64,000 nucleotides of DNA from Thermoplasmata archaeon (GTDB lineage Archaea; Thermoplasmatota; Thermoplasmata; Lutacidiplasmatales; UBA184), in the NCBI GenBank assembly GCA_022750435.1, contig JAKIVS010000001.1, positions 221,703 to 285,702 of the forward strand. Reading direction: 5' to 3'. Below, piece by piece: positions 1 to 64,000 of the stretch (position 1 is its first letter; every line of letters starts with the position of its first letter). The position numbers were made by a program, and so were the translations under genes. The notes beneath the pieces are model-generated. The model saw only the letters and a program-made list of their open reading frames with translations, was not told the DNA's origin and did not search any database.

Positions 1-366
1 GAACACCCAGGTGTCGTTGTCGAGCACGGAGAAGTTGCCCCGGCCGCCGAACAGAACGCCTTCCGGCTTTCCGCTGAAATTGGCCCAGGTGAACGTCGCC
101 TCGGCCCGTGGGGAGGGGGGATGCGTCTCGTTGAGGGTCGACCAGTTGGCCGAGACCGGGGCGTGCCCGGCGGTCCGCTCCCCCAGCATCGGACCGACCT
201 TCGAGGGAAGGGTCGCCGCCGTGGGGAACGAGGTCGGGGCGGTCCATACGGCCGTCAGGAGGAGAAGGACGATCCAAAACCCGGTCCAACCACTCAGGCT
301 CGGTCCGCGCCCAGGGAGCGCGAACGTCGCCGAGCCCCGAGCGTGCCCCGGGGGGGCACCTCGCAT
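1..366 (-). CDS. Secreted N-glycosylated protein, N-terminal fragment (continues beyond window start); absent from the ORF track because it runs off the edge
   Basis: Hand translation of the minus strand from ATG at 366..364 gives MRGAPPGHARGSATFALPGRGPSLSGWTGFWIVLLLLTAVWTAPTSFPTAATLPSKVGPMLGERTAGHAPVSANWSTLNETHPPSPRAEATFTWANFSGKPEGVLFGGRGNFSVLDNDTWVF, open to position 1. It has a hydrophobic signal-like segment followed by NxS/T sequons (NWS, NET, NFS, NDT). Confidence 0.4.
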   Translation of the reverse strand, partial: MRGAPPGHARGSATFALPGRGPSLSGWTGFWIVLLLLTAVWTAPTSFPTAATLPSKVGPMLGERTAGHAPVSANWSTLNETHPPSPRAEATFTWANFSGKPEGVLFGGRGNFSVLDNDTWVF

Positions 367-550
367 GACCGGGCGAGGGGGCGCCTCGATATGGCGTACC
401 CCCGGCGATTCCCGTTCTCGGGAATCGCTCCCTGCGCAGGCCCCGCCGCCGGCCGCTGCCGGGTGGCCCGGTCGGTTCGGACGTTCGCCGGTCGGGTTCG
501 ACCCGCGCGACCCATGGCGCGGGCTGGGCGAATTCACCGCGGACACGAGC

Positions 551-1309
551 TTACGCGGCGGCGAACCGCTCCCGCGAAATGGGGCAGGGGGAGTCGACGA
601 GCCCGAGCCGGCGGGGGGTGGGGAGCGGCTCGGCGTCCTCCAGCCAGCGACGGAGCTGCTCGGTGACGGGCCCGAACTCCTCGAAGGGATAGTGGGGGAT
701 CCCCGACTTCTCGCAGTACCCCTTCAACCGACGGCGCGCGAAGACGATGTCCGCGACCTCGGCCGCGTACTTGTCGGTGCTCCCGTCGCCAGCGAACACG
801 GAGCGGCGGCCGTCGACCACGTGCTCGCGGACCGTCTGCGCCTTGCAGATGCCGCACAGCCGGCACGTCGCGTGGCCGTGGGGATGCGAGAGGAGGAGCC
901 CGTTCGGCGGGACGAGCTTCAGGACGTCCGAATAGACGGGGAGGTCGATGCCGGCGTGCTTCAGGATCGGGTGGATGTAGAAGTCGAGGCCGCCCGAGAC
1001 GATCGAGGTCGGGACGTGGTGGCGACGGAGGAGCGCGAGGAGGTCGCTCGCCCCCGCCCGGAACGGCGTGTTCCGGACCGACCAGTCGGCCATCTCGGTC
1101 ATCCGGTCGCCCGGCAGGAGGGCGACCTGCCGCTCCCACGCCTCGCGGAGGGTGATCTTTCCCGAGTGCAACTCCTCGTCAATCTCGTGGGCGACCCGCT
1201 TGCCGTCCCGGGCGAACTCCTCCACAAGGATGATCGCCACGTTCGGCTCGACGAGCGTGCCGTCGAAGTCGATCCACATGCGGAGGGCTTGGGAAGCGTC
1301 GGACGCCAT
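551..1309 (-). CDS. HAD-superfamily (subfamily IB-like) phosphatase
   Basis: Motif I WIDFDGTL and motif IV GDGSTD. C-terminal Cys cluster HATCRLCGICK. The real start may be the second Met (MWIDFDGTL, ~1279). Confidence 0.6.
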   Translation of the reverse strand: MASDASQALRMWIDFDGTLVEPNVAIILVEEFARDGKRVAHEIDEELHSGKITLREAWERQVALLPGDRMTEMADWSVRNTPFRAGASDLLALLRRHHVPTSIVSGGLDFYIHPILKHAGIDLPVYSDVLKLVPPNGLLLSHPHGHATCRLCGICKAQTVREHVVDGRRSVFAGDGSTDKYAAEVADIVFARRRLKGYCEKSGIPHYPFEEFGPVTEQLRRWLEDAEPLPTPRRLGLVDSPCPISRERFAAA

Positions 1310-1457
1310 CGGATGGCTCTCCGGCCGCGCCCCCCCTTCAAAACGATAGCGGAAGGTCGCACCCGAGCGGCGCTCGCGGGAATGCCGCGGGGAGCGCCGG
1401 GACGCGGGACCCGCTTCCCGGGCGCTCGACGAAGGACCGGCGGGACCTTTCCGTTGG

Positions 1458-3851
1458 TCAGACCACGACCACCGTACTGTTCGACCCTTCCCATGCGTCG
1501 CGCTGGGTCCAGTAGAACGTGAACTCGAACACGGTTCCGAGCGGAGCTGGTGTGGGGAGGTCGACGAACTCGACCCCGAGGCCGGTGGAGGAGGACGTAG
1601 TCTCCTCGACTCGACCCCACGCGTCGGAGGTCCACCGAAGTCGGAACGGCTCCGGGGCGACGAGGCGGAGGCGCTCGGTCGCCCGCACCGTCGGGGGGCG
1701 GCGGTTCGGCTTCCAGAACTCCCAGGCGACCCGGCCGGGGTCCTTCGGGAGGTAGCGCGCCTCGACCGTCGGGATCCGGTCGAACACCTCGCCGTCCTCG
1801 GCCGACCGCAGGAGCTTGAGGAATTCGGCGTGCGCCCAGGCGAGCGGCATCGCCGCGCCCGTCGGCTTCCCCGGCGTCAGGTGCTGGACCGGGACGCTCG
1901 TCGTGTCCCACACCTGTTCGGAGAGGAGACCGGTCGGCGAGGCGAATCGGGCCATCGCCTCCAGGAGCGGCCCGGCGGAACGGCCCGCGGCGAGCTCGTA
2001 GTGCGCGCGCTCGCCGGTGAGAAGCGGCCACGCCCGCCCCCGCCCCCACTCGTCGAACGGCCCGCCGTCGTCCCGTTGCCCGTACCCGTCGTGGTTGTAC
2101 CGGTGCCAGCACGGCCCCTCCGGAGTCTCCACCCGGAGGATGCGGTCGACCAGCTGCACGCTCGCCACAATCGTCGGGTCGTCCGCGCGACGCACGCCGT
2201 GCCGGACGAGCTCGAGGAATCCGGCGTCCACGACCTCCCGCGCGGGAAAGCCGGTGGGGGCCCCCGGGGCCTGGTTCGCGAGCAGCAGCACGCCCTCGTC
2301 GGGGTTCTCGTTCGGCGTCGTGTCGCCCATCGCGACGGGGTGGATCCGAACGTAGTGGCGCGGCACCCTCGGGTCGAGGGTCCCGTGCTCGGTCACGGTC
2401 CAGCGCTCGAGGTGGCCCTCCAGGAAATCCGCGTACGACAGGAGGAACTCCGACGTCGCCGGGTCGGCGCGCTCGGAGGCGAACTCGGCCGCCACCACGC
2501 AGGCCGCGATCGTCACCGCCAGCGTCGAGGGGGAATACCCCGACGCCTCCTCCCAGCGCTCCTGCTGCGTCGCCGGCCCGTTCTCGACGAGGAACCGGGC
2601 GGCCCTCTGGACCATCGGGTACGGGTCGAACTCGGCGAGGGCGTTCTCGCGCCGGAGCTTGTCGGCGAGAAGGATCGGGAACGCGACCTCGTCGAGCTGG
2701 AGGCCGCCCCAGTACGCCGTGCCGTCGACCCAGAAATTCTGGGGAAAGCTGCCGTCCGGAAGTTGGCTCGCCGCGATGTAGATGAGCGTCCGCAACGGTG
2801 TCGTCTGGTCGCCCGCCGCGAGCAGCCCGCCGGCGATCTGGACGAGGTCGCGGGTCCAGACGAGATGGTAGCCGCCCCGGTCCTTGTCGCCCTTCGCGTA
2901 GCCCCAGGGGATGGAGAGCGAGGCCACGAACGCGCCGGGGAACGTCTTGTCCTCGTGGGCGAGGAGCAGGCAGTAGCTCCCCTGCTGGAGGTCATGCAGG
3001 CGCGCCGACCGGTGCGCGAACGGTCGGAGGTGCGCGGCGGCCCGTCCCCACTGCTGCCCGAACCGGACGCGGTGCGTCTCGTACGGCGTGCTGAGCGACT
3101 GGAGCAGGGCGGCCACGGCGTGCTGGCGGCCCCGGCCGAAGGCGAGTCCCAGGGTGAATTCCGTCCGGTCGCCGAGGTCGAGTGCCGCCGTGAGGGCCAC
3201 GTTCCCATCGGTCGCCCGGTCGAACTCCCAGGTCATGCCAAGATGCGAGGAGATGTCGGTCCAGCCGTCGCTCGCCCCGACGAATCCGCACGAGAGCTGC
3301 GAAAACGGCACGTTCGCGCCCAGGGCGAGCCAGGTTCCGTTCTTCTCGGCGAGAAGGATCTCCCGTCCCGCCAGGCGACCGACGTAGGCGTTGTTCCCCC
3401 ACCCGGTCCCGTCCAAGTGGGGCGCGGCCAGAACGTAGAGGGCGAGCGGGTTGGGGAATTTCGACTTCGTTTCGAGGCGGAGGTGCTGGAGGAGGACCGG
3501 GAGATGGGGGTCGGCGATGACCTCCTTGTGGATCGTGTAGCGACCGTCGGGGTCGGAGTTCGTGATCCGGTACCCCAGACCCGGTCCGGCGGTGCGCTCC
3601 GTCCGCGTGTGGAGCTGGCGCTTCTCGTCGTGGAAAAACGTCGTTCCGTCGGAGACCAAGAACTGGAGGTCGCGCAGCTGCGGACGGTCGACGAGCGGGT
3701 AGTAGACCTCGGTGACGACCCCGCGCCAGACGGTGAACCAGAGCTTGCAGTCCGCCGAGAAGGCAGTGCCGACGCCGTCCTTGTTGCCGTGCGTCCACTT
3801 CGGGTCGATGCCGGGACCCCCGAACGCCTCCCGGTCCCCGCGAAACTCCAT
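1458..3851 (-). CDS. GH15 family glycoside hydrolase (glucoamylase/glucodextranase-like) with N-terminal beta-sandwich and C-terminal extra domain
   Basis: 797 aa. N-terminal domain typical of bacterial/archaeal GH15. (alpha/alpha)6 catalytic region with WEEASGYSPSTLA motif. Confidence 0.75.
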   Translation of the reverse strand: MEFRGDREAFGGPGIDPKWTHGNKDGVGTAFSADCKLWFTVWRGVVTEVYYPLVDRPQLRDLQFLVSDGTTFFHDEKRQLHTRTERTAGPGLGYRITNSDPDGRYTIHKEVIADPHLPVLLQHLRLETKSKFPNPLALYVLAAPHLDGTGWGNNAYVGRLAGREILLAEKNGTWLALGANVPFSQLSCGFVGASDGWTDISSHLGMTWEFDRATDGNVALTAALDLGDRTEFTLGLAFGRGRQHAVAALLQSLSTPYETHRVRFGQQWGRAAAHLRPFAHRSARLHDLQQGSYCLLLAHEDKTFPGAFVASLSIPWGYAKGDKDRGGYHLVWTRDLVQIAGGLLAAGDQTTPLRTLIYIAASQLPDGSFPQNFWVDGTAYWGGLQLDEVAFPILLADKLRRENALAEFDPYPMVQRAARFLVENGPATQQERWEEASGYSPSTLAVTIAACVVAAEFASERADPATSEFLLSYADFLEGHLERWTVTEHGTLDPRVPRHYVRIHPVAMGDTTPNENPDEGVLLLANQAPGAPTGFPAREVVDAGFLELVRHGVRRADDPTIVASVQLVDRILRVETPEGPCWHRYNHDGYGQRDDGGPFDEWGRGRAWPLLTGERAHYELAAGRSAGPLLEAMARFASPTGLLSEQVWDTTSVPVQHLTPGKPTGAAMPLAWAHAEFLKLLRSAEDGEVFDRIPTVEARYLPKDPGRVAWEFWKPNRRPPTVRATERLRLVAPEPFRLRWTSDAWGRVEETTSSSTGLGVEFVDLPTPAPLGTVFEFTFYWTQRDAWEGSNSTVVVV

Positions 3852-3921
3852 CGGTCTGCGCCCTCGCCTCGGGGAGCGAGGCGGCGGCCGAACGGCGCCG
3901 CGTACCTAAGCTTGGGGGACC

Positions 3922-5787
3922 TTACTCTTCGCTCGCGTCGGCCTGCTCGGTCGACAGACGGTACTTGTTCACCACGTCGACGAACGTGGAGTGGGACCAG
4001 GTGAGTGGGGTGGCGGACTTCGGCGCCCCGGTCGCCCCGTCGAGTTGCTCGGAAAGGAGGCGGGTCGGCGTGGCGTGGCTCGCGACCCACTCGATCAGTT
4101 CTCGGCACCGCTCCCGGTCGCCGAGCCGCAGCTTCGCCTCGGCGAGCCAGAGCGTGCAGATCACCCACGGATTCTCATGCCCGCAGTACTCGTCGTTCTC
4201 GAAGCGGGCGAGGCCGCCGACCGTCCGATTCCACAGCCGGCTCTCGACTGTATCGACCGTACGACGCGCGAGCGGGTCGTCCCAAGTCACGAGACCCAAC
4301 TTGAGCGCGAGGAGTACCGAGGAATCGATCACCGCGTCCCGCGGCCCGAGCGACCGGAGAAACCGTCCCTCCGTCGCGTCCCAGAGGTGCTTGCGGGCGG
4401 CCCCGCGCATCTCCTCGGCGGCGGTCTTCCACCCGGTCGCATCCTTGCCGAGCTCCTTCGCGATCCGGCTCGCGCGCTCGAGCGCATGCACGACCGTCGC
4501 GGCCGAGTAGGTGTGGATGCCCTTCCGCTCCTCCCAGAGGTCGTAGCTCGCGGCGGGGAGCCCGGTCTCCGGGTCGCGGAATGTCGCGAGGAACGTCGCG
4601 GCCCCCTTCACGAGCGGCCAGAGGCCGAGGAGCGCGTCCGAATCCGCTCCCCGCTTGAAATGGTGCCAGACGGCGGCGATCACCGTCGCCGTCTGGTCGA
4701 CCTGCAGGAACGGCGGCGGGTGCCAGGTGCTCCCGACGGCGCCATCGGGGAAGTGCCGGTGGAGGAACGAGCCGTCCGGGCTCTGGCAGGCGGAGGCGAA
4801 CTCGAGGAATCGTTGGGCGTACTCGTACAGTCCCGCCTCGTCCATCGCCTTCGAGACGTAGCCGCCGTCGCGCCACCAGCAGTAGTTGTAGGTGTCTCCG
4901 CCGAGGGCGAGCGCGGCGGTGTCGGGGGAGGCAATGATCGAACCGTTCGGCGCGGCGGAGTGGCGCATCATGACGACGCTCGTCTGGTAGACGCTCGCGG
5001 CCTCGACGCTCAGGTCGGCCGGGAACTTCGGCATCCGTCGACGGACCCACGCTTTCCAGAACGCGCGGGCCTCCTCCTCGAACCGGCTTGCGCCGCCGGC
5101 CCGCACGTATTCCCGCATCGCGTGCGTCTCCTCGTTGCTCGCGCCGATGGCGAGGAACAGGGCCACCACCTGGTCGTGGTCCGGCACGGCCTCGAGGTCC
5201 CACTGGAGCGCGCTGTCCGCCGCCCCGTGGGCGATCGTGCGCCCTTCGAGCAGTCCGTCCTCGGCGTCGACGTAGGTTCCCTTGAGCCCCTTCAGGGTGT
5301 GTTCGCCGCACACCGCCCGCGTGTACGTCGGCTCGCTGAAGAACTCGAAGTAGTACCGTCGCTTGTAGTGGACCAGCGAGCGCGCCTCGGAGTCGACGTA
5401 CGCCGTCTCCTGGTAGAGGGATTCGGCGATCTGCAGGGAGTGGTAGCTGAACAGCCGCACCGACCGCGCCGGGTCGGCCCGGACGCGAACAAGGCGCAGC
5501 ACCAGGTCGTGATTCGGATGGACGAGGTCCTCCACACGGATCGAGAGGCCGTGGCCGGTCCACCGGGACTCGGGGAAGTTCGCCGGACCGCTCGGTTCTT
5601 GCCGGACCGAGAACCCGTTCCCGGTCCGCAGCCACGCAAACCGCCGGTCGGGGACATCGTAGACGCCGAGCCGGAGCTCGCGCAGGTGCTGGAACTGGCC
5701 GGGGTACGGGTAGAACAGCTGGTTCCACTCGCCGTCGCCGTTGACGGTGAGCAGGATGCGCCCGTTGCCGGCGAGCTGGGTGATCAT
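3922..5787 (-). CDS. GH15 family glycoside hydrolase (Thermoplasma-type glucoamylase/trehalase-like)
   Basis: 621 aa. Motifs WWRDGGY, LWEERKGIHTYSAATV and WLAEAKLRLG are characteristic of GH15 catalytic domains. Confidence 0.75.
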   Translation of the reverse strand: MITQLAGNGRILLTVNGDGEWNQLFYPYPGQFQHLRELRLGVYDVPDRRFAWLRTGNGFSVRQEPSGPANFPESRWTGHGLSIRVEDLVHPNHDLVLRLVRVRADPARSVRLFSYHSLQIAESLYQETAYVDSEARSLVHYKRRYYFEFFSEPTYTRAVCGEHTLKGLKGTYVDAEDGLLEGRTIAHGAADSALQWDLEAVPDHDQVVALFLAIGASNEETHAMREYVRAGGASRFEEEARAFWKAWVRRRMPKFPADLSVEAASVYQTSVVMMRHSAAPNGSIIASPDTAALALGGDTYNYCWWRDGGYVSKAMDEAGLYEYAQRFLEFASACQSPDGSFLHRHFPDGAVGSTWHPPPFLQVDQTATVIAAVWHHFKRGADSDALLGLWPLVKGAATFLATFRDPETGLPAASYDLWEERKGIHTYSAATVVHALERASRIAKELGKDATGWKTAAEEMRGAARKHLWDATEGRFLRSLGPRDAVIDSSVLLALKLGLVTWDDPLARRTVDTVESRLWNRTVGGLARFENDEYCGHENPWVICTLWLAEAKLRLGDRERCRELIEWVASHATPTRLLSEQLDGATGAPKSATPLTWSHSTFVDVVNKYRLSTEQADASEE

Positions 5788-5913
5788 GGAGCGCTCCCGT
5801 GGTCACCGGCGGGAGGGACCGATTCCGGACGCGGCCGAACTCGTCGCACCGCCCTCCCCCTCGGGAGCGCGGTATTTCCGCCCTCCGTTCGAGTCGCGAA
5901 CGGCCGAGGCGCC

Positions 5914-7125
5914 CTATCGGGGGGCAGAACGACCGCCCGATTCGCCCGTCGGGAGACAGGCGACCGTCCTCTGGCGGAGGTCGGTCAGGGCGTTCATGTA
6001 GTTCGCATAGGCGTCGTACGGAGTACCGTAGGAACTGAAGTACCGATGGACGTCGGCGTCGGCGCCGTGGCCGCTGACGTACATGTAGTAGAAGTGGTCG
6101 GAGGTGAGCATCCAGCGCCATTCCTCGAGGAGCGTCGGGTCCCCCGCGGCCCGGACCAGCGTCCCTAGCTTCTTGGCCGCCTCAAAGGCGGACCTCTGCA
6201 GGTCGTTGCCCAGCCACGCCCCGAGGTCGCGCTTCGCGTCCGCCCAGCTGACGGTCACGGGCGAGGAGACCGCGCCGACCGGCTCGAGTTCCAGCGCGTC
6301 GTCGACGGTCGCCCAGGAGAGCCGCCGGTCGACGGACGCCGCCCGGGGAAGCGCGGAGAGGAAGTCGAGGATGCCGGTATCGGCGTGGTGGTGCTCCCCG
6401 AACGTCTCGAAATCGAGGAACAGCCCGATCATCTCGCCGGGGCTGTCGCCGAGCCATCGGACGTATTTCTCGGCGAGCAGCGGATACTCGCTCCACTCCT
6501 TCGACGAGAACCGGAAACCGATGTCGTCGCTCAGTCGGTAGTTGCGGAGGAGCATCCGCACTGTCGGCGCGCTGGCCGCACAATACATGTGGTTGGCCGA
6601 GCGCCCCTCGAGCATCCCTTCCCACCCCTCCGCCAGCATGGCCGCGTACTTTCGGGACTCCGCGAACCGGGCGAGGTCGTCCGAGAAGGCGAGCTCCGTC
6701 ATCCTCAGAACCTTCGCGTGTCCGCCGAACTGGTCGGCCAGCATGCGCGCATGGCGGTCGACCTCCTCGGCGAGTTCCGGCGGAGGGAGAAGGAACGCCA
6801 GCGAGTGGTAGTACGTCTCCCCGACGAGGGCGACATGGCCCGAGCGGACGAGCCGTTGCAGCCGTTCGAGGACGTCCGGCGCCGCCGCAGCGGCCTGCTC
6901 CACGAACGACCCCGTGATGGAGAGGCTGAATCGGAACTCGGGGAACGCCTCCGTCGCCGCCGTCAGGCGGTCGAGCGCCGGCCGGTACGCGCGCTCGGCG
7001 ATCCCGCGGAAGATCGCGAGGTTTCGTTCGCGGTCGATGTACGGGCGGCCGGAGCCGAGGTCCATGTAGCGGAACCGGGCGAGCCGCCACGGTTGGTGCA
7101 GGTGGAGGTAGAGGACGACCTTCAC
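5914..7125 (-). CDS. GH57 family alpha-glucan-active enzyme (alpha-amylase/4-alpha-glucanotransferase-like)
   Basis: Motifs LHLHQPWR and DFETFGEHH are GH57 signatures. Lies inside the 869-aa fused track ORF. Start GTG at 7125 overlaps the upstream TGA (GTGA coupling). Confidence 0.7.
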   Translation of the reverse strand: MKVVLYLHLHQPWRLARFRYMDLGSGRPYIDRERNLAIFRGIAERAYRPALDRLTAATEAFPEFRFSLSITGSFVEQAAAAAPDVLERLQRLVRSGHVALVGETYYHSLAFLLPPPELAEEVDRHARMLADQFGGHAKVLRMTELAFSDDLARFAESRKYAAMLAEGWEGMLEGRSANHMYCAASAPTVRMLLRNYRLSDDIGFRFSSKEWSEYPLLAEKYVRWLGDSPGEMIGLFLDFETFGEHHHADTGILDFLSALPRAASVDRRLSWATVDDALELEPVGAVSSPVTVSWADAKRDLGAWLGNDLQRSAFEAAKKLGTLVRAAGDPTLLEEWRWMLTSDHFYYMYVSGHGADADVHRYFSSYGTPYDAYANYMNALTDLRQRTVACLPTGESGGRSAPR

Positions 7126-8279
7126 GTTCGGCTCCGCTGCTTCGCGAGCAACTCGGCGTAGACCCCGACGGTCTGCACCACGCGCTCGGCCCACCCATCG
7201 CGGAGCGCATCGGCGCGGCCGCCCTCGCCCATCGTCCCCCGCAGTACCGGATAGACAAGAAGCTCTGCGATGCGGCTCGCGAACTCTTCCACGTCCCAGA
7301 AATCGATCGCGAAGACGTTCGAGGCGATCTCCGCCACTCCACTCGTTCGGGACAGGATCACGGGGACGCCGGCCGCCATCGCTTCCAGCGCGGCGATGCC
7401 GAACGGCTCCACGACCGACGGCAGGACGAACACGGAGGCGGAGGCGAGCAGGGAGAGCCGCTCCTCTTCCGTCACGTGACCCAGGAACAGGACCTGGTCC
7501 CCAACTCCCAGGTGGACGGCGAGGTCGATCAACCGGGGATACTCGGGACCCTCGCCCGCCACCACGAACAGGGCGTCGGGGAACGCCGGGGCGACTCTCG
7601 CCGCGGCGCGCAGGAACGTGTCGACGTTCTTGGTCGCCGTCAGGCGGCCGAGGCACAGCACGGTCCGATTCGCGGAGGCGACCGGTTCGAGCCGCGCCGT
7701 CGGGCGCACGGCGTTGTACACGACCCGCAGCCGCTCCGGCCGTGCGCCGTATCGTTCGATCAGCTGACGGGCGAGATGCTGGCTGACGGCGATGGTCATG
7801 TCGGCCTGCCGGATCCCGTACTCCTCGCGAGAGCGGAGCGACTCCGCCGGGTGACCCAGCGAGCGGTCGTACTCCGTCGAGTGGATCGTGAGGACCATCG
7901 GACAACCCAGCCGGCGGGCGAGCGCCGCGCCGCCGATGGTGCCGAACCAGTCGTGGACGTGCACGACGCTCGCATCGGCGAGTCCCTCTCGGGAAGCGAC
8001 CCAGGCATCGTATCCTTCGATCGCCTCGGCGGTCGAGCCCCGGGCGAGCTCCCCCGCGGCGTAGGCGAGAGGGTACTCGGGAACGCGCCCGCCCGCGGCC
8101 GGTTCGCCGGGGTGGCGGAACGTGACGCCCGCCACCGGGGTGAACGGGCCGGGGAACGGTGTGAGAAACGTCACACGATGACCCATGCGGGTCAGCTCGC
8201 GGCAGAGCTCGAGGCAGTGCACGCCGAGGCCGCCGGTGTGATGGGGGGGGAATTCCCACCCCACCATGACCACGTGCAT
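7122..8279 (-). CDS. GT4 family glycosyltransferase (alpha-glucan/trehalose-related)
   Basis: MHVVMVGWEFPPHHTGGLGVHCLELCRELTRMGHRVTFLTP is a typical GT4 N-terminus, followed by a C-terminal Rossmann half. The ORF stays open to 8633 through a Pro/Arg-rich, low-complexity stretch that is probably not translated. Confidence 0.65.
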   Translation of the reverse strand: MHVVMVGWEFPPHHTGGLGVHCLELCRELTRMGHRVTFLTPFPGPFTPVAGVTFRHPGEPAAGGRVPEYPLAYAAGELARGSTAEAIEGYDAWVASREGLADASVVHVHDWFGTIGGAALARRLGCPMVLTIHSTEYDRSLGHPAESLRSREEYGIRQADMTIAVSQHLARQLIERYGARPERLRVVYNAVRPTARLEPVASANRTVLCLGRLTATKNVDTFLRAAARVAPAFPDALFVVAGEGPEYPRLIDLAVHLGVGDQVLFLGHVTEEERLSLLASASVFVLPSVVEPFGIAALEAMAAGVPVILSRTSGVAEIASNVFAIDFWDVEEFASRIAELLVYPVLRGTMGEGGRADALRDGWAERVVQTVGVYAELLAKQRSRT

Positions 8280-8870
8280 CCGCCGGGCCAGCGCCGGGTC
8301 CGGGGTTGGGGCGGTGCGCTGGGGCGGGCGGCTCCAGGTCAGGTCCTTCGAGAGAGATTCCCACTCCTCGGGGCTCCGGGTCGCGGGCGACGGTGCCCGG
8401 TCGGGTCGGGCTCCGTCGACGGGCCCGGGGGCGACGGGCGGGGGCGCGGGCGTCTTCGCGGGTCCCTTCCTCACGGGATCCAGCTCTTTTCGCGGCGCGC
8501 TCATGGGTGCGAACTCCGGCCACCGACGGCCGGGCGATCCCCCAGAGAAATCGGCCCGGCGCCCACCGGAAAATTGTCCCCTACCTCCAGGGTCGGCATC
8601 GTCGGTGGGCTTCCGAGACCGCCCGGGGGTCAAGTGGTTTCGCCGTCGGCACCGGGGACGTCGGAACGGCTTCGGGACCCGCGGAAAGACGTCGGGCGGA
8701 CGTCAGCGATTGGCCGGGACGCCGAGGACTTGGAGTCCGACCCGGCTCCCGGACACGCCGAACCCTCGCGGTGTCGCTCCGCCGGCGAAGCGGGGACGTT
8801 CGGACGCTCCTCCGCGCCGCCAAGCCTAAGCGTCCGGACGCCTCCGAAGCGGCATCAACACCGCCCCGCC

Positions 8871-10370
8871 ATGGTCAATCGGAAATGGGTCGTCCTTAGC
8901 AACACCACGATCGGGACCCTCATGGCGTCAATCGACGCCTCGATCGTCCTGATCAGTCTCCCCACGATCGGGCGTCAGCTCCCCGACACCGGCCCGGCGA
9001 TCTTGCTCTGGGTGATGCTGTCGTACAGCGTCGTGACCACCACCCTGCTCCTCTCGTTCGGCCGCCTTTCCGACATGTACGGACGGGTCCGGCTCTACAC
9101 TCTCGGGTTTGCGGTGTTCACGATCGGCTCGGGGGTCGCCAGCCTTTCGCAGACGGGCCCGGAACTCCTGATCTCTCGGGTCGTCCAAGGCACGGGGGCC
9201 GCCTTCCTCTGGTCGAACTCCGCCGCTCTCCTCACCGACGCCTTTCCGGTGGGGGAGCGGGGAAAGGCGCTCGGGATCAACCAGGTCGCCGCCCTCTCCG
9301 GGTCCGTCATCGGGCTGATCCTCGGGGGGATCCTCACGACGACCCTCGGGTGGCGCTCCATCTTCTGGGTCAACCTCCCCATCGGCGCCTTCGGCACCAT
9401 CTGGGCGTACGTCGCCCTCCGGGAGATGCACGCCCCCGAGCGGGACGTCCCGATCGACTGGGTCGGGAACCTTTCGTTCGGGGGCGGCCTGACCCTGTGC
9501 CTCGTGGGGCTGACGATCGGTGCGCTCGCCGGCTGGACGAGTCTCTTCGTCGTACTCTCCGTCCCGCTCGGACTGCTCCTGCTCGTCGTCTTCGTGGTGA
9601 CCGAGCAGCGCGTCGAGCACCCGATGTTCGACCTTTCGCTGTTCCGGATCCGTACGTTTCTCGCTGGGAACGTCGCCGCCGCCTTGGCGGCCCTCGGCCG
9701 TGGGGCGTTCTCGTTCGTGATGGTGTTCTACCTGCAGGGGGTGTTGGGCGACAGCGCGCTCACGGCCGGGGTCCTCCTCATCCCCCTCTCGGTCGCGTTC
9801 GTCGTGACGGGCCCGCTCAGCGGGGCCATCTCGGACCGTCGGGGGGCGAGGGGTCTCGGCACGATCGGTCTCTTGGTCGGGGCCGTCGGGTTCGCCGTCC
9901 TGCTCCAGTTCCCGGCCGGCGGCTCCTACACTCTCCTCGGCGGAGCGATGGCGCTCCTCGGGCTGGGCCAGGGGATGTTCGCCGCGCCGAACCGCGCGGA
10001 GGTGATGACGAGCGTACCGGCCGCCCGTCGGGGGATCGCCGCCGGCATCGGGACCACGCTCCTCAACGCCGGTTCTCTCGGCTCCTTGGCCCTCGCCTTC
10101 ACGGTACTCGCCGCCTCCGTCCCACGTTCCACCCTGACGGAGATCTTCAGCGGGACCGGCGGGGCGATCGTCGATGCCGGCTCGTTCATGAACGGCCTCC
10201 ACGTCTTGTTCGCGATCGGCGTCGCCCTGATGGTCCTCGCCGCGATCGCGAACTCGCTTCGCGGAACGACCGAGCATGCGCCGGCGTCCGGGGACGGCGT
10301 GCCGCGCTCCACTTCGCCGTCGGAGTTTCCGTTGCTGCGGGTTCACGACGGAACCTCGGGGTCCAAATAG
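8871..10370 (+). CDS. MFS transporter (drug:H+ antiporter-like, ~14 TMS)
   Basis: ATG at 8871 (MVNRKWVVLSNTTIGTLMASIDASIV...). Multiple hydrophobic helices and GxxxDxxGRR-like loop motifs. Confidence 0.75.
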   Translation: MVNRKWVVLSNTTIGTLMASIDASIVLISLPTIGRQLPDTGPAILLWVMLSYSVVTTTLLLSFGRLSDMYGRVRLYTLGFAVFTIGSGVASLSQTGPELLISRVVQGTGAAFLWSNSAALLTDAFPVGERGKALGINQVAALSGSVIGLILGGILTTTLGWRSIFWVNLPIGAFGTIWAYVALREMHAPERDVPIDWVGNLSFGGGLTLCLVGLTIGALAGWTSLFVVLSVPLGLLLLVVFVVTEQRVEHPMFDLSLFRIRTFLAGNVAAALAALGRGAFSFVMVFYLQGVLGDSALTAGVLLIPLSVAFVVTGPLSGAISDRRGARGLGTIGLLVGAVGFAVLLQFPAGGSYTLLGGAMALLGLGQGMFAAPNRAEVMTSVPAARRGIAAGIGTTLLNAGSLGSLALAFTVLAASVPRSTLTEIFSGTGGAIVDAGSFMNGLHVLFAIGVALMVLAAIANSLRGTTEHAPASGDGVPRSTSPSEFPLLRVHDGTSGSK

Positions 10371-10392
10371 GGTATCCCAGTGAAAATCGACG

Positions 10393-11118
10393 ATGAACGA
10401 ACCACCGTGGGTCCGATACGAGGGGGAGGGATTCCGCCGGGAGCTCACGACGTTCAAGATGGCGAACCACCCGTTCCGCACGCACCCGTTCTTCCAAGAG
10501 ATCGAGCGCGGCCAAGCTCCGGTCGCGACGGTCCAGCGGTGGGTCGGGCAGTTCTACCCCTGGCTCGCGTGCGTGCCGATCGCCATGGCGGAGCGGTTCG
10601 CACGCTGCTCGTACGAGCCTTCGAACGACCGGTTCCGGACGATGATCCTCGACCAGCTGCTCGAGGAGGCCGGCGACCCGAAGGGGAAGGCCCCGGGGCA
10701 CCCGGAGCTGTGGCTCCGATTCTGCGAGGGGATCGGCGTCCCGCGCGCCACCGTCCTCGCGACCCCGCACCTGCCGAGTACGCTCGTCGCCATCGACGAC
10801 TTCCTGTACATCAACCGCGAATCGCCGTTCTACATCTCCGCGGCAGGCTCCTCCGAGCCCCCCAACGTGGAGCTTTGCCAGCGCCTCTATCCGGCGTTCG
10901 CGAAACACTACAAAGTCCCGGAGGAGGCGCTCGAGTACTACCGGCTGCACGTCACCGCCGACGAAGAGCACAGCCGGTTCGTCGGCGAAATGGTGGCAGC
11001 GTTCGCGCACACCGTGGAGATTCGCAAGCAGATGTGGGACACGATGCTGCGCGGCTTCGCGTTGCACGCCCTCCTGGTCGACGGCGTCCTGGCGACCACC
11101 CGGACCGCCGGGTCGTGA
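10393..11118 (+). CDS. PqqC/TenA/CADD-like heme-oxygenase-fold protein
   Basis: Recalled similarity to PqqC: HPFFQEIERGQAPVATVQRWVGQFYPWL vs PqqC [27 protein letters not shown], and GHPELWLRFCEGIGV vs IEAWLRLGEAVGL. Sits at the head of the shikimate operon. Confidence 0.6.
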   Translation: MNEPPWVRYEGEGFRRELTTFKMANHPFRTHPFFQEIERGQAPVATVQRWVGQFYPWLACVPIAMAERFARCSYEPSNDRFRTMILDQLLEEAGDPKGKAPGHPELWLRFCEGIGVPRATVLATPHLPSTLVAIDDFLYINRESPFYISAAGSSEPPNVELCQRLYPAFAKHYKVPEEALEYYRLHVTADEEHSRFVGEMVAAFAHTVEIRKQMWDTMLRGFALHALLVDGVLATTRTAGS

Positions 11119-11152
11119 ACCGGCGGAGCACGCCGCCCGGCGAGCGTCCGCG

Positions 11153-11911
11153 ATGAACTACGGCACCACGATCCGACTCCGCCGGTTGTTCCCTCGCGCT
11201 GGGCGACGGCTCTTTTCGGTTCCGTTGGACCATTCCGTCTCGATGGGCCCGATCGACGGGCTCGAGGCGACCGGACCGGTCGCGGCCACGCTCCAGGACG
11301 CCGGTGTCGATCTCTTGATCGTCACGAAGGGCGCGGTCCGCGACGTCGCGAACGACCTCCGCCCCGGGACCCTCCTCGGGGTGCACGTGTCGGCGTCGAC
11401 GTCCCTCGGCCCGACCTCGAACCACAAAGTGCTGGTCGGAACCCCCGCCGAAGCGGTCGGCCTGGGGGCCGACCTGTTGAGCGTCCAGGTGAACTTCGGC
11501 ACTCCCGAGGAGGGAGCGATGCTCCAGGACCTCGGGACCGCGGTGGACGGGTGCCGGTCGCTCGGCCTCCCGCTCCTCTGCATGGCCTACGTCAAAAAGC
11601 CGGACGGAGCCCCGACGGCCGACGAACTTCGGCACGCCTGTCGAGCGGCGGCAGACCTCGGGGCCGACATGGTCAAGACCAGCTATCCGGGCACGCTCGA
11701 AGAGCTTCGTCGCTTGGTTCGCACGACGCCGGTCCCCGTCCTCCTCGGCGGCGGGGCCAAGACGAGCGACGATGCGGCGTTCCTCGCGGTCGTGCGCGAG
11801 ACGATCGAGGCGGGAGCCGGTGGCATCTGCATCGGCCGCAACCTGTTCCAACGGCAGCCCCTCGGCCCGCTGGCCCGCCAGGTCGCCCAGTTGCTCCACG
11901 GGACAGGCTGA
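11153..11911 (+). CDS. aroA': 2-amino-3,7-dideoxy-D-threo-hept-6-ulosonate synthase (ADH synthase, archaeal AroA'; class I aldolase DhnA family)
   Basis: DhnA-type class I aldolase fold, 252 aa. Immediately upstream of AroB' as in archaeal DKFP-pathway gene pairs. Confidence 0.7.
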   Translation: MNYGTTIRLRRLFPRAGRRLFSVPLDHSVSMGPIDGLEATGPVAATLQDAGVDLLIVTKGAVRDVANDLRPGTLLGVHVSASTSLGPTSNHKVLVGTPAEAVGLGADLLSVQVNFGTPEEGAMLQDLGTAVDGCRSLGLPLLCMAYVKKPDGAPTADELRHACRAAADLGADMVKTSYPGTLEELRRLVRTTPVPVLLGGGAKTSDDAAFLAVVRETIEAGAGGICIGRNLFQRQPLGPLARQVAQLLHGTG

Positions 11912-11924
11912 CTCCGGGGTCGCC

Positions 11925-12944
11925 GTGTCGTCCGACCGCATCATCGTTCACCCTGTCCACCCGGATCCGAGGGTCCGGGCCGAGGTCGTTGCGCAGGCGT
12001 ACCGGCGCGGCTTTCGCAGGTTCGCCATCTCCGAGAGAGACTCCCTCCCCGACGGGGTCGAACGGGTGACCGTCACCGACACGGAGTACCGTTCTCCGGA
12101 CGGAGCGAGACTCCTTCGTCGCGACGTGGAGAACGCGGCGGCGCTCGCGGATGCGATTCGGGAGGCGAAGAGCACCGGCGGCGTCGCACTTCGTTGGACC
12201 TCGGACCGCGTGATCCCGCTCGAGAACACGATCGCCCACCACCGAGGTTCGTTCCGGCTCTGGACCACCACTTCGCGGCCGGAGGAGGTTCCGGGGCTGT
12301 TGGGCGCCCTCGAGCATGGGGCGGATGCGGTCGTCGTGGAACTCCGGACCCCTGAGGAGGTCGACCGACTGGAGGCGCTCCTCGACGCCCGGGCTCGGCC
12401 GCCGGTCGCGTGGACGCTCGGACGGGTCGTTCGGGTCACCCCCGTCGGTCTCTCCGACCGCGTCCTCCTCGATACGACGTCCCTGCTCACGGAGTCGGAG
12501 GGCGTGCTGGTCGGCAGTCGCGCGGCCGCCCTCTTCCACCTGCGGAGCGAGGCGCTCGGCTCGGCGCACTCCCGCCCCCGACGGTTCCGGGTGAACGCGG
12601 GAGCCCCCCACTCCTACGTTCTGATGGCGGACGGCTCCACCCGGTATCTTTCGGAGCTCGAACCCGGCGAGGAACTCCTCGCCGTCGACCGGACCGGCAC
12701 GACGCGCGGGGTTCGCCTCGGGCGCCTCAAGATCGAGCGCCGTCCGACGGTGCTCCTCGAGGCGTCCGTGGGTCCGGCCCGCGCCATCGTGTTCGTCCAG
12801 GAGGCCGAAACCGTTCGGTTGTCCGGGGTCTCCGGCGCCCTCTCGGTGACGTCCCTCTCCGTCGGAACCGACGTACTCGTGGCGGACCTGCCTCCGGGCC
12901 GCCACCTCGGCCACGCGATCGACGAAACGATCGAGGAGCGATGA
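11925..12944 (+). CDS. aroB': 3-dehydroquinate synthase II (archaeal AroB')
   Basis: Strong match to M. jannaschii MJ1249 recalled from memory: FRVNAGAPHSYVL, RYLSELEPGEELLAVDRTGTTRGVRLGRLKIERRPTVLLEA. GTG start at 11925 inferred. The track ORF start at 11772 overlaps aroA'. Confidence 0.85.
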   Translation: MSSDRIIVHPVHPDPRVRAEVVAQAYRRGFRRFAISERDSLPDGVERVTVTDTEYRSPDGARLLRRDVENAAALADAIREAKSTGGVALRWTSDRVIPLENTIAHHRGSFRLWTTTSRPEEVPGLLGALEHGADAVVVELRTPEEVDRLEALLDARARPPVAWTLGRVVRVTPVGLSDRVLLDTTSLLTESEGVLVGSRAAALFHLRSEALGSAHSRPRRFRVNAGAPHSYVLMADGSTRYLSELEPGEELLAVDRTGTTRGVRLGRLKIERRPTVLLEASVGPARAIVFVQEAETVRLSGVSGALSVTSLSVGTDVLVADLPPGRHLGHAIDETIEER

Positions 12945-14440
12945 ATCCCCGGCCCCGTCTGATCGTGACGCTGCCGGCGCGGACGGTGGCCGAGGTCCGT
13001 TCGCAACGAGGGGTGGCCGTCCATGCCGGGGCGGACGTCCTGGAGGTCCGGGTCGACCGATGGACCTCCGAGCAGCGCTCCCGGGTCGGCCAACTGTTCC
13101 CGAGTCCCGTGCCCCTTCTGGCGACGCTCCGATCCCAAGCAGAAGGCGGAGAAGGACCCAACGATCCGACGGAGCGGGCCACCTGGATCGAGCAGGTCGC
13201 CGGTCACCCATTCGCCTGGATCGACCTCGAGCTGGAGCGAGACCCGCCTCCGACCCCCGGGCACGCCGGGACGCCTCCGCGCTGGGTCGGCTCCCGGCAC
13301 TTCCCGGCGGAGACACCGCTTCCCGTCCTGGAGGATTCGATTCGAGCGTCTCCCGAGCGATTCGCGTTCACCAAATTTGTCGTGCCCGCCTCGGTCGAAC
13401 GGTACTATCGGGAGATCCGGCCCCGGCTCCCCGAGTGGGTCGGACCTCGGACCACGGTGTTCACCACGGGCCCGTCCGGCCCGCTCGGCCGACTCTGGGC
13501 GCGCGAGCTCGGGCAACCGGTCGTGTTTGCCTCGTTGCCTCTCGACGACGTCGCTTCGACCGGTCCTCCCGTCGAGCCCGCGCAAGTGCCCGTCGACCAA
13601 CTGCACCGGAGTTGGGCGGTCGAGCCGGGTCGGAAGTTCGCCGTCGTGGGCCATCCGATCGCCCACAGCCTCTCGCCCACCATCCACGCCGGTTGGTTGG
13701 CGACCGAGCGCCGCGCCGCCAGCTTCGTGGACGTGGACGTCGCCAGCGCCGAGGAGCTGCGGCTTCTGGCGGATCCCGCGACCGGCGAACGTTGGGATGG
13801 CTGGAGCGTCACGGCGCCATGGAAGTCGCTCCTCCCCGGAATCGCCGACCACTGCAGCGATTCGGTCGTCGCCACGGGGGTGGCCAACACCGCCGCGTTC
13901 GGTGAGCAAGGGACCTCGGTCGATTTGACCGATGCGGAGGCGGTTCGCCGCCGATCCCTCGAGTTGGTCGGGGAGGGCGCCTGGGATGGGACCGAGGCCC
14001 TGGTGCTCGGCACTGGGGGCTCGGCCCGAGCGGCCCTCTACGCGCTCGCACCGAAGCGTCGGACGGTCCACCTCCTCGGACGGCGTGCCGAGGCCGTGGA
14101 ACGTCTCTCGAAGGAGTTGGGCGGTCGCCCCGCGAACCCACGGGACCGGCACGCGGTGGGGCTCGTCGTGCACGCGACGACCTTCGGGCGGGCCGGCTCC
14201 GGCCCCCTCGCACTGGACGTGGACGGGTGGGTGGGACCGGGCACGACCGTCCTCGATTTCGTGTACGCTCCGGAGGATTCCACGCTCCGCCGGAGGGCGG
14301 AGTCGCTCGGGGCGCGCTACGAGGATGGGCGCCGCCTCCTGGTGTACCAGGCCGCCGACGCCCACCGGATCTGGTGGGGCGAAGCTCCCTCCGAAGCCGC
14401 CGTGGCGTCCGCCTTGCGGAGGGTCGGATGCGCGGCGTAG
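12941..14440 (+). CDS. aroDE: Bifunctional 3-dehydroquinate dehydratase (type I) / shikimate dehydrogenase, in-frame AroD-AroE fusion
   Basis: ATG at 12941 overlaps the aroB' stop (ATGA). N-terminal ~210 aa is a type I DHQase (FTKFVVPA Lys region). C-terminal part has FAVVGHPIAHSLSPTIHAGW, typical of AroE. No stop between the two domains. Confidence 0.75.
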   Translation: MNPRPRLIVTLPARTVAEVRSQRGVAVHAGADVLEVRVDRWTSEQRSRVGQLFPSPVPLLATLRSQAEGGEGPNDPTERATWIEQVAGHPFAWIDLELERDPPPTPGHAGTPPRWVGSRHFPAETPLPVLEDSIRASPERFAFTKFVVPASVERYYREIRPRLPEWVGPRTTVFTTGPSGPLGRLWARELGQPVVFASLPLDDVASTGPPVEPAQVPVDQLHRSWAVEPGRKFAVVGHPIAHSLSPTIHAGWLATERRAASFVDVDVASAEELRLLADPATGERWDGWSVTAPWKSLLPGIADHCSDSVVATGVANTAAFGEQGTSVDLTDAEAVRRRSLELVGEGAWDGTEALVLGTGGSARAALYALAPKRRTVHLLGRRAEAVERLSKELGGRPANPRDRHAVGLVVHATTFGRAGSGPLALDVDGWVGPGTTVLDFVYAPEDSTLRRRAESLGARYEDGRRLLVYQAADAHRIWWGEAPSEAAVASALRRVGCAA

Positions 14441-15297
14441 GCGCAGGCACCGCCGCGATCTCCTTCGTGAACGCGCTCTTCACGGGCACTGGCGCGGCGG
14501 CCGCCATCGGCATCACGGCGACGGCGACCGTCGAACTCCAGCCGGCCCCCCACGCCGGACATATCGTCCTGGAGGCGCCCTCGGACACACCGCTGGCGCG
14601 GGCGTCCGTACTCGATGCGATCCGCCGCTACGGCGACGCCACCGAGGTCGACGCCCGGATCCGGATCGATTCGGCGATCCCCGTCGCCAAGGGCCTGAAG
14701 AGCTCCTCCGCGGTGGGCGTCGCCATCGCGCGGGCGGTCGCCGCGGCGTACGGGCGGAACCCGACCGACGAAGAGGTGGCCCGAGCGTCCGCGGAGGTTT
14801 CGCAGACTCTCGGCGTGAGCGCTACCGGCGCCTTCGACGACGCGCTCGCTTCGGCCGCGGGTGGCGTCGTGGTCACCGACAACCGGAGCCGGCGCGTACG
14901 GCTGCGGGGCTTCGTCGACCCCGACTGGGCCCTCGTCCTCTGGACACCATCGGGCACCCACGCTCTGAGCCCCGCATGGACCGAGCGATTCGCCGCAGAA
15001 CGGGTCACGGCCCTCGCGGCGGTCGAGGCGGCGGAGCGCGGGGAGTGGCTCACAGCGCTCTCGGCCAACACCGAGATCGTCGAGCGGGTGATGGGGTACG
15101 ACTATCGGCCGCTCCGTCGAGCGCTCGAGCGCTCGGGAGCGTTGGGGAGCGGGGTCAGCGGGCTCGGACCTGCGCTCGCGACCATCGCGCCCCGCGCCCG
15201 ACTCCGAGACGTCCTGCGGGGCCACCCGGCCGGAACGGCGGCCGTGGCCGCGGCGGAGTTCGTCCCCCCCGACCCTCGAGGGAGCGGTTCGGGATGA
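14428..15297 (+). CDS. aroK: Archaeal shikimate kinase (GHMP-kinase family)
   Basis: MRGVGAGTAAISFVNALFTGTG...KGLKSSSAVGVAIARAV is the GHMP motif. 289 aa. Overlaps aroDE by 13 nt. Confidence 0.8.
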   Translation: MRGVGAGTAAISFVNALFTGTGAAAAIGITATATVELQPAPHAGHIVLEAPSDTPLARASVLDAIRRYGDATEVDARIRIDSAIPVAKGLKSSSAVGVAIARAVAAAYGRNPTDEEVARASAEVSQTLGVSATGAFDDALASAAGGVVVTDNRSRRVRLRGFVDPDWALVLWTPSGTHALSPAWTERFAAERVTALAAVEAAERGEWLTALSANTEIVERVMGYDYRPLRRALERSGALGSGVSGLGPALATIAPRARLRDVLRGHPAGTAAVAAAEFVPPDPRGSGSG

Positions 15298-16565
15298 GCG
15301 TCCGTCGGGTACGCCCCGGAATCGCGGCCGGCCGCCTCCGGGCTCCTCCCTCCAAGAGCTACACGCACAGGGCGGTCTTGGCGGCGCACTTCGTCGGGCA
15401 CCGATACCGGATTGAGGATCCCTTGGTCGCCGACGATACTCTGGCCACCCTCCGGGCGGTCCGCGCCCTCGGCACGGCCGGGACACGCCGCCGCGGCCGG
15501 TGGGAGCTGGCACCCGGAGCGGTCCCGAAGCTTCAGCGGGTCATTGATTGCGGCGAGTCGGGAACGACCCTCCGTTTCCTCCTGCCCGCCGCCGCTCGTC
15601 TCTCCTCCCCCGTGCGATTCGCGCTCGGTCCGGGGCTCCGTCGGAGACCGCTCGCCCACGGCCTCGCCGCCCTGCGGGCCGCGGGAGCGCGCGTGACGGG
15701 CGACGGCCGGTCCCCGAAGTTTCTGGATGTCCGCGGACCCATCCATCCGCTCCACGGGACGGTCGACGCGTCCGAGAGCTCCCAATTCCTCTCCGGACTC
15801 CTCTACGCGCTTCCCGGTCTCCCGAGCTCGTCGGTTCTGAGCCGAGTCGGCTCGATCGTCTCCGAGCCGTACTTGGAAGCGACGGTTCGGATGCTGGCCG
15901 CCCACGGAGTAACGGTGCATCGTCACGGTCGACGGTTCGAGGTCCCGGCCCCCCAGGAATTCTCCGGAGCACGGTTCCGAGTTCCGGGGGACGCGTCGTC
16001 GGCCGCCTACCACTGGGCCGCCGCGGCGGCCACGGGGGGGTCGGTCACGGTCGAGGGTATCTCCCCCGAGTGGCCCCAAGCGGACCTCGCGATCCTGACG
16101 GCCCTGGCGAACGCCGGGGTCGAGGTGCGCCGGCGGGCCCGCTCGGTGACGGTCTCCGGGCGCCCGCAGCGCCCGCTTCGGGCGGATCTCGACGGCAGCC
16201 CGGACCTCCTGCCTCTCCTCGGCGTGCTCGCCGCGACGACCGTCGGCACGTCGCGATTGCGGGGCGCCGCGCACGCCGGGGCGAAGGAATCGAATCGTCG
16301 CCGGGAGACGGCGAAGCTCGCACGGGCAATGGGCGCCCACGTGTCGACCGGTCCCGCGGTCGTGGCGATCACCGGGACGGACCGCCCGAGCAGCTTTTCC
16401 TACGACGGGGCCGGCGACCATCGGATGGTGATGAGCGCCGCCGTCGGAGCGCTGGTGGGGAAATCGGCCTCTCGCATCGGCTCGGCGGAGACGGTCCGCA
16501 AGTCCTACCCTGAGTTCTGGTCCGACTTCCACCAACTCACCGGCGCCGCGGAGGGCGGCCGATGA
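15294..16565 (+). CDS. aroA: 3-phosphoshikimate 1-carboxyvinyltransferase (EPSP synthase)
   Basis: KSYTHRAVLAAHF and DHRMVMSAAVGAL motifs. ATGA overlap with aroK. Confidence 0.85.
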   Translation: MSVRRVRPGIAAGRLRAPPSKSYTHRAVLAAHFVGHRYRIEDPLVADDTLATLRAVRALGTAGTRRRGRWELAPGAVPKLQRVIDCGESGTTLRFLLPAAARLSSPVRFALGPGLRRRPLAHGLAALRAAGARVTGDGRSPKFLDVRGPIHPLHGTVDASESSQFLSGLLYALPGLPSSSVLSRVGSIVSEPYLEATVRMLAAHGVTVHRHGRRFEVPAPQEFSGARFRVPGDASSAAYHWAAAAATGGSVTVEGISPEWPQADLAILTALANAGVEVRRRARSVTVSGRPQRPLRADLDGSPDLLPLLGVLAATTVGTSRLRGAAHAGAKESNRRRETAKLARAMGAHVSTGPAVVAITGTDRPSSFSYDGAGDHRMVMSAAVGALVGKSASRIGSAETVRKSYPEFWSDFHQLTGAAEGGR

Positions 16566-17647
16566 TGACCTATGGGACCCGGTTCCGGGTGACTCTCTTC
16601 GGGAGCAGCCACGGGCCCGAGGTCGGGGCGGTCATCGAGGGAGTTCCGGCGGGTCGACCCGTCGATGCGGCGATTCTCCAATCGGCCCTGGACCGTCGAC
16701 GACCCGTCGGACGTCGCCTCGCGAGCCGCCGCCAGGAAGAGGATCGACTGATCCTGGACGAGGGGGTCGAAGACGGCGTCGCCACGGGCGCCCCCATCCG
16801 GCTGCACGTCGCGAACACGGACGTCCGCCGGTCGGACTACGACGGGATCCGTTCGACGCCGCGCCCGGGGCACGCCGACTATCCGGCGCGCCTCCGCTAC
16901 GGGGAGGCCGCCGACCTGTCCGGCGGCGGAATTTTCTCAGGGCGGATGACGGTGGGCCTCGTCGCCGCAGGAGCGATCGCGTCGACGTGGTTGCGAGAAA
17001 TCGGTGTCGAGGTCGTCGGGTACGTCCGTTCCATCGCCGACGTGACCGCCACGGTCGACGAGGGAATCCCGATCGGGGACCTCCGGTCGGCCCGGGACCG
17101 GAATGAGGTCGGCTGCCCCGACGATGGGGTCGCAACGCAGATGGCCGAGCGAATCGCGGACGCGCGGCGGGCGGGCGACAGCGTCGGGGGCATCGTCGTC
17201 GTGCGAGCCGCCGGAATCCCGGTCGGCATCGGGGAGCCGTTCTTCGATTCGGTCGAGAGCGCGATCGCCCATCTCGCCTTTTCCGTTCCGGCAGTGAAGG
17301 GGGTCGAGTTCGGGGCCGGGTTCGCCTCCGCCCGGATGCGGGGAAGCGAACACAACGATGCGTTCTACCTCGACGGCGGGACCGTGCGGACACGGACCAA
17401 CCACGCGGGGGGCATTCTCGGAGGGTTGACCGACGGGATGGACGTCGTCGCCCGGTTCGCGGTCAAGCCGACGTCGTCGATCGCCCGACCTCAAGAGACC
17501 GTCGACCTCGCTCGGCGGGCCGGCACCACCATCGTAGTTCCCGGCCGGCACGACCCGTGCATCGTGCCGAGGGCTGTGCCCGTCCTCGAGGCCGTCGTCG
17601 CGATCGCCATCGCGGACCTCGCGCTGCGCAGCGGGGCGCTCCGATGA
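16562..17647 (+). CDS. aroC: Chorismate synthase
   Basis: MTYGTRFRVTLFGSSHGPEVGAVIEGVPAG is the canonical AroC N-terminus. ATGA overlap with aroA. Confidence 0.85.
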   Translation: MMTYGTRFRVTLFGSSHGPEVGAVIEGVPAGRPVDAAILQSALDRRRPVGRRLASRRQEEDRLILDEGVEDGVATGAPIRLHVANTDVRRSDYDGIRSTPRPGHADYPARLRYGEAADLSGGGIFSGRMTVGLVAAGAIASTWLREIGVEVVGYVRSIADVTATVDEGIPIGDLRSARDRNEVGCPDDGVATQMAERIADARRAGDSVGGIVVVRAAGIPVGIGEPFFDSVESAIAHLAFSVPAVKGVEFGAGFASARMRGSEHNDAFYLDGGTVRTRTNHAGGILGGLTDGMDVVARFAVKPTSSIARPQETVDLARRAGTTIVVPGRHDPCIVPRAVPVLEAVVAIAIADLALRSGALR

Positions 17648-18702
17648 GACGGGGCGAGTTTCGGCCGGCGATCCTCGGTGCCTCCGGCTACATCGGACAA
17701 CACTTTGCCCGCCTGCTCGCCCGCCACCCGACGTTCGCCGACCCGATCCTCGTGACGAGCGAGCGGTCGGCGGGCCGGCGACTCGAGGACGTTTGGGCGC
17801 TCACCGAGGCCGCGCCGTCGGTCCTGGCACGGCAGCGTCTGCGCGCGGCTTCCCCTCGGACCCTCGCGGCGCTCGGCGTCAATCTCGTCTTCTCCGCATT
17901 GCCGTCGGGCGTGGCCCGTTCCACGGAAACCGCGGTGGTCACCCGGGGGATCCCGGTCTTCACCAACGCCGCCGACCATCGCGGTGACCTCGGTGTTCCG
18001 CTCGTCGTGCCCGAGGTCAACCCCGGCGAGCTTCGCCGCTCGGCGCGACGGCCCCGCGGCTCGGCCCTCCTGGTCGCGAACCCGAACTGCACCGCCACCG
18101 GACTTGCGCTCGGCCTCGCGCCCGTGTGGAACCTGCTGGCTCCCCGCGAGGTCCACGTCAGCACCTACCAGGCCCTGTCGGGGGCCGGACTTCCCGGCCT
18201 CGCCGCCGGGCACGGCCTCGACAACGTGGTTCCGTACATCGACGGAGAGGAAGAGAAGGTGGCGGGCGAATCGCTCCGCATCCTTCACGGCGGCGGCGCC
18301 GCGACCGCCCGGACGCGGGTTCTCGTCCACGCGGCCCGGGTCCCCGTCCGAGATGGCCATCTGGAGGCGGTCACGATCGTGGCGCGCCGGCGGCCAACTC
18401 TCGACCAGCTCCGTCGGGCGTGGAGGGGGTTCGACCCACTCGCCGAACGCGCACTCCCGACTTCTCCCCATCCGCCGGTCGTCGTTCGGGACGAGGCCGA
18501 TCGGCCTCAGACGCGGCTGGACCGATGGGCGGGCACGCCGGCCCGGGCCCGGGGCATGGCGGCGGTCGTCGGACGGGTCCGCTGGGAGCCCCCCTACCTG
18601 CGACTCTTCCTTCTGAGCCACAACGCGGTCCGGGGGGGAGCGGGTGGCTCCGTGCTCAACGCCGAACTCGCCCTCGCGGATGGGATGTTGGCCGCCCGAT
18701 GA
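17644..18702 (+). CDS. asd: Aspartate-semialdehyde dehydrogenase
   Basis: ILGASGYIGQ NAD(P) motif and catalytic ANPNCTATG. ATGA overlap with aroC. Confidence 0.8.
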   Translation: MRRGEFRPAILGASGYIGQHFARLLARHPTFADPILVTSERSAGRRLEDVWALTEAAPSVLARQRLRAASPRTLAALGVNLVFSALPSGVARSTETAVVTRGIPVFTNAADHRGDLGVPLVVPEVNPGELRRSARRPRGSALLVANPNCTATGLALGLAPVWNLLAPREVHVSTYQALSGAGLPGLAAGHGLDNVVPYIDGEEEKVAGESLRILHGGGAATARTRVLVHAARVPVRDGHLEAVTIVARRRPTLDQLRRAWRGFDPLAERALPTSPHPPVVVRDEADRPQTRLDRWAGTPARARGMAAVVGRVRWEPPYLRLFLLSHNAVRGGAGGSVLNAELALADGMLAAR

Positions 18703-20123
18703 ACCGTCGCCGCTCCCGCCCCGTCGTCGTCAAGTTCGGCGGCGCGGCACTCGCCGACGTCGCCGCCGTGGCCGCCCGGATCCGGAGCCTCTCCTCCGAC
18801 GGCGCACCGCTCGTGGTGGTCGTGTCCGCGCGGGAAGGGGTCACCGACCGGCTCCTCGCGGCGTGCGAGCCCAGGGCCACGAGCGCCGGCATCGACCGGA
18901 CCCTCCGATGGGTGCGCGACCGTCACCCAGGTTCCGGCGTCGCCGGCGAACGGCACCTCGCCGAGCTCGAACGCGGCCTCCGCAGCGGGGCGGTCGGTTC
19001 CCCCGCTCGCACCGACCGGATCCTGGCGATCGGAGAACGGCTCGCGGTCGACTGGCTCGTGCCCGCCTTGCGTTCGTTGGGGATCGACTGTGTCGGCGTA
19101 GACGCCGCCGCGCTCGGCTTGTGGACGGACGGTCGTCACGGTGGGGCGCTCATCGACCTCGACCAGTCCCGGGGTCCGGTGCGCGCGGGACTCGGCGCCC
19201 TGCTGGCGCGCGGCACCGTCCCGATCGTCACCGGATTCCTTGGACGCGGACGGCACGGAGAGCCGGTCACGTTGGGCCGGGGCGGTTCGGACTACTCGGC
19301 GAGCGCCATCGCGGCCCTCCTGGAGGCCCGCTTCGTGGAGTTGATGAAGCCCGAAGCCTCGATCCTCTCCGCCGACCCTTCGATGGTGTCGGCGGCCCGT
19401 CCGATTCCCTACCTCACGTACGCCGAAGCGGAGGAGCTGGCCGAGTTCGGGGCTCGCGTTCTCCACCCGATGACCGTCGAACCGGCGCGCCGGCACGGAG
19501 TCGAGATCCGGGTCCGCTCGATGCGGCGACCGGACGAACTCACCGTCGTCGGTCCCGCGGCCGCGGCATCCGTCGGCGTGCGAGCGCTGACCCTCTCCCC
19601 GACGGTCCACTTGTTCCGACTGCGATTCCCGGGCGGCCGGCGACGCCCGGGCGTTCTCGCCGAGTTGTGCGCGCGGCTCGCCGAGGCCGGGGTGCCCGTC
19701 CTGCAGGCGTTCACCTCGGCCGCTGTCGTCTCGGTCGTGGTGGAGACCCATCGGAGTTCGAGCGCCGGGCCGGTGTTGGGCCGATTGGTCGAGGCCCGGG
19801 GGGCGCACCTGGAACCCGCCGTCCCGGTCGTCCTCCTCGCCGCCGTCGGGTCCGGAGCGATTCGGGAACTCGCCCGCGTTCCTCCCGAGGTTCTCGCGGT
19901 GGGGCGGGGAGTCAGCGCGACCCGCGCGAGCGTGACGATCGCCGTGCCGGTCGAAGACGGGCAGCGCGCGCTCCGAGCCCTCCACACCGTCCTAATCGAG
20001 CGGGGGCCGACGCTCCGGCGAGCCCGGCCCGCGGTCCGTCGTCCTTTTGGCCCCCGACCGGGTCGCGCCCCCCGCCCGAGCCCGGCAGCGCGCCGACGTT
20101 CGGGAGGCAAGGCTCCTGCGTGA
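18699..20123 (+). CDS. Aspartate kinase
   Basis: VVVKFGGAALADVAAV...VVVVSAREGVTDRLL amino-acid kinase fold. C-terminal ACT-like region plus an Arg/Pro-rich tail. ATGA overlap with asd. Confidence 0.75.
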   Translation: MNRRRSRPVVVKFGGAALADVAAVAARIRSLSSDGAPLVVVVSAREGVTDRLLAACEPRATSAGIDRTLRWVRDRHPGSGVAGERHLAELERGLRSGAVGSPARTDRILAIGERLAVDWLVPALRSLGIDCVGVDAAALGLWTDGRHGGALIDLDQSRGPVRAGLGALLARGTVPIVTGFLGRGRHGEPVTLGRGGSDYSASAIAALLEARFVELMKPEASILSADPSMVSAARPIPYLTYAEAEELAEFGARVLHPMTVEPARRHGVEIRVRSMRRPDELTVVGPAAAASVGVRALTLSPTVHLFRLRFPGGRRRPGVLAELCARLAEAGVPVLQAFTSAAVVSVVVETHRSSSAGPVLGRLVEARGAHLEPAVPVVLLAAVGSGAIRELARVPPEVLAVGRGVSATRASVTIAVPVEDGQRALRALHTVLIERGPTLRRARPAVRRPFGPRPGRAPRPSPAARRRSGGKAPA

Positions 20124-20767
20124 AGACGTTCGTCAAGCTCTCCGGACTCACCGACCTCGACTCCGTCCGACTCGTCCCCGACGGGGGGGCCGCCGGGTTC
20201 CTCGTGGGGGTCCCAGGCTCTCCCCGCAACCTCGCCCCGGCCCGCGCCGCGGAGCTCGTGGCCGAGGTTCCGGCGGGCGCGGAGGTGTGGGCCGTCGCGC
20301 GCGCCCCCTCCGCCGAGCTGATCCACCAATTGTTCGACGAGGTCGGCGTCGACCGCGTTCAGGTGTTCGGCCCGGTCCCGGAGGGGCTCGAGTTCCTCGA
20401 GATGCACCACCTCGTACCGTCGCTCGCCATCCCTCGGGCCGGTACGGAAGGCGCCGAGCCGAAGGTACCTCCGGCCGAAGATTTCTCCCGGTTGCATCTC
20501 GACGCCGTCGGCGACCCGGCCATGGACGGAAGTGCCGAGCGACCGGACTGGGAAATGTGCGCCCGCATCGTGGACGGGCAACCGGGTCGGAAGCTCACCC
20601 TCGCGGGGGGTCTCACGGCCGAGAACGTGGCGGAGGCGTTGGCGGCGGTCCGGCCCTGGGGCGTGGACGTTACCGTCGGGGTCGAGATGGCTCCGGGCCG
20701 CAGCGACCCGGCGCGAGTGGCGGCGTTCCTCGCCGCCCTCGAGACGACCGAGTCCGGCGGGGCCTGA
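20120..20767 (+). CDS. trpF: N-(5'-phosphoribosyl)anthranilate isomerase
   Basis: GTG start overlapping the aspartate kinase stop (GTGA). VKLSGLTDLDSV...FLVGVPGSPRNL...VDRVQVFG is a TrpF TIM-barrel pattern. Confidence 0.7.
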   Translation: MKTFVKLSGLTDLDSVRLVPDGGAAGFLVGVPGSPRNLAPARAAELVAEVPAGAEVWAVARAPSAELIHQLFDEVGVDRVQVFGPVPEGLEFLEMHHLVPSLAIPRAGTEGAEPKVPPAEDFSRLHLDAVGDPAMDGSAERPDWEMCARIVDGQPGRKLTLAGGLTAENVAEALAAVRPWGVDVTVGVEMAPGRSDPARVAAFLAALETTESGGA

Positions 20768-20794
20768 CGCTCCGCAACGAGCCTTCGCGGGCGC

Positions 20795-22303
20795 CTACTC
20801 GTCGCCGCGGGCCATCACGGGGACGGCAGATTCGACTCCGCCGTGTCCCCGCTCCGGGGAGGCTGCCGGACGCCCGGTCCCCGTGGAGTTCGGGAGCCCG
20901 AAGGCACGGACCTTGCCATCGGCGCAACCCTCCACGACGACCCCGTGGCCGACCGACGGGGCGGAGAGGAATCCGGCGGGACAGGTGAACGTCTTCAGGA
21001 CGGCCCCGTTGAGGGCCTCGATCACGCTGAGCACGTGACCCGCCGGCACGAACAGGAGCCCGTTCGCCGTCGTGGGCGCACCGAATCCGCCCGAGGAGAG
21101 CGCGTCCTTCCAGATCACGTGGCCGGTGGCGGGAGCGAGCGCCTCGACGCTCCCGTTGACGAGCTTCCCGGCGACCTTCGTCTCCCGGGTGGCGACGAAT
21201 AGGAGTCCCTGCGCGAAAGCGGCCGGCTCGACCGAGCTCGCGTGGGAGAGCATCCCGTACCAGACCGGTCCCTTCGAGAGGTTCGTACGATTCAGGGTGT
21301 AGAAGAAGCCGTTCTTGTTGATCGCCCCGACGAGCGGAGCGCCCGCCCGGTCCTGGAACAGCGTCGGCGTCGCCCCGAAGTCGCCGTCGAAGATCGACTC
21401 GTTGGCCGGAACGTCCCAGTACGACTCCACCGCGAGCGTGGTGGCGTTCACGGCGATCATCGCCTGGGTGTAGTTCGTGCCGTCGGTGGCATTCGGCGGG
21501 TTCCCCGTGGTCACGTAGATGGTGTTGCGCGCCACGTCGAGCGACGGCGAACTCCAGATGCTCCCGCCGAGCATCGTGGGGGAGACCGTGCGGAACAGGT
21601 GGTCGAGGGTACCGTTCGAGGCGTCGAGCTCGTACAATCCTCCCGGAACGAGCGGCATGTCGCACAGGCTCGCCGCCCCGACGTAGACGTGACCGTCCCA
21701 GACGAGGGGGCTCGACCAGGAGTAGTACCCGTTCAGCGGCGAGCCCTGTGTGTACATCCAGACGACCTTGCCGTTCGTCGCGTTGAGGGCCCAGTAGGTG
21801 CCGTTGCCGCCGCCGACGTAGACGGTGTTCCGGTAGATGGTCGCGCTCGAGCTGACGCCGATCGTGACCTTGGTGGGGCAGTAGGCACTGACCCCGAGGA
21901 ACGTCTTCCACACGATGGCGCCCGTGAGGAGGTTGTACGCCGTGAAGTTCCCGTCCCACGAGCCGATGTAGGTCCGGTCGCCGACGATGGCCGCCGACGC
22001 GGCGACGGACCGGTGCGTGGTGGCATTCCACAGCTCCACCATTGAAGGGGCGTTCGACACGTTGAGGACGTCGTCGCCGATGTTCGCCGACGTGCGCTGG
22101 TCGTTTTGCAGGTACGTCGGCCAGTCGTGACCGGGAAGGACCGTGGGCGTGGACAGGGAGGCGAGGTGCGCGCTCGGTCCCGCCCCGCTTCCGACGGCGG
22201 CGACGATCGGGGAACCGAAGCCGCTGAGGAGAAGCAGGAGCGTGGCGGCCAGGGTGACGACGAGTACGGGCATCGGGGAGGGAACGCGGAACGTCATGGC
22301 CAT
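20795..22303 (-). CDS. Secreted PQQ-repeat beta-propeller glycoprotein
   Basis: Start at ATG 22303 (MAMTFRVPSPMPVLVVTLAATLLLLLSG, signal/anchor). Repeated W-containing propeller blades. More than 10 NxS/T sequons. The track ORF has an extended RG-rich N-terminus that was rejected. Confidence 0.65.
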   Translation of the reverse strand: MAMTFRVPSPMPVLVVTLAATLLLLLSGFGSPIVAAVGSGAGPSAHLASLSTPTVLPGHDWPTYLQNDQRTSANIGDDVLNVSNAPSMVELWNATTHRSVAASAAIVGDRTYIGSWDGNFTAYNLLTGAIVWKTFLGVSAYCPTKVTIGVSSSATIYRNTVYVGGGNGTYWALNATNGKVVWMYTQGSPLNGYYSWSSPLVWDGHVYVGAASLCDMPLVPGGLYELDASNGTLDHLFRTVSPTMLGGSIWSSPSLDVARNTIYVTTGNPPNATDGTNYTQAMIAVNATTLAVESYWDVPANESIFDGDFGATPTLFQDRAGAPLVGAINKNGFFYTLNRTNLSKGPVWYGMLSHASSVEPAAFAQGLLFVATRETKVAGKLVNGSVEALAPATGHVIWKDALSSGGFGAPTTANGLLFVPAGHVLSVIEALNGAVLKTFTCPAGFLSAPSVGHGVVVEGCADGKVRAFGLPNSTGTGRPAASPERGHGGVESAVPVMARGDE

Positions 22304-22371
22304 CGGGCCAGCGACTCGGCCTCTTGAAACCCATCGGTTGTCGGGCCCGACGCCCACCGATGCGACGAACG

Positions 22372-23433
22372 TTACGGACGGATCCGTTCGAGGCCGAGAA
22401 ACCGAACCGAGTTGTCGGGAGCGACCCCGGCGATCAGGAGGTCCTTGCGGACGCCCTGCGCCACCCGGACAGCCCCGGCGATCTCGGGCCACGGGGCGCG
22501 GTAGGTCGACGGGACAGCCCGCACCAGGTAGCGGGCATGCACCGTCTCCGGATTCCGTGGATACGCGCGGAGGTGCGCCCCATACTTGAACCCGGTTTTC
22601 ACGACGAGCTGACGAGAGCGCAGGACCCGGTACGTGGCGAGGCGCTCGGCGAAGCCATGCTCCAAGCGCTCGGCCCGCTGGCGGAGTCGCTCGAGCGGGA
22701 CGTCGCGTCCTCCCCGCGCGTCCTTCAACGTCAGTTGGCCCGCGTCGAGGAGGTGCGCCGCCTCCAGGAGCGACAGCTCGAGTCGCTCTCCGATCCGGCT
22801 TCCGTGGGCGAGTCCCTTTCCGAGGATGGCCACCGCCTCGTGGTCGAAGACGATCACCCGGTCCTCGGCCAGCCAACCCACCGCCGGCGCGCCCATCGTC
22901 TGGGCGGGGTGGGAGCCGACGGGCGTCGACCGGCGGAGGCGGTAGTACGTCAGGTCGGACTCCTCGTCGACGACGGCGACGAGCAACGACTTCTTCGCGC
23001 CGTGGGCGCGGTCGGCGAGCGCTTCGAGCTCCGCGAGGTCGAACGGCTGCCGCTCGGAGTAGGTGGCGACCCAGAACTTCGCGGGACTCTTGTTCAGGAT
23101 TCCGCCGCGAGGCAGCACCGCGAACGCGGTCGGCGGGGGCGAGCGTCGGACCACGTAGCCCCGCTGGCGCAGGTCCCGGTACACGATGTATCGGACCCCG
23201 AACCCCCGCTCCGAGCGCGCGGCGCGGCGGAACAGGTCGGGCCAGGCCACCGTCCGACCGCGGCCGTCGGTCACGGCGAGCCGCGCCATCTCGACGAGGT
23301 AGACGGTCTCGTACCGGTCGAGGGCGAGGCCGTCGCGGTCGGGCGTCCCGAAGAATCCCCGGCCGTACACCGTCCCGGCGTCGGTCGGCTCCGCGACCCG
23401 GGAGGTCGCGTCGCGCCCGAGGACCGCGCTCAC
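22372..23433 (-). CDS. endA: tRNA-splicing endonuclease (duplicated-domain, homodimeric-type EndA)
   Basis: Degenerate N-terminal repeat YIVYRDLRQRGYVVR plus C-terminal catalytic domain KTGFKYGAHLRAY. Confidence 0.75.
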   Translation of the reverse strand: MSAVLGRDATSRVAEPTDAGTVYGRGFFGTPDRDGLALDRYETVYLVEMARLAVTDGRGRTVAWPDLFRRAARSERGFGVRYIVYRDLRQRGYVVRRSPPPTAFAVLPRGGILNKSPAKFWVATYSERQPFDLAELEALADRAHGAKKSLLVAVVDEESDLTYYRLRRSTPVGSHPAQTMGAPAVGWLAEDRVIVFDHEAVAILGKGLAHGSRIGERLELSLLEAAHLLDAGQLTLKDARGGRDVPLERLRQRAERLEHGFAERLATYRVLRSRQLVVKTGFKYGAHLRAYPRNPETVHARYLVRAVPSTYRAPWPEIAGAVRVAQGVRKDLLIAGVAPDNSVRFLGLERIRP

Positions 23434-23957
23434 CGCGGGGACCCTCGCAACTCGGAGAGCGTGATGAGCGGGTCGAGACGCACCCCGAGGGTCGCGAGTC
23501 GCTCGGTCGCTCCCTGCTCCCGGTCGACCACGCAGACGACCCGGTCGACGACGCCGCCCGCGGCCCGCAGCAGTTCGACCGTTTCGGCGACGGAGCCCCC
23601 GGTCGTCGTGACGTCCTCGACGACGAGCACCCGGGCGCCGGTCGGGATCTCCCCTTCGACGCGCTGGCCGGTGCCGTGCGAGCGTCCGGCCTTGCGAACG
23701 ATCGCGTACGGGCGATGCGACGCGAGCGCCAGGGCGACGAGGATCGGGACGGCCCCGAGCTCCATGCCGGCGAGCCGTTCGGCGTCCCCGACGCGGGCGA
23801 CGAGCCGCTCGGCGATCCGCCGGAGCCGCTCGGGATCCGTGGTCGCGCGCTTCACGTCGACGTAGAGGTCGGAGGTCTGGCCGCTCGTGAGCGTGAACGT
23901 CCCGAACCGGACGGCGCCGGACTCGAGCAGGTCCTTGGCGAGCGCCGCGTCCGTCAT
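23430..23957 (-). CDS. pyrE: Orotate phosphoribosyltransferase
   Basis: PRPP-binding motif VLVVEDVTTTGGS. 175 aa. 4-nt overlap with endA. Confidence 0.85.
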   Translation of the reverse strand: MTDAALAKDLLESGAVRFGTFTLTSGQTSDLYVDVKRATTDPERLRRIAERLVARVGDAERLAGMELGAVPILVALALASHRPYAIVRKAGRSHGTGQRVEGEIPTGARVLVVEDVTTTGGSVAETVELLRAAGGVVDRVVCVVDREQGATERLATLGVRLDPLITLSELRGSPR

Positions 23958-23979
23958 CCTCGGGGACTCCTGCTCGCGG

Positions 23980-24558
23980 TCACCACGGGACCTTCTTGAG
24001 CCCGACCCAGTAGCCGACGTAGTTGAAAAGTGCGTGGAGCCCGAGGGTGTAGACGAGGAGCCACGCCACCGCCTCGAGCGAACCGAACGTCGCCACGAAC
24101 ACCGAGGGAAACAGAACGATCCCGATGCCGATCGGGACGAGGACGAACGGGAGTTGGTCGAGCAGCAGCGTACGGGCCCCGCTCTCCCGGCCGAGACGTC
24201 GCTTGACGAAGGAGCCGAGCGCGTCGCCCGTCATCGCCCCACACGCGAGGAGGAAGACGAGCGGAACGGCGGCCAGCACCGTGGCCCCGTAGACGGGGAC
24301 GATCGCAAGGTTCGGCGGTGCGGCGAGGATCAGGAACGCCTCGAGGAGTCCGAACGGCATCGCGAACAGCGTCCCGAACCAGAATCCGGACCAGCTCTTC
24401 GAGGTCCCCAGGATCCGGCGTCCGTCCCACGGCCAGGTCCGGCCGAGGTCCATCGGGGGTCCGCGTCCGCGCGGGATCGTCGCCGTGGCGTTGGCGATCA
24501 TCGCCGGGAGGAGGACCCAAAGGACGTCGATGGCGACCTTCAGGTGCGGGTCGACCAC
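23980..24558 (-). CDS. carS: CDP-archaeol synthase (CarS family)
   Basis: 192-aa polytopic membrane protein with DGRRILGTSKSWSGF, which is the CarS DGxR..G..KTW.G motif. Confidence 0.7.
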   Translation of the reverse strand: MVDPHLKVAIDVLWVLLPAMIANATATIPRGRGPPMDLGRTWPWDGRRILGTSKSWSGFWFGTLFAMPFGLLEAFLILAAPPNLAIVPVYGATVLAAVPLVFLLACGAMTGDALGSFVKRRLGRESGARTLLLDQLPFVLVPIGIGIVLFPSVFVATFGSLEAVAWLLVYTLGLHALFNYVGYWVGLKKVPW

Positions 24559-24571
24559 GGCGGTCGCCCCG

Positions 24572-26206
24572 CTACGGCTCGCGAACGAACCGCTCGATCA
24601 CCTGGGCGACGCTCGCCAGGAGGTGCGGGTCGACGCTCTCCTCCGCCTCGTGGATGTGGGCGTCGCGGTCCATGCTGCCGAACACCAGCGCGGGGAGCGG
24701 TTCCCCGGCGGGCGTCGTAAGGCCGACCAGCGAGCTCGCGTCGGTCCCGCCGTACTCTCCAAAGATTCCGGGCTCGTGGAAGTACTCGGTGCACAGTCGC
24801 TCGAGCCGACGGGCGAACGGATGGGTCGGCGAGAGCGAGTACCCGCCCCGCGCGCGCGCCAGCGGGGCATCGAACTTCGCGTGGGGGAGGAGCGTCTCGA
24901 CCTCGGTCCGGAGGCGGGCGAGCACCTCATCGCGGCCCTCGGCGAGTGCCATTTCCGGTAGAAGGCGGAGGTCGACCGAGAACGTCGCTGTCCCCCGGGC
25001 GTCGAACTTGAGGGCGCCGCGGGAGACCGCGTCGGCGAGGATGTCGAGGGTCTCCGGTACGGGGTTGGCGCCGCGGTGGGGGTACCCCCCGTGGGAGCTC
25101 AGACCGACGACCTGGACGGCGCGCGCCCCGGGGGGAACCGTGAGGGAGCTGCCCGTTGCGGCCGCCACACGGAACGGGGCATGGACGGCTCCCTCGAAGG
25201 CACGGACGGCCGCGTCCACAGCGGCCGCGTCGCCGGCCAACACGATCGTCACCGACTGGGCGATCTGATTCGCCGCATCGGTCTCGGCGTGGGCGGCCAA
25301 CAGTCGGGCCGGCCCGCCTTCGGTCCCGGTGGACTCGACGTCGAACTTCGTGACGGTCGCGCGGCCCGTGATCACCGGGTCCGGGGCGCCGTGGTCCGGC
25401 CAATCCGGCGACACGAACACCGAGCGCCACGTCTTGACGTGCTGGTGGAGCTCGACGAGGTGTTCGCCGAGCTCGAGCGTCTCCGCCGTCGTGGCGGGCT
25501 CGTCGAAGGAAGCGTCGAGGAACACGAGCCCCGAGGAGCCCGCCGTGGCATGCGGGCTCCCGTCGGGAATCAGCGCGACCTCTCCGCGCAGGAAACGCTG
25601 GGGGTCGTTCGGTCCGAGCCGGTCGTCGTGCGCCCGGAGCTGCTCGATGCCGCCGGCGCCGCCGGTCTCCTCGTCGCAGCAGACCAGAAGGCGGACGTTG
25701 CGGGGAGGCGCCTTCTCCCCGGCCATCCGGCGCATCGCGAGGAGGCTCGCCACCACGCCGCTCCCCAGGTCGTCGTTGGCACCCCGGGCGTACAGTCGGC
25801 CGTTCGACCGAAGCGTGAGCGCGTGCGGGGGCGTCTTCCAGCGTCCCTTCTGCTCCTCCGGGACCGGCACGACGTCATAGTGGGCGAGGATCAACGCCGT
25901 GGTCGGGGCCCCGACGTCGAGATCGACGATGATGTTGGGGCGCGGGATCCCACGGAGCTCCGGGTCGTGGGGGGCGTCGACGACCGGGTCGAAGATCCGC
26001 GTGTGCATGCCCCAGTCCCGGGCCGTGCGGACGATCCGGTCGGCGGCGCGCCGGTAGTTCGGCTTCTCGTACCGGTTCCGAGGGGGGTCCTCGAGGTTCG
26101 TGGGGGCGATGGCGACGAGCTCGGCGAGCAGTCGGAGGGCGTCGCCGTCGCCGAGCGCCTGGGCCGCGGACTTGGGGAGCGGCTCTCCGGACACCGGTTC
26201 CGACAT
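24572..26206 (-). CDS. M20 family metallopeptidase/deacylase (ArgE/DapE/CPG2-like)
   Basis: HYDVVPV and LLVCCDEETGGAGG metal-binding motifs. Confidence 0.65.
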   Translation of the reverse strand: MSEPVSGEPLPKSAAQALGDGDALRLLAELVAIAPTNLEDPPRNRYEKPNYRRAADRIVRTARDWGMHTRIFDPVVDAPHDPELRGIPRPNIIVDLDVGAPTTALILAHYDVVPVPEEQKGRWKTPPHALTLRSNGRLYARGANDDLGSGVVASLLAMRRMAGEKAPPRNVRLLVCCDEETGGAGGIEQLRAHDDRLGPNDPQRFLRGEVALIPDGSPHATAGSSGLVFLDASFDEPATTAETLELGEHLVELHQHVKTWRSVFVSPDWPDHGAPDPVITGRATVTKFDVESTGTEGGPARLLAAHAETDAANQIAQSVTIVLAGDAAAVDAAVRAFEGAVHAPFRVAAATGSSLTVPPGARAVQVVGLSSHGGYPHRGANPVPETLDILADAVSRGALKFDARGTATFSVDLRLLPEMALAEGRDEVLARLRTEVETLLPHAKFDAPLARARGGYSLSPTHPFARRLERLCTEYFHEPGIFGEYGGTDASSLVGLTTPAGEPLPALVFGSMDRDAHIHEAEESVDPHLLASVAQVIERFVREP

Positions 26207-26222
26207 CGTTCGACCTCCGAGC

Positions 26223-28034
26223 TCAGCGGGCGGCGAGGAGGACCACGAGCGAACTCGTCAGGAGGAGCAGGTAGGTCGTCAGGAACGCGTTCCCGAACAT
26301 CGAGACGGTGTCGCCGAGGGAGGTCAAAAGCCGTTGGGTCCAGGCCGGCTGGAGGACCCGGACCGACGCGATGGCCCGGGTCCCGCTGACGGCCGTCGCG
26401 TCGGTCAGGTCCGCGATCGCTTGCTCGACCAGGGCCTTCGCATCGCGGGCCAGCGCGGCCCCGGAGTACCGCTCGCCGACCGGATTGATCCCGCCGTCGA
26501 CCTCGTGCACGATGTGGTTGTCCGTCGTCATCACCTCGGCTTCGTCCACGAGGGGGGCCAGCGCCTCGAGGATGGGCGCGCGCAGCCCGCGCAGGAGATT
26601 GTTCCCGTCGATCAGGACGTGGGCGCTCCGACGGCCCCCGGCTTCGACGACCCAGGCCCTCAGCCCGGCCGGGCCGATCCCGTGCACCCGGACCGAATAG
26701 TCGGTGCGCGACGCCGCCCCGAATCGGAATGGACCGGCGGTGGCGGCCGTGTTGGCGGCGTCGACGGCGGCGGAGATGTCCCGCACCAGCTTCGCCGCCT
26801 TCGGCGTCGCGTAGGTGAGGTCGCCCTCCCCCTCGACGTAGGAGTTGTGCGCGTCGATGAGGGCGATCCGGGCGCCGGCCGACTCGGCCGCGCGCACCAG
26901 CGGGTCGACGACGGCGAAGTCGATGTCGTCCGTCGGCTCCGGTGCCTGGGTCACGGTCACGACGACCGCGTCGCCGAGGCGCTGGGCGCGGGCGAAGGAG
27001 TCGGGGTACGGCCGCACGAGGGGGCCCGCGCGGGCTTCGCCCGTCGCCGGGAGCGCCGCGAGAAGGGCGACCGCGGCGTCTGCGACCGCCGAGAACTCGG
27101 CACCGGTCGGCAAGTCGAGGTCGTGGTTGCACGGCGTGTGCGGGACGAACACCGTCCCGGCCGACGCTCCGAGGCGTTCGGCGAGCCGGCGGGGCAGGTC
27201 CGAGGAGCCGAGCGCGGCGAACGGTCCGGGGTGGACCGTCGGCAGGGCGATCGTGGCCTTGATCCGGCCGCCGGACCGGATGGCGAGCAAGGTGATCCGG
27301 AGGTCGGCGGGAACCGAGAACCTCGCAAAGAACCGCTCCAGTTCGGCGGTCGCTCCCGGGTCCCGGGCATTGATGTGGTCGAGCAGCGGCCGGATCAGCG
27401 CGACGCCGGAGTGGCCGAACTCCCGTCGGAGCGGCCGGTCCGCCGCGCGGAGCAGGAGCGCGCAGGCGAGGAATCCGAAGAGGAGGAAGATGAGCCCCTC
27501 GATGACGAGCGGAACGGTGGGGGACACCAGGTACAGGATCCCGAGGAACGCCAGCACGGGCTGGAGGAGAGAGGCGGGAAGGGACCGGGCGTGGTCCGGG
27601 CTCGAGATCCCGAACAGGCTCATGTGACGGAACCAGAGGACGGGGCCGAGGAGGAACACGAGGTACAATCCGACCGGTGGAAGGGCGGCGGGAATGGCGT
27701 ACACGACCAGTCGTTCGAGGGCCACGACGGGGAGCGGGATGACGGCGGAGGTTGCGGCGAGGAGGAACGACCGCCGCCAGGAGATCCGCCCTCCGAGCGC
27801 GCTGGCGACGGGGACCGTCAGCGCGCCGGCGACGAGCGCCGGCCCGAGGAACACGAGGAGAAGGACCGACCCGAACGAGTACGCCCCGTCGGAGGGGAAC
27901 GCCACGAGGGCGGCCGTGACGACGCTCGCCAGCGCCGCGTAGACGACGCAGAGCGGGAGCGAGGGGGCGCGGAACAGGAACCGCGTGAAGGCGGGCTCGG
28001 AGAACGAGCCGGGGGCGTCAGCCGCCGCGGGCAC
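26223..28034 (-). CDS. DUF2070-like archaeal membrane protein (N-terminal multi-TM plus C-terminal soluble domain)
   Basis: 603 aa. ~7 N-terminal hydrophobic helices followed by a large domain. Architecture and size match the archaeal DUF2070 family. Embedded between lipid genes. Confidence 0.45.
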   Translation of the reverse strand: MPAAADAPGSFSEPAFTRFLFRAPSLPLCVVYAALASVVTAALVAFPSDGAYSFGSVLLLVFLGPALVAGALTVPVASALGGRISWRRSFLLAATSAVIPLPVVALERLVVYAIPAALPPVGLYLVFLLGPVLWFRHMSLFGISSPDHARSLPASLLQPVLAFLGILYLVSPTVPLVIEGLIFLLFGFLACALLLRAADRPLRREFGHSGVALIRPLLDHINARDPGATAELERFFARFSVPADLRITLLAIRSGGRIKATIALPTVHPGPFAALGSSDLPRRLAERLGASAGTVFVPHTPCNHDLDLPTGAEFSAVADAAVALLAALPATGEARAGPLVRPYPDSFARAQRLGDAVVVTVTQAPEPTDDIDFAVVDPLVRAAESAGARIALIDAHNSYVEGEGDLTYATPKAAKLVRDISAAVDAANTAATAGPFRFGAASRTDYSVRVHGIGPAGLRAWVVEAGGRRSAHVLIDGNNLLRGLRAPILEALAPLVDEAEVMTTDNHIVHEVDGGINPVGERYSGAALARDAKALVEQAIADLTDATAVSGTRAIASVRVLQPAWTQRLLTSLGDTVSMFGNAFLTTYLLLLTSSLVVLLAAR

Positions 28035-28767
28035 GCCTCACCTCGCCGAGGATTCCGCGAAGGCCTTCCCCCAACCCTTCCTCCTCGGTCACCGTCCCGG
28101 TCACCAGGATCTGGGCTCCCGCCTCGAGAAGGGTTCGCGCGTCGGCGGCCGTCCGAATGCCGCCGCCGACGATCAGCGGGATGTGCAACACGTCCCGGAC
28201 CTTCCGGACCATCTCCGCCGGGACCGGGGCGGGTGCCCCGGAGCCGGCCTCGAGGTAGACCATCTTCATCCCGAGCAGCTCGGCGGCGAGCGCGTAGCCG
28301 ATGGCCACGTCGGGGGCGTCCCGGGGGACGGCGTCGACCTCCCCCACTTCGCCGACGCGCATCCCGGGGGCGATGACCAGGTAGCCGAGCGCGATCGTCT
28401 CGAGCCCCATCGCGCGGATGTGGGGCGCGGCGAGGGCATGCACCCGGATGACCAGGTCGAGGCGCCGGGAATTGAGCAGGCTCATGAACAGCACCGCATC
28501 CGCCGCGTCGGTGAGCGAGGACGGACCTTCCGGAAAGATGATCGTCGGGACGGGAACCTTCCCCTTGACGGCCCGCGCCGCCTCCGCCATCTTCTCTCGG
28601 GAGATCCCGGTCGAGCCCCCCAGGAGAATCGCATCGGAGCCGAGGGCCACCGCCCCTTCGGCGATCTCCGCCGCCTTCGCCCCGGGCGACTTGTCCGGGT
28701 CGATGAGGGTGAAGTGGAGGGGACCGGCCCGGAGCCGTTCGGTGAGGCCGTCCAGCACGCGACCCAT
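28018..28767 (-). CDS. Geranylgeranylglyceryl phosphate synthase (GGGPS, PcrB family)
   Basis: LHFTLIDPDK hallmark. TIM-barrel with GGGIRT phosphate-binding motif. Confidence 0.9.
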   Translation of the reverse strand: MGRVLDGLTERLRAGPLHFTLIDPDKSPGAKAAEIAEGAVALGSDAILLGGSTGISREKMAEAARAVKGKVPVPTIIFPEGPSSLTDAADAVLFMSLLNSRRLDLVIRVHALAAPHIRAMGLETIALGYLVIAPGMRVGEVGEVDAVPRDAPDVAIGYALAAELLGMKMVYLEAGSGAPAPVPAEMVRKVRDVLHIPLIVGGGIRTAADARTLLEAGAQILVTGTVTEEEGLGEGLRGILGEVRRARGG

Positions 28768-28775
28768 CGTTCGAG

Positions 28776-29624
28776 TTACCGGAACGCCACCGCGAGGAAG
28801 GCGAGGAGCGCCACCGTCATCGCCGCCTTGCTGAGCGTCTGCTCGAAGTGGGGCCGCCCCGGCAGCCAGGCGACCGAGACGACGAACAACGCATCGGCGG
28901 CGACCACCGAGGCGAGATACATAATCCCCGCGATGGAGGCGGGCGCGAGGTAGGTCAGCAGCGGCACCGGGCTGAGCACGATCGCGAGGCCCACCGAGAG
29001 GCGCGCCGTCGTCGTGGCGACTCCGAACCCCCGGACGCGTGGGAGGGTCCGACGTTCCGTGTCCCCCTCCGCGTCCTCCATGTCCTTGATCACCTCACGG
29101 CTCAGGGTGGCCCCGAACGCCATCAACGCGAACGGAACAACGACCCAGGCGTTGCCGGCCGCCGCGCCGCCGTAGAGGAACACCATTCCCGTGAGCGAGG
29201 CGACGAGGAGATTCCCGGCGAACCCGACGGACTTGAACCGGAACTCGTAGCCGAGGAGGGCGGCCACGGCGATGAGGAAGATCGGGAGGAGAAGCGGGGC
29301 GATCAGTACAACCGGGAGGATGGCCAATCCGCCGACGACGAGCAGGGTCGCCGCGCCGGTCCGCGCCGCGCCGACCGAAACCGCTCCCGTGACCAGAGGG
29401 CGGTCCGGATGGTTGGTCCGGTCCGACTCGCGGTCGAGGACGTCGTTGACAACGTTCCCGCCGGCCGTGACGCACGCGGTGGAGACCGCGGCCAGGAGAA
29501 CGACGAACCAGAATCCGCTGGTCCCAGGGATGCCGGCGCCTCGGGCGGCCAAGCCGCCCACCACCGTCCCCGCGAAGGCGGTCAGCGTGTTACCGACGCG
29601 GACGAGGTGCAGCCAAGGATGCAC
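28776..29624 (-). CDS. Digeranylgeranylglyceryl phosphate synthase (UbiA prenyltransferase)
   Basis: NDVLDRESDRTNHPDRPL is the UbiA Asp-rich motif. 282-aa polytopic. Adjacent to GGGPS. Confidence 0.85.
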   Translation of the reverse strand: MHPWLHLVRVGNTLTAFAGTVVGGLAARGAGIPGTSGFWFVVLLAAVSTACVTAGGNVVNDVLDRESDRTNHPDRPLVTGAVSVGAARTGAATLLVVGGLAILPVVLIAPLLLPIFLIAVAALLGYEFRFKSVGFAGNLLVASLTGMVFLYGGAAAGNAWVVVPFALMAFGATLSREVIKDMEDAEGDTERRTLPRVRGFGVATTTARLSVGLAIVLSPVPLLTYLAPASIAGIMYLASVVAADALFVVSVAWLPGRPHFEQTLSKAAMTVALLAFLAVAFR

Positions 29625-29722
29625 GCGCCGCCGATGGGAGGGTCGTCAGGATAACGGTATCGCGAGGGCGGTGACGCCACGGTTCGCGGCGGGTTATAAG
29701 CCGGGTCCGGCTCGTCGGACCG

Positions 29723-31048
29723 ATGCCTGGGACTGCGCCCCGTTCGCCGGCGGCGAAACGGTTCCGGCTCCCGAACGGTCTCCAGGTCATCCTCGCCCCC
29801 CGCCCGGAGAGCCCGACCGCGAGCGTTTGGGTCTGGTACCGGGTCGGCTCGAAGAACGAGTGGCCCGGGGTCACGGGAGCCTCCCACTGGGTCGAGCACA
29901 TGCTCTTCCAGGGATCCCCGAAATTCGGGAAGGGGGAGATCGACCAGGCGATCGTCGAAGTCGGCGGAACGTTGAACGCGTTCACCGACACCGACTTCAC
30001 GGCGTACTTTTCGACCGTTCCTAAGGAACGACTCGCCATCCCGCTCCGCATCGAGGCCGACCGGATGACCCGAGCGCTGCTCACCGACCGGGAGGTCCAA
30101 CGCGAGCGGACCGTGATCCACTCCGAGCGCGAAGGGAACGAGAACTGGCCGGAGTTCCGCGTCGACGAGGAGCTGTACCAGCTCGCCTTCCGCCACCACC
30201 CGTACCGGTGGGAACCGCTCGGTCGCAAGGAAGACATTCGCTCGCTGACCCCGGAGGCGCTCCGGGAGTACTATCACCGGTTCTACGGCCCGAAGAACGC
30301 GGTGCTCGTTGTCACGGGCGGGTACGACCGATCGAGCGTCGAGCGGACGGTTCGCTCCTCGTTTGGCCGGCTCCCGGCCGTCGGGGCTGACCCGGTCGTC
30401 AAGGAGGTTGAGCCACCGCTCACGGGCGAACGCCGTGCGACGTTACGGGGTCCTGGAACGACCCCGTTGGTCGCGATTGGCTGGCGGTCTCCGGCCGTCC
30501 ACGACCCAGCCACGCCGGCGACCATCGTTCTCGACGTCGTGCTCGGCGGGGAGACTCGCCTCTTCTCCTCGGGCGCCTCCTGGGGCCGAGGAGGGGAGCA
30601 CCCGTCCTCCCGACTGTACCAAGCCCTCGTCGACCCGGCCCTCGCCGTGCGCGCGGCGAGCGAGTTCCGTCCCCGCGTCCATCCCTCGCTGTTCACGGTC
30701 AGTGCCCAGGCCGCGGCCGGGGTCACCCTCGACCGGATCGAGGCGACGATCCGGAAGGAGGTCGGACGACTCGCCCGTCGGGGTCCGACCGCCGAGGAGC
30801 TGGCGGACGTCCGGACGAAGGTGCGGCGGGGCGCGGAACTCGCGTACGAAGGCGCCTCGCGGACCGGCTTCCGACTGGGGTACTTCTCGATGCTCGGGCC
30901 CGCCGGCTACGAGTCGACGCTCCTGCGGCGGATCCTCGCGGTCGACCGGGCCGCGGCCCGGAAGCGAGCGGCCGAATTGTTCCGGCCGGGTCACGACGTC
31001 GTCGTGCGGTACGAACCCGCGGGGGAGAGCGATGACCGCGGACCGTAA
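29723..31048 (+). CDS. M16 family zinc peptidase (pitrilysin-like, catalytic subunit)
   Basis: Inverted zinc motif HWVEHMLFQGS (HxxEH). Confidence 0.8.
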   Translation: MPGTAPRSPAAKRFRLPNGLQVILAPRPESPTASVWVWYRVGSKNEWPGVTGASHWVEHMLFQGSPKFGKGEIDQAIVEVGGTLNAFTDTDFTAYFSTVPKERLAIPLRIEADRMTRALLTDREVQRERTVIHSEREGNENWPEFRVDEELYQLAFRHHPYRWEPLGRKEDIRSLTPEALREYYHRFYGPKNAVLVVTGGYDRSSVERTVRSSFGRLPAVGADPVVKEVEPPLTGERRATLRGPGTTPLVAIGWRSPAVHDPATPATIVLDVVLGGETRLFSSGASWGRGGEHPSSRLYQALVDPALAVRAASEFRPRVHPSLFTVSAQAAAGVTLDRIEATIRKEVGRLARRGPTAEELADVRTKVRRGAELAYEGASRTGFRLGYFSMLGPAGYESTLLRRILAVDRAAARKRAAELFRPGHDVVVRYEPAGESDDRGP

Positions 31049-32333
31049 CGACCCGCTCCTGTTCTCACGCCTGGTTCGCGCCGACGGCCTCACGATCGTT
31101 CGGCAGCCCTCCCCGCCCGGCTCGGCGGGCTTCGCCGCGACCTACGTCGCTCCGGCCGGGTGGGCGTACGACCCGGAGGGTCGCGAAGGGTTGGCAGTGG
31201 TGACGAGCCTTGTCGGCCCGAGCGCCGCGGGCCGTCGGGACCGCGTAGCACTCGCGCGCGAGCTCGACCGACTCGGCGGCTCGCTCGAGCGCCACTGCGC
31301 TCCCGAATCCGCCGAGGTCGGCGTGAGCGGCCCGGCCTCGGAACTCGAACCGCTTCTCGGTTTGCTCGCGGACGTCGTGCTCCGTCCTCGATTCGAGCCC
31401 GACGACCTCGAACGGGTCCGGCGACAGATGTTCGAGCGACACCTCCGAGAAGCGACCCAGCCGGGCCACCGGGCGGAACGGGAGCTCTTGCGGGCCGTGT
31501 TCCCGAAGGGAAGCCCGTACCGGGTTTCGGGGCTGGGCGACCACCGGAGCGTGGCCCGCCTCCGACGCGAGGACGTGCGACGGTTCCACCGTGCGACCTC
31601 AACCTCCGATGGGGGATTTCTGGTCCTCACGACGTCGCGCTCCCTCGAGAACGTCCAACGGTCGGCGTCCCGTCTCTTCCCCGAGTTCCCGTCGGAGCAT
31701 CCGGTGGGATTCCCGCGCGTCGCCGCGGCGTCGGCTCCCCGGGCCGCGGAACGCCTGGTTCCGATGGCCGACCGGACCCAGACGGAGATCCGCATCGGCG
31801 GCGGAGCGCCCCCCCGCAGCGACCCCCGATTCCCGGCGCTCTTCCTGGCCAACGAGGTGCTCGGCGGCCGCAGCATGTTGAACCGCCTGTTCCAACACGT
31901 CCGCGAACAACGGGGCCTTGCCTACCATGCCTCGAGCGACCTCGAGGCGATGCGATGGGGCGGCTACTGGCTCGCCCAGGCGGGCACGGGACCGGAGCGG
32001 GCCCAAGCGGTCGTTGCTCTCGTGGCCGAAGAGGTCCGCAGGATCGGCACCCGGCTCATCCCCCAAACCGAGCTCGACCGGATCCGAGAAAGCACGATCG
32101 GCGAGATCCCCCTCGCGCTCGAGACGGCGGGCGATGCCCACGAGCTCGCGGTCGACGGGGCGTACCACGGCCTGTCCGAGCAGTACTGGCGCGAGTGGCC
32201 CGCCCTCCTCCGCTCGGTCTCCTCACGCGCCATCCGCGAGGCGGCGGGGCCGGTCTACGATCCCGCCCATGCGACCACGGTCGTGGCGGGCCCGGGGACC
32301 CCCGTCGCACCGGTTCCACGTCGGGCCGTATAA
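31032..32333 (+). CDS. M16 family peptidase, non-catalytic partner subunit
   Basis: M16 fold lacking HxxEH. 17-nt overlap with the preceding M16 gene. Confidence 0.65.
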   Translation: MTADRNDPLLFSRLVRADGLTIVRQPSPPGSAGFAATYVAPAGWAYDPEGREGLAVVTSLVGPSAAGRRDRVALARELDRLGGSLERHCAPESAEVGVSGPASELEPLLGLLADVVLRPRFEPDDLERVRRQMFERHLREATQPGHRAERELLRAVFPKGSPYRVSGLGDHRSVARLRREDVRRFHRATSTSDGGFLVLTTSRSLENVQRSASRLFPEFPSEHPVGFPRVAAASAPRAAERLVPMADRTQTEIRIGGGAPPRSDPRFPALFLANEVLGGRSMLNRLFQHVREQRGLAYHASSDLEAMRWGGYWLAQAGTGPERAQAVVALVAEEVRRIGTRLIPQTELDRIRESTIGEIPLALETAGDAHELAVDGAYHGLSEQYWREWPALLRSVSSRAIREAAGPVYDPAHATTVVAGPGTPVAPVPRRAV

Positions 32334-32426
32334 CCGGTGCGAGCCCGCACCCATACGTATATCTACCCCGCTCGGATGGCGCGAGAGATGCCGGGTCCGC
32401 GCCGGGGCGTAAGCGACACGACCGGG

Positions 32427-32657
32427 ATGCTGCGCAAGAACATCACGATCACCCACGAGGAGAACGCCTTCCTCGAGCGCCACCCCGAGATCAACCAGTC
32501 CGCCCTGTTCCGCCAGATCGTCGAGAGCATGATGATGGCCGAGAAGGCGCCCCACGTGGCGTCAATCCAGAACATCAAGCTCGGCAAGGCCGTCTATCGC
32601 TCGGGCGCGATCATGTACCAGCGGAACGAGCGCCGTCGCCCGTCTCCGACGGAATAG
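32427..32657 (+). CDS. Ribbon-helix-helix (CopG/Arc/MetJ-like) DNA-binding protein
   Basis: MLRKNITITHEENAFLERHPEINQSALFRQIVESMM is the RHH beta-alpha-alpha pattern. TATA-like ACGTATATCTA at 32355..32365. Alternative starts at 32376 and 32388. Confidence 0.5.
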   Translation: MLRKNITITHEENAFLERHPEINQSALFRQIVESMMMAEKAPHVASIQNIKLGKAVYRSGAIMYQRNERRRPSPTE

Positions 32658-33483
32658 GCCGTACCTCCCGTCGGGGGGCGTCGCCCTCCCGGAACCGTTT
32701 TCCCCACTGCGCGGCGATCGACCGTTCGGCATCCGCTGCCCGGGCATACACCACTCCGCTGGCCGACGGACCGGTCGATTCCCAGGCGGCTCGGGCAACG
32801 GCCGGCTCCAGATCGTCGAGCACGTGACGGGCCAGGATATGGCCGAAGGCGAGCGACCGGCGCTTGGTGAGGTCGGTGAAGTGGGGGGCGTAGTGACCGC
32901 CGCCCACGCCCAGCACCACCCGGTCGTGGGGGTCCTCCTCGAGCGAACTCACGACGTCCGCGATCAGCGAGGTGGCCGACTCCCGGGGAGGCAAGGATTC
33001 GCTTCCGCCGACTTCGATGAAGAACGCGGGAACGGCGAGTTCCGGTCCGTGGTGGGTCGCTTCGTAGGTGGTGGGGAGGCCGACCTTCGCCGCTCCCTCC
33101 TCTAAACGTCGGAGGCCATCCGCCATCCAGCGGGGTGCGGCTGGGGTGAGCACCCCCGGGCGGCCCCCGACCTCGGCGGTCGGCCCTGGATTGCCGAGCG
33201 GGTGGACGGTGAGCGCTTCGTCTCCCCGCTCACTCCGGTGGACCGACGGAAAGACGAGCGGGACCATCGCCGCACGCCACGCGTCGGGAAGTTTCGCATC
33301 GAGTCGTTCATCGAAGATGTGCCGTCCCGGACGGCGCAGCGCGACCACCCCGGGGGCGACGTCGCGGACCGGGGCTCCGTCCACCAAGACCCCGGTAGAG
33401 GGGCCCGTCCCCAGGCGCAGCGCAACGGCGCTGGCGACGGGGTCGAGATCCGAGAGGACGATGACGTAGTTCGGGAGGCTCAC
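32611..33483 (-). CDS. dtdA: D-aminoacyl-tRNA deacylase, archaeal type (DtdA)
   Basis: Recalled match to Pyrococcus DtdA: TYEATHHGPELAVPAFFIEVGGSE, GVGGGHYAPH, LAFGHILARHV. GTG start at 33483 chosen from N-terminal alignment (alternative ATG 33591). Confidence 0.8.
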   Translation of the reverse strand: MSLPNYVIVLSDLDPVASAVALRLGTGPSTGVLVDGAPVRDVAPGVVALRRPGRHIFDERLDAKLPDAWRAAMVPLVFPSVHRSERGDEALTVHPLGNPGPTAEVGGRPGVLTPAAPRWMADGLRRLEEGAAKVGLPTTYEATHHGPELAVPAFFIEVGGSESLPPRESATSLIADVVSSLEEDPHDRVVLGVGGGHYAPHFTDLTKRRSLAFGHILARHVLDDLEPAVARAAWESTGPSASGVVYARAADAERSIAAQWGKRFREGDAPRREVRPIPSETGDGARSAGT

Positions 33484-33526
33484 GTTCGGGAATCGGGGGC
33501 TCGGGGATAACCCCTCACGGCGCGCC

Positions 33527-34915
33527 GTGGCTCTCCAGTCAACGAGCCGACGGGAATCCCACTGCGACTCCGCGCCCCGAGTCGCCCTCAACCAGTGGAC
33601 GGGGGCGAAGGTTCATCGCGCCCTCGAAGCTCGCGCACTCGTGGCTGTCGACTCCGCGCCGACCGCGCGCCAATTCGTTCTGGGCCGTCAAGGTCTCTGG
33701 CCCGGCCGCCGATGGGAGGGAGCCAAAGGGACCGTGCAGGCAGTGCGATACGTCGGCTCGGTCCAGGTCGACCCGCTCGACGTCGTCGGTCATAGCCAGG
33801 ACCTCGTCCTCTGGGGACGAGTCGAGGGCTATCGCACCGACCACCTCGAGCGAGCGATCTATCGCGACCGGTCGTTGTTCGAGTGGGGGGGCAACCTCCA
33901 GATCCGACCCATCGAGGAACTCCCCTACCTGCGGATTGTCATGCAACGCAAGGTCGAGGAACCGCGCTGGACGTTGTTTGCTCGGAGGAACTCTGGCGTC
34001 ATCCGAGCGGTACTCGCGGAGGTGGAGAGACGTGGCCCGCTCGGAAGCCGCGACCTCGCCTCCACCGGTTCGGGGCGCGTGACCAATTATCGGGCCCGGA
34101 CGGAAGCGGGCCTGGCACTGTACTATCTCTGGCTCCGCGGGGACCTCCTGCTGGCCCACCGGCAAAGGGGCGAGAAGATGTTCGATCTCGCGACCCGCAC
34201 CTACCCACGAGCCTTGCGCGAGGTGCCCGTCGAGGAAGCGGAGCAGCACCTCATCTTCGGCACGCTTCGCGACCTGGGTCTCGCCACCGCCTCCGAATGG
34301 CTCGCGTACGCCCACACCCGCATCGGACGCTCGACGTTGCGGCTCGAGTGGAAAGCGCGGGTCCAACGGTGGCGAGAAGACGGAAGGATCCTCGAAACCG
34401 ACGTCGACGGTTGGAAGGGCCGTCGGTTTTACGTCGCCGAGGCCGCCCCGGACCTCGAGGCCCTACGCGACGGCCGGGTTCCCAAGTCCTGGACGCCCTG
34501 CCGGACCTCGACCGAGGAGGAGGTGGTGTTCCTCTCTCCGCTGGAGCGGGTTTCGGGAAATGGACGTGCTGCCCGTCTCTTCGATTTTGAGTACGTGTGG
34601 GAGGTCTACAAACCCGCGAAGGATCGACGCTGGGGCTACTACACTCTCCCCATCCTCTACGGCGATCGGCTCACGGCGCGCATCGAGTTGAAGTTCGACC
34701 GGGGGCATCAGCTGCTCCGAGTGCTCGGTTTCTGGCCGGAGCACCGCTTGTCGCTGCGCGACGTGGCCTTCACGTCCGCGCTGGGACGCGCTTTGGCCCG
34801 GATGGCCGACTTCCACCGGGCCGTCGAAGTCGATGTCAAGGTCCTCGGCACGGGAGCGACTTGGTCCCGCGTCGACCGCGCGGTCCGGAAGTACCGCGCC
34901 TCTCCCGACGCCTAG
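33527..34915 (+). CDS. YcaQ/AlkZ-family (HTH_42) DNA glycosylase
   Basis: QGLW, SVQVDPL (Q-phi-D catalytic motif), RRWGYYTLPILYGDRLTARIELKFDRGHQLLRVLGFW vs E. coli YcaQ KRQYGYFVLPLLHRGQLVGRMDAKMHRQTGILEVISLW. GTG start. Confidence 0.75.
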   Translation: MALQSTSRRESHCDSAPRVALNQWTGAKVHRALEARALVAVDSAPTARQFVLGRQGLWPGRRWEGAKGTVQAVRYVGSVQVDPLDVVGHSQDLVLWGRVEGYRTDHLERAIYRDRSLFEWGGNLQIRPIEELPYLRIVMQRKVEEPRWTLFARRNSGVIRAVLAEVERRGPLGSRDLASTGSGRVTNYRARTEAGLALYYLWLRGDLLLAHRQRGEKMFDLATRTYPRALREVPVEEAEQHLIFGTLRDLGLATASEWLAYAHTRIGRSTLRLEWKARVQRWREDGRILETDVDGWKGRRFYVAEAAPDLEALRDGRVPKSWTPCRTSTEEEVVFLSPLERVSGNGRAARLFDFEYVWEVYKPAKDRRWGYYTLPILYGDRLTARIELKFDRGHQLLRVLGFWPEHRLSLRDVAFTSALGRALARMADFHRAVEVDVKVLGTGATWSRVDRAVRKYRASPDA

Positions 34916-35001
34916 TCCCCGGGTCCCGGTACTATCGTCTCCGAGACGGTCGGCCACGAAGGCGACGCTGTGGCTTTAGGCGCCGAGCCCTCCCGCGGGC
35001 C

Positions 35002-35763
35002 GTGTCGGTCCCCCGCGCGGTCGTCGCCTGGAGTACAGGGAAGGACGCGGCGTTTGCCTTGGAGGAGGTCCGTGGGTCCGGATCGTACGAGATCGTCGGA
35101 CTCCTGACCACCGTCACGGAACCGTATGCTCGCGTGTCGATGCACGGGGTACGGACGGAACTCTTGGAGCTTCAGGCCGAGCGGCTCGGTTTCCCACTAC
35201 ATCGCGTACCGATTCCCGCCCCCTGCCCCAATTCGGTGTATGAGGCCGCGATGGCCGAGGCCCTCGGCCAACTCCGGGCCGACGGCGTGAACCATGTCAT
35301 CTTCGGCGACCTCTTTCTAGTGGATGTCCGACGCTATCGCGAAGATCGAATGGCCGGGACCGGCGTTGCACCGGTTTTTCCCCTATGGGGTCGCTCCACC
35401 CTCGACCTCGCCCGCGAGATGCTCACGCGGGGGCTCAGAGCAACGGTCAGCTGCGTCGACCCACGACGCTTATCAGCCTCATTCGCGGGCCGAGACTTCG
35501 ACGAACGATTCCTTGCCGACCTCCCACCCGACGTCGACCCCTGCGGCGAAAATGGAGAGTTCCACACGTTCGTCTACGACCTGCCGGCCTTCGGGACCGC
35601 GATCAAAATCCGACGGGGAAGCGTCGTGGAACGCGACGGGTTTGTCTTCGCGGACCTCCTCCCCGACGGGAGTCCCGGGCCCACCGTTCCCCAAGATGGA
35701 CCCACGCACTCCCGAGTGGTGGAAAACGGCGCGATGGGCACGATGGGTTCTCGCCGAAAGTAG
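35002..35763 (+). CDS. PP-loop ATP pyrophosphatase, Dph6/MJ0570-like (diphthine-ammonia ligase family)
   Basis: AVVAWSTGKDAAFAL PP-loop and ENGEFHTFV motif. GTG start at 35002 inferred because no ATG lies upstream of the PP-loop. Confidence 0.65.
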   Translation: MSVPRAVVAWSTGKDAAFALEEVRGSGSYEIVGLLTTVTEPYARVSMHGVRTELLELQAERLGFPLHRVPIPAPCPNSVYEAAMAEALGQLRADGVNHVIFGDLFLVDVRRYREDRMAGTGVAPVFPLWGRSTLDLAREMLTRGLRATVSCVDPRRLSASFAGRDFDERFLADLPPDVDPCGENGEFHTFVYDLPAFGTAIKIRRGSVVERDGFVFADLLPDGSPGPTVPQDGPTHSRVVENGAMGTMGSRRK

Positions 35764-35826
35764 TAAACGCGGGGAGCCGGTGCACTCCACCTCCGCGGAC
35801 GACCGCAGAGGCTTTCGGAGCCGCCG

Positions 35827-37284
35827 GTGAACACGAACATTCTCGTCGCCATCGCGGTCGTCGCCCTGCTCGCCGGGCCCGTGGAGTACTACAGCGTCGC
35901 CGAAGCGTCCGCCCCGGCGGCGCATACCCTGAGCTTCAACCAACTGGGATTCCTCGATCACATCGACCACATCGTGTACGTCGTGATGGAGAACCACGCG
36001 TACGACAACTACTTCGGAACCTATTGTCAGACCAAGAGCGTCGACTGTCCCAACACCTCCCCCGGGATTCCCGCCGGCACCTGCGTCCCGTACAACGTTT
36101 CCCTTCCGAACGGCCCGTGCATCAAACCCTGGAACTATACCGCCCAGAACTGGTCACTGAAGACCCTCCTTCCGCACTCCTACAAGTCCTCCGAAGCGTC
36201 GTGGAACTACGGCGCGATGGACGGGTTCTACCAGGCAGAGGGCTCCGGCCTCGACCCCTTCGGCCACTACAACGGGACGACCGCCCCGATCTACTGGGAC
36301 CTGGCGCAGGAGTACGCGCTTTCGGACAACTTCTTCTCGTCGGTCCTGAGCTATTCGCTCCCCAATCACTGGCACATCGTCGCGGGACAAGCGCCGCAAG
36401 TCATCATCGTCAACGGCACCCTCGGCTCCCCCGCGGTACCGGCCAACCTGACGATCGCGAACGACAAGACCTACCTCGGGCAGGCGAACAACACTCGCAG
36501 CATCGAGGATCTCCTGCTCCGCTCCAAGGTCTCGTGGACGTACTACGACTACACCCTCGGAACGTACGCCAGCGCGATCAACATCAAGCTGAACGCCGCC
36601 AAGAATCTGATCACATCGACCGGCGTCGCGTACAATCCTTGGAATCCCCAGGCGGCGAAGGCGGAGTCCTACAACGCATCGTTCGTCCAGCACTTCGCCG
36701 TGAACACGCAGTTCTACTCCGACGCGCGGAACGGGACGCTTCCGAACCTCTCCTGGGTGATCCCGGCTGCGCAGGACTCCGACCACGCCCCGCAGAACTC
36801 CACGCTCGCCCAGACGTGGCTGGCGAGCATCGTGAACGCGGTCGAGACATCGCCCGACTGGAACACCACGGCCCTGTACATCACGTGGGACGACTTCGGG
36901 GGCTTCTACGACAACGTCGCACCCCCGAGTTTCTACGGCCAGCAGCTTGCCTTCCGAGTGCCCCTGATTGTCATTAGCCCGTACACCCGGGCCGGAGCGA
37001 TCACGAACACGATGGGATTCTTCGAGTCTGTCCTCCGCCTGATGGAGTGGCGGTTCCATCTCGGCTGCCTGACCGTCCTCGACTGCAATGCTCCTCTCCC
37101 GATCTACGGGTTCAACTGGAACCAAACCGCACGGGCCCCGATGTTGTTCCCCACCAACTTCTCGAAGGCGACGTACCCGTTCAATCCGAAGTGGGATCAA
37201 GGAACGAAGATTCCCGAGGGAACGTACGTGCCGCCGGCGAACTACACGTACTTTCCAGACGGAGAACTGCCCGACATCGATTGA
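35827..37284 (+). CDS. Secreted phosphoesterase (phospholipase C / acid phosphatase PF04185-like)
   Basis: Signal peptide, VVMENHAYDNYFGT signature, many NxS/T sequons. GTG start. Confidence 0.7.
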   Translation: MNTNILVAIAVVALLAGPVEYYSVAEASAPAAHTLSFNQLGFLDHIDHIVYVVMENHAYDNYFGTYCQTKSVDCPNTSPGIPAGTCVPYNVSLPNGPCIKPWNYTAQNWSLKTLLPHSYKSSEASWNYGAMDGFYQAEGSGLDPFGHYNGTTAPIYWDLAQEYALSDNFFSSVLSYSLPNHWHIVAGQAPQVIIVNGTLGSPAVPANLTIANDKTYLGQANNTRSIEDLLLRSKVSWTYYDYTLGTYASAINIKLNAAKNLITSTGVAYNPWNPQAAKAESYNASFVQHFAVNTQFYSDARNGTLPNLSWVIPAAQDSDHAPQNSTLAQTWLASIVNAVETSPDWNTTALYITWDDFGGFYDNVAPPSFYGQQLAFRVPLIVISPYTRAGAITNTMGFFESVLRLMEWRFHLGCLTVLDCNAPLPIYGFNWNQTARAPMLFPTNFSKATYPFNPKWDQGTKIPEGTYVPPANYTYFPDGELPDID

Positions 37285-37450
37285 GCCGAGATTTCCGGTG
37301 GTCGACCCTTCGGGGCCGACCTGAAGGCGGTGGACCGGGGGCCCCGGCGCTCGAGTTGCACGTCCCTCGGAGGTGGGCGGTTCGTGAACCGGCCGGCGGG
37401 CGGTTCCCCGGACCGGCCGGCCTCGGCAGGGAATCACGCCGAGAGTGAGG

Positions 37451-37555
37451 TGCTCCCGGCGGGAGTTTCCCCGGACGGCGGGAATCGCCGTCCGATTTTG
37501 AACCCGCGTCAGAGGCTCGAGAGGCCTCTATCCTTGACCACTAGACTACGGGAGC
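37451..37555 (-). tRNA. tRNA-Glu(CUC) interrupted by a ~32-nt intron at non-canonical position 59/60 (T-loop)
   Basis: Minus-strand parse: GCTCCCG-TA-GTCT-AGTGGTCAA-GGAT-A-GAGGC-CTCTCGA-GCCTC-TGAC-GCGGG-TTCAAA[ATCGGACGGCGATTCCCGCCGTCCGGGGAAAC]T-CCCGC-CGGGAGC-A. 7-bp acceptor stem, 5-bp anticodon stem, U33, G37, anticodon CTC. T-stem GCGGG/CCCGC and loop TTCAAAT are restored on excision. The intron carries a perfect 9-bp hairpin CGGACGGCG/CGCCGTCCG. Confidence 0.7.
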
Positions 37556-37661
37556 AGCCTCGGCTGCGGTACTGAATCCGCTCTTTGAGGCTTTCGCACT
37601 CGAAATCCGCACCGGCACGGCGGGCGGCAACGCCTATCTGCGCCCGACCGGTTCCGGCCCC

Positions 37662-38120
37662 GTGACTCCACCGGTCAAGGCCCGTAGTGGCCACCTCATC
37701 CTCGAAGGCCGTCAGACCTACGCCGACCTGACACGCGTCTACCCGGACATCCACCGGAAGGTCGTCGAAGCGAACCGTCCGTTCGCGAAGGAGTCCGAGC
37801 CGTTGCTCCCCGAGGTCCTTCTCGAGGAGAATCTCCGGGACCTTCGCGCCGGCCGCAAGCCCGCCGGCTACAACCGCTCCGAGCCGTTCGCCCTCCGCCT
37901 GATCTTTCCGATCTGCGACCGCAAGCATCCGGAGTTCTACTTCTCGAAGCCCGCGCGCTGCCAGGAGGTCGTTCAGATCACGGAGCAGGTCTCTCAGCTC
38001 CTCAAGCGACGCGGCATGAAGCACACGGTCGAGTACGACCGGCTGCCGCTCGGCGTTCCCCGTGGCCTGCCGCCCGTTCCTCCCGTGGGGAGCGGCACAG
38101 GGTCCATCAGCATCGGTTGA
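37662..38120 (+). CDS. Hypothetical protein
   Basis: GTG-start 152-aa ORF with protein-like composition (K, E, F, Y, I). Preferred over the antisense 37509..38024 ORF, which overlaps the tRNA. Confidence 0.35.
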   Translation: MTPPVKARSGHLILEGRQTYADLTRVYPDIHRKVVEANRPFAKESEPLLPEVLLEENLRDLRAGRKPAGYNRSEPFALRLIFPICDRKHPEFYFSKPARCQEVVQITEQVSQLLKRRGMKHTVEYDRLPLGVPRGLPPVPPVGSGTGSISIG

Positions 38121-38225
38121 TCCGGTCCGACCCGCGCGAGAGGGCGGGCTGCGGGGCCGGGCGGTGCTCCACGACCTGCGTCCGCGGGCGGAGGCTCCGC
38201 TCGGAAGCCGGCGGCCCTCGTCGGA

Positions 38226-39128
38226 TCACGTCGGTCCGGCGTCGTGCGGGTGGGACGCGAAGAGGCGGGGGGAGGCGTCCGTGCGGAGCGCTTTGCCGAC
38301 CCGGACGATCACGTAGAGCGCGAACGCGATGGTCACGATGAAGAAACTGACCGGATACGGCTCGTACCAGGAGATGAACAGCCCGAGCCACGTCGCGGAC
38401 AACGCCACAGAGACGGAGACAAGGACCGCCGTGAGCGGGCGTTTGGTGAGGCGGACGGCGATCGCGGCGGGAGTCACCATCAGGGCGAAGATCAGCAGGA
38501 CCCCGATGATCTGGACCGCGATCGAAATCGTCACGGCGAGCATCACCATGAACGCGAGGTTGAGCGCGAGCATCGGGAGGCCTTTCGCCTCGGCGACGTC
38601 CTCGTCCAGGGACGCGAACAGGAGCGGTCGGTAGATCATCGCGAGGACGGCGAGCACGATGAGGCTCGTCCAGAAGGTGAAGCTCACCCCGGAGGCGCTG
38701 ATGCCGAGGACTTCCCCGAACAGGATCGAGTACGCCTCGGTGGCGTACCCCTTGTAGAGGCTGAGGAACAGGAGACCGAGGCCGAGCGCGAAGGCGAGCA
38801 CGGTCCCGATCTCGACGTCGCGGTTGGTCGCCCGATTGCCGAGGAACGCCATCCCGCTCGCCGTGGCGATCGTGAACACGAGGAGGCCGTACACCGGCTG
38901 GACCCCGAGGAGGACCGCCCCCGCCGCTCCGGAGAATCCTGTATGGCCGAGGGCGTGAGTGGCGAATGAGGCGCGCCGGAGAACGACGAAGTAGCCGATG
39001 ATCCCCGCGAGGATTGCGATGATCGTTCCCGCCTCGAATGCGTTGCGCATGAACTCGAACGCGAGCATCGACCGGAGGTCGGTCACGATGTTCCAGTTGA
39101 ACCCCGGGCCGGCCGCCGAGCCGCTCAT
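38226..39128 (-). CDS. ABC-3 family metal (Zn/Mn) transporter permease (ZnuB/MntB-like)
   Basis: Start at ATG 39128 (MSGSAAGPGFNW...), ~8 TM helices. ATGA overlap with the ATPase gene. Confidence 0.75.
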   Translation of the reverse strand: MSGSAAGPGFNWNIVTDLRSMLAFEFMRNAFEAGTIIAILAGIIGYFVVLRRASFATHALGHTGFSGAAGAVLLGVQPVYGLLVFTIATASGMAFLGNRATNRDVEIGTVLAFALGLGLLFLSLYKGYATEAYSILFGEVLGISASGVSFTFWTSLIVLAVLAMIYRPLLFASLDEDVAEAKGLPMLALNLAFMVMLAVTISIAVQIIGVLLIFALMVTPAAIAVRLTKRPLTAVLVSVSVALSATWLGLFISWYEPYPVSFFIVTIAFALYVIVRVGKALRTDASPRLFASHPHDAGPT

Positions 39129-40009
39129 GCGCCCTCCTCCCCGTGGTCGTCTTCGCCGCCGACGATCACGATGTTGTTGCGGGAGTCGCGCAGGACCTCG
39201 ACGTGGACGCCGTAGAGGGCCGAGAGGCTCTCGGACGTGAGGACGTCGCTCGGCCGGCCGGTCGCGACCCGGCCGTTCGCGATGTAGATCACCTTGTCGA
39301 GACACTTGATCATGGGATTGATGTCGTGCGCCACGAGGAGCGTCGTGACTCCCCGTGCCTGGACGAGGCCGTGGATCGTCTCGACGAGCTCCCGGCTCCG
39401 CCGGAGGTCGAGGTTCGAGAGCGGCTCGTCGAGGAGCAGCATCTCCGGGTTGCCGACGAGCGCTTCTGCGAGGAACACCCGCTGGAGCTCGCCCCCGGAG
39501 AGGGAGCCGAGCGACTTCGAGCCGAGGTCCGAGGCGCCGACGTCGGCCAGGACCTGGGCCGCAGCGTCCCGCTCCGCCTCGAGTCGGAGCCTCGGTCCCC
39601 ACACGGTCGGCCGGAATCGGTCGCCCGGACCCCACCGCGTCCCGGGGAAACCGAGCCGCACGAGCTTGTCGCACTCGAGGTGCGTCTCGCGGTCGATCGT
39701 GTGCCGCTGCGGAACGTAGCCGATCCGGGCATTCCCTCGATGCGGGGCCGAGCCGAGGACCGAGAGCGACCCCGCCGACGGCCAGTGCAGGCCGAGCAGC
39801 ATTCGGAAGAGCGTGGTCTTCCCCGCGCCGTTCGGACCGATCACCGCGACGAACTCCCCGTGTTCCACCTCGAACGAGGCGTTCCGCCAGACGAACTTGT
39901 CCCGGTACCGGACCTCCAGGCGCTCGGCCCGGATCGCCGGAGCGCCGGACCGGGCCGTCGGCCCGACCGGCGGGTGGGTGGCGGGAGGGAGCGGTGCGCT
40001 AGCGGCCAC
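39125..40009 (-). CDS. ABC transporter ATP-binding protein (ZnuC/MntA-like)
   Basis: Walker A GPNGAGKTT, signature LSGGELQRV, Walker B LLLDEP. Confidence 0.85.
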   Translation of the reverse strand: MAASAPLPPATHPPVGPTARSGAPAIRAERLEVRYRDKFVWRNASFEVEHGEFVAVIGPNGAGKTTLFRMLLGLHWPSAGSLSVLGSAPHRGNARIGYVPQRHTIDRETHLECDKLVRLGFPGTRWGPGDRFRPTVWGPRLRLEAERDAAAQVLADVGASDLGSKSLGSLSGGELQRVFLAEALVGNPEMLLLDEPLSNLDLRRSRELVETIHGLVQARGVTTLLVAHDINPMIKCLDKVIYIANGRVATGRPSDVLTSESLSALYGVHVEVLRDSRNNIVIVGGEDDHGEEGA

Positions 40010-40015
40010 GCGAGG

Positions 40016-41221
40016 TCACTGCCCCAGCTGGTAGGCGTTCAACGCGTTCTCCAACTGGTTGTATTGCCCGTACATCCAGTCCTGGAAGCTCGTGTCCGGA
40101 GGCTGGATCGTTTCGCTCACGAAGGTGACCGAAACGTTGTGCTGCGCCGCGATCGCCTTCAAGGACGTCGTGATGGGCGTCACGGTCTGGATGTTGTAGA
40201 CCAGGACCTTCACGTTCCCGCTCTCGAGCTGGCACTGGAACTGCGTGACGCTCTGGGTCGGCGGGTCGTTCCCCTCGGCGATCGCCTCCATGAACGGCTG
40301 GGGCGAGATCAGGTCGAGCCCCGTGTAGTTCGCGAGGTAGACGAAGATGCTCTCGGTCGAATCGACGACCGTGCCCTGGAACTCGTCCCGGATCTGGTTC
40401 GCCCGCGCGTACAACTGGTCGATCGACACGCCCTGGGCGCCGCCCCCCGTCGAGGTGTTCAGGTTCGCGAAATTCTGCTGGAAGACCTTCGTCGCCGACG
40501 GCTCGAGCGCGACGAGGTCGCCGTACATCGCGAGCAGGGTGTGGTTGACGTACAGCGGGTTGTACCACTGGTGGGGGTTCCCCGTGACGATTCCCCCCGT
40601 CACCGAGACGCCGTTGAGGATGCCGACGTTGAGGACCTCCTGGTGGGGGGTCTTCGAGGCGTTGATCAGCTGGAGCGCCCAGTCGTCGTAGCCGACGCCG
40701 TTGACGACGATGAAATTCGCGTCGGCGATCGCGGCGGCGTCGGAGGTGTTCGCTTCGTACTCGTGCGGGTCGGCGTTCGGGTCGTTGACGATGCTGAGGA
40801 CCGACGTCAGATTCCCCCCGAGCTGGCCGACGAGGCTGCCCCAGAAGTTCTCGCCGGCAACGACCTGGATCACCTGGCCGAACGGCAAGGTCGGAAGAGA
40901 GCCCTGCACGCTGGTGGCGTTGGCGAAGTGCGGGGTCGTGTCGCCGGAGACGACGCCGGCCTTCGGATTCGCCCCGAGCTCGTCGGGTGTGAACGCCGCA
41001 CACGGGTTCCCCGGCGCCTGGCTCGTCACGATCTCGTACGCTACGGCGCTCCCCGCCACGATGAGCACGACCACAACGGCGAGGATCGTCGACTTCGGTA
41101 CGCCCGTACGAAGGGGCTTGGCGGGACAGGACCCGTACGGCCCGGACGAGGCCGGCGCGGAAGAGCCCCCGGAGTTCGCGGGGTCCGGACCCCCAACCGG
41201 AGAGGCATTCGAGCCGGCCAC
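40016..41221 (-). CDS. Metal ABC transporter substrate-binding protein (cluster A-I, ZnuA/TroA-like)
   Basis: N-terminal TM/anchor, DPHEYE and NPHQWYNP motifs, N-glycosylation sequons. GTG start at 41221, just after the repressor stop (the track ORF extends into the repressor gene). Confidence 0.7.
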   Translation of the reverse strand: MAGSNASPVGGPDPANSGGSSAPASSGPYGSCPAKPLRTGVPKSTILAVVVVLIVAGSAVAYEIVTSQAPGNPCAAFTPDELGANPKAGVVSGDTTPHFANATSVQGSLPTLPFGQVIQVVAGENFWGSLVGQLGGNLTSVLSIVNDPNADPHEYEANTSDAAAIADANFIVVNGVGYDDWALQLINASKTPHQEVLNVGILNGVSVTGGIVTGNPHQWYNPLYVNHTLLAMYGDLVALEPSATKVFQQNFANLNTSTGGGAQGVSIDQLYARANQIRDEFQGTVVDSTESIFVYLANYTGLDLISPQPFMEAIAEGNDPPTQSVTQFQCQLESGNVKVLVYNIQTVTPITTSLKAIAAQHNVSVTFVSETIQPPDTSFQDWMYGQYNQLENALNAYQLGQ

Positions 41222-41223
41222 GG

Positions 41224-41661
41224 TCAGAGTGCTCCCTCGAACGGTCGGCCCGAGCACGGGGTGATCGGTTCCCCGTGGGGGCAGACCGAGGGATGGCCCT
41301 CGGCCGCACACACGCGCTCCACCGTCTTGTGGGAGATCGACAGGTCGACCTCTCGGGCGGCGGCGCACGTCGCCTCGGGAGAGAGCCCGAGCTTCCCGAA
41401 GAGTGTCTCGGCGACGCGGTGGTGCCGCTGGTACTCGAGCAGAGTTCCTCGGCCTTTGGGGGTGAGACGGCTCTTGCCCCGGTATCGTTCGACGAGCCCG
41501 AGCTCCTCGAGTGGGGTGAGGTGGCCGAGCGCGGAAGGGGCCGAGACATGCAGGGACGTCGCGATCCAGTTCAGCGGAACCCCGCGCTCGGGGGTCTCCC
41601 GCACGCCGACGGCCTGCAAGGCGTCCAATTGGCGTCGGGTCAGTTTCTGGAGAGTCTCCAT
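41224..41661 (-). CDS. DtxR/MntR-family metal-dependent transcriptional repressor
   Basis: Winged-HTH N-terminus plus metal-binding dimerisation domain. 145 aa. Directly upstream of znuABC. Confidence 0.75.
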   Translation of the reverse strand: METLQKLTRRQLDALQAVGVRETPERGVPLNWIATSLHVSAPSALGHLTPLEELGLVERYRGKSRLTPKGRGTLLEYQRHHRVAETLFGKLGLSPEATCAAAREVDLSISHKTVERVCAAEGHPSVCPHGEPITPCSGRPFEGAL

Positions 41662-41684
41662 CGGTCCCTACGTAGGATCGAATC

Positions 41685-41710
41685 TTAATAAGTCACACCC
41701 TAATTATTAA
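41685..41710. promoter_or_regulatory. AT-rich perfect inverted repeat TTAATAA-N12-TTATTAA, putative MntR operator overlapping the TATA region
   Basis: Seen directly in sequence ~24 bp upstream of the repressor start. The only AT-rich block in the region. Confidence 0.5.
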
Positions 41711-41890
41711 TCAACCAAGAACTTTCGCCGTGCGCGGGGGCGAACGACGTACCGCGCGTCCCTCGCCGGCGACCGAATCGTACCGCCCTCCTTCGGCGGT
41801 CGGAACACGACGGTCGACGGGGAGCCCGGCGGGTGGGCGACTCCCTCCGAATCGTCGCGTCGTGGGTCGTGCCGCGGCCGGGCGTTCACC

Positions 41891-44800
41891 CTAGAACGGC
41901 TGGCGCCGGAACGGCCAGAACGCCGCGGGCGTCTCCGGGGGCTTCGTCTGGCCCTGGAGGAGCTTGAGGGACTCGCGCGCCTTGTCGAGCGCCTTCTGGT
42001 AGTCCTCGACGCGGGCGCGGATCGACTCCTCGAGAAGCTTTCGGGCATCGGCGGTGTCGAGGTGGCGCTCCGCCGCCTTTGCGAGAGCCGAATCGATCAG
42101 GTAGTGGATGTTCAGGAGCTCCCGGTGGAGCGCCTTGCGGGTGTTCAGCTCCGACTCGACCGCCAGGAGGGTTCGTGCGCCTTCCACAAGGTCGCCCGAC
42201 TGGACGAGGCCTTCCACCGAGGCGAGTCGCTCCGGGAGCGTGCCGAGCGTGACGTTGAGGCCCTCCCGCGCGAAGACGAGTTCGCTCTCCACGCTGCGGC
42301 GGCGTTCGCCGAGGCGTGCCTCGACGAGTCCGGCCAGGCGCTCGTTCCCCTGCTGGACGTTCGCCTCGACGCTCGCGTACTTCCCCGCGTCGAGGGCGCT
42401 CTTCGCCTCGCTGAACAGCTCCATCACGGGGGTCGTGTCAAGACCGAGCTTCTCGCCGACCCAGAGGCGGTCTTTCAGAAGATGGACCGCGGCCTCGAGG
42501 ACCGCCACGCGGCTCAGTCGCGCCCGGGCCTCCTCCTCACTCATGCGTTGAACGGCGAGCGGGTAGTCGCGTCGCCCCCGCGCCTCCTGGATGCCGAGAG
42601 CCGCTTGGGCCCGGGCCTCGGTTTCCGGTGCGTCGGCGGCGGCCGCCGCGCCGTAGATGGCTTCCAGGTCCGTTCGCCGGGCGTCCAGCAGCCGGTCGAG
42701 CGATTCGTACGCGGCGGTCCGCGCCCGTTCGAGGGCGTCGGACGCGCGCTTCCATTCCCTCGCCGGGATCGCGCCCTCCGCCTCGGCGACCGCTTCCTCG
42801 ACGGCCTGGATGCGGCCGGTGCCGGCCGCGGTCATCGTCTCGGCGAGCGATCGGATCGAGGCAAACGAACCCGCGTAGAGCCGCTCGACCGCCCAGCGGG
42901 CGAGGTCGTTCGCCTCGCGCGCGGCCTGCGTCGCGTTCGGATATTCCCCGGCCTGGGCGTGGTGTCGGGCCTTCTCGAGCGCTCGGACGACTTCGTCGAC
43001 GTCGGCGCCCAGCTCGAGGGCTTCCTTCACCTGCCGGTCGGCCGAGTCGAGGGCATCGCGGGCCCGGCGCTGCTGCTCGCGGGTGGTCGCGAGCTGGTCG
43101 GCGGCCTCGAGCGCGAGCTCGAAGACGGCCGGGAACTGCTGACGGCGGATCGCCTGGCGCGCCTTCTCGATCTGTGCGGTCGCCGAGGCGGCGTGGACGC
43201 CGTCTTTCTCCGCCTCGACGAGCTTCGCCTCCATCGTCTCGAGCGCCGCGCGGGCGAGCGTCGTCTGGAGTTCCACGCGCTCGATCTCCCCCTCGCTCTG
43301 GGCGGCGAGGGTCAACGCTTCGATGGCGCGGCCTTCCTCGAGCGCCTGGCGAGCGCGCGACAGGAGGTTCTCGGCGACGGTCGTCGGCGACCCCTCCTGG
43401 CGGACATGGACCAGCATCCCCTGGAGGTTCGCGAGCGTCTTCGCCACGTGGGTGTGCGTCGACTGGATCAGCTCCCGCTCGAGCGGGCCCCCAAGCTCGA
43501 TCGCCTTCGCGTAGCGCTTCTGCGCCAGGTGATCCTCGAGTTCCGCGAGGCGGCCCTTCAACGGACCGATCGCGGCCCGCACGATCTCGGCCTCGGCGAA
43601 CGCCTCCCGGGCGCGCTTGACGGCCCGCTCGGCCTGTTCGAGGAATCCCCGTGTTTCCACCAGCTGGGAGCGGACGGACTCGACGCGCTCGGCGACCCCG
43701 GTCGGCACCGGCGTGGCGAGCCCGCGTCGCGCCTCGGCGAGCTGCTCGACGACGGTCCCCGTGTCGACGCCGGCGGACCGGGCCACATCGAGCTCCTGCT
43801 CGAGGGCGCGGACCGTCTCCTCGAGGACGGGGCGCAGAAGTTGGAGGAGCGCGTCCTGCGCGGTGGTCGCCAGTTGGAGGGCTTCGGTCGGTCGTCCCTC
43901 GGAGAGGGCGGCCGACGCCGCGGCGAGGTTCGGCCGGTACGGGTCGGTGGAGAGGCCAAGGCGGTGACTGTCCTCGAGGAGGAGCTCGACCGTGGTGATC
44001 CGGCGTCGGGCGTCGGTGCCGGCCCGCTCCGCCGTGAGCGCCTCCTCGATGGCCCGGAGCTTCGCCTTCGCACCGGCAAAGTCGAGGGCCTGGTACGCGA
44101 GGCGCGTTTCCCGGATGCGCTCCCGGTAGGCGTCGACGGCGACGCCGTCGTCCTTGAGGCCCTGCCAGAGCTCGCCCGCCCGCTGCAATCCCTCGACGAG
44201 CGCCTCCGCCGATTGGCGCATGCCGAGCGCCTCTTCCTCGACCGCCTTCGCGCCCTGGTACGCCTCGGCGAACCGGTGGTCGCGGGCGGCTTCCTGGGCG
44301 GCGTCGAACCGCTCGCGGAGGGCCGCGGTGTCGAGGCCCATCTTCCCGAGCTCCACGAGAGCGAGCTTCGCGTGGGAGACCGCCTCCTCGCTCTGGATGA
44401 GCTGTTGCTGCTGGGCGCGCGTCCGGATCTCCTGCGAGGCCCGGGACGCCTTGACGAAATCGCCCATGTTGAAGATCTGCTGGACCTCGTCGATCTGACG
44501 CTGGATCTCGTCGCCGGCCCCGCCCATCGCCTCGAGGGCGCGACCTTCCTCCTCCAGCGCCTCCACCAGGGAGGAGGCGTGGGCGGCGAACACCGCGGCG
44601 AACTCCCGCTCCGCTCGCTTGAGGCTCTCCAAGGACGCCACCAGGTCCTCCTTGACCCGGAGCGAGACGTCGGCATCGGCGAGCAGACGTCGCGCCGGGG
44701 CCACGAGGGCGTCGTCGTGGATCTCCTCGAATCCCTTCTCGAGTTCCCCCACGACGCGGGCGACGTACGGACCGGCCGACGCCCGCAGGCCGACCTCGAC

Positions 44801-46357
44801 GGCCGCGAGCGCCTCGCCGGCCTCGGCGAGAGACCCGTCGGCGAGGGTCTGCTGTCCGTTCGCGAGGGCGGCCGCCGTTTCCGGCGTGAGGAAGCCGCGC
44901 TCGCGCGCCAGCTCGACGAGCTTCTCGAGACGTTCGGCGTAGGTTTGGAAATGTTCGAGCGCGGCGCGTCCGAGGGTCCGGATCGCCTCCCGGATCGTCG
45001 TCCGGGCGGCGTCGACCTCGAACTTCTCGAGCCGCTGCTGCGCCTCCCGGAGCGGTTCGTAGTACGACTGGACCGGCACGTCGAGCGCGCTCAACCGGTC
45101 GAGGAGCGAGCGGAGCGAGTCGACCTCCTCCCGGGCGGCGTCGAGGTCCTGGGTGAGCGCCGTGGCGCGCTCCATCGCCTCCTGGCTGGCGGCGAGCGCC
45201 TCCCCGTAGATCTTCAGCCGGAGCGCCTCGCGGGCCCGGTTCATCGCCGCGAACACGTCGGAGGCGTCGCGACCGAGCCAGCGGGCCTCGACCAGCTTCG
45301 GTCGAACCTCGTCAAGCAGCCCGGCGACGATCCCCACGACGGGCTCCTCGGTGATCGCCCGCCCCTTCGCGAGGAGCTGGGGGAGTTCCACGGGACTAGC
45401 GCCCGGCACCTGGTCGACCAAGACGTCGATCTGCGCGACGCCCTCCGTCACGTCGGTGCCGGACCCGCGCAGCGATTCGAGGGTCCCTTTCAGCGTGGCG
45501 AGCGCCCCTTGCACCCGACCGCGGAGTTCCTCGCCGACGTCGGCGCTCGCCCGCTCGATCGCCGGGACCGTCTCGTCCCACTCGAGCGGGGTCGCGCTCT
45601 GATCGACGGCGAGGGCCGTGTCGAGCGTGGCGTGCTGCGAGCCGAGGTCCCGGGCGGCGGCGAGAATCGATTGTCCGGAAGCGCGCACGAGCTCGCGCCG
45701 CTCCACGGCGGCGGGGACCTGGCCCCGGATCTCCGCGTCGAGCTGCGCGAGCGCCTCCGCCACCTTTCCGTCCGACATCGGGGCGATCGCGTGGCGGAAC
45801 CTCGCATCGAGCTCGGCCATCCGCTCCTCGGGGATGCCGGCCCATTTGGCCACCGAACGCGCGCGCTCGCGCAGGGTGAGGGAGAAATCCGTCTGCGATT
45901 GGCGGACGATCCGGAAGAGCGTCGCGATTCGCTCGACGGCCAGGGCGAGCTCGCCTTCGATCGCCGTGGCGCGCAGCTCCTCGATGACCTTGGCGGCGTC
46001 CGCGGGGAGCGGCGCCTTCGCCTTCTGGAGCGCCTCGGCGCGGCCGAGCACCGACGTCCGGCGCTCCTCGAGCGCTGGCGCCACGGAGCGCTGGATGTAG
46101 GATACGAACTCTTTCGCGGTCTGCTCGACCGCCTCCCAATCGGACTTCCGGGTGAGCTCGCGGAGCTTCGCGACCCGCTCGGCGGTCTCGGAGAGGGTGA
46201 CGCCGATCTCCTCGAGAAGTTTCAGTCGGTCTTCGACCTCGGCCGACGCCTGGTCGGCGAGCTGGCGCCGCTTCTTGAGCGACTCCGCCTTCTCCTGGAG
46301 GATCTTGGTCAGGCGGGACGATGGGACGCTCCCCATCCCCCCACCCGAACCGGACAT
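41891..46357 (-). CDS. Giant (1488 aa) acidic alpha-helical repeat / coiled-coil protein of unknown function
   Basis: Ala/Glu/Leu/Arg-rich with a recurring ~35-40-aa module [LV]xxxG[LAV]DTxxxxxxLxxAxxAxxxGxYxxA. Full-length antisense ORF 42062..46363 is a shadow. Confidence 0.65.
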   Translation of the reverse strand: MSGSGGGMGSVPSSRLTKILQEKAESLKKRRQLADQASAEVEDRLKLLEEIGVTLSETAERVAKLRELTRKSDWEAVEQTAKEFVSYIQRSVAPALEERRTSVLGRAEALQKAKAPLPADAAKVIEELRATAIEGELALAVERIATLFRIVRQSQTDFSLTLRERARSVAKWAGIPEERMAELDARFRHAIAPMSDGKVAEALAQLDAEIRGQVPAAVERRELVRASGQSILAAARDLGSQHATLDTALAVDQSATPLEWDETVPAIERASADVGEELRGRVQGALATLKGTLESLRGSGTDVTEGVAQIDVLVDQVPGASPVELPQLLAKGRAITEEPVVGIVAGLLDEVRPKLVEARWLGRDASDVFAAMNRAREALRLKIYGEALAASQEAMERATALTQDLDAAREEVDSLRSLLDRLSALDVPVQSYYEPLREAQQRLEKFEVDAARTTIREAIRTLGRAALEHFQTYAERLEKLVELARERGFLTPETAAALANGQQTLADGSLAEAGEALAAVEVGLRASAGPYVARVVGELEKGFEEIHDDALVAPARRLLADADVSLRVKEDLVASLESLKRAEREFAAVFAAHASSLVEALEEEGRALEAMGGAGDEIQRQIDEVQQIFNMGDFVKASRASQEIRTRAQQQQLIQSEEAVSHAKLALVELGKMGLDTAALRERFDAAQEAARDHRFAEAYQGAKAVEEEALGMRQSAEALVEGLQRAGELWQGLKDDGVAVDAYRERIRETRLAYQALDFAGAKAKLRAIEEALTAERAGTDARRRITTVELLLEDSHRLGLSTDPYRPNLAAASAALSEGRPTEALQLATTAQDALLQLLRPVLEETVRALEQELDVARSAGVDTGTVVEQLAEARRGLATPVPTGVAERVESVRSQLVETRGFLEQAERAVKRAREAFAEAEIVRAAIGPLKGRLAELEDHLAQKRYAKAIELGGPLERELIQSTHTHVAKTLANLQGMLVHVRQEGSPTTVAENLLSRARQALEEGRAIEALTLAAQSEGEIERVELQTTLARAALETMEAKLVEAEKDGVHAASATAQIEKARQAIRRQQFPAVFELALEAADQLATTREQQRRARDALDSADRQVKEALELGADVDEVVRALEKARHHAQAGEYPNATQAAREANDLARWAVERLYAGSFASIRSLAETMTAAGTGRIQAVEEAVAEAEGAIPAREWKRASDALERARTAAYESLDRLLDARRTDLEAIYGAAAAADAPETEARAQAALGIQEARGRRDYPLAVQRMSEEEARARLSRVAVLEAAVHLLKDRLWVGEKLGLDTTPVMELFSEAKSALDAGKYASVEANVQQGNERLAGLVEARLGERRRSVESELVFAREGLNVTLGTLPERLASVEGLVQSGDLVEGARTLLAVESELNTRKALHRELLNIHYLIDSALAKAAERHLDTADARKLLEESIRARVEDYQKALDKARESLKLLQGQTKPPETPAAFWPFRRQPF

Positions 46358-46481
46358 GGCTAGCGCCTACGGAGCGGCCCGGCCGGAGCCGCCGAGGCGG
46401 GGGCGACGGGCGCCCTAAAAAGATGCGGGCTCCTCGATATAAAGCGTGGTCCTCGGGCGCGCGTCGGCCCCGACGTCCGGC

Positions 46482-46868
46482 TCACGCCTTCGTGATGCGC
46501 CGCATCCCCATGGCATCGAGATACTGGATCTCGGTCCCCGGGGTCAGCTGGCCCTTCAATTCGGTCTCGATGGGGAGGCTGAACGTCTGGTAATCCTCGA
46601 GGTCCATCAACTGGACCTCGGTCTCGGTGAGGGACAGCACCTGGGCCTTCCGCTTCCCGATCATCGGGACGCGGACCTTGTGGGTTACCGGGAAGACGAC
46701 GCTCCGTTTGGAGCCGTCGAACAGCCCGATCGCATCGATGCGTGCCTTCGCTTCCCCGTGCTTCCCGGGCTTGGACATCTGGATCGAGAGGATCCGGCAC
46801 GGCTCCTCTTCGACGAGCATGTAGCGGCCCTCCTTGAGCTCGCGGACCTCTTGCTGCGTCCACGCCAT
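46482..46868 (-). CDS. Translation initiation factor 5A (aIF-5A)
   Basis: Hypusination loop SKPGKHGEAK. 128 aa from ATG 46868 (MAWTQQEV). Confidence 0.9.
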   Translation of the reverse strand: MAWTQQEVRELKEGRYMLVEEEPCRILSIQMSKPGKHGEAKARIDAIGLFDGSKRSVVFPVTHKVRVPMIGKRKAQVLSLTETEVQLMDLEDYQTFSLPIETELKGQLTPGTEIQYLDAMGMRRITKA

Positions 46869-47019
46869 CGCGCGTCCCCTCCGAAGCTCTCGCAAGAAGT
46901 CCGGGGGATAACCGTTGCCCCCGGGCCGGCCGTCGACCGGGGCCGTCCGGCGAGCGAGGGTTTATCGGCGCCGGTCCCCCATCGCAATCCCGCGGGCCGC
47001 GGCGCGGTCCGACGCGTTC

Positions 47020-50000
47020 ATGGAGCGGCTTGCGCCACGGTACGACCCGACCGAGGTGGAGGCGGCCAGCCGCGCGTTCTGGGCGGAACGTTCCCGGCGG
47101 CGCGACGCCGAGGGCGCGGCGGGCCGGGGCGGCCGACCGGTCCGGCAGTTCCTCGGCACCCTCGCCCCCTCCGATTCTCCGGCCACGACGCTCCAGCGGA
47201 CCGTCGCCGCCGATGCCGAAGCGCGCTACCTGCGACTCGCCGGCCGACGGACGGATTGGTCGCTGAGGCTCCGGGTCCCATGGTCCGGCGAGGGACGGGA
47301 CGCCACGGTCGCGCGGCTCTTCCAGGCCGGCGTGAGCGGGCCTTCCACCGACCCGGACGGACTCGCCGAGCGGCGACGGTGGATGCTCGGACGCCTCGCG
47401 GACTCCCGCGTCTTGGTAGCGCGGGAACTCCCGCTCCGGATCTGCCCGAGCTGTCGGACCCCCCGCACCCCGGAAACGATCGTCTACGACGCGCAGCCCG
47501 GGCACGCCTACCTCGTCCGCTTTGCCATCCCGGACGAGGCCGAACGCACGTCGCTCCTCGTCTGGACGGACGAGGTCTGGAAGCTCCTCGGCACCGTGGC
47601 GCTCTTGGTCAACCCCGAAACCCCGTACGTCGTCGCGCGATTCACGCGCCGCGACACCGCGGAACGGGTGATCCTCTCCCGGTCGGCGCTCGACCGCGTG
47701 CAGCGCTGGCTCCCGGGGAGCTCCCTCGAGGTCCTCGAGGAGAAGCTCGGGGCGGACCTCGCGGGGACGACGTACTCCCACCCGCTCACGCTCGAGTACC
47801 CTCCCCTCTCCGACCTCGTCTCGCCCGCGGGCTCCGTCGTCGCCTCGAACGACGTGAGCGACAGCGGCACCGGGATCGTGACGCTCACCCCCTCGCACGG
47901 CGCCGGCGATGCGGCGGTCGCCCGGGCCCACCGGATCGAGGGTCCGTCGGTGGTTGGGACCGACGGCCTCGTGGAGTCCTCCCGGCCGCACAAGTACGCG
48001 GGGCTCGAGTTGGAGAGCGCGGAGGCGTTCATCCTCCGCGACCTGACCGAGGGAGGTTCGATGTTCGCCGAGCTGACCGTGCGGCGCGGCGTACCGTACT
48101 GTGCGGTGTGTGGCTCGGTCCTTCGCTGGGTTCCCGGGCGCGCCTGGTGCCTCGAACCGGGCCGGCTGAGCGCGGAGTCCCTCGGCCAGTTCGCGCGCCT
48201 CCTTCCCGACGACACCGTCCCCCTCACCTCCGAGGTCGTCCCGTGGTCGGTCTCCGAGACGACCCCGAGCGTCGACCCGTCCGACCCGATCCTCTCCGAG
48301 TGCTCCCAATGCGAGCGGCTTTCGACGGCCGCCACCGGGGAGCGGTGCGCCTGTGGCGGAGCGTTCGTCGGCGTGCGACGGCGCCTTCTGCCCGCGTTCT
48401 CCGAGGCCGTCGATGGGTGGGCCTCGGCCCGCGCCCTCGATCCCTCGGACCCGGTACGGCTCTACCTCCCGTACCGTCGGAGGGCCGCGGCGTTGCTCCA
48501 CCACCTCGCCGCCGGCGAGGCGCTCGACGCGCCGCCCGCTGACGTGCGATTGATCGCCCTCCCGACCTTGCCGCCCGGGACCTTCGGCGACGGTCCCGGT
48601 CAGGACGCCCAGAGGGCCGCGCTCCTCCGAACGAGCCGCCCCCCGCGCACGCTGGCCGTCGTCCAGGAACGCGCGGTGCAGGAAGCGCGGCGGCTGAGCA
48701 AGTTCTGGATGTTGGCCGCCCAGGTGCTCGACCGTTCGATCGCCGACGGATTTGAACCGGACCGGGCGCTCGCCGGTCACCTGTCGGAGCTGGCGGAGGA
48801 GGACCGGGCGTTCCTCTCCACCTTCGAGCGGATGCGGACCGACGTCCGTCGACGCTACGAGGCCGGCGACCTCGCCGCCGCCCAGGCGATGCTCGCCCGA
48901 TTCGCGGAGGTCGAACTCCGCGGGGGGTACCTCCCGATGGTCGCGAGCCGCCTCGCCGCGCCCGGGCTTCCGCCGGGGAAGGTCGCCGCCCTCCGGGTCC
49001 TCCACCACGTTCTCCCCGCCTGGGTCGAGCTGTACGCTCCCATCGCGCCGTTCACGATGGAGGCGCTCCACCGGGCGTTCCAGCCCGATGGAGGCTCCGT
49101 CTTCGACGGCGGGATCCTGCCGGCCGTCGACCGGGCCGTGTCGGTCGAAGCGGAGGGGGAGTACGACCGGTGGCGGACCTTCGGCGAAGCCCTGCGGGTC
49201 GGACGCCGGAGATTCGGAATCCCGGCCGCGACCGAGCTGCCCCGCGCGATCCTCCTCGTGAACGATGAGGCGACGGCGACCCGATTGCGTTCGACCGCCG
49301 CGGTCCTGGGGCGGCTCGCCCACGTGACGGAGGTCATCGTCGGCTCCCCGTCCCAACCGTGGGATGGTCAGAGGATCGAGGTCCATCCCGTCCTCGCGGC
49401 CATCCAGAAGACCTACGGGGCCCAATCGGCCCGGGTCGTCCGGATCCTGGAACAGATTCCGTCCCGTCGCGTGCAGGACGGCGTGCGGGCCGGCACGCTC
49501 TCGATCGCCCTCGACGGACGCCAGATGCCAATCCTGCCTGGCATGGTCGAGTTCTCCGAATCGCTGCCGGACGACGTGGTCCCGGTACCCTGGGGGCACG
49601 GCGAGATCCTGATCTCGCTCCCCCCGGACACGGCCCGCCACAAGCGGAAGGCGCCGGCCCTGACGCTGGACGGCTACCGGATCGTTCGCCACATCGAACG
49701 CCGCTTGCACATCGCCGGGGGGGTGACACCCGAGCTCGTCGTCGTGTCGGCCAACGGTCCGCTCGGCGAAGAGATGGCGAAGCACGCCGTCGCCGTCGCC
49801 GCCTACATCGGGATTGGGCAGCTCGCCGTCAACGACGGGACCCTCTCCCCCCCGATGACGGAGACGAGTCTCGGGCGCACGCGTCGCGGAGGTCGGTGGC
49901 GGGTCTACATCCCCGGCGTTCCGGTTCGGCCCCCCACGGCCCGGCCGAGCCGACCGGCCCTCGGACGCCACCGGGTTCCCGTGTTCGCTGAGAGCCGGCC

Positions 50001-51036
50001 CACGTTGGAAACCGTTCCCTTCCTCGAGGGGTCGGTCCGGAACCGCGAGGAGACGGTGCGCTCGATCGTCGAGCAGGTCGACCGAGTCGTCGGACGACCC
50101 GTGGTCGGACCGACCAAGGTCGGAAACGCGTTCGACGCCGGGTTCACCTCGTTCGACTTGCTGTCCAAAGCTCCGTACGACCAGCTCTCGGGCGTGGCGG
50201 GGTTCGGCCCGTTCGTCGCCGGTCTCCTCGTCGAGTCGTTCGGAGGCGAGGTACCGGCGCCACCGCCTCGCCACCGGCCCCACCTCGTGCGTCCGGGCGA
50301 ACACGAACCAGCACCTCCCGAAACGCTGGAGGCGCCGGCCATGGTCGAGCCCCAGCCGGCGCCCCCGGTCCCGGCCGCCGCCCCACCGCCCCTCGCGCCG
50401 CTCGCGGCCCCGATCCTTGCCCCGCCGCCGGCGGCAACCTTACCCACCATGCAAGTCGTTCCCGTGGCGCCGGTCCCGACCCCCGCCGTGCCGGTGCCGC
50501 CACCCCTCGCCCCACCCCCGGTCGTAGCTCCTCCGCCGGCTCCGGAGCCCCCAACTCCGGAACCCCCCGCCGCACCGCCTTCCGGAGTACGACTGAGCCT
50601 CGGGGACCGGGAGGAGCCGGCGTGGAGGAGCTTCCTCGACGCGACGAGCGCCGGACACCGGGGGCTGTGCCTCAGCCGGGAGTTCCCAGAACGTCGGCGC
50701 GCCCTCCTCGGTCCCCGGGACGTCGAGGTCGTCTGGCTCTCGAACGTCGGCAAGGGCTCTGCGGTCCGACCGGGCGACCTGCCGGCGCTGACGACCCTCC
50801 TGACCTCCGCGATGACCGACCGGGGCGTGACCGCCATCTTCGTCGAGGGGGGAGAGTACCTCGTTCGGATCCACGGCGTCGGCCCGCTCGCCGATCTGCT
50901 CCGGCAGCTCGACGCGCTCGCCCGCGAACGCTCCGCCCGGGTCTGGTGGCCGATCAACCCCGCGCTGATGCCCGGCGCGGACGTCGACGTCCTTCGGACG
51001 ACGGTGACCGTCGAGGGCCCCGAATCCCCGACGTGA
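47020..51036 (+). CDS. Catalytically degenerate isoleucyl/valyl-tRNA synthetase paralog fused via a Pro-rich linker to a C-terminal DUF835 domain
   Basis: Class I aaRS N-terminus (PRYDPTEVEAASRAFW). CP1 boundaries ICPSCRTPRTPETIVYDA and PYCAVCGSVLRWVPGRAWCLEPG. Editing-domain motifs LLVWTDEVWKLLG and GTGIVTLTPSHGAGD. IleRS-like DAQRAALLR, KFWML and LPAWVELYAPIAPFTMEAL. HIGH and KMSKS are absent. ~110-aa P/A/V-rich linker. C-terminal GLCLSREFP...VVWLS...AIFVEGGEYLV matches DUF835. Confidence 0.7.
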   Translation: MERLAPRYDPTEVEAASRAFWAERSRRRDAEGAAGRGGRPVRQFLGTLAPSDSPATTLQRTVAADAEARYLRLAGRRTDWSLRLRVPWSGEGRDATVARLFQAGVSGPSTDPDGLAERRRWMLGRLADSRVLVARELPLRICPSCRTPRTPETIVYDAQPGHAYLVRFAIPDEAERTSLLVWTDEVWKLLGTVALLVNPETPYVVARFTRRDTAERVILSRSALDRVQRWLPGSSLEVLEEKLGADLAGTTYSHPLTLEYPPLSDLVSPAGSVVASNDVSDSGTGIVTLTPSHGAGDAAVARAHRIEGPSVVGTDGLVESSRPHKYAGLELESAEAFILRDLTEGGSMFAELTVRRGVPYCAVCGSVLRWVPGRAWCLEPGRLSAESLGQFARLLPDDTVPLTSEVVPWSVSETTPSVDPSDPILSECSQCERLSTAATGERCACGGAFVGVRRRLLPAFSEAVDGWASARALDPSDPVRLYLPYRRRAAALLHHLAAGEALDAPPADVRLIALPTLPPGTFGDGPGQDAQRAALLRTSRPPRTLAVVQERAVQEARRLSKFWMLAAQVLDRSIADGFEPDRALAGHLSELAEEDRAFLSTFERMRTDVRRRYEAGDLAAAQAMLARFAEVELRGGYLPMVASRLAAPGLPPGKVAALRVLHHVLPAWVELYAPIAPFTMEALHRAFQPDGGSVFDGGILPAVDRAVSVEAEGEYDRWRTFGEALRVGRRRFGIPAATELPRAILLVNDEATATRLRSTAAVLGRLAHVTEVIVGSPSQPWDGQRIEVHPVLAAIQKTYGAQSARVVRILEQIPSRRVQDGVRAGTLSIALDGRQMPILPGMVEFSESLPDDVVPVPWGHGEILISLPPDTARHKRKAPALTLDGYRIVRHIERRLHIAGGVTPELVVVSANGPLGEEMAKHAVAVAAYIGIGQLAVNDGTLSPPMTETSLGRTRRGGRWRVYIPGVPVRPPTARPSRPALGRHRVPVFAESRPTLETVPFLEGSVRNREETVRSIVEQVDRVVGRPVVGPTKVGNAFDAGFTSFDLLSKAPYDQLSGVAGFGPFVAGLLVESFGGEVPAPPPRHRPHLVRPGEHEPAPPETLEAPAMVEPQPAPPVPAAAPPPLAPLAAPILAPPPAATLPTMQVVPVAPVPTPAVPVPPPLAPPPVVAPPPAPEPPTPEPPAAPPSGVRLSLGDREEPAWRSFLDATSAGHRGLCLSREFPERRRALLGPRDVEVVWLSNVGKGSAVRPGDLPALTTLLTSAMTDRGVTAIFVEGGEYLVRIHGVGPLADLLRQLDALARERSARVWWPINPALMPGADVDVLRTTVTVEGPESPT

Positions 51037-51126
51037 CCGGCCCGGCCGGCGAATGACGAGCGGCGCCTGCGGAGGGGCGATTCGCACGCACCACCCCCAG
51101 AAGTACTCCGGGGACGTCCGGAACCG

Positions 51127-51693
51127 GTGTCGATGGACGCGAATGTGGTGCCGCCCCGGGCCGGAGAAGGCTGGTGGGCGTCGAACGCCCAGACTCTGAA
51201 GACTCTCTTCCGGATGCTGTTCGGTCTCATCTGGCTGATCGACGGCTCCCTGAAATTCGCGCCCGGCTTCGTCGGCGCGTTCGCCGGAAGCATCTCCGGA
51301 GCCGGCCAACCCGGCTGGCTCCAGGGCTGGTTCTCTTTCTGGGCCACGCAGGTGAACGGCGACCCCGCCTTCTGGGTCTACCTCGTGGGAACGCTCGAGG
51401 TCCTGCTGGGCCTCGCGCTCATCTTTGGATTCATCCGCAAGGTGGCGTACGCCGGCGGCGCGCTCCTGAGCCTGTTCATCTGGGCCGTCCCCGAGGGGTT
51501 CGGCGGGCCGTACGGTCCGGGCTCGACGGACATCGGGACGGGCGCGATGTACGCGCTCCTGTTCCTAGCGCTGATTCTCCTGAACGCCACGTACGGTCCG
51601 AGCCGCTGGAGCCTCGATGCCTGGCTCGAGCGGAGGATCTCCTGGTGGAGCCGGATCGCGGAGCTGCGGCCGAAGTTGGCGGCCTCGCGCTGA
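51127..51693 (+). CDS. DoxX-family membrane protein
   Basis: 188 aa with 4 hydrophobic helices and DoxX-like spacing. Confidence 0.5.
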   Translation: MSMDANVVPPRAGEGWWASNAQTLKTLFRMLFGLIWLIDGSLKFAPGFVGAFAGSISGAGQPGWLQGWFSFWATQVNGDPAFWVYLVGTLEVLLGLALIFGFIRKVAYAGGALLSLFIWAVPEGFGGPYGPGSTDIGTGAMYALLFLALILLNATYGPSRWSLDAWLERRISWWSRIAELRPKLAASR

Positions 51694-51714
51694 GTTCGCC
51701 GTTCCCCACCGGGG

Positions 51715-52635
51715 TCAGACCGACTCTCCCGATCGGCGGGCCGCTCGCAGCCGGGCCACGTTCACGGGGAATCGATCCGGGAGCGCCCAGGCCGCGTACT
51801 CGGCCGGAATCGAGACCGGAGCGTCGGAGTCCGCGAGAGCTTGGAGCTCGGCGAAGTACTCCCGAAGTTCCCGGCACGCCTCGGGGGGTCCGACCGGTCC
51901 GTGCCCGGGCACGATCACCTTCGCGCCGATTCGCTCGATCCGTTCGAGCGTCGTCACCCATCGGTCGAGCGAGCCATCGGCCAACTCCGGATGCGTCTGC
52001 ACGGTGACGAGGTCGCCGGCGAACAGCACCTCGGTCTCCTCGACGAAGAGGACCGAGTCACTCTCGCTGTGGCCGCCGCCTTCGACCACCTGAACTCCCT
52101 TCGTGCCGGGGAAGCGGTGCCGGCCCTCGAAGCTCGCGTCGGGGACGAGGATCAACTCCGAGCGCGGAACGAGGGCGAGCTCCTTGCGGGCCGCCAGCTC
52201 GGCGAGGAGCGGCTCGCGGACGAGCGGATCGGTCTCCTGCGCGAGGCGGTCGTTTCGGGCCATCGTACCTTGCACCCACTCCGGTTCCCCGACCTCCATG
52301 GCGTAGCGCGACCCGTGCTCGAGGAGCAGCGTTCGCGTCGTCGCGGTCGCGAAGAACTTCGCCCCGCGGAACGACGAGTTCCCGAGCGTGTGGTCGAAGT
52401 GCCAGTGGCTGTTGACGACGACGGACGGGTCCCTTCCCGTGCCGAGTCGTGCGGCGGTCCACAAGTCGTGGGCCGCCTGCGGGGTGTGCGCCGTGTCGAA
52501 GATCAACGTCGCGTACCCGAGGTCGACGATGCCGCAATTGCTGGAGGCACTGGCTCCGGAACGGGTGACGGCGGCCCAGTTGCCGTCCGCCACCTGCTCC
52601 ATCCGAAACTGGTCGGACGGGAACGAAGTCGCCAT
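51715..52635 (-). CDS. MBL-fold metallo-hydrolase
   Basis: VVNSHWHFDHTLGN is the HxHxDH motif. Confidence 0.75.
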   Translation of the reverse strand: MATSFPSDQFRMEQVADGNWAAVTRSGASASSNCGIVDLGYATLIFDTAHTPQAAHDLWTAARLGTGRDPSVVVNSHWHFDHTLGNSSFRGAKFFATATTRTLLLEHGSRYAMEVGEPEWVQGTMARNDRLAQETDPLVREPLLAELAARKELALVPRSELILVPDASFEGRHRFPGTKGVQVVEGGGHSESDSVLFVEETEVLFAGDLVTVQTHPELADGSLDRWVTTLERIERIGAKVIVPGHGPVGPPEACRELREYFAELQALADSDAPVSIPAEYAAWALPDRFPVNVARLRAARRSGESV

Positions 52636-52762
52636 CGGCCCCCCGATGGGGCGGAGCGGCTCTTAGCGCATGGGACCGGGGCCCTGGGTCGCGGGATCGC
52701 GTCTCGCGTCGGTCGGGAAGCGAGCCGTTTATCGTCCCGGGTCTACAGAGGGCGCGCCACCG

Positions 52763-53305
52763 ATGGTCGTCTACATCGCGCTCCTGCGCGCCGTCAACGT
52801 GGGCGGACACGCTCCTCTCCCGATGGCCGACCTGCGCGCCGAGCTTACGCGCGCGGGGTTTGGGAACGTTCGGACACTGATCCAGAGCGGCAACATCGTG
52901 CTGCGGAGCCCTGAGCGATCCGGCGCAAACTTGGAGCGCCGGCTGGAGTCGCTCCTCCAGGAGCGGTTCTCCCTGACGACCGTTGTCGTCGTCCGAAGCG
53001 CAGCCGACTGGGCCGAACTCATCCGCGTCAACCCTCACCCCCGCGCGGCGGCCGATGACCCAGCCCGCCTCGCCGTGGTGTGCCTGAAGGCCGTCCCGCC
53101 GCCGGGAGCCGCCGACGCGCTGCGCGCGGCGATCCGAGGACGGGAGACCGCCGCCGTCGTGGGCCCGAACGCCTACGTCGTCTACCCGGACGGAACCGGG
53201 ACCTCCCGGCTCACGATCGCCGTCATCGAACGCGCCCTCGGGACGCGGGGGACGGCGCGCAACTGGAACACCATCCGCAAGCTCGACGGGCTCGCCCACT
53301 CGTGA
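52763..53305 (+). CDS. DUF1697 family protein
   Basis: YIALLRAVNVGGHAPLPMADLRAEL...SGNIVL matches the DUF1697 N-terminal consensus. TATA-like TTTATC at 52726..52731. Confidence 0.6.
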   Translation: MVVYIALLRAVNVGGHAPLPMADLRAELTRAGFGNVRTLIQSGNIVLRSPERSGANLERRLESLLQERFSLTTVVVVRSAADWAELIRVNPHPRAAADDPARLAVVCLKAVPPPGAADALRAAIRGRETAAVVGPNAYVVYPDGTGTSRLTIAVIERALGTRGTARNWNTIRKLDGLAHS

Positions 53306-54612
53306 GCGGACCCGGGGTCGACGGACGCCCGGGGGCTTCTCCGCCGCGAGGCTCCGCGGCCGTGGCGAGGCCCGCGCGCGGGCCCCGGCTGTGGGCGCCC
53401 ACGGCCCGGAGGTCGTTCCGGTGGACCGCCTACGCCCTCGGGGTCACCGCGTTCGCCGCCGCGACACCGACACCGCTCTATTCGGTGTACGCGCAGCAGT
53501 TCGGATTCTCGGCCTCCGTCCTTGGTCTCGTCTTCGCCGCCTACACCCCCGGCGTCCTCCTCACGCTCCTGATCCTTGCCCCGCAGGCGGATCGGCTCGG
53601 ACGCAAACGGTTCCTGTACGCCGGTATGGCGCTGACCGCGGCCGCCTCGGTCGGCTTCGCCATCGCCCCGGACGTCGTCGGACTGGCGATCGCTCGGTTC
53701 GTGGCGGGCCTCGCCGTCGGCGCGACCACCAGCGTCGCGACCGCGGCGATGACCGACCTCGAGCCGAACCGCGACCCGCACCACGTCGCGCGCGTCGCGG
53801 TCGCCGCGAACTTCGGCGGCTTCGCAGCGGGAGTGCTCGCGAGCGCGGCCCTCGTCGAATTCGCCCCGTTCCCGACGCACCTCGTCTACCTTCTCCCCGT
53901 CGTCGCCGGCGCGGTCGGCGTCCTCGCGATCCGGTCCACGCCCGAAACGGCCCCCTCCCTCGGGGCCCCAGCGGAACCGCGCCGCCTCCCCGTCGAGCTG
54001 CCGCCCGAGCTACGCCGACCGTTCTGGGTCGCGCTCGGCGGGATTGCCGCCTGCTACTCGATCTACGGTCTGTTCGCCGCGCTCGTCCCGTCGTATGTCC
54101 GCAACGGACTCGCCCTCCCCGACGCCCTCGACAGCGGCTTCGTGGTGGCCCTGATGTTCGGGACCGCGGCCCTCGTGCAGCTCGCCACCTCGCAGATCCG
54201 GGACCGACGCGCGCTCCTCGTCGGCCTCCCCGTCCTCCTGGTCTCCCTCGTCGGGCTCGTCGCCATCCTGCGACTCGGGACCTTTGGACCGCTTCTCGTG
54301 GTGGCCGCCGCCCTCGGGGCCGCCGTCGGACTCACGTTCATGGGGAGCGCCACGCTCGTCGACCGGATCGCCCCCGAGGAACACCGCGGGGGCGTTCTGG
54401 CCGGCTATTACTCCGCGGGGTACCTCGCCCTCGCCGTGCCGACCATCGGGGTCGCGGCCGCCTCCGAGCGGATCGGCCTCGCGACGGCCGGCGTGCTGTT
54501 CGGAGGCCTCCTCGCGGCCACCACGGCGGTCCTGTTCGTCCTCATCCTCTGGACCCCGACCCCGCCGGGGGGAGGCGGACGCCCCCGGACTCCGCCCGCC
54601 GCGCTCCGTTAG
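53302..54612 (+). CDS. MFS transporter
   Basis: 12 hydrophobic segments, LGRKRF loop motif. GTG start overlapping the upstream stop (GTGA); start uncertain. Confidence 0.65.
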   Translation: MSGPGVDGRPGASPPRGSAAVARPARGPRLWAPTARRSFRWTAYALGVTAFAAATPTPLYSVYAQQFGFSASVLGLVFAAYTPGVLLTLLILAPQADRLGRKRFLYAGMALTAAASVGFAIAPDVVGLAIARFVAGLAVGATTSVATAAMTDLEPNRDPHHVARVAVAANFGGFAAGVLASAALVEFAPFPTHLVYLLPVVAGAVGVLAIRSTPETAPSLGAPAEPRRLPVELPPELRRPFWVALGGIAACYSIYGLFAALVPSYVRNGLALPDALDSGFVVALMFGTAALVQLATSQIRDRRALLVGLPVLLVSLVGLVAILRLGTFGPLLVVAAALGAAVGLTFMGSATLVDRIAPEEHRGGVLAGYYSAGYLALAVPTIGVAAASERIGLATAGVLFGGLLAATTAVLFVLILWTPTPPGGGGRPRTPPAALR

Positions 54613-55073
54613 GCTTCGCGCGTCGAGGCCCGGTAGTCGCGCTCGAGCGCGGCGGCGTAGTTCGCCCACGTCACGCGCAGCTCCCGCTCCAGACGCGCCT
54701 TGGGCGGGTTCTTCCCGAGAGCCGTGGCCCGACGGACGCCCTGGAGCCGAAGCTCCGTCCGCCCGTCCGACAGCGACCGAAGTTCGTAGTCGAGGCTCCA
54801 GGTCCGGTAGTTCCCCATCGCGTCGGCGTGCCAGCGGTTGGGGGGTTGCAGGGTCACGGCCGTCCGGCTCCACATCCAGCCGTCGCCGGTGTCGGTCAGA
54901 TCCTCGTACACCACCTTCCGGCCTTTCTGGAGAAGGATTCGACGCTCGAACTTTTCCTTCTCAAGGGTCGGGTCCTCGGGGCTATAGTCCGTGCACCATC
55001 GGAAGACGAACGGCAACGGGGCGCGGAACGTCGCGCGGACCTCGTACTGGGCCGGGGGACTCAGTTCTGCCAT
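54609..55073 (-). CDS. SRPBCC (START/Bet v1-like) domain protein
   Basis: ~150-aa SRPBCC pattern. Start at Met 55073 (MAELSPPAQYEV) preferred over the extended ORF. Confidence 0.5.
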   Translation of the reverse strand: MAELSPPAQYEVRATFRAPLPFVFRWCTDYSPEDPTLEKEKFERRILLQKGRKVVYEDLTDTGDGWMWSRTAVTLQPPNRWHADAMGNYRTWSLDYELRSLSDGRTELRLQGVRRATALGKNPPKARLERELRVTWANYAAALERDYRASTREA

Positions 55074-55537
55074 CGTTCGGTGGACTCCGAGCCGGTAGAC
55101 CGGGGGGCAGGGATATCGCTTGACCTCGGGGGACCGGGTCGCACGACCGACGAAGCCGCCTCCACCCCCTCGCGAGACGGACGCGGCCCCGACCACGTCA
55201 CGCGGACGCCGTCCGCCACGGCCACCAGGACGAGAAGGAGGGGCAGGAGCGGGGCTCCCGCGGCGGAGCCGGACAAGCGGCCGGACGCGAGGAGAGCCCC
55301 CAAGACGCCGGCGGCCACGAGGGCCCCCAGAGCCGCGAGCACCCGCGGGAGCGGCCGCGGATTGGACCGCCGGAGCGAGACGGCGAGGAGGGTCGCGGGG
55401 AGGAGAAGCACCAGCAACACGGTGCCGGCGAGTTCGTGAACGTCGAGCCCGGTACCCGAGAGACCCAAGATCGCTGCCAAGAAGGCGACGGCCGCGGCGA
55501 GCGTCACGCTCAGGAGAACGAGCAGGGGAAGCCGCAT
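55061..55537 (-). CDS. Small hydrophobic membrane protein
   Basis: MRLPLLVLLSVTLAAAVAFLAAILG... with 3-4 TM helices. Weak. Confidence 0.35.
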   Translation of the reverse strand: MRLPLLVLLSVTLAAAVAFLAAILGLSGTGLDVHELAGTVLLVLLLPATLLAVSLRRSNPRPLPRVLAALGALVAAGVLGALLASGRLSGSAAGAPLLPLLLVLVAVADGVRVTWSGPRPSREGVEAASSVVRPGPPRSSDIPAPRSTGSESTERWQN

Positions 55538-55667
55538 CCGCGGAGACCGTGGCACGCCGGCCGGGTTCCGTACCAAGACCAAGGCGGTTGCGGTCGGAGG
55601 AATGGGTTCGGAGGCTTGGGTGACCCCGGGACGTCGCTCGCGGGGACCCGCGGAGCGGACCACCCGC

Positions 55668-56057
55668 TCAGGGCTTGGGGTACTGGTAGAGCCCGACGAC
55701 ATTCCCCTCGCTGTCTTTGAAATAGCCCATCCAGCCCATGCTGGCGTCTCCGATCGGCTGCTTGCGGACCAGGATCGTCCCGCCGTGCTTCTCGATCGAC
55801 TTCTCGGCGACCGTGATCTCATCGACCATGATCGTCACGACCGGATGCTCGAGTGGAGCTGCCCTCTTCGTAATTCCGCCCCCGATATACCCGGGCTCCT
55901 TCGGCATGCCCTCCTCGGTCACGGCCCCGGTCGAGACCATCGCGTACTCCATCCCGGGGGGTTCGACGTACTTCCAACCAAACGTCGATCCGTAGAACTT
56001 CTTCGCGCGCGTCACGTCGTCCGCCGGGATCTCAAAGTGTCCGACCTCTCCGCTCAT
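55668..56057 (-). CDS. VOC-family (glyoxalase/bleomycin-resistance fold) protein
   Basis: 129 aa, MSGEVGHFEIPADDVTRAKKFYGSTFGW...GNVVGLYQ. Only the C-terminal part of the 913-aa track ORF is real. Confidence 0.7.
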   Translation of the reverse strand: MSGEVGHFEIPADDVTRAKKFYGSTFGWKYVEPPGMEYAMVSTGAVTEEGMPKEPGYIGGGITKRAAPLEHPVVTIMVDEITVAEKSIEKHGGTILVRKQPIGDASMGWMGYFKDSEGNVVGLYQYPKP

Positions 56058-56316
56058 TTTGGCCCCCCTTCTCCCGAGCGTTCCCACGCTAAAAAACCGA
56101 ACCGGAGGTCGTGGAACGGTTCCGAATCCTCCGCCTCGGGAACGCCCCACCCCTCCTCCCGCCGCGCGGTTCGGAAGACGAACGGTACGCGACGGCACCG
56201 CCGGGAATCGCCGCCACGAACGGGGAGGGCGCGAAGGGCCGATGTCCTGGACGGGAGCGAGGGGGCCCCGTTCCGTCCGACGGGGGCCCGTCGGGGCGAG
56301 ACACATCGGGAGGCGG

Positions 56317-56357
56317 CTAAATACCGGGACTCGGGTCCCGCCGCCCCGGGTAAACAA
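56317..56357 (+). promoter_or_regulatory. Promoter of gly-rich paralog 1: TATA-like TAAATA plus conserved ATACCGGGACTCGG and CCGGG-N17-CCCGG palindrome
   Basis: Near-identical element repeated at 59540..59582 upstream of paralog 2. Both genes begin ATGTCG. Confidence 0.55.
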
Positions 56358-59264
56358 ATGTCGAATACGTCGAACGGCCCTGCCACCTTTGCGCTGATCG
56401 CGTTGGCGACCTTCGTCCTGCTCGTCGCGCTCGTGCCCACGATCGTCGCCTCGCCGACGGTCGCCGCCTCGAACGACCCGCGGTCGGCCGTCGGGCCGAC
56501 CCCCGGCACGGTGACCACACCGTGTACCTTCTCGACGTTCCGGACCGACGTACTGGCCGGCGGGACCGTCCAGTTCGGGGCGTCCTGCTCGATGACGATG
56601 ACGTCGCCGATCACCATTCCGTCCACCCTCACGGTGAACATCACCGTCGTGAGCGGAGCGACCGTCACGCTGAGCGGTGGGTTCGCGAACCAGCTGTTCC
56701 TCGTACACGGCGGCAACCTCACGATTATCGGGATCGGACTCGACGATGCCCGGGCCAACGGTGTTGCCGGGGGGACGGGGAGCCTCGGAACGCCGGGGCG
56801 CCTCGGCGTGAACGGGGTTCCGGGCACGGCCGGGACCCCCGGCACCGGCCAGTCCGGCCGCTCCGGCGGTCCCGGGCATGGAGGCGGCGTCGGCGGGCCA
56901 GGGGCCGTGGGCTCGCTTGCCGGCCGCGCGCTCGGTGGAGCGATCGAGATTGTCTCCGGCGTGGTCGTCCTCTCCTTCGACACGTTCTACTCGGACGAGG
57001 CGACCGGCGGCGCCGGCGGCACCGGTGGCGCCGGCGGATCGGGTGGTTACGGCGGAAACGGTGGCGCCGGCGGTGCCGGGGCGAGCCCCACCAACCCCTC
57101 CTCCGCTCTCGGAGGGCGGGGAGGGGCCGGCGGCTTCGCCGCCACGGGTGGAGCCGGTGGCGCCGGGGCGATCGGCCTCCCCGGGGGCTTCGCCGAGGGC
57201 GGTGCGATCAGCAACGCCGGGACGCTGACTCTCGCGAACGACACGTTCGGATCGGACGAGGCCGCCGGCGGCGCGGGCGGGAGCGGCGGGGCCGGAGCCT
57301 CCGGCGGGGTCGGCGGCAACGGCGGATCGGCCGGCGCGGGCGCGACGGGAGGAACCCCTGCGACGACCGCGACCGGGGGAGCCGGAGGCGGTACGGCGGC
57401 GAACACTGCCGGAAACTTCGGCGGCCTCGGAGGAAACGGGGGGAACGGTGGGCAGGGAGGGTACGGCGCCGGAGGTGCCGTCTACAACTTTGGTACCCTC
57501 GTCGCGACAAATACGACCTTCTCGAGTTGCTACGCGGTCGGCGGCGCCGGGGGCGCTGGCGGAACGGGCGGGAACGGAGGGAACGGCGGCGCCGGCGCTG
57601 GCGGGAGCTCCGGAGGACCGGGCGGCGCGGGCGGAACGCCGAGCAGCGCGGGAGGCAACGGTGGCTCGGGCGGCGCCGGCGGGACGGTCGGCTCCGGGAG
57701 CATCGGTGGTTCCCCGGGCCTCGGCGGCCCCGGCGGGATCGGGGGCCCCGGGGGGTTCGCCGAGGGCGCTGCGATCTACAGTAGCGGCTCGTTCCATGCC
57801 TTCCAGGACGTGTTTCAGTACGGCCATGCGGGTGGTGCCACCGGTGGCCTCGGCGGAAACGGTGGGATGGCCGGCACAGGCGGCAGCGGCGGTCCCGGTG
57901 CGACGGGCGGTGCCGGGGGCGCCGGCGGCCAAGGCGCGCCGGGGACCGGGGCTGGGACCGGTGGCAATGGCGGACCCGGTGTCGCCGGCGCCTCCCCCGG
58001 CGGTGGTGGAGGACCCGGATTTGCCGGGCTTTCCGGCGCCGGCGGTTCGGGCGGACTGGGCGGCGTTGCGTCCGGCGGATGCCTCTTCGACGCCTCCAGC
58101 CTCTTCGTCGTCAACAACTCGACCCTCGCCAGCTGCGACGCCGTCGCCGGTCCCGGGGGGAGCGGCGGGTACGGAGGCGCCGGCGCCGCGGCGGCGACCG
58201 GCGGAGCCGGGGCGGCGGGCGCGTACGGCGGCGATGGGGGATCGGGCGGCTCGAACGGCCCGGCGGTGAACGGAGGGGCCGGCGGCGGGGGCGCCGCGGG
58301 ATCCCCGGGTCAGCCCGGCGGTTTCGGCGGGAGTGGCGGTGCGGGCGGGCCAGGCGGCCTCGGCGGAGCGGCCCACGGGGGAGCGGTCTACGCGCCGATG
58401 GCAGCCCAATTCGATAACGATTCGTTCGGCTCGAACGCCGCGTCCGGCGGGGCCGGGGGCCCGGGAGGATCAGGAGGCGCGGGCTCCCAGGGCGGAACCG
58501 GAGGCACCGGTGGCGCCGGCGGGGTCGGCGGGTACGGCGGGTCCGGCGCCTCCGGAGGAACCGGCGCGCACGGCGCCAAGGGTGGCGATGCGGCGGCGGG
58601 CGGAGCCGGGGGACAAGGCGGCTCGGGCGGCCCGGGGGGCCTTGGGGGCGACGGTGGGGCGGCGGACGGCGGGGCGATCGACTCCCGGGCGGCGCTCGTC
58701 CTCGAATATGATACGTTCACCTACAATGCGGCCGTCGCCGGCGCTGGGGCCGCGGGCGGCGCCGGCGGAACGGGAGGCGGCGGTGGCACAGGGCAGTTCG
58801 CCGGCAACGGCGGCCCGGGCGGGTCCGGCGGAGCCGGTTCCACCGTCGGGGCCGGCGCGGCCGGAGGCGCCGGCGGGAACGGAGGCCGAGGCGGCTCCGG
58901 CGTCGCCGGCGGCGCGTCGGGAGCCGGCGGGAGCGGTGGCGATGCCATCGGCGGGGCGGTCTTCAATCTGACCCCCGCGACGATCGTCGGCGTCCTGAAC
59001 TTCGGGGCCAACAGCGCGGTCGGCGGATTCGGCGGCGTGGACAACTGCCTCGCTGGCTCGGCGTGTCCCGGAGCGGGTGGGAGCGCGGGGCTCGGCGGGC
59101 CGGCGGGAACGGGCGGCCTTGGCGGGACGAACGGCGCCGGGCTCCATCGGGCCGCAAACGGAGCGAACGGAGTCGTGGGCGCCGCCGGCACGGCGGGGGC
59201 CTTCGGAGCGAACGGAGCGAGCGGCACGTCGGGAACCGGGATCGTGCCGGACATGGGGGCCTGA
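56358..59264 (+). CDS. Secreted/anchored glycine-rich beta-helix-like repeat surface protein (paralog 1, 968 aa)
   Basis: N-terminal signal/anchor, conserved ~130-aa head domain, then >15 modules GGAI(Y)N.GTL.L..(D/N)TF.SD.A.GG separated by (GGxGGxGG)n tracts (Pmp GGAI/FxxN-like). NxS/T sequon in most modules. Confidence 0.7.
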   Translation: MSNTSNGPATFALIALATFVLLVALVPTIVASPTVAASNDPRSAVGPTPGTVTTPCTFSTFRTDVLAGGTVQFGASCSMTMTSPITIPSTLTVNITVVSGATVTLSGGFANQLFLVHGGNLTIIGIGLDDARANGVAGGTGSLGTPGRLGVNGVPGTAGTPGTGQSGRSGGPGHGGGVGGPGAVGSLAGRALGGAIEIVSGVVVLSFDTFYSDEATGGAGGTGGAGGSGGYGGNGGAGGAGASPTNPSSALGGRGGAGGFAATGGAGGAGAIGLPGGFAEGGAISNAGTLTLANDTFGSDEAAGGAGGSGGAGASGGVGGNGGSAGAGATGGTPATTATGGAGGGTAANTAGNFGGLGGNGGNGGQGGYGAGGAVYNFGTLVATNTTFSSCYAVGGAGGAGGTGGNGGNGGAGAGGSSGGPGGAGGTPSSAGGNGGSGGAGGTVGSGSIGGSPGLGGPGGIGGPGGFAEGAAIYSSGSFHAFQDVFQYGHAGGATGGLGGNGGMAGTGGSGGPGATGGAGGAGGQGAPGTGAGTGGNGGPGVAGASPGGGGGPGFAGLSGAGGSGGLGGVASGGCLFDASSLFVVNNSTLASCDAVAGPGGSGGYGGAGAAAATGGAGAAGAYGGDGGSGGSNGPAVNGGAGGGGAAGSPGQPGGFGGSGGAGGPGGLGGAAHGGAVYAPMAAQFDNDSFGSNAASGGAGGPGGSGGAGSQGGTGGTGGAGGVGGYGGSGASGGTGAHGAKGGDAAAGGAGGQGGSGGPGGLGGDGGAADGGAIDSRAALVLEYDTFTYNAAVAGAGAAGGAGGTGGGGGTGQFAGNGGPGGSGGAGSTVGAGAAGGAGGNGGRGGSGVAGGASGAGGSGGDAIGGAVFNLTPATIVGVLNFGANSAVGGFGGVDNCLAGSACPGAGGSAGLGGPAGTGGLGGTNGAGLHRAANGANGVVGAAGTAGAFGANGASGTSGTGIVPDMGA

Positions 59265-59539
59265 GGTTCCCTTTCGTCCCTCTCGAGGGAACTGCCTCTC
59301 CACGGGCCGGGGATCGACGGCCGGGACCTCTTCCACGATTCCCCGGGGCCCCGGCCCGCTCGAACGCTCAGGAAGGAGGCGGGGCCCCGAGTCGCGGCCT
59401 TCGAGAACAGGAGGGCTCCCGGCCTTCCGGGGCCGCGGAACCAGCCTGTCCCGCCGGGACCCGGAATGTCACGACGCGCCACGTCCACGGCTAGGGCCGT
59501 GGCCCCGGTGGCCGAAAGTTGCGACAATCCTAATTCCGA

Positions 59540-59582
59540 CTATATACCGGGACTCGGTTCCCCGCCTTCCCGGGGATCAAGT
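59540..59582 (+). promoter_or_regulatory. Promoter of gly-rich paralog 2: TATATA plus ATACCGGGACTCGG plus palindrome
   Basis: See paralog 1. ~26 bp from motif end to ATG. Confidence 0.55.
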
Positions 59583-62507
59583 ATGTCGGAACCGTCGAAA
59601 ACCACCGCCCGTCTCGCGCTGATCGGATTTGTCGCCGTTTTCCTCCTCGTCGGCGTTGTTCCGACGATTGCCGGGGCCAGCCCCCTCGCCCCGACGGCGT
59701 CGGTCCATTCCCTGCCCGGCCACACCCCGGGCACCGTGATCTCTCCCTGCGTCTTCACGACGTTCAAGTCGGACGTGCTCGCCGGCGGTACCGTCGAATT
59801 CAACGCGGCCTGCAGCCTCACCATGACCTCGGCCATCACGATCCCTTCGACCCTGACCGTCAACATCACCGCCGTCGGCGCGAGCGTGACGCTGAGCGGC
59901 GCCTACGCGAACCAGTTGTTCATCGTCAGCGGCGGCCACCTCAACATCACGAACCTCTCCCTCGACAGCGCGCGGATCACCGCGAAGGCCGGCCTGCCCG
60001 GAACGGTCGGCACTCCCGGGTCCATCGGGTCGGCCGGCGTCGCGGGCACGGGCGGCACGAGCGGCACGGGCCAGGCCGGCGGCGCGGGCGGCCCCGGGAC
60101 GAACGGCGGCGTTGGCGGAGTCGGCGGAGCCGGGACCGCCGCGTCGACCGCGGAGGGCGGCGCCATCATGATCATGAGTGGTTCGGTCGTGTACCTCGGC
60201 GCGGACTCGTTCTCCTCGGACTCGGCGTACGGCGGCGCTGGCGGCAACGGTGGAAGCGGCGGTGCGGGCGGCTACGCGGGCGGCGGGGGCAACGGCGGCT
60301 CGGGCGCGAGCCCGACCAACCCGTCCTCGGCGGCGGGCGGCGCCGGCGGCACGGGCGGCGCCGGCGGGAACGGCGGCCGTGGCGGCACGGGCGGGAACGG
60401 GGGCACGGGTGGCGACGCCTACGGCGGTGCGATCTACAACGCCGGCACGCTCTTCCTCACGGGCGACACCTTCTCCTCGGACACGGCGAACGCTGGCGTC
60501 GGCGGCAACAGCGGCACCGGCGGGGCCGGCGGCGCCGGTGGCTCGGGCGGGTACGGCGGAAGTGGGGCCGCGGGAGGCACCCCCTCGACGAGCGCCCACG
60601 GCGGGTCCGGCGGCGCCGCGGGCACGAGCGGCGTCGGCGGTCTCGGCGGACGCGGTGGAAACGGCGGTTCCCCGGGCATCTCCGGACTGGCGGCGGGCGG
60701 AGTCCTCTACAACACAGGCTACCTTTCGATCAACGCCTCCACGATCGAGTATTCCTACGCCTACGGCGGAGCGGGCGTCGGCGCGGCGAACGGCGGCGCC
60801 GGCGGCGCGGGCGGTGCCGGCGTGACCACGAACTCGGGCGGTGCCGGCGGCTCGGGCGGAACCCCCTACAGCGCCGGCGGGAACGGCGGAGCGGGCGGCG
60901 CCGCGGGTGCGGCCTCGGCCGGATCCTCCGGTGGCGCCGGCGGTCCGGGCGGCCGCGCCGGGAACGGGAGCGCCGGCGGCGCGGCTCGGGGTGGCGGGAT
61001 CTCGAGTTCCGGTTCGCTCCTCCTCATTCTCGACGACCTCCAGGACGACCACGCGGTCGCCGGCACTGGTGGGGGCGGCGGAACGGGCGGGATGGGCGGT
61101 TCGGCCTCGTCCGGCGGCGCCGGAGGGACCGGCGGCGCCGGCGGTTCGGGCGGGAGCGGATACCAATCCGGTACGGCGGGAACCGGCGGCTCCGGTGGCG
61201 CCGGGGCGAAGGGAGCGAACGGCGGCCTTCCCGGCATTGGCGGTGCGGCGGGCGCCTCGGGGCTCGGGGGCCACGGTGGAAGCGGCGGCGGAGCCCTGGG
61301 CGGCTGCCTCTACACGACCGGAACCGCCGGCTTCCTCTTCGAGAATGGGACGATGTTTGACGCCTGCGTCGCGACCGGCGGTGCCGGTGGGACCGGCGGC
61401 ACGGGTGGCACGGGCGCCTACGGTGCGTCCGGAGGTGCGGGTGGCTCGGGTGGCCGAGGCGGGTACGGCGGCAACGGCGGGTCGAACTCTCCCGCCGAGA
61501 ACGGCGCCCTCGGCGGTGTCGGCGGAGCCGGGACCTCGGCGGAAGCCCCGACCATCGGGAGCACCGGCGGAGCCGGCGGCGCCGGCGGCAGTGGCGGCGT
61601 CGCGGACGGCGGGGCGATGTACACGACCGCCCCGGCCTCGCTCAGCACGGACCTGTTCGAGTACAACCTCGCGAACGGCGGGGTGGGCGGCGTCGGCGGT
61701 ACCGGTGGGTATACTCCGGCGGGCGCCAGCGGCGGCTACGGTGGCTCCGGCGGCGGCGGCGGCGGGGGCGGATCCGGCGTCTCCGGAGGTCACGGGGGCG
61801 GCGGCGTCGCCGGCGGCGCCGGCGAAACCGGGGGCAACGGCTCGGACGGGGCCAACGGCGGTGCGGGCGGCGCCGGTGGCACGGGGGGCTCCGGGTTCGG
61901 CGGCGGGCTCTACGTCTACGGCACGACCGCCGTCGGCCTCAGCTCCGCCCGATTCCTGTACAACTCGGCGGTCGGCGGCTTTGGGGCCGCCGGCGGCGCG
62001 GGCGGCGGGGCGGGTGCCGGCGGCACTGCCGAGTACGGCGCGAACGGCGGCACCGGCGGCACCGGTGGCGGCGGCACGGCGGTCGGCTCCGGGGGCGCCG
62101 GCGGAGCGGGCGGCGACGGCGGAGGCGGCGGAAACGGCGGCACGGGCGGTGCTTCGGGCACGGCCGGCAACGGCGGCGCCGGGAACGGCGGGGCGATCTA
62201 CAACATGACGACGGCGACGGTCACCATTAGCGGGATCACCTACGCCGCCAACAGCGTCGTCGGCGGCTACGGTGGCGTCGACAACTGCGGCGGGGCGACG
62301 ACGGCGTGCCCGGGAACCGCGGGGGGCGCCGGGACGGCGGGCGCGGCGGGCAGCGGCGGCTTGGGCGGACTCAACGGCGCGGGCCTCCTCCGAGGCGGGA
62401 CGGGCGCGACCGGAGTGGCCGGATTCGTCGGTTTCGTCGGACTCATCGGCGCGAACGGCCTCAGCGGAAACTCGGGGACGGCCACCAACCAGAACCAGGG
62501 CTACTGA
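59583..62507 (+). CDS. Secreted/anchored glycine-rich beta-helix-like repeat surface protein (paralog 2, 974 aa)
   Basis: Same architecture and head domain as paralog 1 (…GTVISPCVFTTFKSDVLAGGTVEFNAACSLTMTSAITIPSTLTVNIT…). Shared promoter motif upstream. Confidence 0.7.
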   Translation: MSEPSKTTARLALIGFVAVFLLVGVVPTIAGASPLAPTASVHSLPGHTPGTVISPCVFTTFKSDVLAGGTVEFNAACSLTMTSAITIPSTLTVNITAVGASVTLSGAYANQLFIVSGGHLNITNLSLDSARITAKAGLPGTVGTPGSIGSAGVAGTGGTSGTGQAGGAGGPGTNGGVGGVGGAGTAASTAEGGAIMIMSGSVVYLGADSFSSDSAYGGAGGNGGSGGAGGYAGGGGNGGSGASPTNPSSAAGGAGGTGGAGGNGGRGGTGGNGGTGGDAYGGAIYNAGTLFLTGDTFSSDTANAGVGGNSGTGGAGGAGGSGGYGGSGAAGGTPSTSAHGGSGGAAGTSGVGGLGGRGGNGGSPGISGLAAGGVLYNTGYLSINASTIEYSYAYGGAGVGAANGGAGGAGGAGVTTNSGGAGGSGGTPYSAGGNGGAGGAAGAASAGSSGGAGGPGGRAGNGSAGGAARGGGISSSGSLLLILDDLQDDHAVAGTGGGGGTGGMGGSASSGGAGGTGGAGGSGGSGYQSGTAGTGGSGGAGAKGANGGLPGIGGAAGASGLGGHGGSGGGALGGCLYTTGTAGFLFENGTMFDACVATGGAGGTGGTGGTGAYGASGGAGGSGGRGGYGGNGGSNSPAENGALGGVGGAGTSAEAPTIGSTGGAGGAGGSGGVADGGAMYTTAPASLSTDLFEYNLANGGVGGVGGTGGYTPAGASGGYGGSGGGGGGGGSGVSGGHGGGGVAGGAGETGGNGSDGANGGAGGAGGTGGSGFGGGLYVYGTTAVGLSSARFLYNSAVGGFGAAGGAGGGAGAGGTAEYGANGGTGGTGGGGTAVGSGGAGGAGGDGGGGGNGGTGGASGTAGNGGAGNGGAIYNMTTATVTISGITYAANSVVGGYGGVDNCGGATTACPGTAGGAGTAGAAGSGGLGGLNGAGLLRGGTGATGVAGFVGFVGLIGANGLSGNSGTATNQNQGY

Positions 62508-63010
62508 GCCCACCGCGAGGGCGGGGCTCCTTCGGAGCCTCGTCCCCGCGGCAACCCCGCCGTTCCGGGTGGGACTCCGCCGGTGCGGCGACCGGGACCG
62601 ATTCGGCGGGTCGATGGGTGCCGACGCGCTCGGGGTTCGCCGCCCGGCGGCCGGGGGCGTGAGGATATCTCCGCGCCGGACTCCCGTCGGGCGAGGATTC
62701 GCAGGAATCATGACCGGGTCACTCCGAACACGGCGCTCGCCGGCTGCCAAGAAACGCAACGCCCGCACGCGCCAACGGCGGATCGCCGCCCGCCGCCGCC
62801 AGGTCCCCCTCGGGGGGAACCGGGGCGGTCATCAAACGAAGGCGTAACGCCTCGAGGACTCCGGGTCGTGGGGCTCCCCGGACGCGCAACTCCAGACCAC
62901 GACCGCCGAACGGTGGGGGCCTCTCGGCCCGCCGAACTCCGGACGGGGCCCGCTCCGAGCCGCGGCACGCACGACCCACCGATCGTCTAGCCGGCGGAAG
63001 TGGGGGTTCG

Positions 63011-63979
63011 ATGCGGATCTACGAACTCGACACGCTTCCCCGGTCGTTGTATCCCCAATTGGGCGCCTTTGCCCTGAGCGGCGGGGAGCCGCCCCAGGAC
63101 ATCCGGTTCGTTCGCGACGTCCGCAAGCTGCCGACGGCGGCGTCGGACTACTTCGCCGTCTACGCGGTCGAGGACGGCCAACTGCTTTCGCGCATCGAGA
63201 CGCTCGACCTCCCGTTCCGCGGCCATCACGGGACCCAGCGGGTCGTGGGCGTCTCCGACGTCGTCACCCGACCCGACGCCGTCGGACGAGGATTGGCCCG
63301 GACGCTCCTCCGCGAAGTCCACCGCCGCGCGGTGCCCCAGGGGCGGACCTGGTCGTTCCTCTGGACCCACCGGAGCTGGGGCGCCCACCGATTGTACGAA
63401 TCCCTGGGATACGAGGACGTCTATTCTCCGCCGAGCGCCCTTGGTCCGTTCCCGTCTCGTCGGCGAGGACGGAGGACCGTGGGCTACCGGGTGACCCGCG
63501 AAAGGTCCCGGACCGGAAAGCGGCTCGAGCGGATCCTGACGCGCTCCACCCTCGGACGGCTCGGCTTCCTTCCCCGGACCCCGGGCTCGTTCGAGGCCAA
63601 GTACCGGCTGGGCTGGCGCAAACCGAAAAACCATCTCCTCCTCTGGCAGGGGAGGACACCGGTCGGGTTCGCGCACATTCCCGAAGAGAGCCGGTGGTCC
63701 CTCGGCGTGAACGAAGTCGTCGTGGCGGGTCCCGAGCACAGCGAACCGATGCTGCGGGCGCTCGAGAAGGCGGCCGGTCGGCGGCGGGTGGCGATCCAGG
63801 GGACCAGCTACGTCCGCGACGCCGCGGAACTCCTTCGCGGGAATGGGTACGTCGTGCTCGAGTCCTCCCATCGTGTCCTGATGGCGAAACCGCTGGTTTC
63901 TCCGACGACGTACGGGGAGGACGTGCGGACCGCGTGCTCCGACCCCGCGCTCGCCATCCACCGCGGCGACATGTTCTGA
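63011..63979 (+). CDS. GNAT-family N-acetyltransferase (tandem-domain)
   Basis: VVGVSDVVTRPDAVGRGLARTLLREV is the acetyl-CoA motif A. Antisense ORF 62987..63961 rejected. Confidence 0.55.
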   Translation: MRIYELDTLPRSLYPQLGAFALSGGEPPQDIRFVRDVRKLPTAASDYFAVYAVEDGQLLSRIETLDLPFRGHHGTQRVVGVSDVVTRPDAVGRGLARTLLREVHRRAVPQGRTWSFLWTHRSWGAHRLYESLGYEDVYSPPSALGPFPSRRRGRRTVGYRVTRERSRTGKRLERILTRSTLGRLGFLPRTPGSFEAKYRLGWRKPKNHLLLWQGRTPVGFAHIPEESRWSLGVNEVVVAGPEHSEPMLRALEKAAGRRRVAIQGTSYVRDAAELLRGNGYVVLESSHRVLMAKPLVSPTTYGEDVRTACSDPALAIHRGDMF

Positions 63980-64000
63980 GGCGCCGCGGCCGAGCCCGCG

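Follow-up and report, generated by a model that had tools for sequence, protein, structure and literature searches.

The pseudo-IleRS gene analysed here, found in a window of 64,000 nucleotides from a soil archaeon of the order Lutacidiplasmatales, encodes an IleRS-derived body that is joined through a helix-hairpin-helix (HhH)-like segment and a Pro-rich linker to a DUF835 (iKaiC) domain (Table 1). The mechanical open reading frame extends over 46915-51036 and the conserved N-terminus MERLAPRYDP starts at the ATG at 47020, a start further supported by a TATA-like box that falls within the TTG-extended frame.

Table 1. Features of the locus and domains of the pseudo-IleRS, in window coordinates
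Feature	Position	Strand	Basis or remark
Conserved 152-aa protein	37662-38120	+	Occupies this position in 59 loci, identity 67-94%
Zn/Mn ABC-transporter cassette	38226-41661		Separates 152-aa gene from giant gene in window
Lineage-specific 1488-aa Ala/Leu/Glu/Arg-rich giant repeat protein	41891-46357	-	Downstream of aIF5A, same strand
aIF5A, 128 aa	46482-46868	-	PF21485, E 1.7e-14
Divergent control region, two AT-rich boxes in GC-rich background	46869-47019	.	Conserved across loci
Pseudo-IleRS–HhH–Pro-rich linker–DUF835 (iKaiC) gene	47020-51036	+	1338 aa plus stop
N-terminal half of Rossmann fold, residues 1-120	47020-47379	+	Alignments, AF2
CP1 'editing' domain with two Cys4 zinc knuckles, residues 121-470	47380-48429	+	Alignments, phmmer
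C-terminal half of Rossmann fold, residues 471-545	48430-48654	+	Alignments
Helical anticodon-binding domain (Anticodon_1), residues 546-740	48655-49239	+	Pfam
Equivalent of type-2 IleRS tRNA-binding C-terminus (DUF5915-like), residues 741-1000	49240-50019	+	Foldseek
HhH-like segment 'LSGVAGFGPFVAGLL', residues 1001-1080	50020-50259	+	AF2 helices 1004-1073
Pro/Ala/Val-rich linker, residues 1081-1195	50260-50604	+	Composition
DUF835, inactivated KaiC/RecA-like domain, residues 1196-1338	50605-51033	+	Pfam, fold

The pseudo-IleRS is a full-length protein for which a type-2 IleRS fold is confidently predicted (AF2 pLDDT 90.1, pTM 0.79; confidence 90-94 across the predicted structures), comprising in the model a Rossmann core, CP1 with two zinc knuckles, anticodon-binding helices and C-terminal tRNA-binding domains. 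The best Foldseek matches are IleRS2 (8c9d/8c8v; E 1e-49, ~1090 aligned columns) and yeast IleRS-tRNA complexes, and together with the predicted fold they bear out the collinear IleRS architecture proposed in the initial annotation. In 8c8v/8c9d the C-terminal tRNA-binding domain is resolved and the Foldseek alignment reaches residues 741-1000, at the matching position of which active relatives carry PF19302. The model places strands (E) and helices (H) at E40-48/H54-73/E77-84 within residues 1-120, and phmmer aligns residues 526-688 with IleRS 8c9d. Relatives have PF14520 HHH_5 at the position of residues 1001-1080, and Pfam detects no HhH in the window protein itself. Among the Pfam families expected from the initial annotation, Anticodon_1 (residues 595-740; E 4.7e-9, 36.7 bits, cut-off 25.1) and DUF835 (residues 1205-1325; E 1.2e-11, 45 bits, cut-off 33.1) are matched, the former far below the score of real IleRS (111-136 bits), whereas tRNA-synt_1 (PF00133) finds no match in the window protein; TIGR00392 (ileS) reaches 109 bits where the cut-off is 621. 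The linker, correctly described earlier as ~110 residues rich in Pro, Ala and Val (39%, 17% and 10%, respectively), is presumably disordered, with AF2 pLDDT <50 where it starts, and measures 97-579 aa (median 343) in the family, Pro-rich throughout the members. Structure matches assign to DUF835 a KaiC/RecA fold with the P-loop missing; the domain here is without Walker A, and its Walker-B-like strand carries an invariant Glu. Its identity as DUF835 holds, but inactivated KaiC/RecA-like domain is a better description than the sensor hallmark suggested before.

An alignment of 88 family members with true IleRS reveals that HIGH and KMSKS, already noticed as missing, are both lost family-wide. 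The HIGH position reads '...GTLAPSDSPATTLQR...' and is followed by deletion of ~26 residues bearing the GxDxHGLP motif; the KMSKS loop is deleted, 'DVWFDSG' is replaced and 'DQxRGWF' has become a RRRxPALVHH-type sequence (residues 471-545). Judged from the alignment, every sequence signature of amino-acid activation is absent from the pseudo-IleRS. The most conserved region is CP1, with invariant columns clustering at residues 145-470 and including seven invariant Cys (C145/361/364 and C428/431/443/445; ≥90% of sequences also have C142) and the retained HGxxD motif (H293-G294-x-x-D297, all three named residues invariant). Within CP1, WTTTPWTLPxN is changed to W[TV]D[AE][PV]W[RK]LLGT and GTGxVH to GTGIV[TP], and a nearly invariant Asp184 is gained in the pocket. 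Comparison of the window gene with one related locus (L005) gives dN/dS values of 0.15 overall, 0.07 for CP1 and 0.09 for DUF835, which are rough because dS is ~1, near saturation; the former editing domain and DUF835 are the regions of lowest dN/dS, and by this measure the pseudo-IleRS is under purifying selection. Lys is nearly absent (0.9%), CP1 and the anticodon-binding region carry acidic net charge and only the Rossmann remnants and C-terminal domains are basic, so that canonical tRNA docking is not assured.

The divergent aIF5A gene recognised in the initial annotation lies 151 nt away, carries the standard hypusine-site sequence (SKPGKHGEAK) and is directly upstream, head-to-head, in 78 of 84 related loci. 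In 49/54 loci the two genes are spaced by 130-160 nt. Two AT-rich boxes, GGATAACCGTTGC at ~46906-46918, oriented toward aIF5A, and the TATA-like GAGGGTTTATC at ~46956-46966, ~55 nt ahead of the pseudo-IleRS ATG, are kept across loci whose encoded proteins are merely 37-79% identical to those of the window, and they probably act as promoters. Behind aIF5A, an orthologue of the giant protein is found at all loci with enough sequence. This protein consists of ~24 helical repeats of ~62 residues (self-hhalign offsets 62, 121, 189, 374, 560 and 686) and, as also the 152-aa protein, has no match in Pfam, NCBIfam or PDB. It has 220 homologues; the 120 matches listed are 1275-1533 aa long, and every source name given for them is a Thermoplasmata MAG. 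In relatives, the 152-aa gene runs convergently toward the 3' end of the giant gene. The fixed block is therefore [152-aa protein] [giant 24-repeat helical protein] [aIF5A] <-> [pseudo-IleRS], with flanks outside it varying between loci; conservation of gene order within one order could be partly inherited synteny. The block, the HhH segment and the type-2 C-terminal tRNA-binding domains were not part of the initial annotation.

The same uninterrupted fusion is present in ~99 protein clusters and in 136 species genomes from independent projects, the genomes all being Thermoplasmata MAGs with named Lutacidiplasmatales among them, and is thus real and no frameshift artefact; one copy (L014), from a long-read MAG, breaks off after 590 codons. 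In a neighbour-joining tree the family is monophyletic in 100/100 bootstraps and is placed among DUF835-tailed IleRSs in 78/100, a placement possibly affected by long-branch attraction because the tree is simple and the pseudo-IleRS branch very long. Several tailed IleRSs of the surrounding clade have intact catalytic motifs. Examples are the proteins of Methanomassiliicoccales MAGs (P0429, P0442, P0450) and of Ca. Sysuiplasma acidicola (P0310), as well as P0284, and those of the Methanomassiliicoccales and Ca. Sysuiplasma acidicola are named 'isoleucine--tRNA ligase' in databases. At 24-30% identity they are the nearest sequence relatives outside the family, and they share its order of type-2 IleRS body, HhH and C-terminal DUF835. 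Unlike the pseudo-IleRS, they retain H[IV]GT, [PRK]MSKS and WTTTPWT, score 300-445 bits with tRNA-synt_1 and have short linkers. The link to aIF5A is absent from three other tailed IleRS lineages examined, and at the single intact-motif locus checked (P0284) the neighbours include neither aIF5A nor the giant protein. Further degenerate IleRS copies exist in other Thermoplasmatota. The earlier observation is confirmed overall, its interpretation in part: the fusion had been thought undescribed, yet IleRS-HhH-DUF835 proteins with intact motifs and tRNA-synt_1 scores of 400+ bits are common in Thermoplasmatota, and the fusion as such is shared by dead and intact forms. The peculiarity lies in a dead version that is conserved throughout the order, and in the genes that surround it. 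We found no paper discussing the HhH-DUF835 tail of IleRS. To call the protein a 'paralog' presupposes that the genome encodes a canonical IleRS somewhere else, as first principles require; none lies in the 64-kb window or within ±10 kb of four related loci (L001-L004), and tool-limited searches located none in a Lutacidiplasmatales genome.

The reading that we tentatively put forward, and to which we give close to an even chance, is that of a non-catalytic IleRS descendant retained to bind tRNA and, coupled to iKaiC, to take part in translation control. The ancestral housekeeping IleRS would already have had the HhH-iKaiC tail, like that of present-day Methanomassiliicoccales, and in the Lutacidiplasmatales ancestor charging may have passed to another IleRS, with the tailed copy retained for a second, non-catalytic job. 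Most likely, tRNA(Ile) would still be docked via the anticodon-binding and C-terminal domains, its 3' end placed in the remodelled CP1 pocket. Because that pocket keeps the Asp which we take to be the residue normally holding the α-amino group of the aminoacyl moiety, its occupancy could follow the charging state. On its flexible tether, the iKaiC domain would couple tRNA docking to an oligomeric assembly, either binding to itself or entering rings of KaiC-like ATPases, and the pseudo-IleRS may so work alongside aIF5A and the giant repeat protein as a sensor or scaffold linked to translation. Function in each of these respects (tRNA binding, oligomerisation, partners) we infer from fold, conservation and gene order.

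A possible parallel is eukaryotic GCN2, whose HisRS-like domain, dead and aaRS-derived, is covalently joined to an effector and senses uncharged tRNA; GCN2 acts at stalled ribosomes with GCN1, a giant helical-repeat partner, and eIF5A occupies such ribosomes. The likeness (dead aaRS, effector, giant repeat partner, IF5A) would be one of analogy throughout: a class II HisRS origin contrasts with class I IleRS, a protein kinase with an inactivated KaiC-like domain, and GCN1 has no homology to the giant protein here. PoxA/GenX is an aaRS paralogue linked genetically and functionally to EF-P, the bacterial aIF5A homologue; its ATP site is kept and, in contrast to the pseudo-IleRS, it has no anticodon-binding domain. 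SbzA is an IleRS-like transferase that uses Ile-tRNA(Ile) through its synthetic site and retains weak aminoacylation activity. Like the pseudo-IleRS, PoxA and SbzA are aaRS paralogues in non-canonical jobs, but both keep a working adenylate/synthetic site whereas the pseudo-IleRS has lost its own. Two archaeal class Ia duplicates, Sulfolobaceae LeuRS-I and halobacterial LeuRS2, are retained, bind tRNA, aminoacylate barely or not at all and matter for growth, according to PMC9437257, which covers Weitzel 2020 and Fang 2014. On the same account, LeuRS-I, in which CP1 is disrupted, can still form leucyl-adenylate, whereas in the pseudo-IleRS the adenylation site is destroyed and CP1 is best conserved; unlike it, both LeuRS duplicates are without iKaiC fusion. 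Among the output domains of archaeal response regulators, DUF835 is catalogued as 'iKaiC' (Galperin 2018, PMC5847659; Makarova 2017). REC-DUF835 and TM-DUF835 proteins share with the pseudo-IleRS the Pfam family, the P-loop-less RecA/KaiC fold and the C-terminal position as presumed output/interaction module; archaeal signalling proteins have a receiver, PAS or membrane domain as input, in place of which the pseudo-IleRS has a synthetase-derived body of ~1080 aa.

Of the alternatives to tRNA-coupled translation control, a pure structural scaffold or localisation factor is unlikely but carries some weight. The IleRS body would be a rigid platform without tRNA binding, and iKaiC and tether would assemble or anchor a larger complex, e.g., synthetase- or ribosome-associated with the giant repeat protein. 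Depletion of Lys, the acidic CP1 and anticodon-binding domain, the weak anticodon-domain score, a long tether of variable length, oligomerisation typical of the KaiC-like folds matched, and the constant giant neighbour are consistent with it; the strongest constraint, however, falls on the CP1 ligand pocket and zinc knuckles rather than a generic surface, and all tRNA-contacting domains of real IleRS are kept in a confidently predicted fold. That CP1 is best conserved and resembles real IleRS more than any other part does would also suit a stand-alone trans-editing factor, hydrolysing mischarged tRNA(Ile) or another aminoacyl-tRNA with the synthetic site dead; GTG and the universally conserved Asp are retained, and 28 related loci, as well as the window, have a DTD2 (D-aminoacyl-tRNA deacylase) gene ≤10 kb away. 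We consider this improbable: IleRS post-transfer editing needs the Thr-rich peptide, the Asn and the His of GTGxVH, which are replaced family-wide (WTTTPWT by W[TV]D[AE][PV]W, Asn by T, His by T/P), and the iKaiC tail and the aIF5A link are left unexplained.

An aminoacyl-tRNA-dependent transferase, with charged tRNA as donor in the CP1 pocket and possibly aIF5A as acceptor, could be modelled on PoxA acting on EF-P or on SbzA. It would fit an aaRS paralogue head-to-head with an EF-P/IF5A-family gene, the existence of IleRS homologues with Ile-tRNA(Ile) as donor, and a pocket that keeps the α-amino-binding Asp, loses hydrolysis-supporting residues and gains Asp184. Still less probable than trans-editing, it conflicts with destruction of the synthetic site by which SbzA works, with the opposite pattern of PoxA and with the standard hypusine site of aIF5A; we found no CP1 domain for which transfer chemistry has been described. 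That the protein is the organism's only IleRS, charging tRNA(Ile) with unrecognisably diverged motifs, we regard as very improbable. The intervals searched contain no canonical enzyme, but non-detection is not evidence of absence; against a sole IleRS stand the replacement or physical deletion of five independent active-site signatures, the great length of the branch, and the lack of a PF00133 match where relatives at 24-30% identity are readily detected. A decaying pseudogene or an assembly/fusion artefact, for which the broken L014 copy might speak, is refuted for practical purposes by the intact frame and constant domain order across the family, the low dN/dS, the AF2 confidence and the conserved promoter-like boxes.

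Based on the collective evidence obtained here, pseudo-IleRS, the product of the window gene of isoleucyl-tRNA synthetase (IleRS) ancestry, is understood as a derivative of IleRS, full-length and folded, on which purifying selection acts, with all activation motifs gone and an inactivated KaiC-like (iKaiC, DUF835) domain tethered to its C-terminus. The open reading frame as called in this ~71% G+C window (46915-51036, + strand) opens at a TTG codon. The N-terminus common to the pseudo-IleRS family, MERLAPRYDPTEVEAASRAFW, begins at the ATG at 47020, and we place the start there, yielding 1338 residues, because a conserved AT-rich box falls within the TTG extension. Of the three profiles named in the initial annotation, Anticodon_1 (residues 595-740, E 4.7e-9) and DUF835 (PF05763; residues 1205-1325, E 1.2e-11, 45 bits against a gathering threshold of 33.1) score above their cut-offs, and tRNA-synt_1 (PF00133) has no Pfam match at E≤1. 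The NCBIfam ileS model (TIGR00392) reaches 109 bits, mainly over residues 119-366, against a cut-off of 621.4, and by family score (TIGR00392, PF00133) the protein stands outside IleRS. Searched with phmmer against PDB sequences, it retrieves IleRS structures (E 7e-18) through residues 122-387 (CP1) and 526-688 (anticodon-binding helices).

Alignment of 88 family members with three true IleRSs, and later with 25 archaeal IleRSs, places unrelated residues ('LAPSDSPATTLQR' in pseudo-IleRS) at the HIGH position, where His-x-Gly-His/Thr is absent from all 88 members; the ~26 residues that follow, carrying GxDxHGLP, are deleted in the family. The KMSKS loop is a gap of ~12-19 aligned columns where true IleRSs read GRKMSKSLGN, and the motifs DVWFDSG and DQxRGWF have become aWAr.dP and RRR.PalvHH, respectively. 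The loss of both class I signatures, claimed initially for the single protein, is thus upheld on careful alignment and extends throughout the family.

The body has nevertheless kept its predicted shape. AlphaFold2 modelling of residues 1-1090 from an 86-sequence alignment gave a pLDDT of 90.1 and a pTM of 0.79, and Foldseek against the PDB ranked Priestia megaterium IleRS2 first (8c9d/8c8v, E 1e-49, TM 0.59-0.62, ~1090 aligned columns, 18% identity), with yeast IleRS-tRNA complexes second and ValRS and LeuRS weaker. Entry 8c8v is the one with a resolved C-terminal tRNA-binding domain, and the IleRS2-first ranking therefore indicates a complete IleRS architecture that includes the C-terminal tRNA-binding domains, which the initial annotation had missed. 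In the model, a type-2 IleRS fold is retained together with its domain order of CP1, zinc knuckles, anticodon-binding and C-terminal tRNA-binding domains. Retention of the IleRS architecture, as first proposed, is substantiated by the model, the Anticodon_1 match and the conserved cysteines: seven of these in the two zinc knuckles never vary in the family (C145/361/364 and C428/431/443/445), and one more, C142, is nearly invariant.

The invariant columns of the family alignment cluster at residues 145-470. The CP1 editing pocket normally takes the aminoacylated 3' end of the tRNA, with a conserved Asp binding the α-amino group. Across the family, the Thr-rich peptide WTTTPWTLPxN is changed to W[TV]D[AE][PV]W[RK]LLGT, including an Asn to Thr replacement; GTGxVH is changed to GTGIV[T/P], with GTG kept and His replaced by Thr or Pro; and HGxxD (H293, G294, D297) is invariant. 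As aligned, the residue set for post-transfer editing is lost apart from the GTG motif and D297.

Behind the IleRS-like body, the predicted model shows five short helices at residues 1004-1073 with a GFG hairpin motif. PF14520 (HHH_5) has no Pfam match in the window protein; the corresponding segment of active relatives, and of some family members, does score. The linker that follows (residues 1081-1195) consists of 39% Pro, 17% Ala and 10% Val; in family members its length ranges from 97 to 579 residues, with Pro abundant in every case. DUF835 is present in the precomputed annotation of nearly all family members, and the Pro/Ala/Val-rich linker and DUF835 C-terminus of the initial annotation are both corroborated, the former by composition and the latter by its Pfam score. 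A sequence search of the DUF835 profile against the PDB gave no significant match. The fold search returned the RecA-superfamily KaiC-like protein PH0284 (14.0), the archaellum protein FlaH/ArlH (13.2) and KaiC (12.5), and the domain has a RecA/KaiC-type fold without the Walker A P-loop. This result agrees with Galperin et al. (2018, PMC5847659), where DUF835 is listed among the output domains of archaeal response regulators as an inactivated KaiC-like (iKaiC) domain.

A protein database search yielded ~99 clusters that share this architecture; all derive from Thermoplasmata MAGs and go under the NCBI names 'class I tRNA ligase family protein' or 'DUF835 domain-containing protein'. When one genome of each GTDB species was scanned, relatives were present in 136 species, including Ca. 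Lutacidiplasma silvani, a Lutacidiplasmatales MAG, UBA184 and UBA61; a G+C content of ~70% is also consistent with Lutacidiplasmatales. Between the window gene and its closest relative (locus L005), dN/dS was 0.15 for the whole gene, 0.07 for CP1 plus the zinc knuckles, 0.09 for DUF835, 0.28 for the linker and 0.37 for the helix-hairpin-helix (HhH) segment, values that are rough because dS is near saturation. The recurrence of the architecture across clusters and species dismisses a frameshift-generated fusion and, together with the whole-gene dN/dS, excludes a pseudogene or assembly artefact. In one long-read MAG (L014:10001-11770), the frame stops after 590 codons, probably through an indel error or else through a genuine break confined to one lineage.

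The fusion itself predates the dead enzyme and is more widespread. A HMMER search with residues 1-1090 against 1.84 billion representatives returned a second tier at 24-30% identity, with many proteins of 1300-2300 residues that carry tRNA-synt_1 (300-445 bits), Anticodon_1, DUF5915, HHH_5 and a C-terminal DUF835, and with source names including 'isoleucine--tRNA ligase [Candidatus Sysuiplasma acidicola]' and '[Methanomassiliicoccales archaeon]'. H[IV]GT, [PRK]MSKS and WTTTPWT are intact in the tailed (HhH-DUF835-bearing) proteins P0284, P0292, P0300, P0302, P0309 and P0310, and lost to varying degrees in P0288, P0298, P0304, P0306-P0308, P0311, P0314, P0316, P0318, P0319 and P0331. Motif-degenerate tailed IleRSs (loci L095-L098), with HIGH and/or KMSKS gone and some annotated 'isoleucine--tRNA ligase', belong to other, low-GC Thermoplasmatota. 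Of the initial interpretation, the dead enzyme and its fusion to DUF835 stand, and the notion that the fusion is unique to the dead form does not. A neighbour-joining tree recovers the pseudo-IleRS family as monophyletic (100/100 bootstraps) and within the DUF835-tailed clade (78/100), a placement subject to long-branch attraction because the pseudo-IleRS branch is very long. P0318 lies directly after an Rpb7-Spt4-DUF359-S24e-S27ae cluster and intact-motif P0284 near a similar cluster without S24e, a shared context that hints at degeneration in place. A separate pseudo-IleRS lineage is represented by P0322 (ENA contig, 4.4 kb), a high-GC, IleRS-like protein of 1052 residues with no DUF835, no HIGH/KMSKS and a near-intact Thr-rich peptide.

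A canonical IleRS in the same genome is required, since we know of no alternative route to Ile-tRNA(Ile). In a tblastn search with true IleRS, the window and loci L001-L004 returned the pseudo-IleRS gene only. Three high-GC IleRSs (P0326, P0400, P0440) come from assemblies not linked to the family, and when their flanks were compared by tblastx with 1.7 Mb of Lutacidiplasmatales loci, the two sets had no neighbours in common. The Sheridan 2022 supplements have no K01870 or IleRS entries, and a metagenome scan with an IleRS profile found, among the matches listed, no contig shared with pseudo-IleRS. These negatives reflect the limits of the searches and do not amount to evidence of absence; the label 'paralog' in the initial annotation is unproven.

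The gene belongs to a fixed block that comprises pseudo-IleRS, aIF5A, a giant repeat protein and a small conserved protein of 152 residues. In four distant relatives (35-46% identity), a divergent aIF5A of 128 residues lies directly upstream, followed by a Pfam-less protein of ~1450-1500 residues, and genes farther out differ. By tblastn, the divergent arrangement with aIF5A noted from the window recurs in 78 of 84 loci, aIF5A lying immediately upstream on the opposite strand and the giant-protein orthologue next wherever the contig extends far enough. Five of the six loci without aIF5A have no upstream sequence at all; the exception, L016, has 1.4 kb upstream and no aIF5A, and an insertion of 1.7-2.3 kb is present in L011 and L015. 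In three other tailed lineages that were checked, aIF5A does not adjoin; this pairing thus belongs to the Lutacidiplasmatales family alone and is ruled out as a general property of tailed IleRSs. The spacer between the two genes measures 130-160 nt in 49 of 54 loci and holds two AT-rich boxes, both conserved in loci with encoded proteins as little as 37-79% identical to those of the window. The first lies ~40 nt away from the ATG of aIF5A, and the second precedes that of pseudo-IleRS by ~55 nt. These boxes are probably back-to-back archaeal promoters (TATA/BRE) for aIF5A and pseudo-IleRS.

Coordinates of pseudo-IleRS and of the other window features discussed
Feature	Position	Strand	Description
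tRNA-splicing endonuclease	22372-23433	-	PF01974 and PF02778 each matched twice
DTD2-type D-aminoacyl-tRNA deacylase	32617-33483	-	PF04414-like; NCBIfam PRK03995, E 1e-43
152-aa protein	37662-38120	+	67-94% identical in 59 related loci
Zn/Mn-type ABC uptake cassette	38226-41661		ABC-3 permease, ABC ATPase, ZnuA-like binding protein and DtxR-like repressor
Giant protein	41891-46357	-	1488 aa, Ala/Leu/Glu/Arg-rich
aIF5A	46482-46868	-	divergent neighbour
Divergent spacer	46869-47019		AT-rich boxes GGATAA(C/G)nGTTGC and GAGGGTTTAT(C/T), conserved across loci
pseudo-IleRS	47020-51036	+	IleRS-derived body, HhH, Pro-rich linker, DUF835
Tandem ORF 1	55602-59264	+	putative surface protein
Tandem ORF 2	59466-62507	+	putative surface protein

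The giant protein has no match in Pfam, NCBIfam or PDB. It has 220 homologues; the 120 listed are of near-constant length (1275-1533 residues), and their named sources are all Thermoplasmata MAGs. BLASTP of the protein against itself found no repeats; self-comparison of its profile gave offsets of 62, 121, 189, 374, 560 and 686, which indicate ~24 tandem repeats of ~62 residues. The 152-aa protein, also lacking a match in Pfam, NCBIfam or PDB, is far more conserved than the neighbouring genes, and in relatives its gene usually converges on the 3' end of the giant gene. In the window the two are separated by the Zn/Mn-type cassette, which appears to be an insertion relative to most relatives. 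In 28 related loci, pseudo-IleRS has a DTD2-type gene no more than 10 kb away, which suggests that genes for tRNA and translation quality control are loosely clustered. The tRNA-splicing endonuclease, ~24 kb upstream, is ordinary and adds to the tRNA-related content.

We propose that the HhH-iKaiC tail was already present on an ancestral IleRS with a housekeeping role and that, in Lutacidiplasmatales, the charging role would have moved to another IleRS, the tailed copy being kept for a non-catalytic role. In that role, tRNA(Ile) might dock on pseudo-IleRS and CP1 might read its 3' end or charging state, the long tether coupling this read-out to an iKaiC-mediated oligomeric assembly that would act with aIF5A and the giant protein. 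Docking and read-out would be the most economical mechanism, because the strongest constraint lies in the editing pocket and the Asp that binds the α-amino group is kept. Counting against tRNA binding are the near absence of Lys (0.9% of the protein), the net acidic character of CP1 and the anticodon-binding domain, and the low Anticodon_1 score. These features would favour a pure scaffold, against which the constraint on the pocket speaks, and which we consider unlikely while according it some weight. A trans-editing factor would draw on that same constrained pocket, where the editing residues are reduced to GTG and D297, and appears improbable. An aminoacyl-tRNA-dependent transferase, for which the adjoining aIF5A might be the acceptor, seems highly improbable. 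The fruitless searches for a second IleRS might be read in favour of pseudo-IleRS as the organism's sole IleRS; with HIGH and KMSKS gone, this can be given hardly any credence. A pseudogene, for which the interrupted L014 copy might speak, has practically no chance in view of the architecture recurring across species and the low dN/dS.

Pseudo-IleRS falls among the known non-catalytic, regulatory derivatives of aminoacyl-tRNA synthetases. Non-catalytic relatives of this kind include regulators (GCN2, HisZ) and duplicates that have remained a puzzle (LeuRS-I). No full-length class I synthetase of the editing type, with catalysis lost and under selection across a whole archaeal order, was known to us. 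GCN2, which preferentially binds uncharged tRNA and with GCN1 senses stalled ribosomes and amino-acid starvation in eukaryotes, likewise joins a catalytically dead synthetase-like domain to an effector, here the dead IleRS body and iKaiC. GCN2 has a protein-kinase effector and HisRS ancestry, whereas pseudo-IleRS has no kinase domain and descends from IleRS, which makes it at most an analogue and not a GCN2-type member. By that analogy, aIF5A, the 24-repeat giant protein and pseudo-IleRS-iKaiC might form a non-homologous archaeal counterpart of GCN2/GCN1, in which CP1 would read tRNA(Ile) charging at or near the ribosome, the giant protein would be a ribosome-bound platform and iKaiC would signal to KaiC-like ATPase hubs; we offer this as a long shot. 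Still bolder is a variant in which the CP1 pocket would use aminoacyl-tRNA to modify aIF5A, as PoxA does EF-P.

Lastly, working IleRSs with an iKaiC tail occur in many Thermoplasmatota, including the cultivable Methanomassiliicoccales lineage, and the dead Lutacidiplasmatales copy suggests that tail and tRNA-binding body were worth keeping without aminoacylation. Retention of the dead copy with its tail implies a link from tRNA(Ile) or translation status to KaiC-type networks, which have been proposed as archaeal signalling hubs, and the pairing with aIF5A and the giant protein provides a concrete three- to four-gene module. A literature search on DUF835, KaiC plus IleRS, and inactive IleRS paralogues, with Makarova 2017 (KaiC hubs) outside its scope, found no description, and the iKaiC tail on the IleRSs of many Thermoplasmatota, working enzymes included, appears to be previously undescribed. 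The IleRS duplicates in a 2022 review (PMC9437257) are IleRS2 and SbzA only; SbzA retains its synthetic site.

Elsewhere in the window, the two tandem ORFs have no Pfam match. They are paralogous and share an N-terminal hydrophobic segment, long Gly-rich GGxGG repeats and a 'TPGTV..PC.F.TF..DVLAGGTV' region, with the coding strand assigned tentatively; they may be surface proteins, and the local G+C reaches 78%.

Follow-up and report, generated by a model that had tools for sequence, protein, structure and literature searches.

A tandem pair of glycine-rich genes from a Thermoplasmata archaeon encodes predicted beta-helical, probably surface-located proteins behind a conserved promoter element

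Two neighbouring genes of a Thermoplasmata archaeon, p1 and p2, are old tandem paralogues whose products are predicted to fold as beta-helix rods in which each rung carries a length-conserved excursion of glycine triplets. We consider it probable that both proteins are exported, build a surface coat or adhesin from a beta-helix and polyglycine-II (PGII) helices, and are each expressed as a monocistronic unit from a promoter combining a TATA box with the element ACCGGGACTCGG. The host is probably a soil archaeon related to the Lutacidiplasmatales, and its lineage is known from acid soils (PMC9287336).

The gene pair and the architecture of its products

Coordinates refer to the window, the whole stretch of 64,000 nucleotides that was analysed. 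The genes and the hairpin that follows them are:

56358..59264, + strand: p1 coding sequence (968 aa plus stop, Met-Ser start)
59583..62507, + strand: p2 coding sequence (974 aa plus stop, Met-Ser start)
62513..62551, + strand: hairpin directly 3' of the p2 stop codon, a candidate transcript 3' end or stabiliser

An earlier note had described two paralogous tandem genes of about 970 aa with a shared head domain and identical starts, and this description holds. ATGTCG forms the first two codons of both genes, and both products consist of 37% Gly and 15–16% Ala, with D/E/K/R making up only ∼4% of the residues in each. The proteins are colinear over their full length, with 61% identity over the first 304 aa and 55.2% over 967 aligned residues, and p2 is nearer than p1 to the one copy carried by the syntenic locus L002. 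No conserved adjacent genes that would point to a function were found in the neighbourhood. The 71-nt fold at 62505–62575, which includes the hairpin, has a predicted energy of −47 kcal/mol (z −3.83, 0 of 200 shuffles as good), and its role as a terminator is putative because it lacks a T-run.

On the minus strand, long ORFs (913 and 1063 aa) overlap the region, as would be expected if p1 and p2 were open frames kept long by the composition of GC-rich DNA or simply the antisense of genes on the minus strand. This origin, to which we assign practically no weight, is refuted by four results. GC3 peaks in the + frame (0.82–0.87 versus 0.69–0.73 in the overlapping minus-strand ORFs), divergence among four genes follows the pattern of the + frame (0.27–0.33 at codon position 1, 0.26–0.33 at position 2 and 0.50–0.60 at position 3), the head domain is confidently modelled by AlphaFold2, and the + frame protein has thousands of homologues. 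Hence p1 and p2 are real + strand genes, and their glycine tracts are, as had been supposed, not an antisense by-product.

Both proteins have the same order of parts:

56376..56447, + strand: p1 signal peptide or signal anchor (aa 7–30; hydrophobic, modelled as a helix by AlphaFold2)
56496..56762, + strand: p1 head domain (aa 47–135; Cys56 and Cys77; predicted first beta-helix rungs; pLDDT 85–98)
56760..56927, + strand: p1 Gxx-triplet stretch (aa 135–190; glycine every third residue)
56928..59042, + strand: p1 eight repeat units (aa 191–895; each block modelled as strands; blocks start at aa 191, 278, 370, 467, 570, 671, 768 and 863)
59043..59261, + strand: p1 C-terminal Cys-loop motif (GGVDNCLAGSACPG) and Gxx-triplet tail (aa 896–968; pLDDT <50)
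59601..59669, + strand: p2 signal peptide or signal anchor (aa 7–29; hydrophobic, modelled as a helix by AlphaFold2)
59721..59984, + strand: p2 head domain (aa 47–134; pLDDT 84–98)
59991..60149, + strand: p2 Gxx-triplet stretch (aa 137–189)
60150..62282, + strand: p2 eight repeat units (aa 190–900; blocks start at aa 190, 279, 370, 467, 571, 673, 771 and 866)
62283..62504, + strand: p2 C-terminal Cys-loop motif and Gxx tail (aa 901–974)

The Cys-containing head is the conserved core of the family profile and is 70.6% identical between p1 and p2 (tblastn). Each of the eight units (88–103 aa), which stand in the same register in both proteins, comprises a strand block of ∼25 aa with the consensus GGAIYNxGTLxLxxxTFxxNxAxGG followed by a (GGx)n tract of 65–80 aa. 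The Gxx stretch of p1 contains in-phase triplet runs of 10 and 8, and its glycines at 3-residue spacing are invariant among 11 sequences. The C-terminal Cys-loop motif and Gxx tail are kept in p1, p2, L002p and L004p. The N-glycosylation sequons that had been noted are not enriched: there are nine sequons in p1 and eight in p2, against 5.9 and 7.6 in shuffled sequences (the observed number was reached by a fraction of 0.13 and 0.49 of shuffles, respectively), a frequency expected by chance, and most of them fall in strand blocks rather than glycine tracts.

Predicted fold and the glycine tracts

AlphaFold2 returned a beta-helix for both proteins (pTM 0.69 and mean pLDDT 71.7 for p1; pTM 0.71 and mean pLDDT 69.8 for p2) with all p1 blocks as strands, in agreement with the beta-solenoid that had been anticipated. 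In both models pLDDT exceeds 90 in the head, the Gxx stretch, all strand blocks and the tract flanks. No DSSP helix or strand is assigned to the p1 tracts despite values of 90–98, nor to the p1 Gxx stretch, which is modelled at 90–98. The glycine-rich sequence may be partly flexible, since pLDDT falls below 50 in the centres of tracts 3–8 and in the last ∼70 residues. Sequence similarity to any solved chain was not found, and the best Foldseek match in the PDB, the polyproline-II (PPII) bundle antifreeze protein of a springtail (7jjv), is weak (E 5e-3) and not significant.

The dimensions of the proteins are strongly conserved. Of 18 complete homologues, 17 are 956–979 aa long, and the blocks of 16 archaeal homologues, which share just 43–62% identity with p1/p2, sit at matching positions with shifts of no more than about 10 residues. 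A four-protein alignment has 14 gap columns among 978 and 269 invariant glycine columns, and the mid-tract loops are likewise conserved. Since the glycine columns are kept although ∼60% of their codons differ, the tracts are better regarded as structured than as slippery low complexity. The glycine autocorrelation peaks at lags of 3, 6, 9 and 12 (1.68, 1.56, 1.46 and 1.38), against ∼0.9 at other lags.

We propose that the ∼930 residues of the mature protein form one right-handed parallel beta-helix, in which the head would supply the first rungs and each of the eight blocks one further rung. Between rungs the chain would leave the helix as a (GGx)n tract of fixed length (65–80 residues), and the Gxx stretch would precede the first rung as the tracts precede later ones. 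Most likely the tracts adopt polyglycine-II or PPII helices that pack on each other and on the solenoid, and such packing could yield a compact, nearly uncharged particle resistant to acid and proteases. GGX repeats are a known signature of glycine-rich PPII bundles (PMC13243192, PMC9436101), and PPII helices interleaved with beta-solenoid layers occur in a solved adhesin, gp38 of phage S16 (10.1101/2023.11.25.568672).

A different reading, in which the rungs fold and the tracts stay disordered as flexible, brush-like linkers or entropic bristles, would account for the low confidence in the tract centres and C-terminal tail; disorder is frequent in glycine-rich sequence, and the match to a PPII bundle falls short of significance. 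We nevertheless regard it as unlikely. Disordered linkers normally tolerate insertions and deletions, whereas these tracts have near residue-exact lengths across 16 divergent proteins, invariant glycines encoded by differing codons and a strict period of three, and the Gxx stretch and p1 tract 1 (pLDDT 76–98) are modelled with confidence.

Among known structures, the gp38 adhesin tip of the S16 long tail fibre (PDB 6F45) is the only solved case of such interleaving that we found (10.1101/2023.11.25.568672). However, it is a domain of ∼150 residues with 10 PPII helices and about four solenoid layers, whereas p1 and p2 would have about 12 rungs and >500 glycine-tract residues, and their mid-tract loops are conserved rather than hypervariable. 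Glycine-rich PPII bundles were compared in the snow-flea and springtail antifreeze proteins (3BOG, 7jjv). Right-handed parallel beta-helix proteins of the pectate-lyase-like type include Rhombotarget A of Acinetobacter (PDB 9cdu), the PL alginate lyase 6kfn, PfbA and the SRRP adhesins; eight consecutive rungs split by 65–80-residue glycine-triplet excursions are absent from these structures, and no profile relationship to pectate-lyase-like surface or secreted proteins was detected in Pfam or NCBIfam.

The resemblance to chlamydial Pmp proteins that had been noted is limited to a loose motif and the fold. GGA[ILV] starts six of eight blocks in p1 and three of eight in p2 (which has a further GGAL at aa 569, just ahead of block 5), with FxxN or FxxD some 15 residues further on, and both groups are multi-copy paralogous families with a beta-helical, passenger-like rod. 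However, neither Chlam_PMP (Pfam) nor POMP_repeat (NCBIfam) matched at E < 10, even with the glycine tracts excised; p1 and p2 have no autotransporter barrel and no outer membrane, and Pmp repeats lack long inter-rung glycine tracts. The tracts also recall mycobacterial PE_PGRS proteins in their period-3 GGA/GGN/GGS/GGT triplets, and PGRS tracts are modelled by AlphaFold as ordered, non-alpha, non-beta PGII in a predicted PGII sandwich (PMC9436101, PMC13243192). Unlike PE_PGRS proteins, p1 and p2 lack a PE domain, a GRPLI linker and an ESX-5 context, their tract lengths are fixed across distant orthologues where PGRS regions are indel-polymorphic, and each rung holds one inserted tract, with no free-standing sail.

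Promoter and upstream element

The sites upstream of the two genes are:

56316..56323, + strand: p1 TATA box (GCTAAATA), with TAAATA at 56318–56323, 35 nt before the ATG
56321..56334, + strand: p1 copy of the promoter-proximal element ATACCGGGACTCGG, directly following the TATA box
56345..56350, + strand: p1 CCCGGG box, around the predicted transcription start; second arm of the palindrome
59539..59546, + strand: p2 TATA box (ACTATATA), with TATATA at 59541–59546
59544..59557, + strand: p2 copy of ATACCGGGACTCGG, directly following the TATA box
59569..59574, + strand: p2 CCCGGG box, around the predicted transcription start

A conserved upstream element with a TAAATA or TATATA box had been reported for both genes, and it recurs in orthologous loci. 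Only five canonical TATA hexamer sites occur in the 64 kb window, the p1 box among them, and exact matches to ATACCGGGACTCGG number two in the whole window, one upstream of each gene. Conservation among p1, p2 and L002 covers 24 bases, and the sequences upstream of the TATA box show no resemblance to one another; between p2 and L002, where the TATA box ACTATATA is identical, all 24 bases (from CTATATA to TTCCC) are the same. The element ATACCGGGACTCGG is kept in L002 and persists in the relaxed form ATACCGGRA in L003, L004, L010, L013, L017 and L028, and 12 of the 14 occurrences of WATACCDGRA in the 279 kb of sequence searched lie directly upstream of family genes. Judged from these sequence comparisons, the combination of TATA box and ACCGGGACTCGG is conserved and family-specific. 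Both genes do carry it, but it was not simply duplicated with them: it is an ancestral feature of the archaeal clade, found also at single-copy loci.

In archaea the distance from TATA box to transcription start is usually about 23–27 nt, from which the p1 start was placed. We propose that each gene is transcribed monocistronically from a strong promoter with a canonical TATA box. The element ACCGGGACTCGG, placed between this box and the start, could act as a specialised core promoter or as the operator at which a repressor prevents recruitment of RNA polymerase.

The CCGGG and CCCGG sequences, which can pair and lie near the start codon, could instead belong to a 5' hairpin or riboregulator in the RNA, an explanation that we find improbable. 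Shuffled sequence folds as well as the inverted repeat does (z +0.32 and +0.27), the mRNA 5' ends fold worse than their shuffled counterparts (z +1.2 and +1.9), more distant orthologues retain ATACCGGRA and lose the pairing, and Rfam gave no match in the window. Furthermore, the left arm abuts the TATA box and, by archaeal promoter geometry, should therefore lie upstream of the transcription start. The palindrome is thus no significant hairpin, and its proposed spacing of 17 nt applies to p2, whereas p1 has 16 nt (or CCGGG-N17-CCGGG). A CCCGGG box is found in eight of eight close relatives; CCGGG/CCCGG, common in this GC-rich DNA, is modestly enriched, with 12 of 25 family promoters against 3–8 of 25 control windows.

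Relatives, location and possible function

No model in Pfam, NCBIfam or PHROG matched p1 or p2, and neither viral contigs nor PHROGs yielded relatives. The head profile recovers 4,774 representative proteins, including many from bacteria, so the proposal of a new archaeal family stands in that it has no Pfam or NCBIfam name, but not in that it is archaeal: the family is large and also bacterial. We therefore regard p1 and p2 as a real, unusual fold variant but no archaeal invention. The module of head plus repeats occurs in thousands of proteins, many from Acidimicrobiales, Solirubrobacteraceae and Planctomycetes, and unnamed MAG proteins (Acidimicrobiales, Solirubrobacteraceae, Gemmataceae, Pirellulales), annotated only through Ig-like or dockerin domains, are true homologues that share the Cys-containing head, the Gxx stretch and GGAIYN/(GGx)n units. 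These relatives vary in unit number and fuse the module to additional C- or N-terminal domains (SLH, Ig-like including He_PIG and Big_9, Calx-beta, dockerin, VanY and phage lysozyme), whereas the archaeal clade has the bare module at a fixed length of about 970 aa.

The expected export signal, or else an anchor, is present as a hydrophobic N-terminal segment in both proteins, with a Kyte-Doolittle 19-residue maximum of 2.73 at aa 13–31 of p1, its sole such segment, and 2.70 at the N terminus of p2. This segment would direct export by the Sec pathway and may be cleaved after a small-residue site or retained as a membrane anchor; neither a C-terminal anchor nor a known archaeal sorting signal is present. 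From the single hydrophobic segment, the ∼4% charge and the modules of the bacterial relatives, we infer a location on the cell surface, where the proteins most likely serve as an acid-stable structural coat or an adhesin-type binding module.

An abundant, self-assembling S-layer or main envelope lattice, rather than a ligand-binding adhesin, would suit the strong canonical TATA promoters, rare in the window, the monocistronic genes, the signal peptide and low charge, and the SLH domains on one bacterial relative. It is an unlikely assignment, since no S-layer family model in Pfam or NCBIfam matches, there is no C-terminal anchor, and two to several diverged paralogues per locus are unusual for a lattice protein. 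Secreted carbohydrate-active enzymes, such as polysaccharide lyases or hydrolases, are found among many pectate-lyase-fold proteins, but here the matches (8–16% identity) reflect nothing beyond the fold, no CAZy-type Pfam or NCBIfam model matches, there are very few acidic or basic residues that could serve in catalysis, and conservation falls on glycines, hydrophobic rung residues and the Asn/Asp of turns; an enzymatic role thus seems improbable. Ice-binding proteins classically use beta-solenoid or PPII-bundle folds, and the model joins a beta-helix with flat glycine-rich surfaces. An ice-binding or antifreeze-type function is nevertheless very improbable, because the springtail antifreeze protein, though the best PDB match, is a weak, composition-driven one and the blocks show no regular Thr/Ala ice-binding ladder.

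Genes and repeat architecture

The glycine-rich proteins p1 and p2 (37% Gly and 15-16% Ala) are encoded by neighbouring genes that both open with ATGTCG, as the earlier note had stated, the Met-Ser start being read from the DNA. These tandem paralogues share 61% identity in their first 304 residues and 55.2% across 967 aligned residues.

56318-56323, + strand: TATA box TAAATA upstream of p1
56358-59264, + strand: p1, 968 aa
59043-59261, + strand: C-terminal motif GGVDNCxAGSACPG of p1, then Gxx-triplet tail
59541-59546, + strand: TATA box TATATA upstream of p2
59583-62507, + strand: p2, 974 aa
62283-62504, + strand: C-terminal motif GGVDNCxAGSACPG of p2, then Gxx-triplet tail
Residues ∼7-30 of p1 and p2: hydrophobic N-terminal segment
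After this segment and before the head, p1 and p2: short Pro/Ser/Thr linker
Residues 47-135 of p1 and p2: Cys-containing head
Residues 135-190 of p1 and p2: Gxx stretch, every third residue glycine
After the Gxx stretch, p1 and p2: eight units of 88-103 aa each

The suggestion that the glycine tracts might be the antisense of a genuine minus-strand gene is ruled out by GC3, which is 0.82-0.87 in the + frames versus 0.69-0.73 in the overlapping minus-strand ORFs, and by the divergence at codon positions 1, 2 and 3 (0.27-0.33, 0.26-0.33 and 0.50-0.60, respectively) among p1, p2 and two orthologues from the related loci L002 and L004. Across these four proteins 269 glycine columns are invariant, and ∼60% of glycine-glycine columns differ in codon, which argues that the glycines are kept by selection on the protein rather than by homogenization of a DNA repeat. 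That the two ORFs are a non-coding artefact has practically no probability.

Each unit comprises a ∼25-residue block, GGAIYNxGTLxLxxxTFxxNxAxGG, followed by a (GGx)n tract of 65-80 residues, itself split by a short non-glycine loop that is conserved, such as ASPTNPSSA, GGTPSTS or SNSPAENG. Glycine autocorrelation is 1.68, 1.56, 1.46 and 1.38 at lags 3, 6, 9 and 12 and ∼0.9 at other lags. Runs of at least five in-phase triplets number 26 in p1 and 24 in p2, the longest extending to 16 and 21 triplets, respectively, with X in the GGXGG tracts mainly A, S, T or N. Both proteins therefore display, repeatedly and over at least two turns, the GGX/GXX triplet periodicity of glycine-rich polyproline-II (PPII) bundles.

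The lengths of these elements are conserved. Only 14 of 978 columns in the four-protein alignment contain gaps, and the blocks start at nearly the same positions (∼190, 279, 370, 467, 570, 673, 770 and 865) in 16 full-length archaeal homologues that are 43-62% identical to p1 and p2. The length is 956-979 aa in 17 of 18 complete homologous ORFs. Such fixed lengths across homologues argue for an ordered structure. The last ∼70 residues of all members (including the homologues P0002, P0003 and P0006) are Gxx triplets, and the C-terminal tails of bacterial relatives look collagen-like, for example GPNGKPGQAGATGQPGDPGQAG. This Gxx tail may be an oligomerization segment.

Export and predicted fold

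The sole hydrophobic segment of each protein is N-terminal (19-residue Kyte-Doolittle maxima of 2.73 for p1 and 2.70 for p2) and is followed by small-residue sites, VAS-P and AGA-SP, that have similar counterparts in homologues. There is no C-terminal anchor in p1 or p2. This segment would be the export signal sought by the earlier note, either cleaved or kept as an anchor. Only ∼4% of the residues in each protein are D, E, K or R (K+R 11-13, D+E 27-28), and this low charge would suit an acid-exposed protein. The N-glycosylation sequons to which the earlier note drew attention are not enriched, with 9 versus 5.9 in shuffled p1 and 8 versus 7.6 in shuffled p2 (the observed count was reached in a fraction of 0.13 and 0.49 of shuffles, respectively). 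Two sequon positions are kept in all four aligned proteins.

AlphaFold2 models built with a 60-sequence alignment gave a mean pLDDT of 71.7 and pTM of 0.69 for p1, and 69.8 and 0.71 for p2. In both, a helix is modelled at residues 7-30, and pLDDT is 85-98 across the head, Gxx stretch, tract flanks and each of the eight strand blocks; values fall below 50 in the last ∼70 residues and in the centres of tracts 3-8. The predicted fold is a right-handed parallel beta-helix of the pectin-lyase type, as expected from the beta-solenoid proposal. DSSP assigns neither helix nor strand to the glycine tracts, including the parts modelled with pLDDT 90-98. A Foldseek search of the PDB gave no match at E<1e-3; the best matches were to the springtail PPII-bundle antifreeze protein 7jjv (E 5e-3). 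The BFVD viral models gave two matches at E<=1e-3, both with low TM-scores.

A PPII helix has backbone phi/psi angles of about -75/+145. Glycine-rich PPII bundles are characterized by GGX repeats (PMC13243192; for PGRS, PMC9436101), and in the solved structure of the phage S16 adhesin gp38 PPII helices are interleaved with beta-solenoid layers (10.1101/2023.11.25.568672). From the confidently modelled tracts that lack DSSP helix or strand, the 7jjv match and this literature, we infer that the glycine tracts of p1 and p2 probably form polyglycine-II (PGII) helices. Beta-helix rungs carrying disordered glycine loops, to which the low-confidence tract centres might be ascribed, are an unlikely alternative given the conserved tract lengths. 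A collagen-like triple helix was also considered. The Pro-rich GXY triplets of PF01391 are lacking, with no Pfam match; the N-terminal Gxx stretch is modelled as packed on the monomer with pLDDT 90-98, and a Foldseek match to a phage 'collagen' protein had a TM-score of 0.06-0.10.

Relation to known families and distribution

Scans of p1 and p2 against Pfam, NCBIfam and PHROG gave no match, and neither did the sequence families Beta_helix, NosD and PbH1 in Pfam and NCBIfam; a single relative, P0098, has a sub-threshold match to NosD (E 0.005). With the tracts removed, the head plus blocks had no relevant Pfam or NCBIfam match at E<=10. A phmmer search of PDB sequences gave no match at E<=1. 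The resemblance to chlamydial Pmp proteins noted earlier extends at most to a loose GGA(I/L/V)/FxxN motif and the rung fold, and not to the Pmp profiles or barrel. GGA[ILV] occurs six times in p1 and four times in p2, and FxxN occurs four times within the blocks of p1 (residues 583, 690, 787 and 882) and twice within those of p2, the remaining blocks having FxxD or neither; in p1 it is also found outside the blocks at residues 814 and 949. Chlam_PMP (PF02415) and POMP_repeat (TIGR01376) did not match full-length p1 or p2 at E<=1, or the proteins without glycine tracts at E<=10. In place of the Pmp autotransporter beta-barrel the C terminus is a Gxx tail with no Pfam match, and no strands are predicted past residue ∼890 in either model.

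The tracts do contain the long GGA-GGX triplets of PE_PGRS proteins, as had been claimed. However, the PE domain and linker are absent (no Pfam match), the N terminus being instead a hydrophobic signal followed by the beta-helix head, and PGRS domains are indel-polymorphic (PMC9436101), unlike the tracts of p1, p2 and their homologues, which are fixed in length. The two proteins therefore combine two known ideas, a Pmp-like beta-helix rung and a PGRS-like GGX tract, an arrangement of which we found no description.

A family profile comprising the head, the Gxx stretch and the first rung, made from the window proteins and homologues, matched 4,774 representative proteins at E<=1e-3, 1,138 at E<=1e-10 and 107 at E<=1e-30. 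In genomes and metagenomes 38 related loci were found. The closest are in Thermoplasmata MAGs, including AcS13-54 and SubAcS15-67; 35 further loci are from soil and peat metagenomes, and one fragment is annotated as Candidatus Lutacidiplasmatales. Genomes of the Lutacidiplasmatales come from acidic Scottish soils and have ∼69% GC (PMC9287336); the window has ∼71% GC, and its genes for DUF2070 and DUF835 proteins mark it as archaeal. Numerous members of the family come from bacteria (Acidimicrobiales, Solirubrobacteraceae, Gemmataceae and Pirellulales), so that the module is no archaeal invention, contrary to the proposal of a new archaeal family. In the bacterial relatives the module is joined to Ig-like (He_PIG, Big_9), SLH, Calx-beta, dockerin, VanY or phage-lysozyme domains, and since their Pfam matches fall outside the head and repeat module, the module is unannotated yet clearly extracellular. 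Within this large extracellular family, which has no name, p1 and p2 represent the archaeal branch of fixed length. A search of viral contigs gave no relative.

A crude filter found no neighbouring gene conserved across the 38 loci. Synteny with the window is seen at L002, where a single family copy, 61.7% identical to p2 and 57.6% to p1, lies between an upstream glyoxalase-like gene and a downstream MRIY... gene. In a neighbour-joining tree p1 lies outside the pair formed by p2 and the L002 protein, which indicates either an old duplication or faster evolution of p1. Tandem or divergent pairs at three other loci, L028 (heads at 3980 and 7185), L034 (784 and 4001) and L017 (3361 on the - strand, 3995 on the + strand), indicate that the family is multi-copy. 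In L001 (667-3605) a frameshift divides the homologue into two ORFs that overlap, and L018 encodes from 3872 onward a truncated form of 280 aa (P0073) whose N terminus recurs in the cut-off contig L022.

The upstream element and proposed role

Both TATA boxes run straight into ATACCGGGACTCGG, a 14-mer with exactly two perfect matches in the window, bearing out the conserved upstream element described earlier. Among the p1, p2 and L002 promoters the similarity starts sharply at the TATA box, spans ∼24 bases (CTAWATACCGGGACTCGGKTCCC) and resumes at CCGGG and ATGTCG, with nothing alignable upstream of the TATA box. A relaxed form, TTTATACCGGAA ... CCGGG, precedes the genes in L003, L004, L010, L013, L017 and L028, while ATACCAGGACTC is found upstream of those in L015 and L034 and TACCAGGACTC in L011. 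In 279 kb of sequence, both strands counted, WATACCDGRA occurs 14 times, and in 12 cases a family gene follows directly. The window has few canonical TATA hexamers, with two of five sites at p1 and p2.

The reported inverted repeat is present, but its spacer to CCCGG is 17 nt only in p2 and 16 nt in p1. As a hairpin the palindrome folds no better than shuffles (z +0.3), and Rfam found no family in the whole window. The second arm is modestly enriched (12 of 25 family promoters versus 3-8 of 25 control windows), and given this modest enrichment the inverted repeat alone was not used as evidence. By the usual archaeal spacing between TATA box and start, transcription would begin at the CCGGG box and the leader would be 10-12 nt long. 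The 5' ends of the mRNAs fold worse than shuffles (z +1.2 and +1.9). Archaeal repressors can bind between the TATA box and the start, blocking recruitment of the polymerase. The element is therefore best read as a family-specific core promoter or operator between TATA box and start, and action at the RNA level is very unlikely. A second family clade (L001, ∼660-700 on the + strand; L017, ∼3500 on the - strand) has its own promoter, GGGCTTGATATACTGyAwCACGGATGGsCCG, and its genes, with a GTG start ∼21-23 nt downstream of the TATA box, are probably leaderless.

Taken together, we think it probable that p1 and p2 are exported beta-helix surface proteins with PGII excursions, which would provide the cell surface with an acid-stable coat or binding module and would be expressed from a strong, family-specific promoter; high expression is hinted at by the strong canonical TATA box. 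More specifically, they might be S-layer lattice proteins, but p1 and p2 have no Pfam or NCBIfam S-layer match and, unlike archaeal S-layer proteins, no C-terminal transmembrane segment or PGF-CTERM, and we judge this assignment improbable. The pectin-lyase-like fold might bring to mind a glycan-cleaving enzyme and the 7jjv match ice binding; the former has little to recommend it and the latter still less. Improbable to the same degree as the S-layer lattice is a more far-reaching proposal, in which an undescribed composite fold has each rung extrude a fixed-length PGII hairpin, the hairpins together making an unbroken sheet of glycine along the solenoid. In acid-soil Thermoplasmata the ∼970-residue module would then be the main protein of the envelope, acid-proof and highly expressed, and a functional substitute for an S-layer, with a dedicated TATA-ACCGGGACTCGG...CCGGG promoter/operator switching between the diverged paralogues.

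If the tracts are ordered PGII, the family would be a large natural group of PPII bundles with thousands of members in archaea and bacteria and a rare case of PGII elements placed one per beta-helix rung at fixed lengths, useful for designing and understanding PPII-based architectures and for reading the still unsolved PGRS domains. The proteins are candidates for a major surface protein in uncultured, Lutacidiplasmatales-like Thermoplasmata of acid soil and peat, and belong to a widespread extracellular module without a Pfam or NCBIfam model. The promoter element is a compact example, open to testing, of how a high-GC archaeon may control transcription of one specific family.

Several other features of the window were observed. 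Directly after the p2 stop codon lies a very stable hairpin whose short loop is CUU (62513-62551, + strand); the surrounding 71 nt (62505-62575) fold at -47 kcal/mol (z -3.8), which none of 200 shuffles equalled, and the region after the p1 stop folds no better than shuffles. A 1488-aa all-alpha repeat protein rich in Ala, Glu, Arg and Leu, with no Pfam match, is encoded at 41891-46357 (- strand), preceded by a TATA at 46443 that is among the few canonical hexamers. The 1373-aa product of 46915-51036 (+ strand) unusually pairs a tRNA-ligase anticodon-binding domain (Anticodon_1) with a C-terminal DUF835. Two adjacent GH15 genes of the glucoamylase/glucodextranase type occupy 1458-3851 and 3922-5787 (- strand), and the only tRNA gene, tRNA-Glu(CTC) at 37481-37555 (- strand), lies in the lowest-GC stretch (0.635, 36-38 kb). 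Within the 71% GC DNA, a short AT-rich intergenic stretch at 41685-41715, taggatcgaatcTTAATAagtcacaccctaattattaatcaacc, has TTAATA on both strands and may hold divergent promoters.
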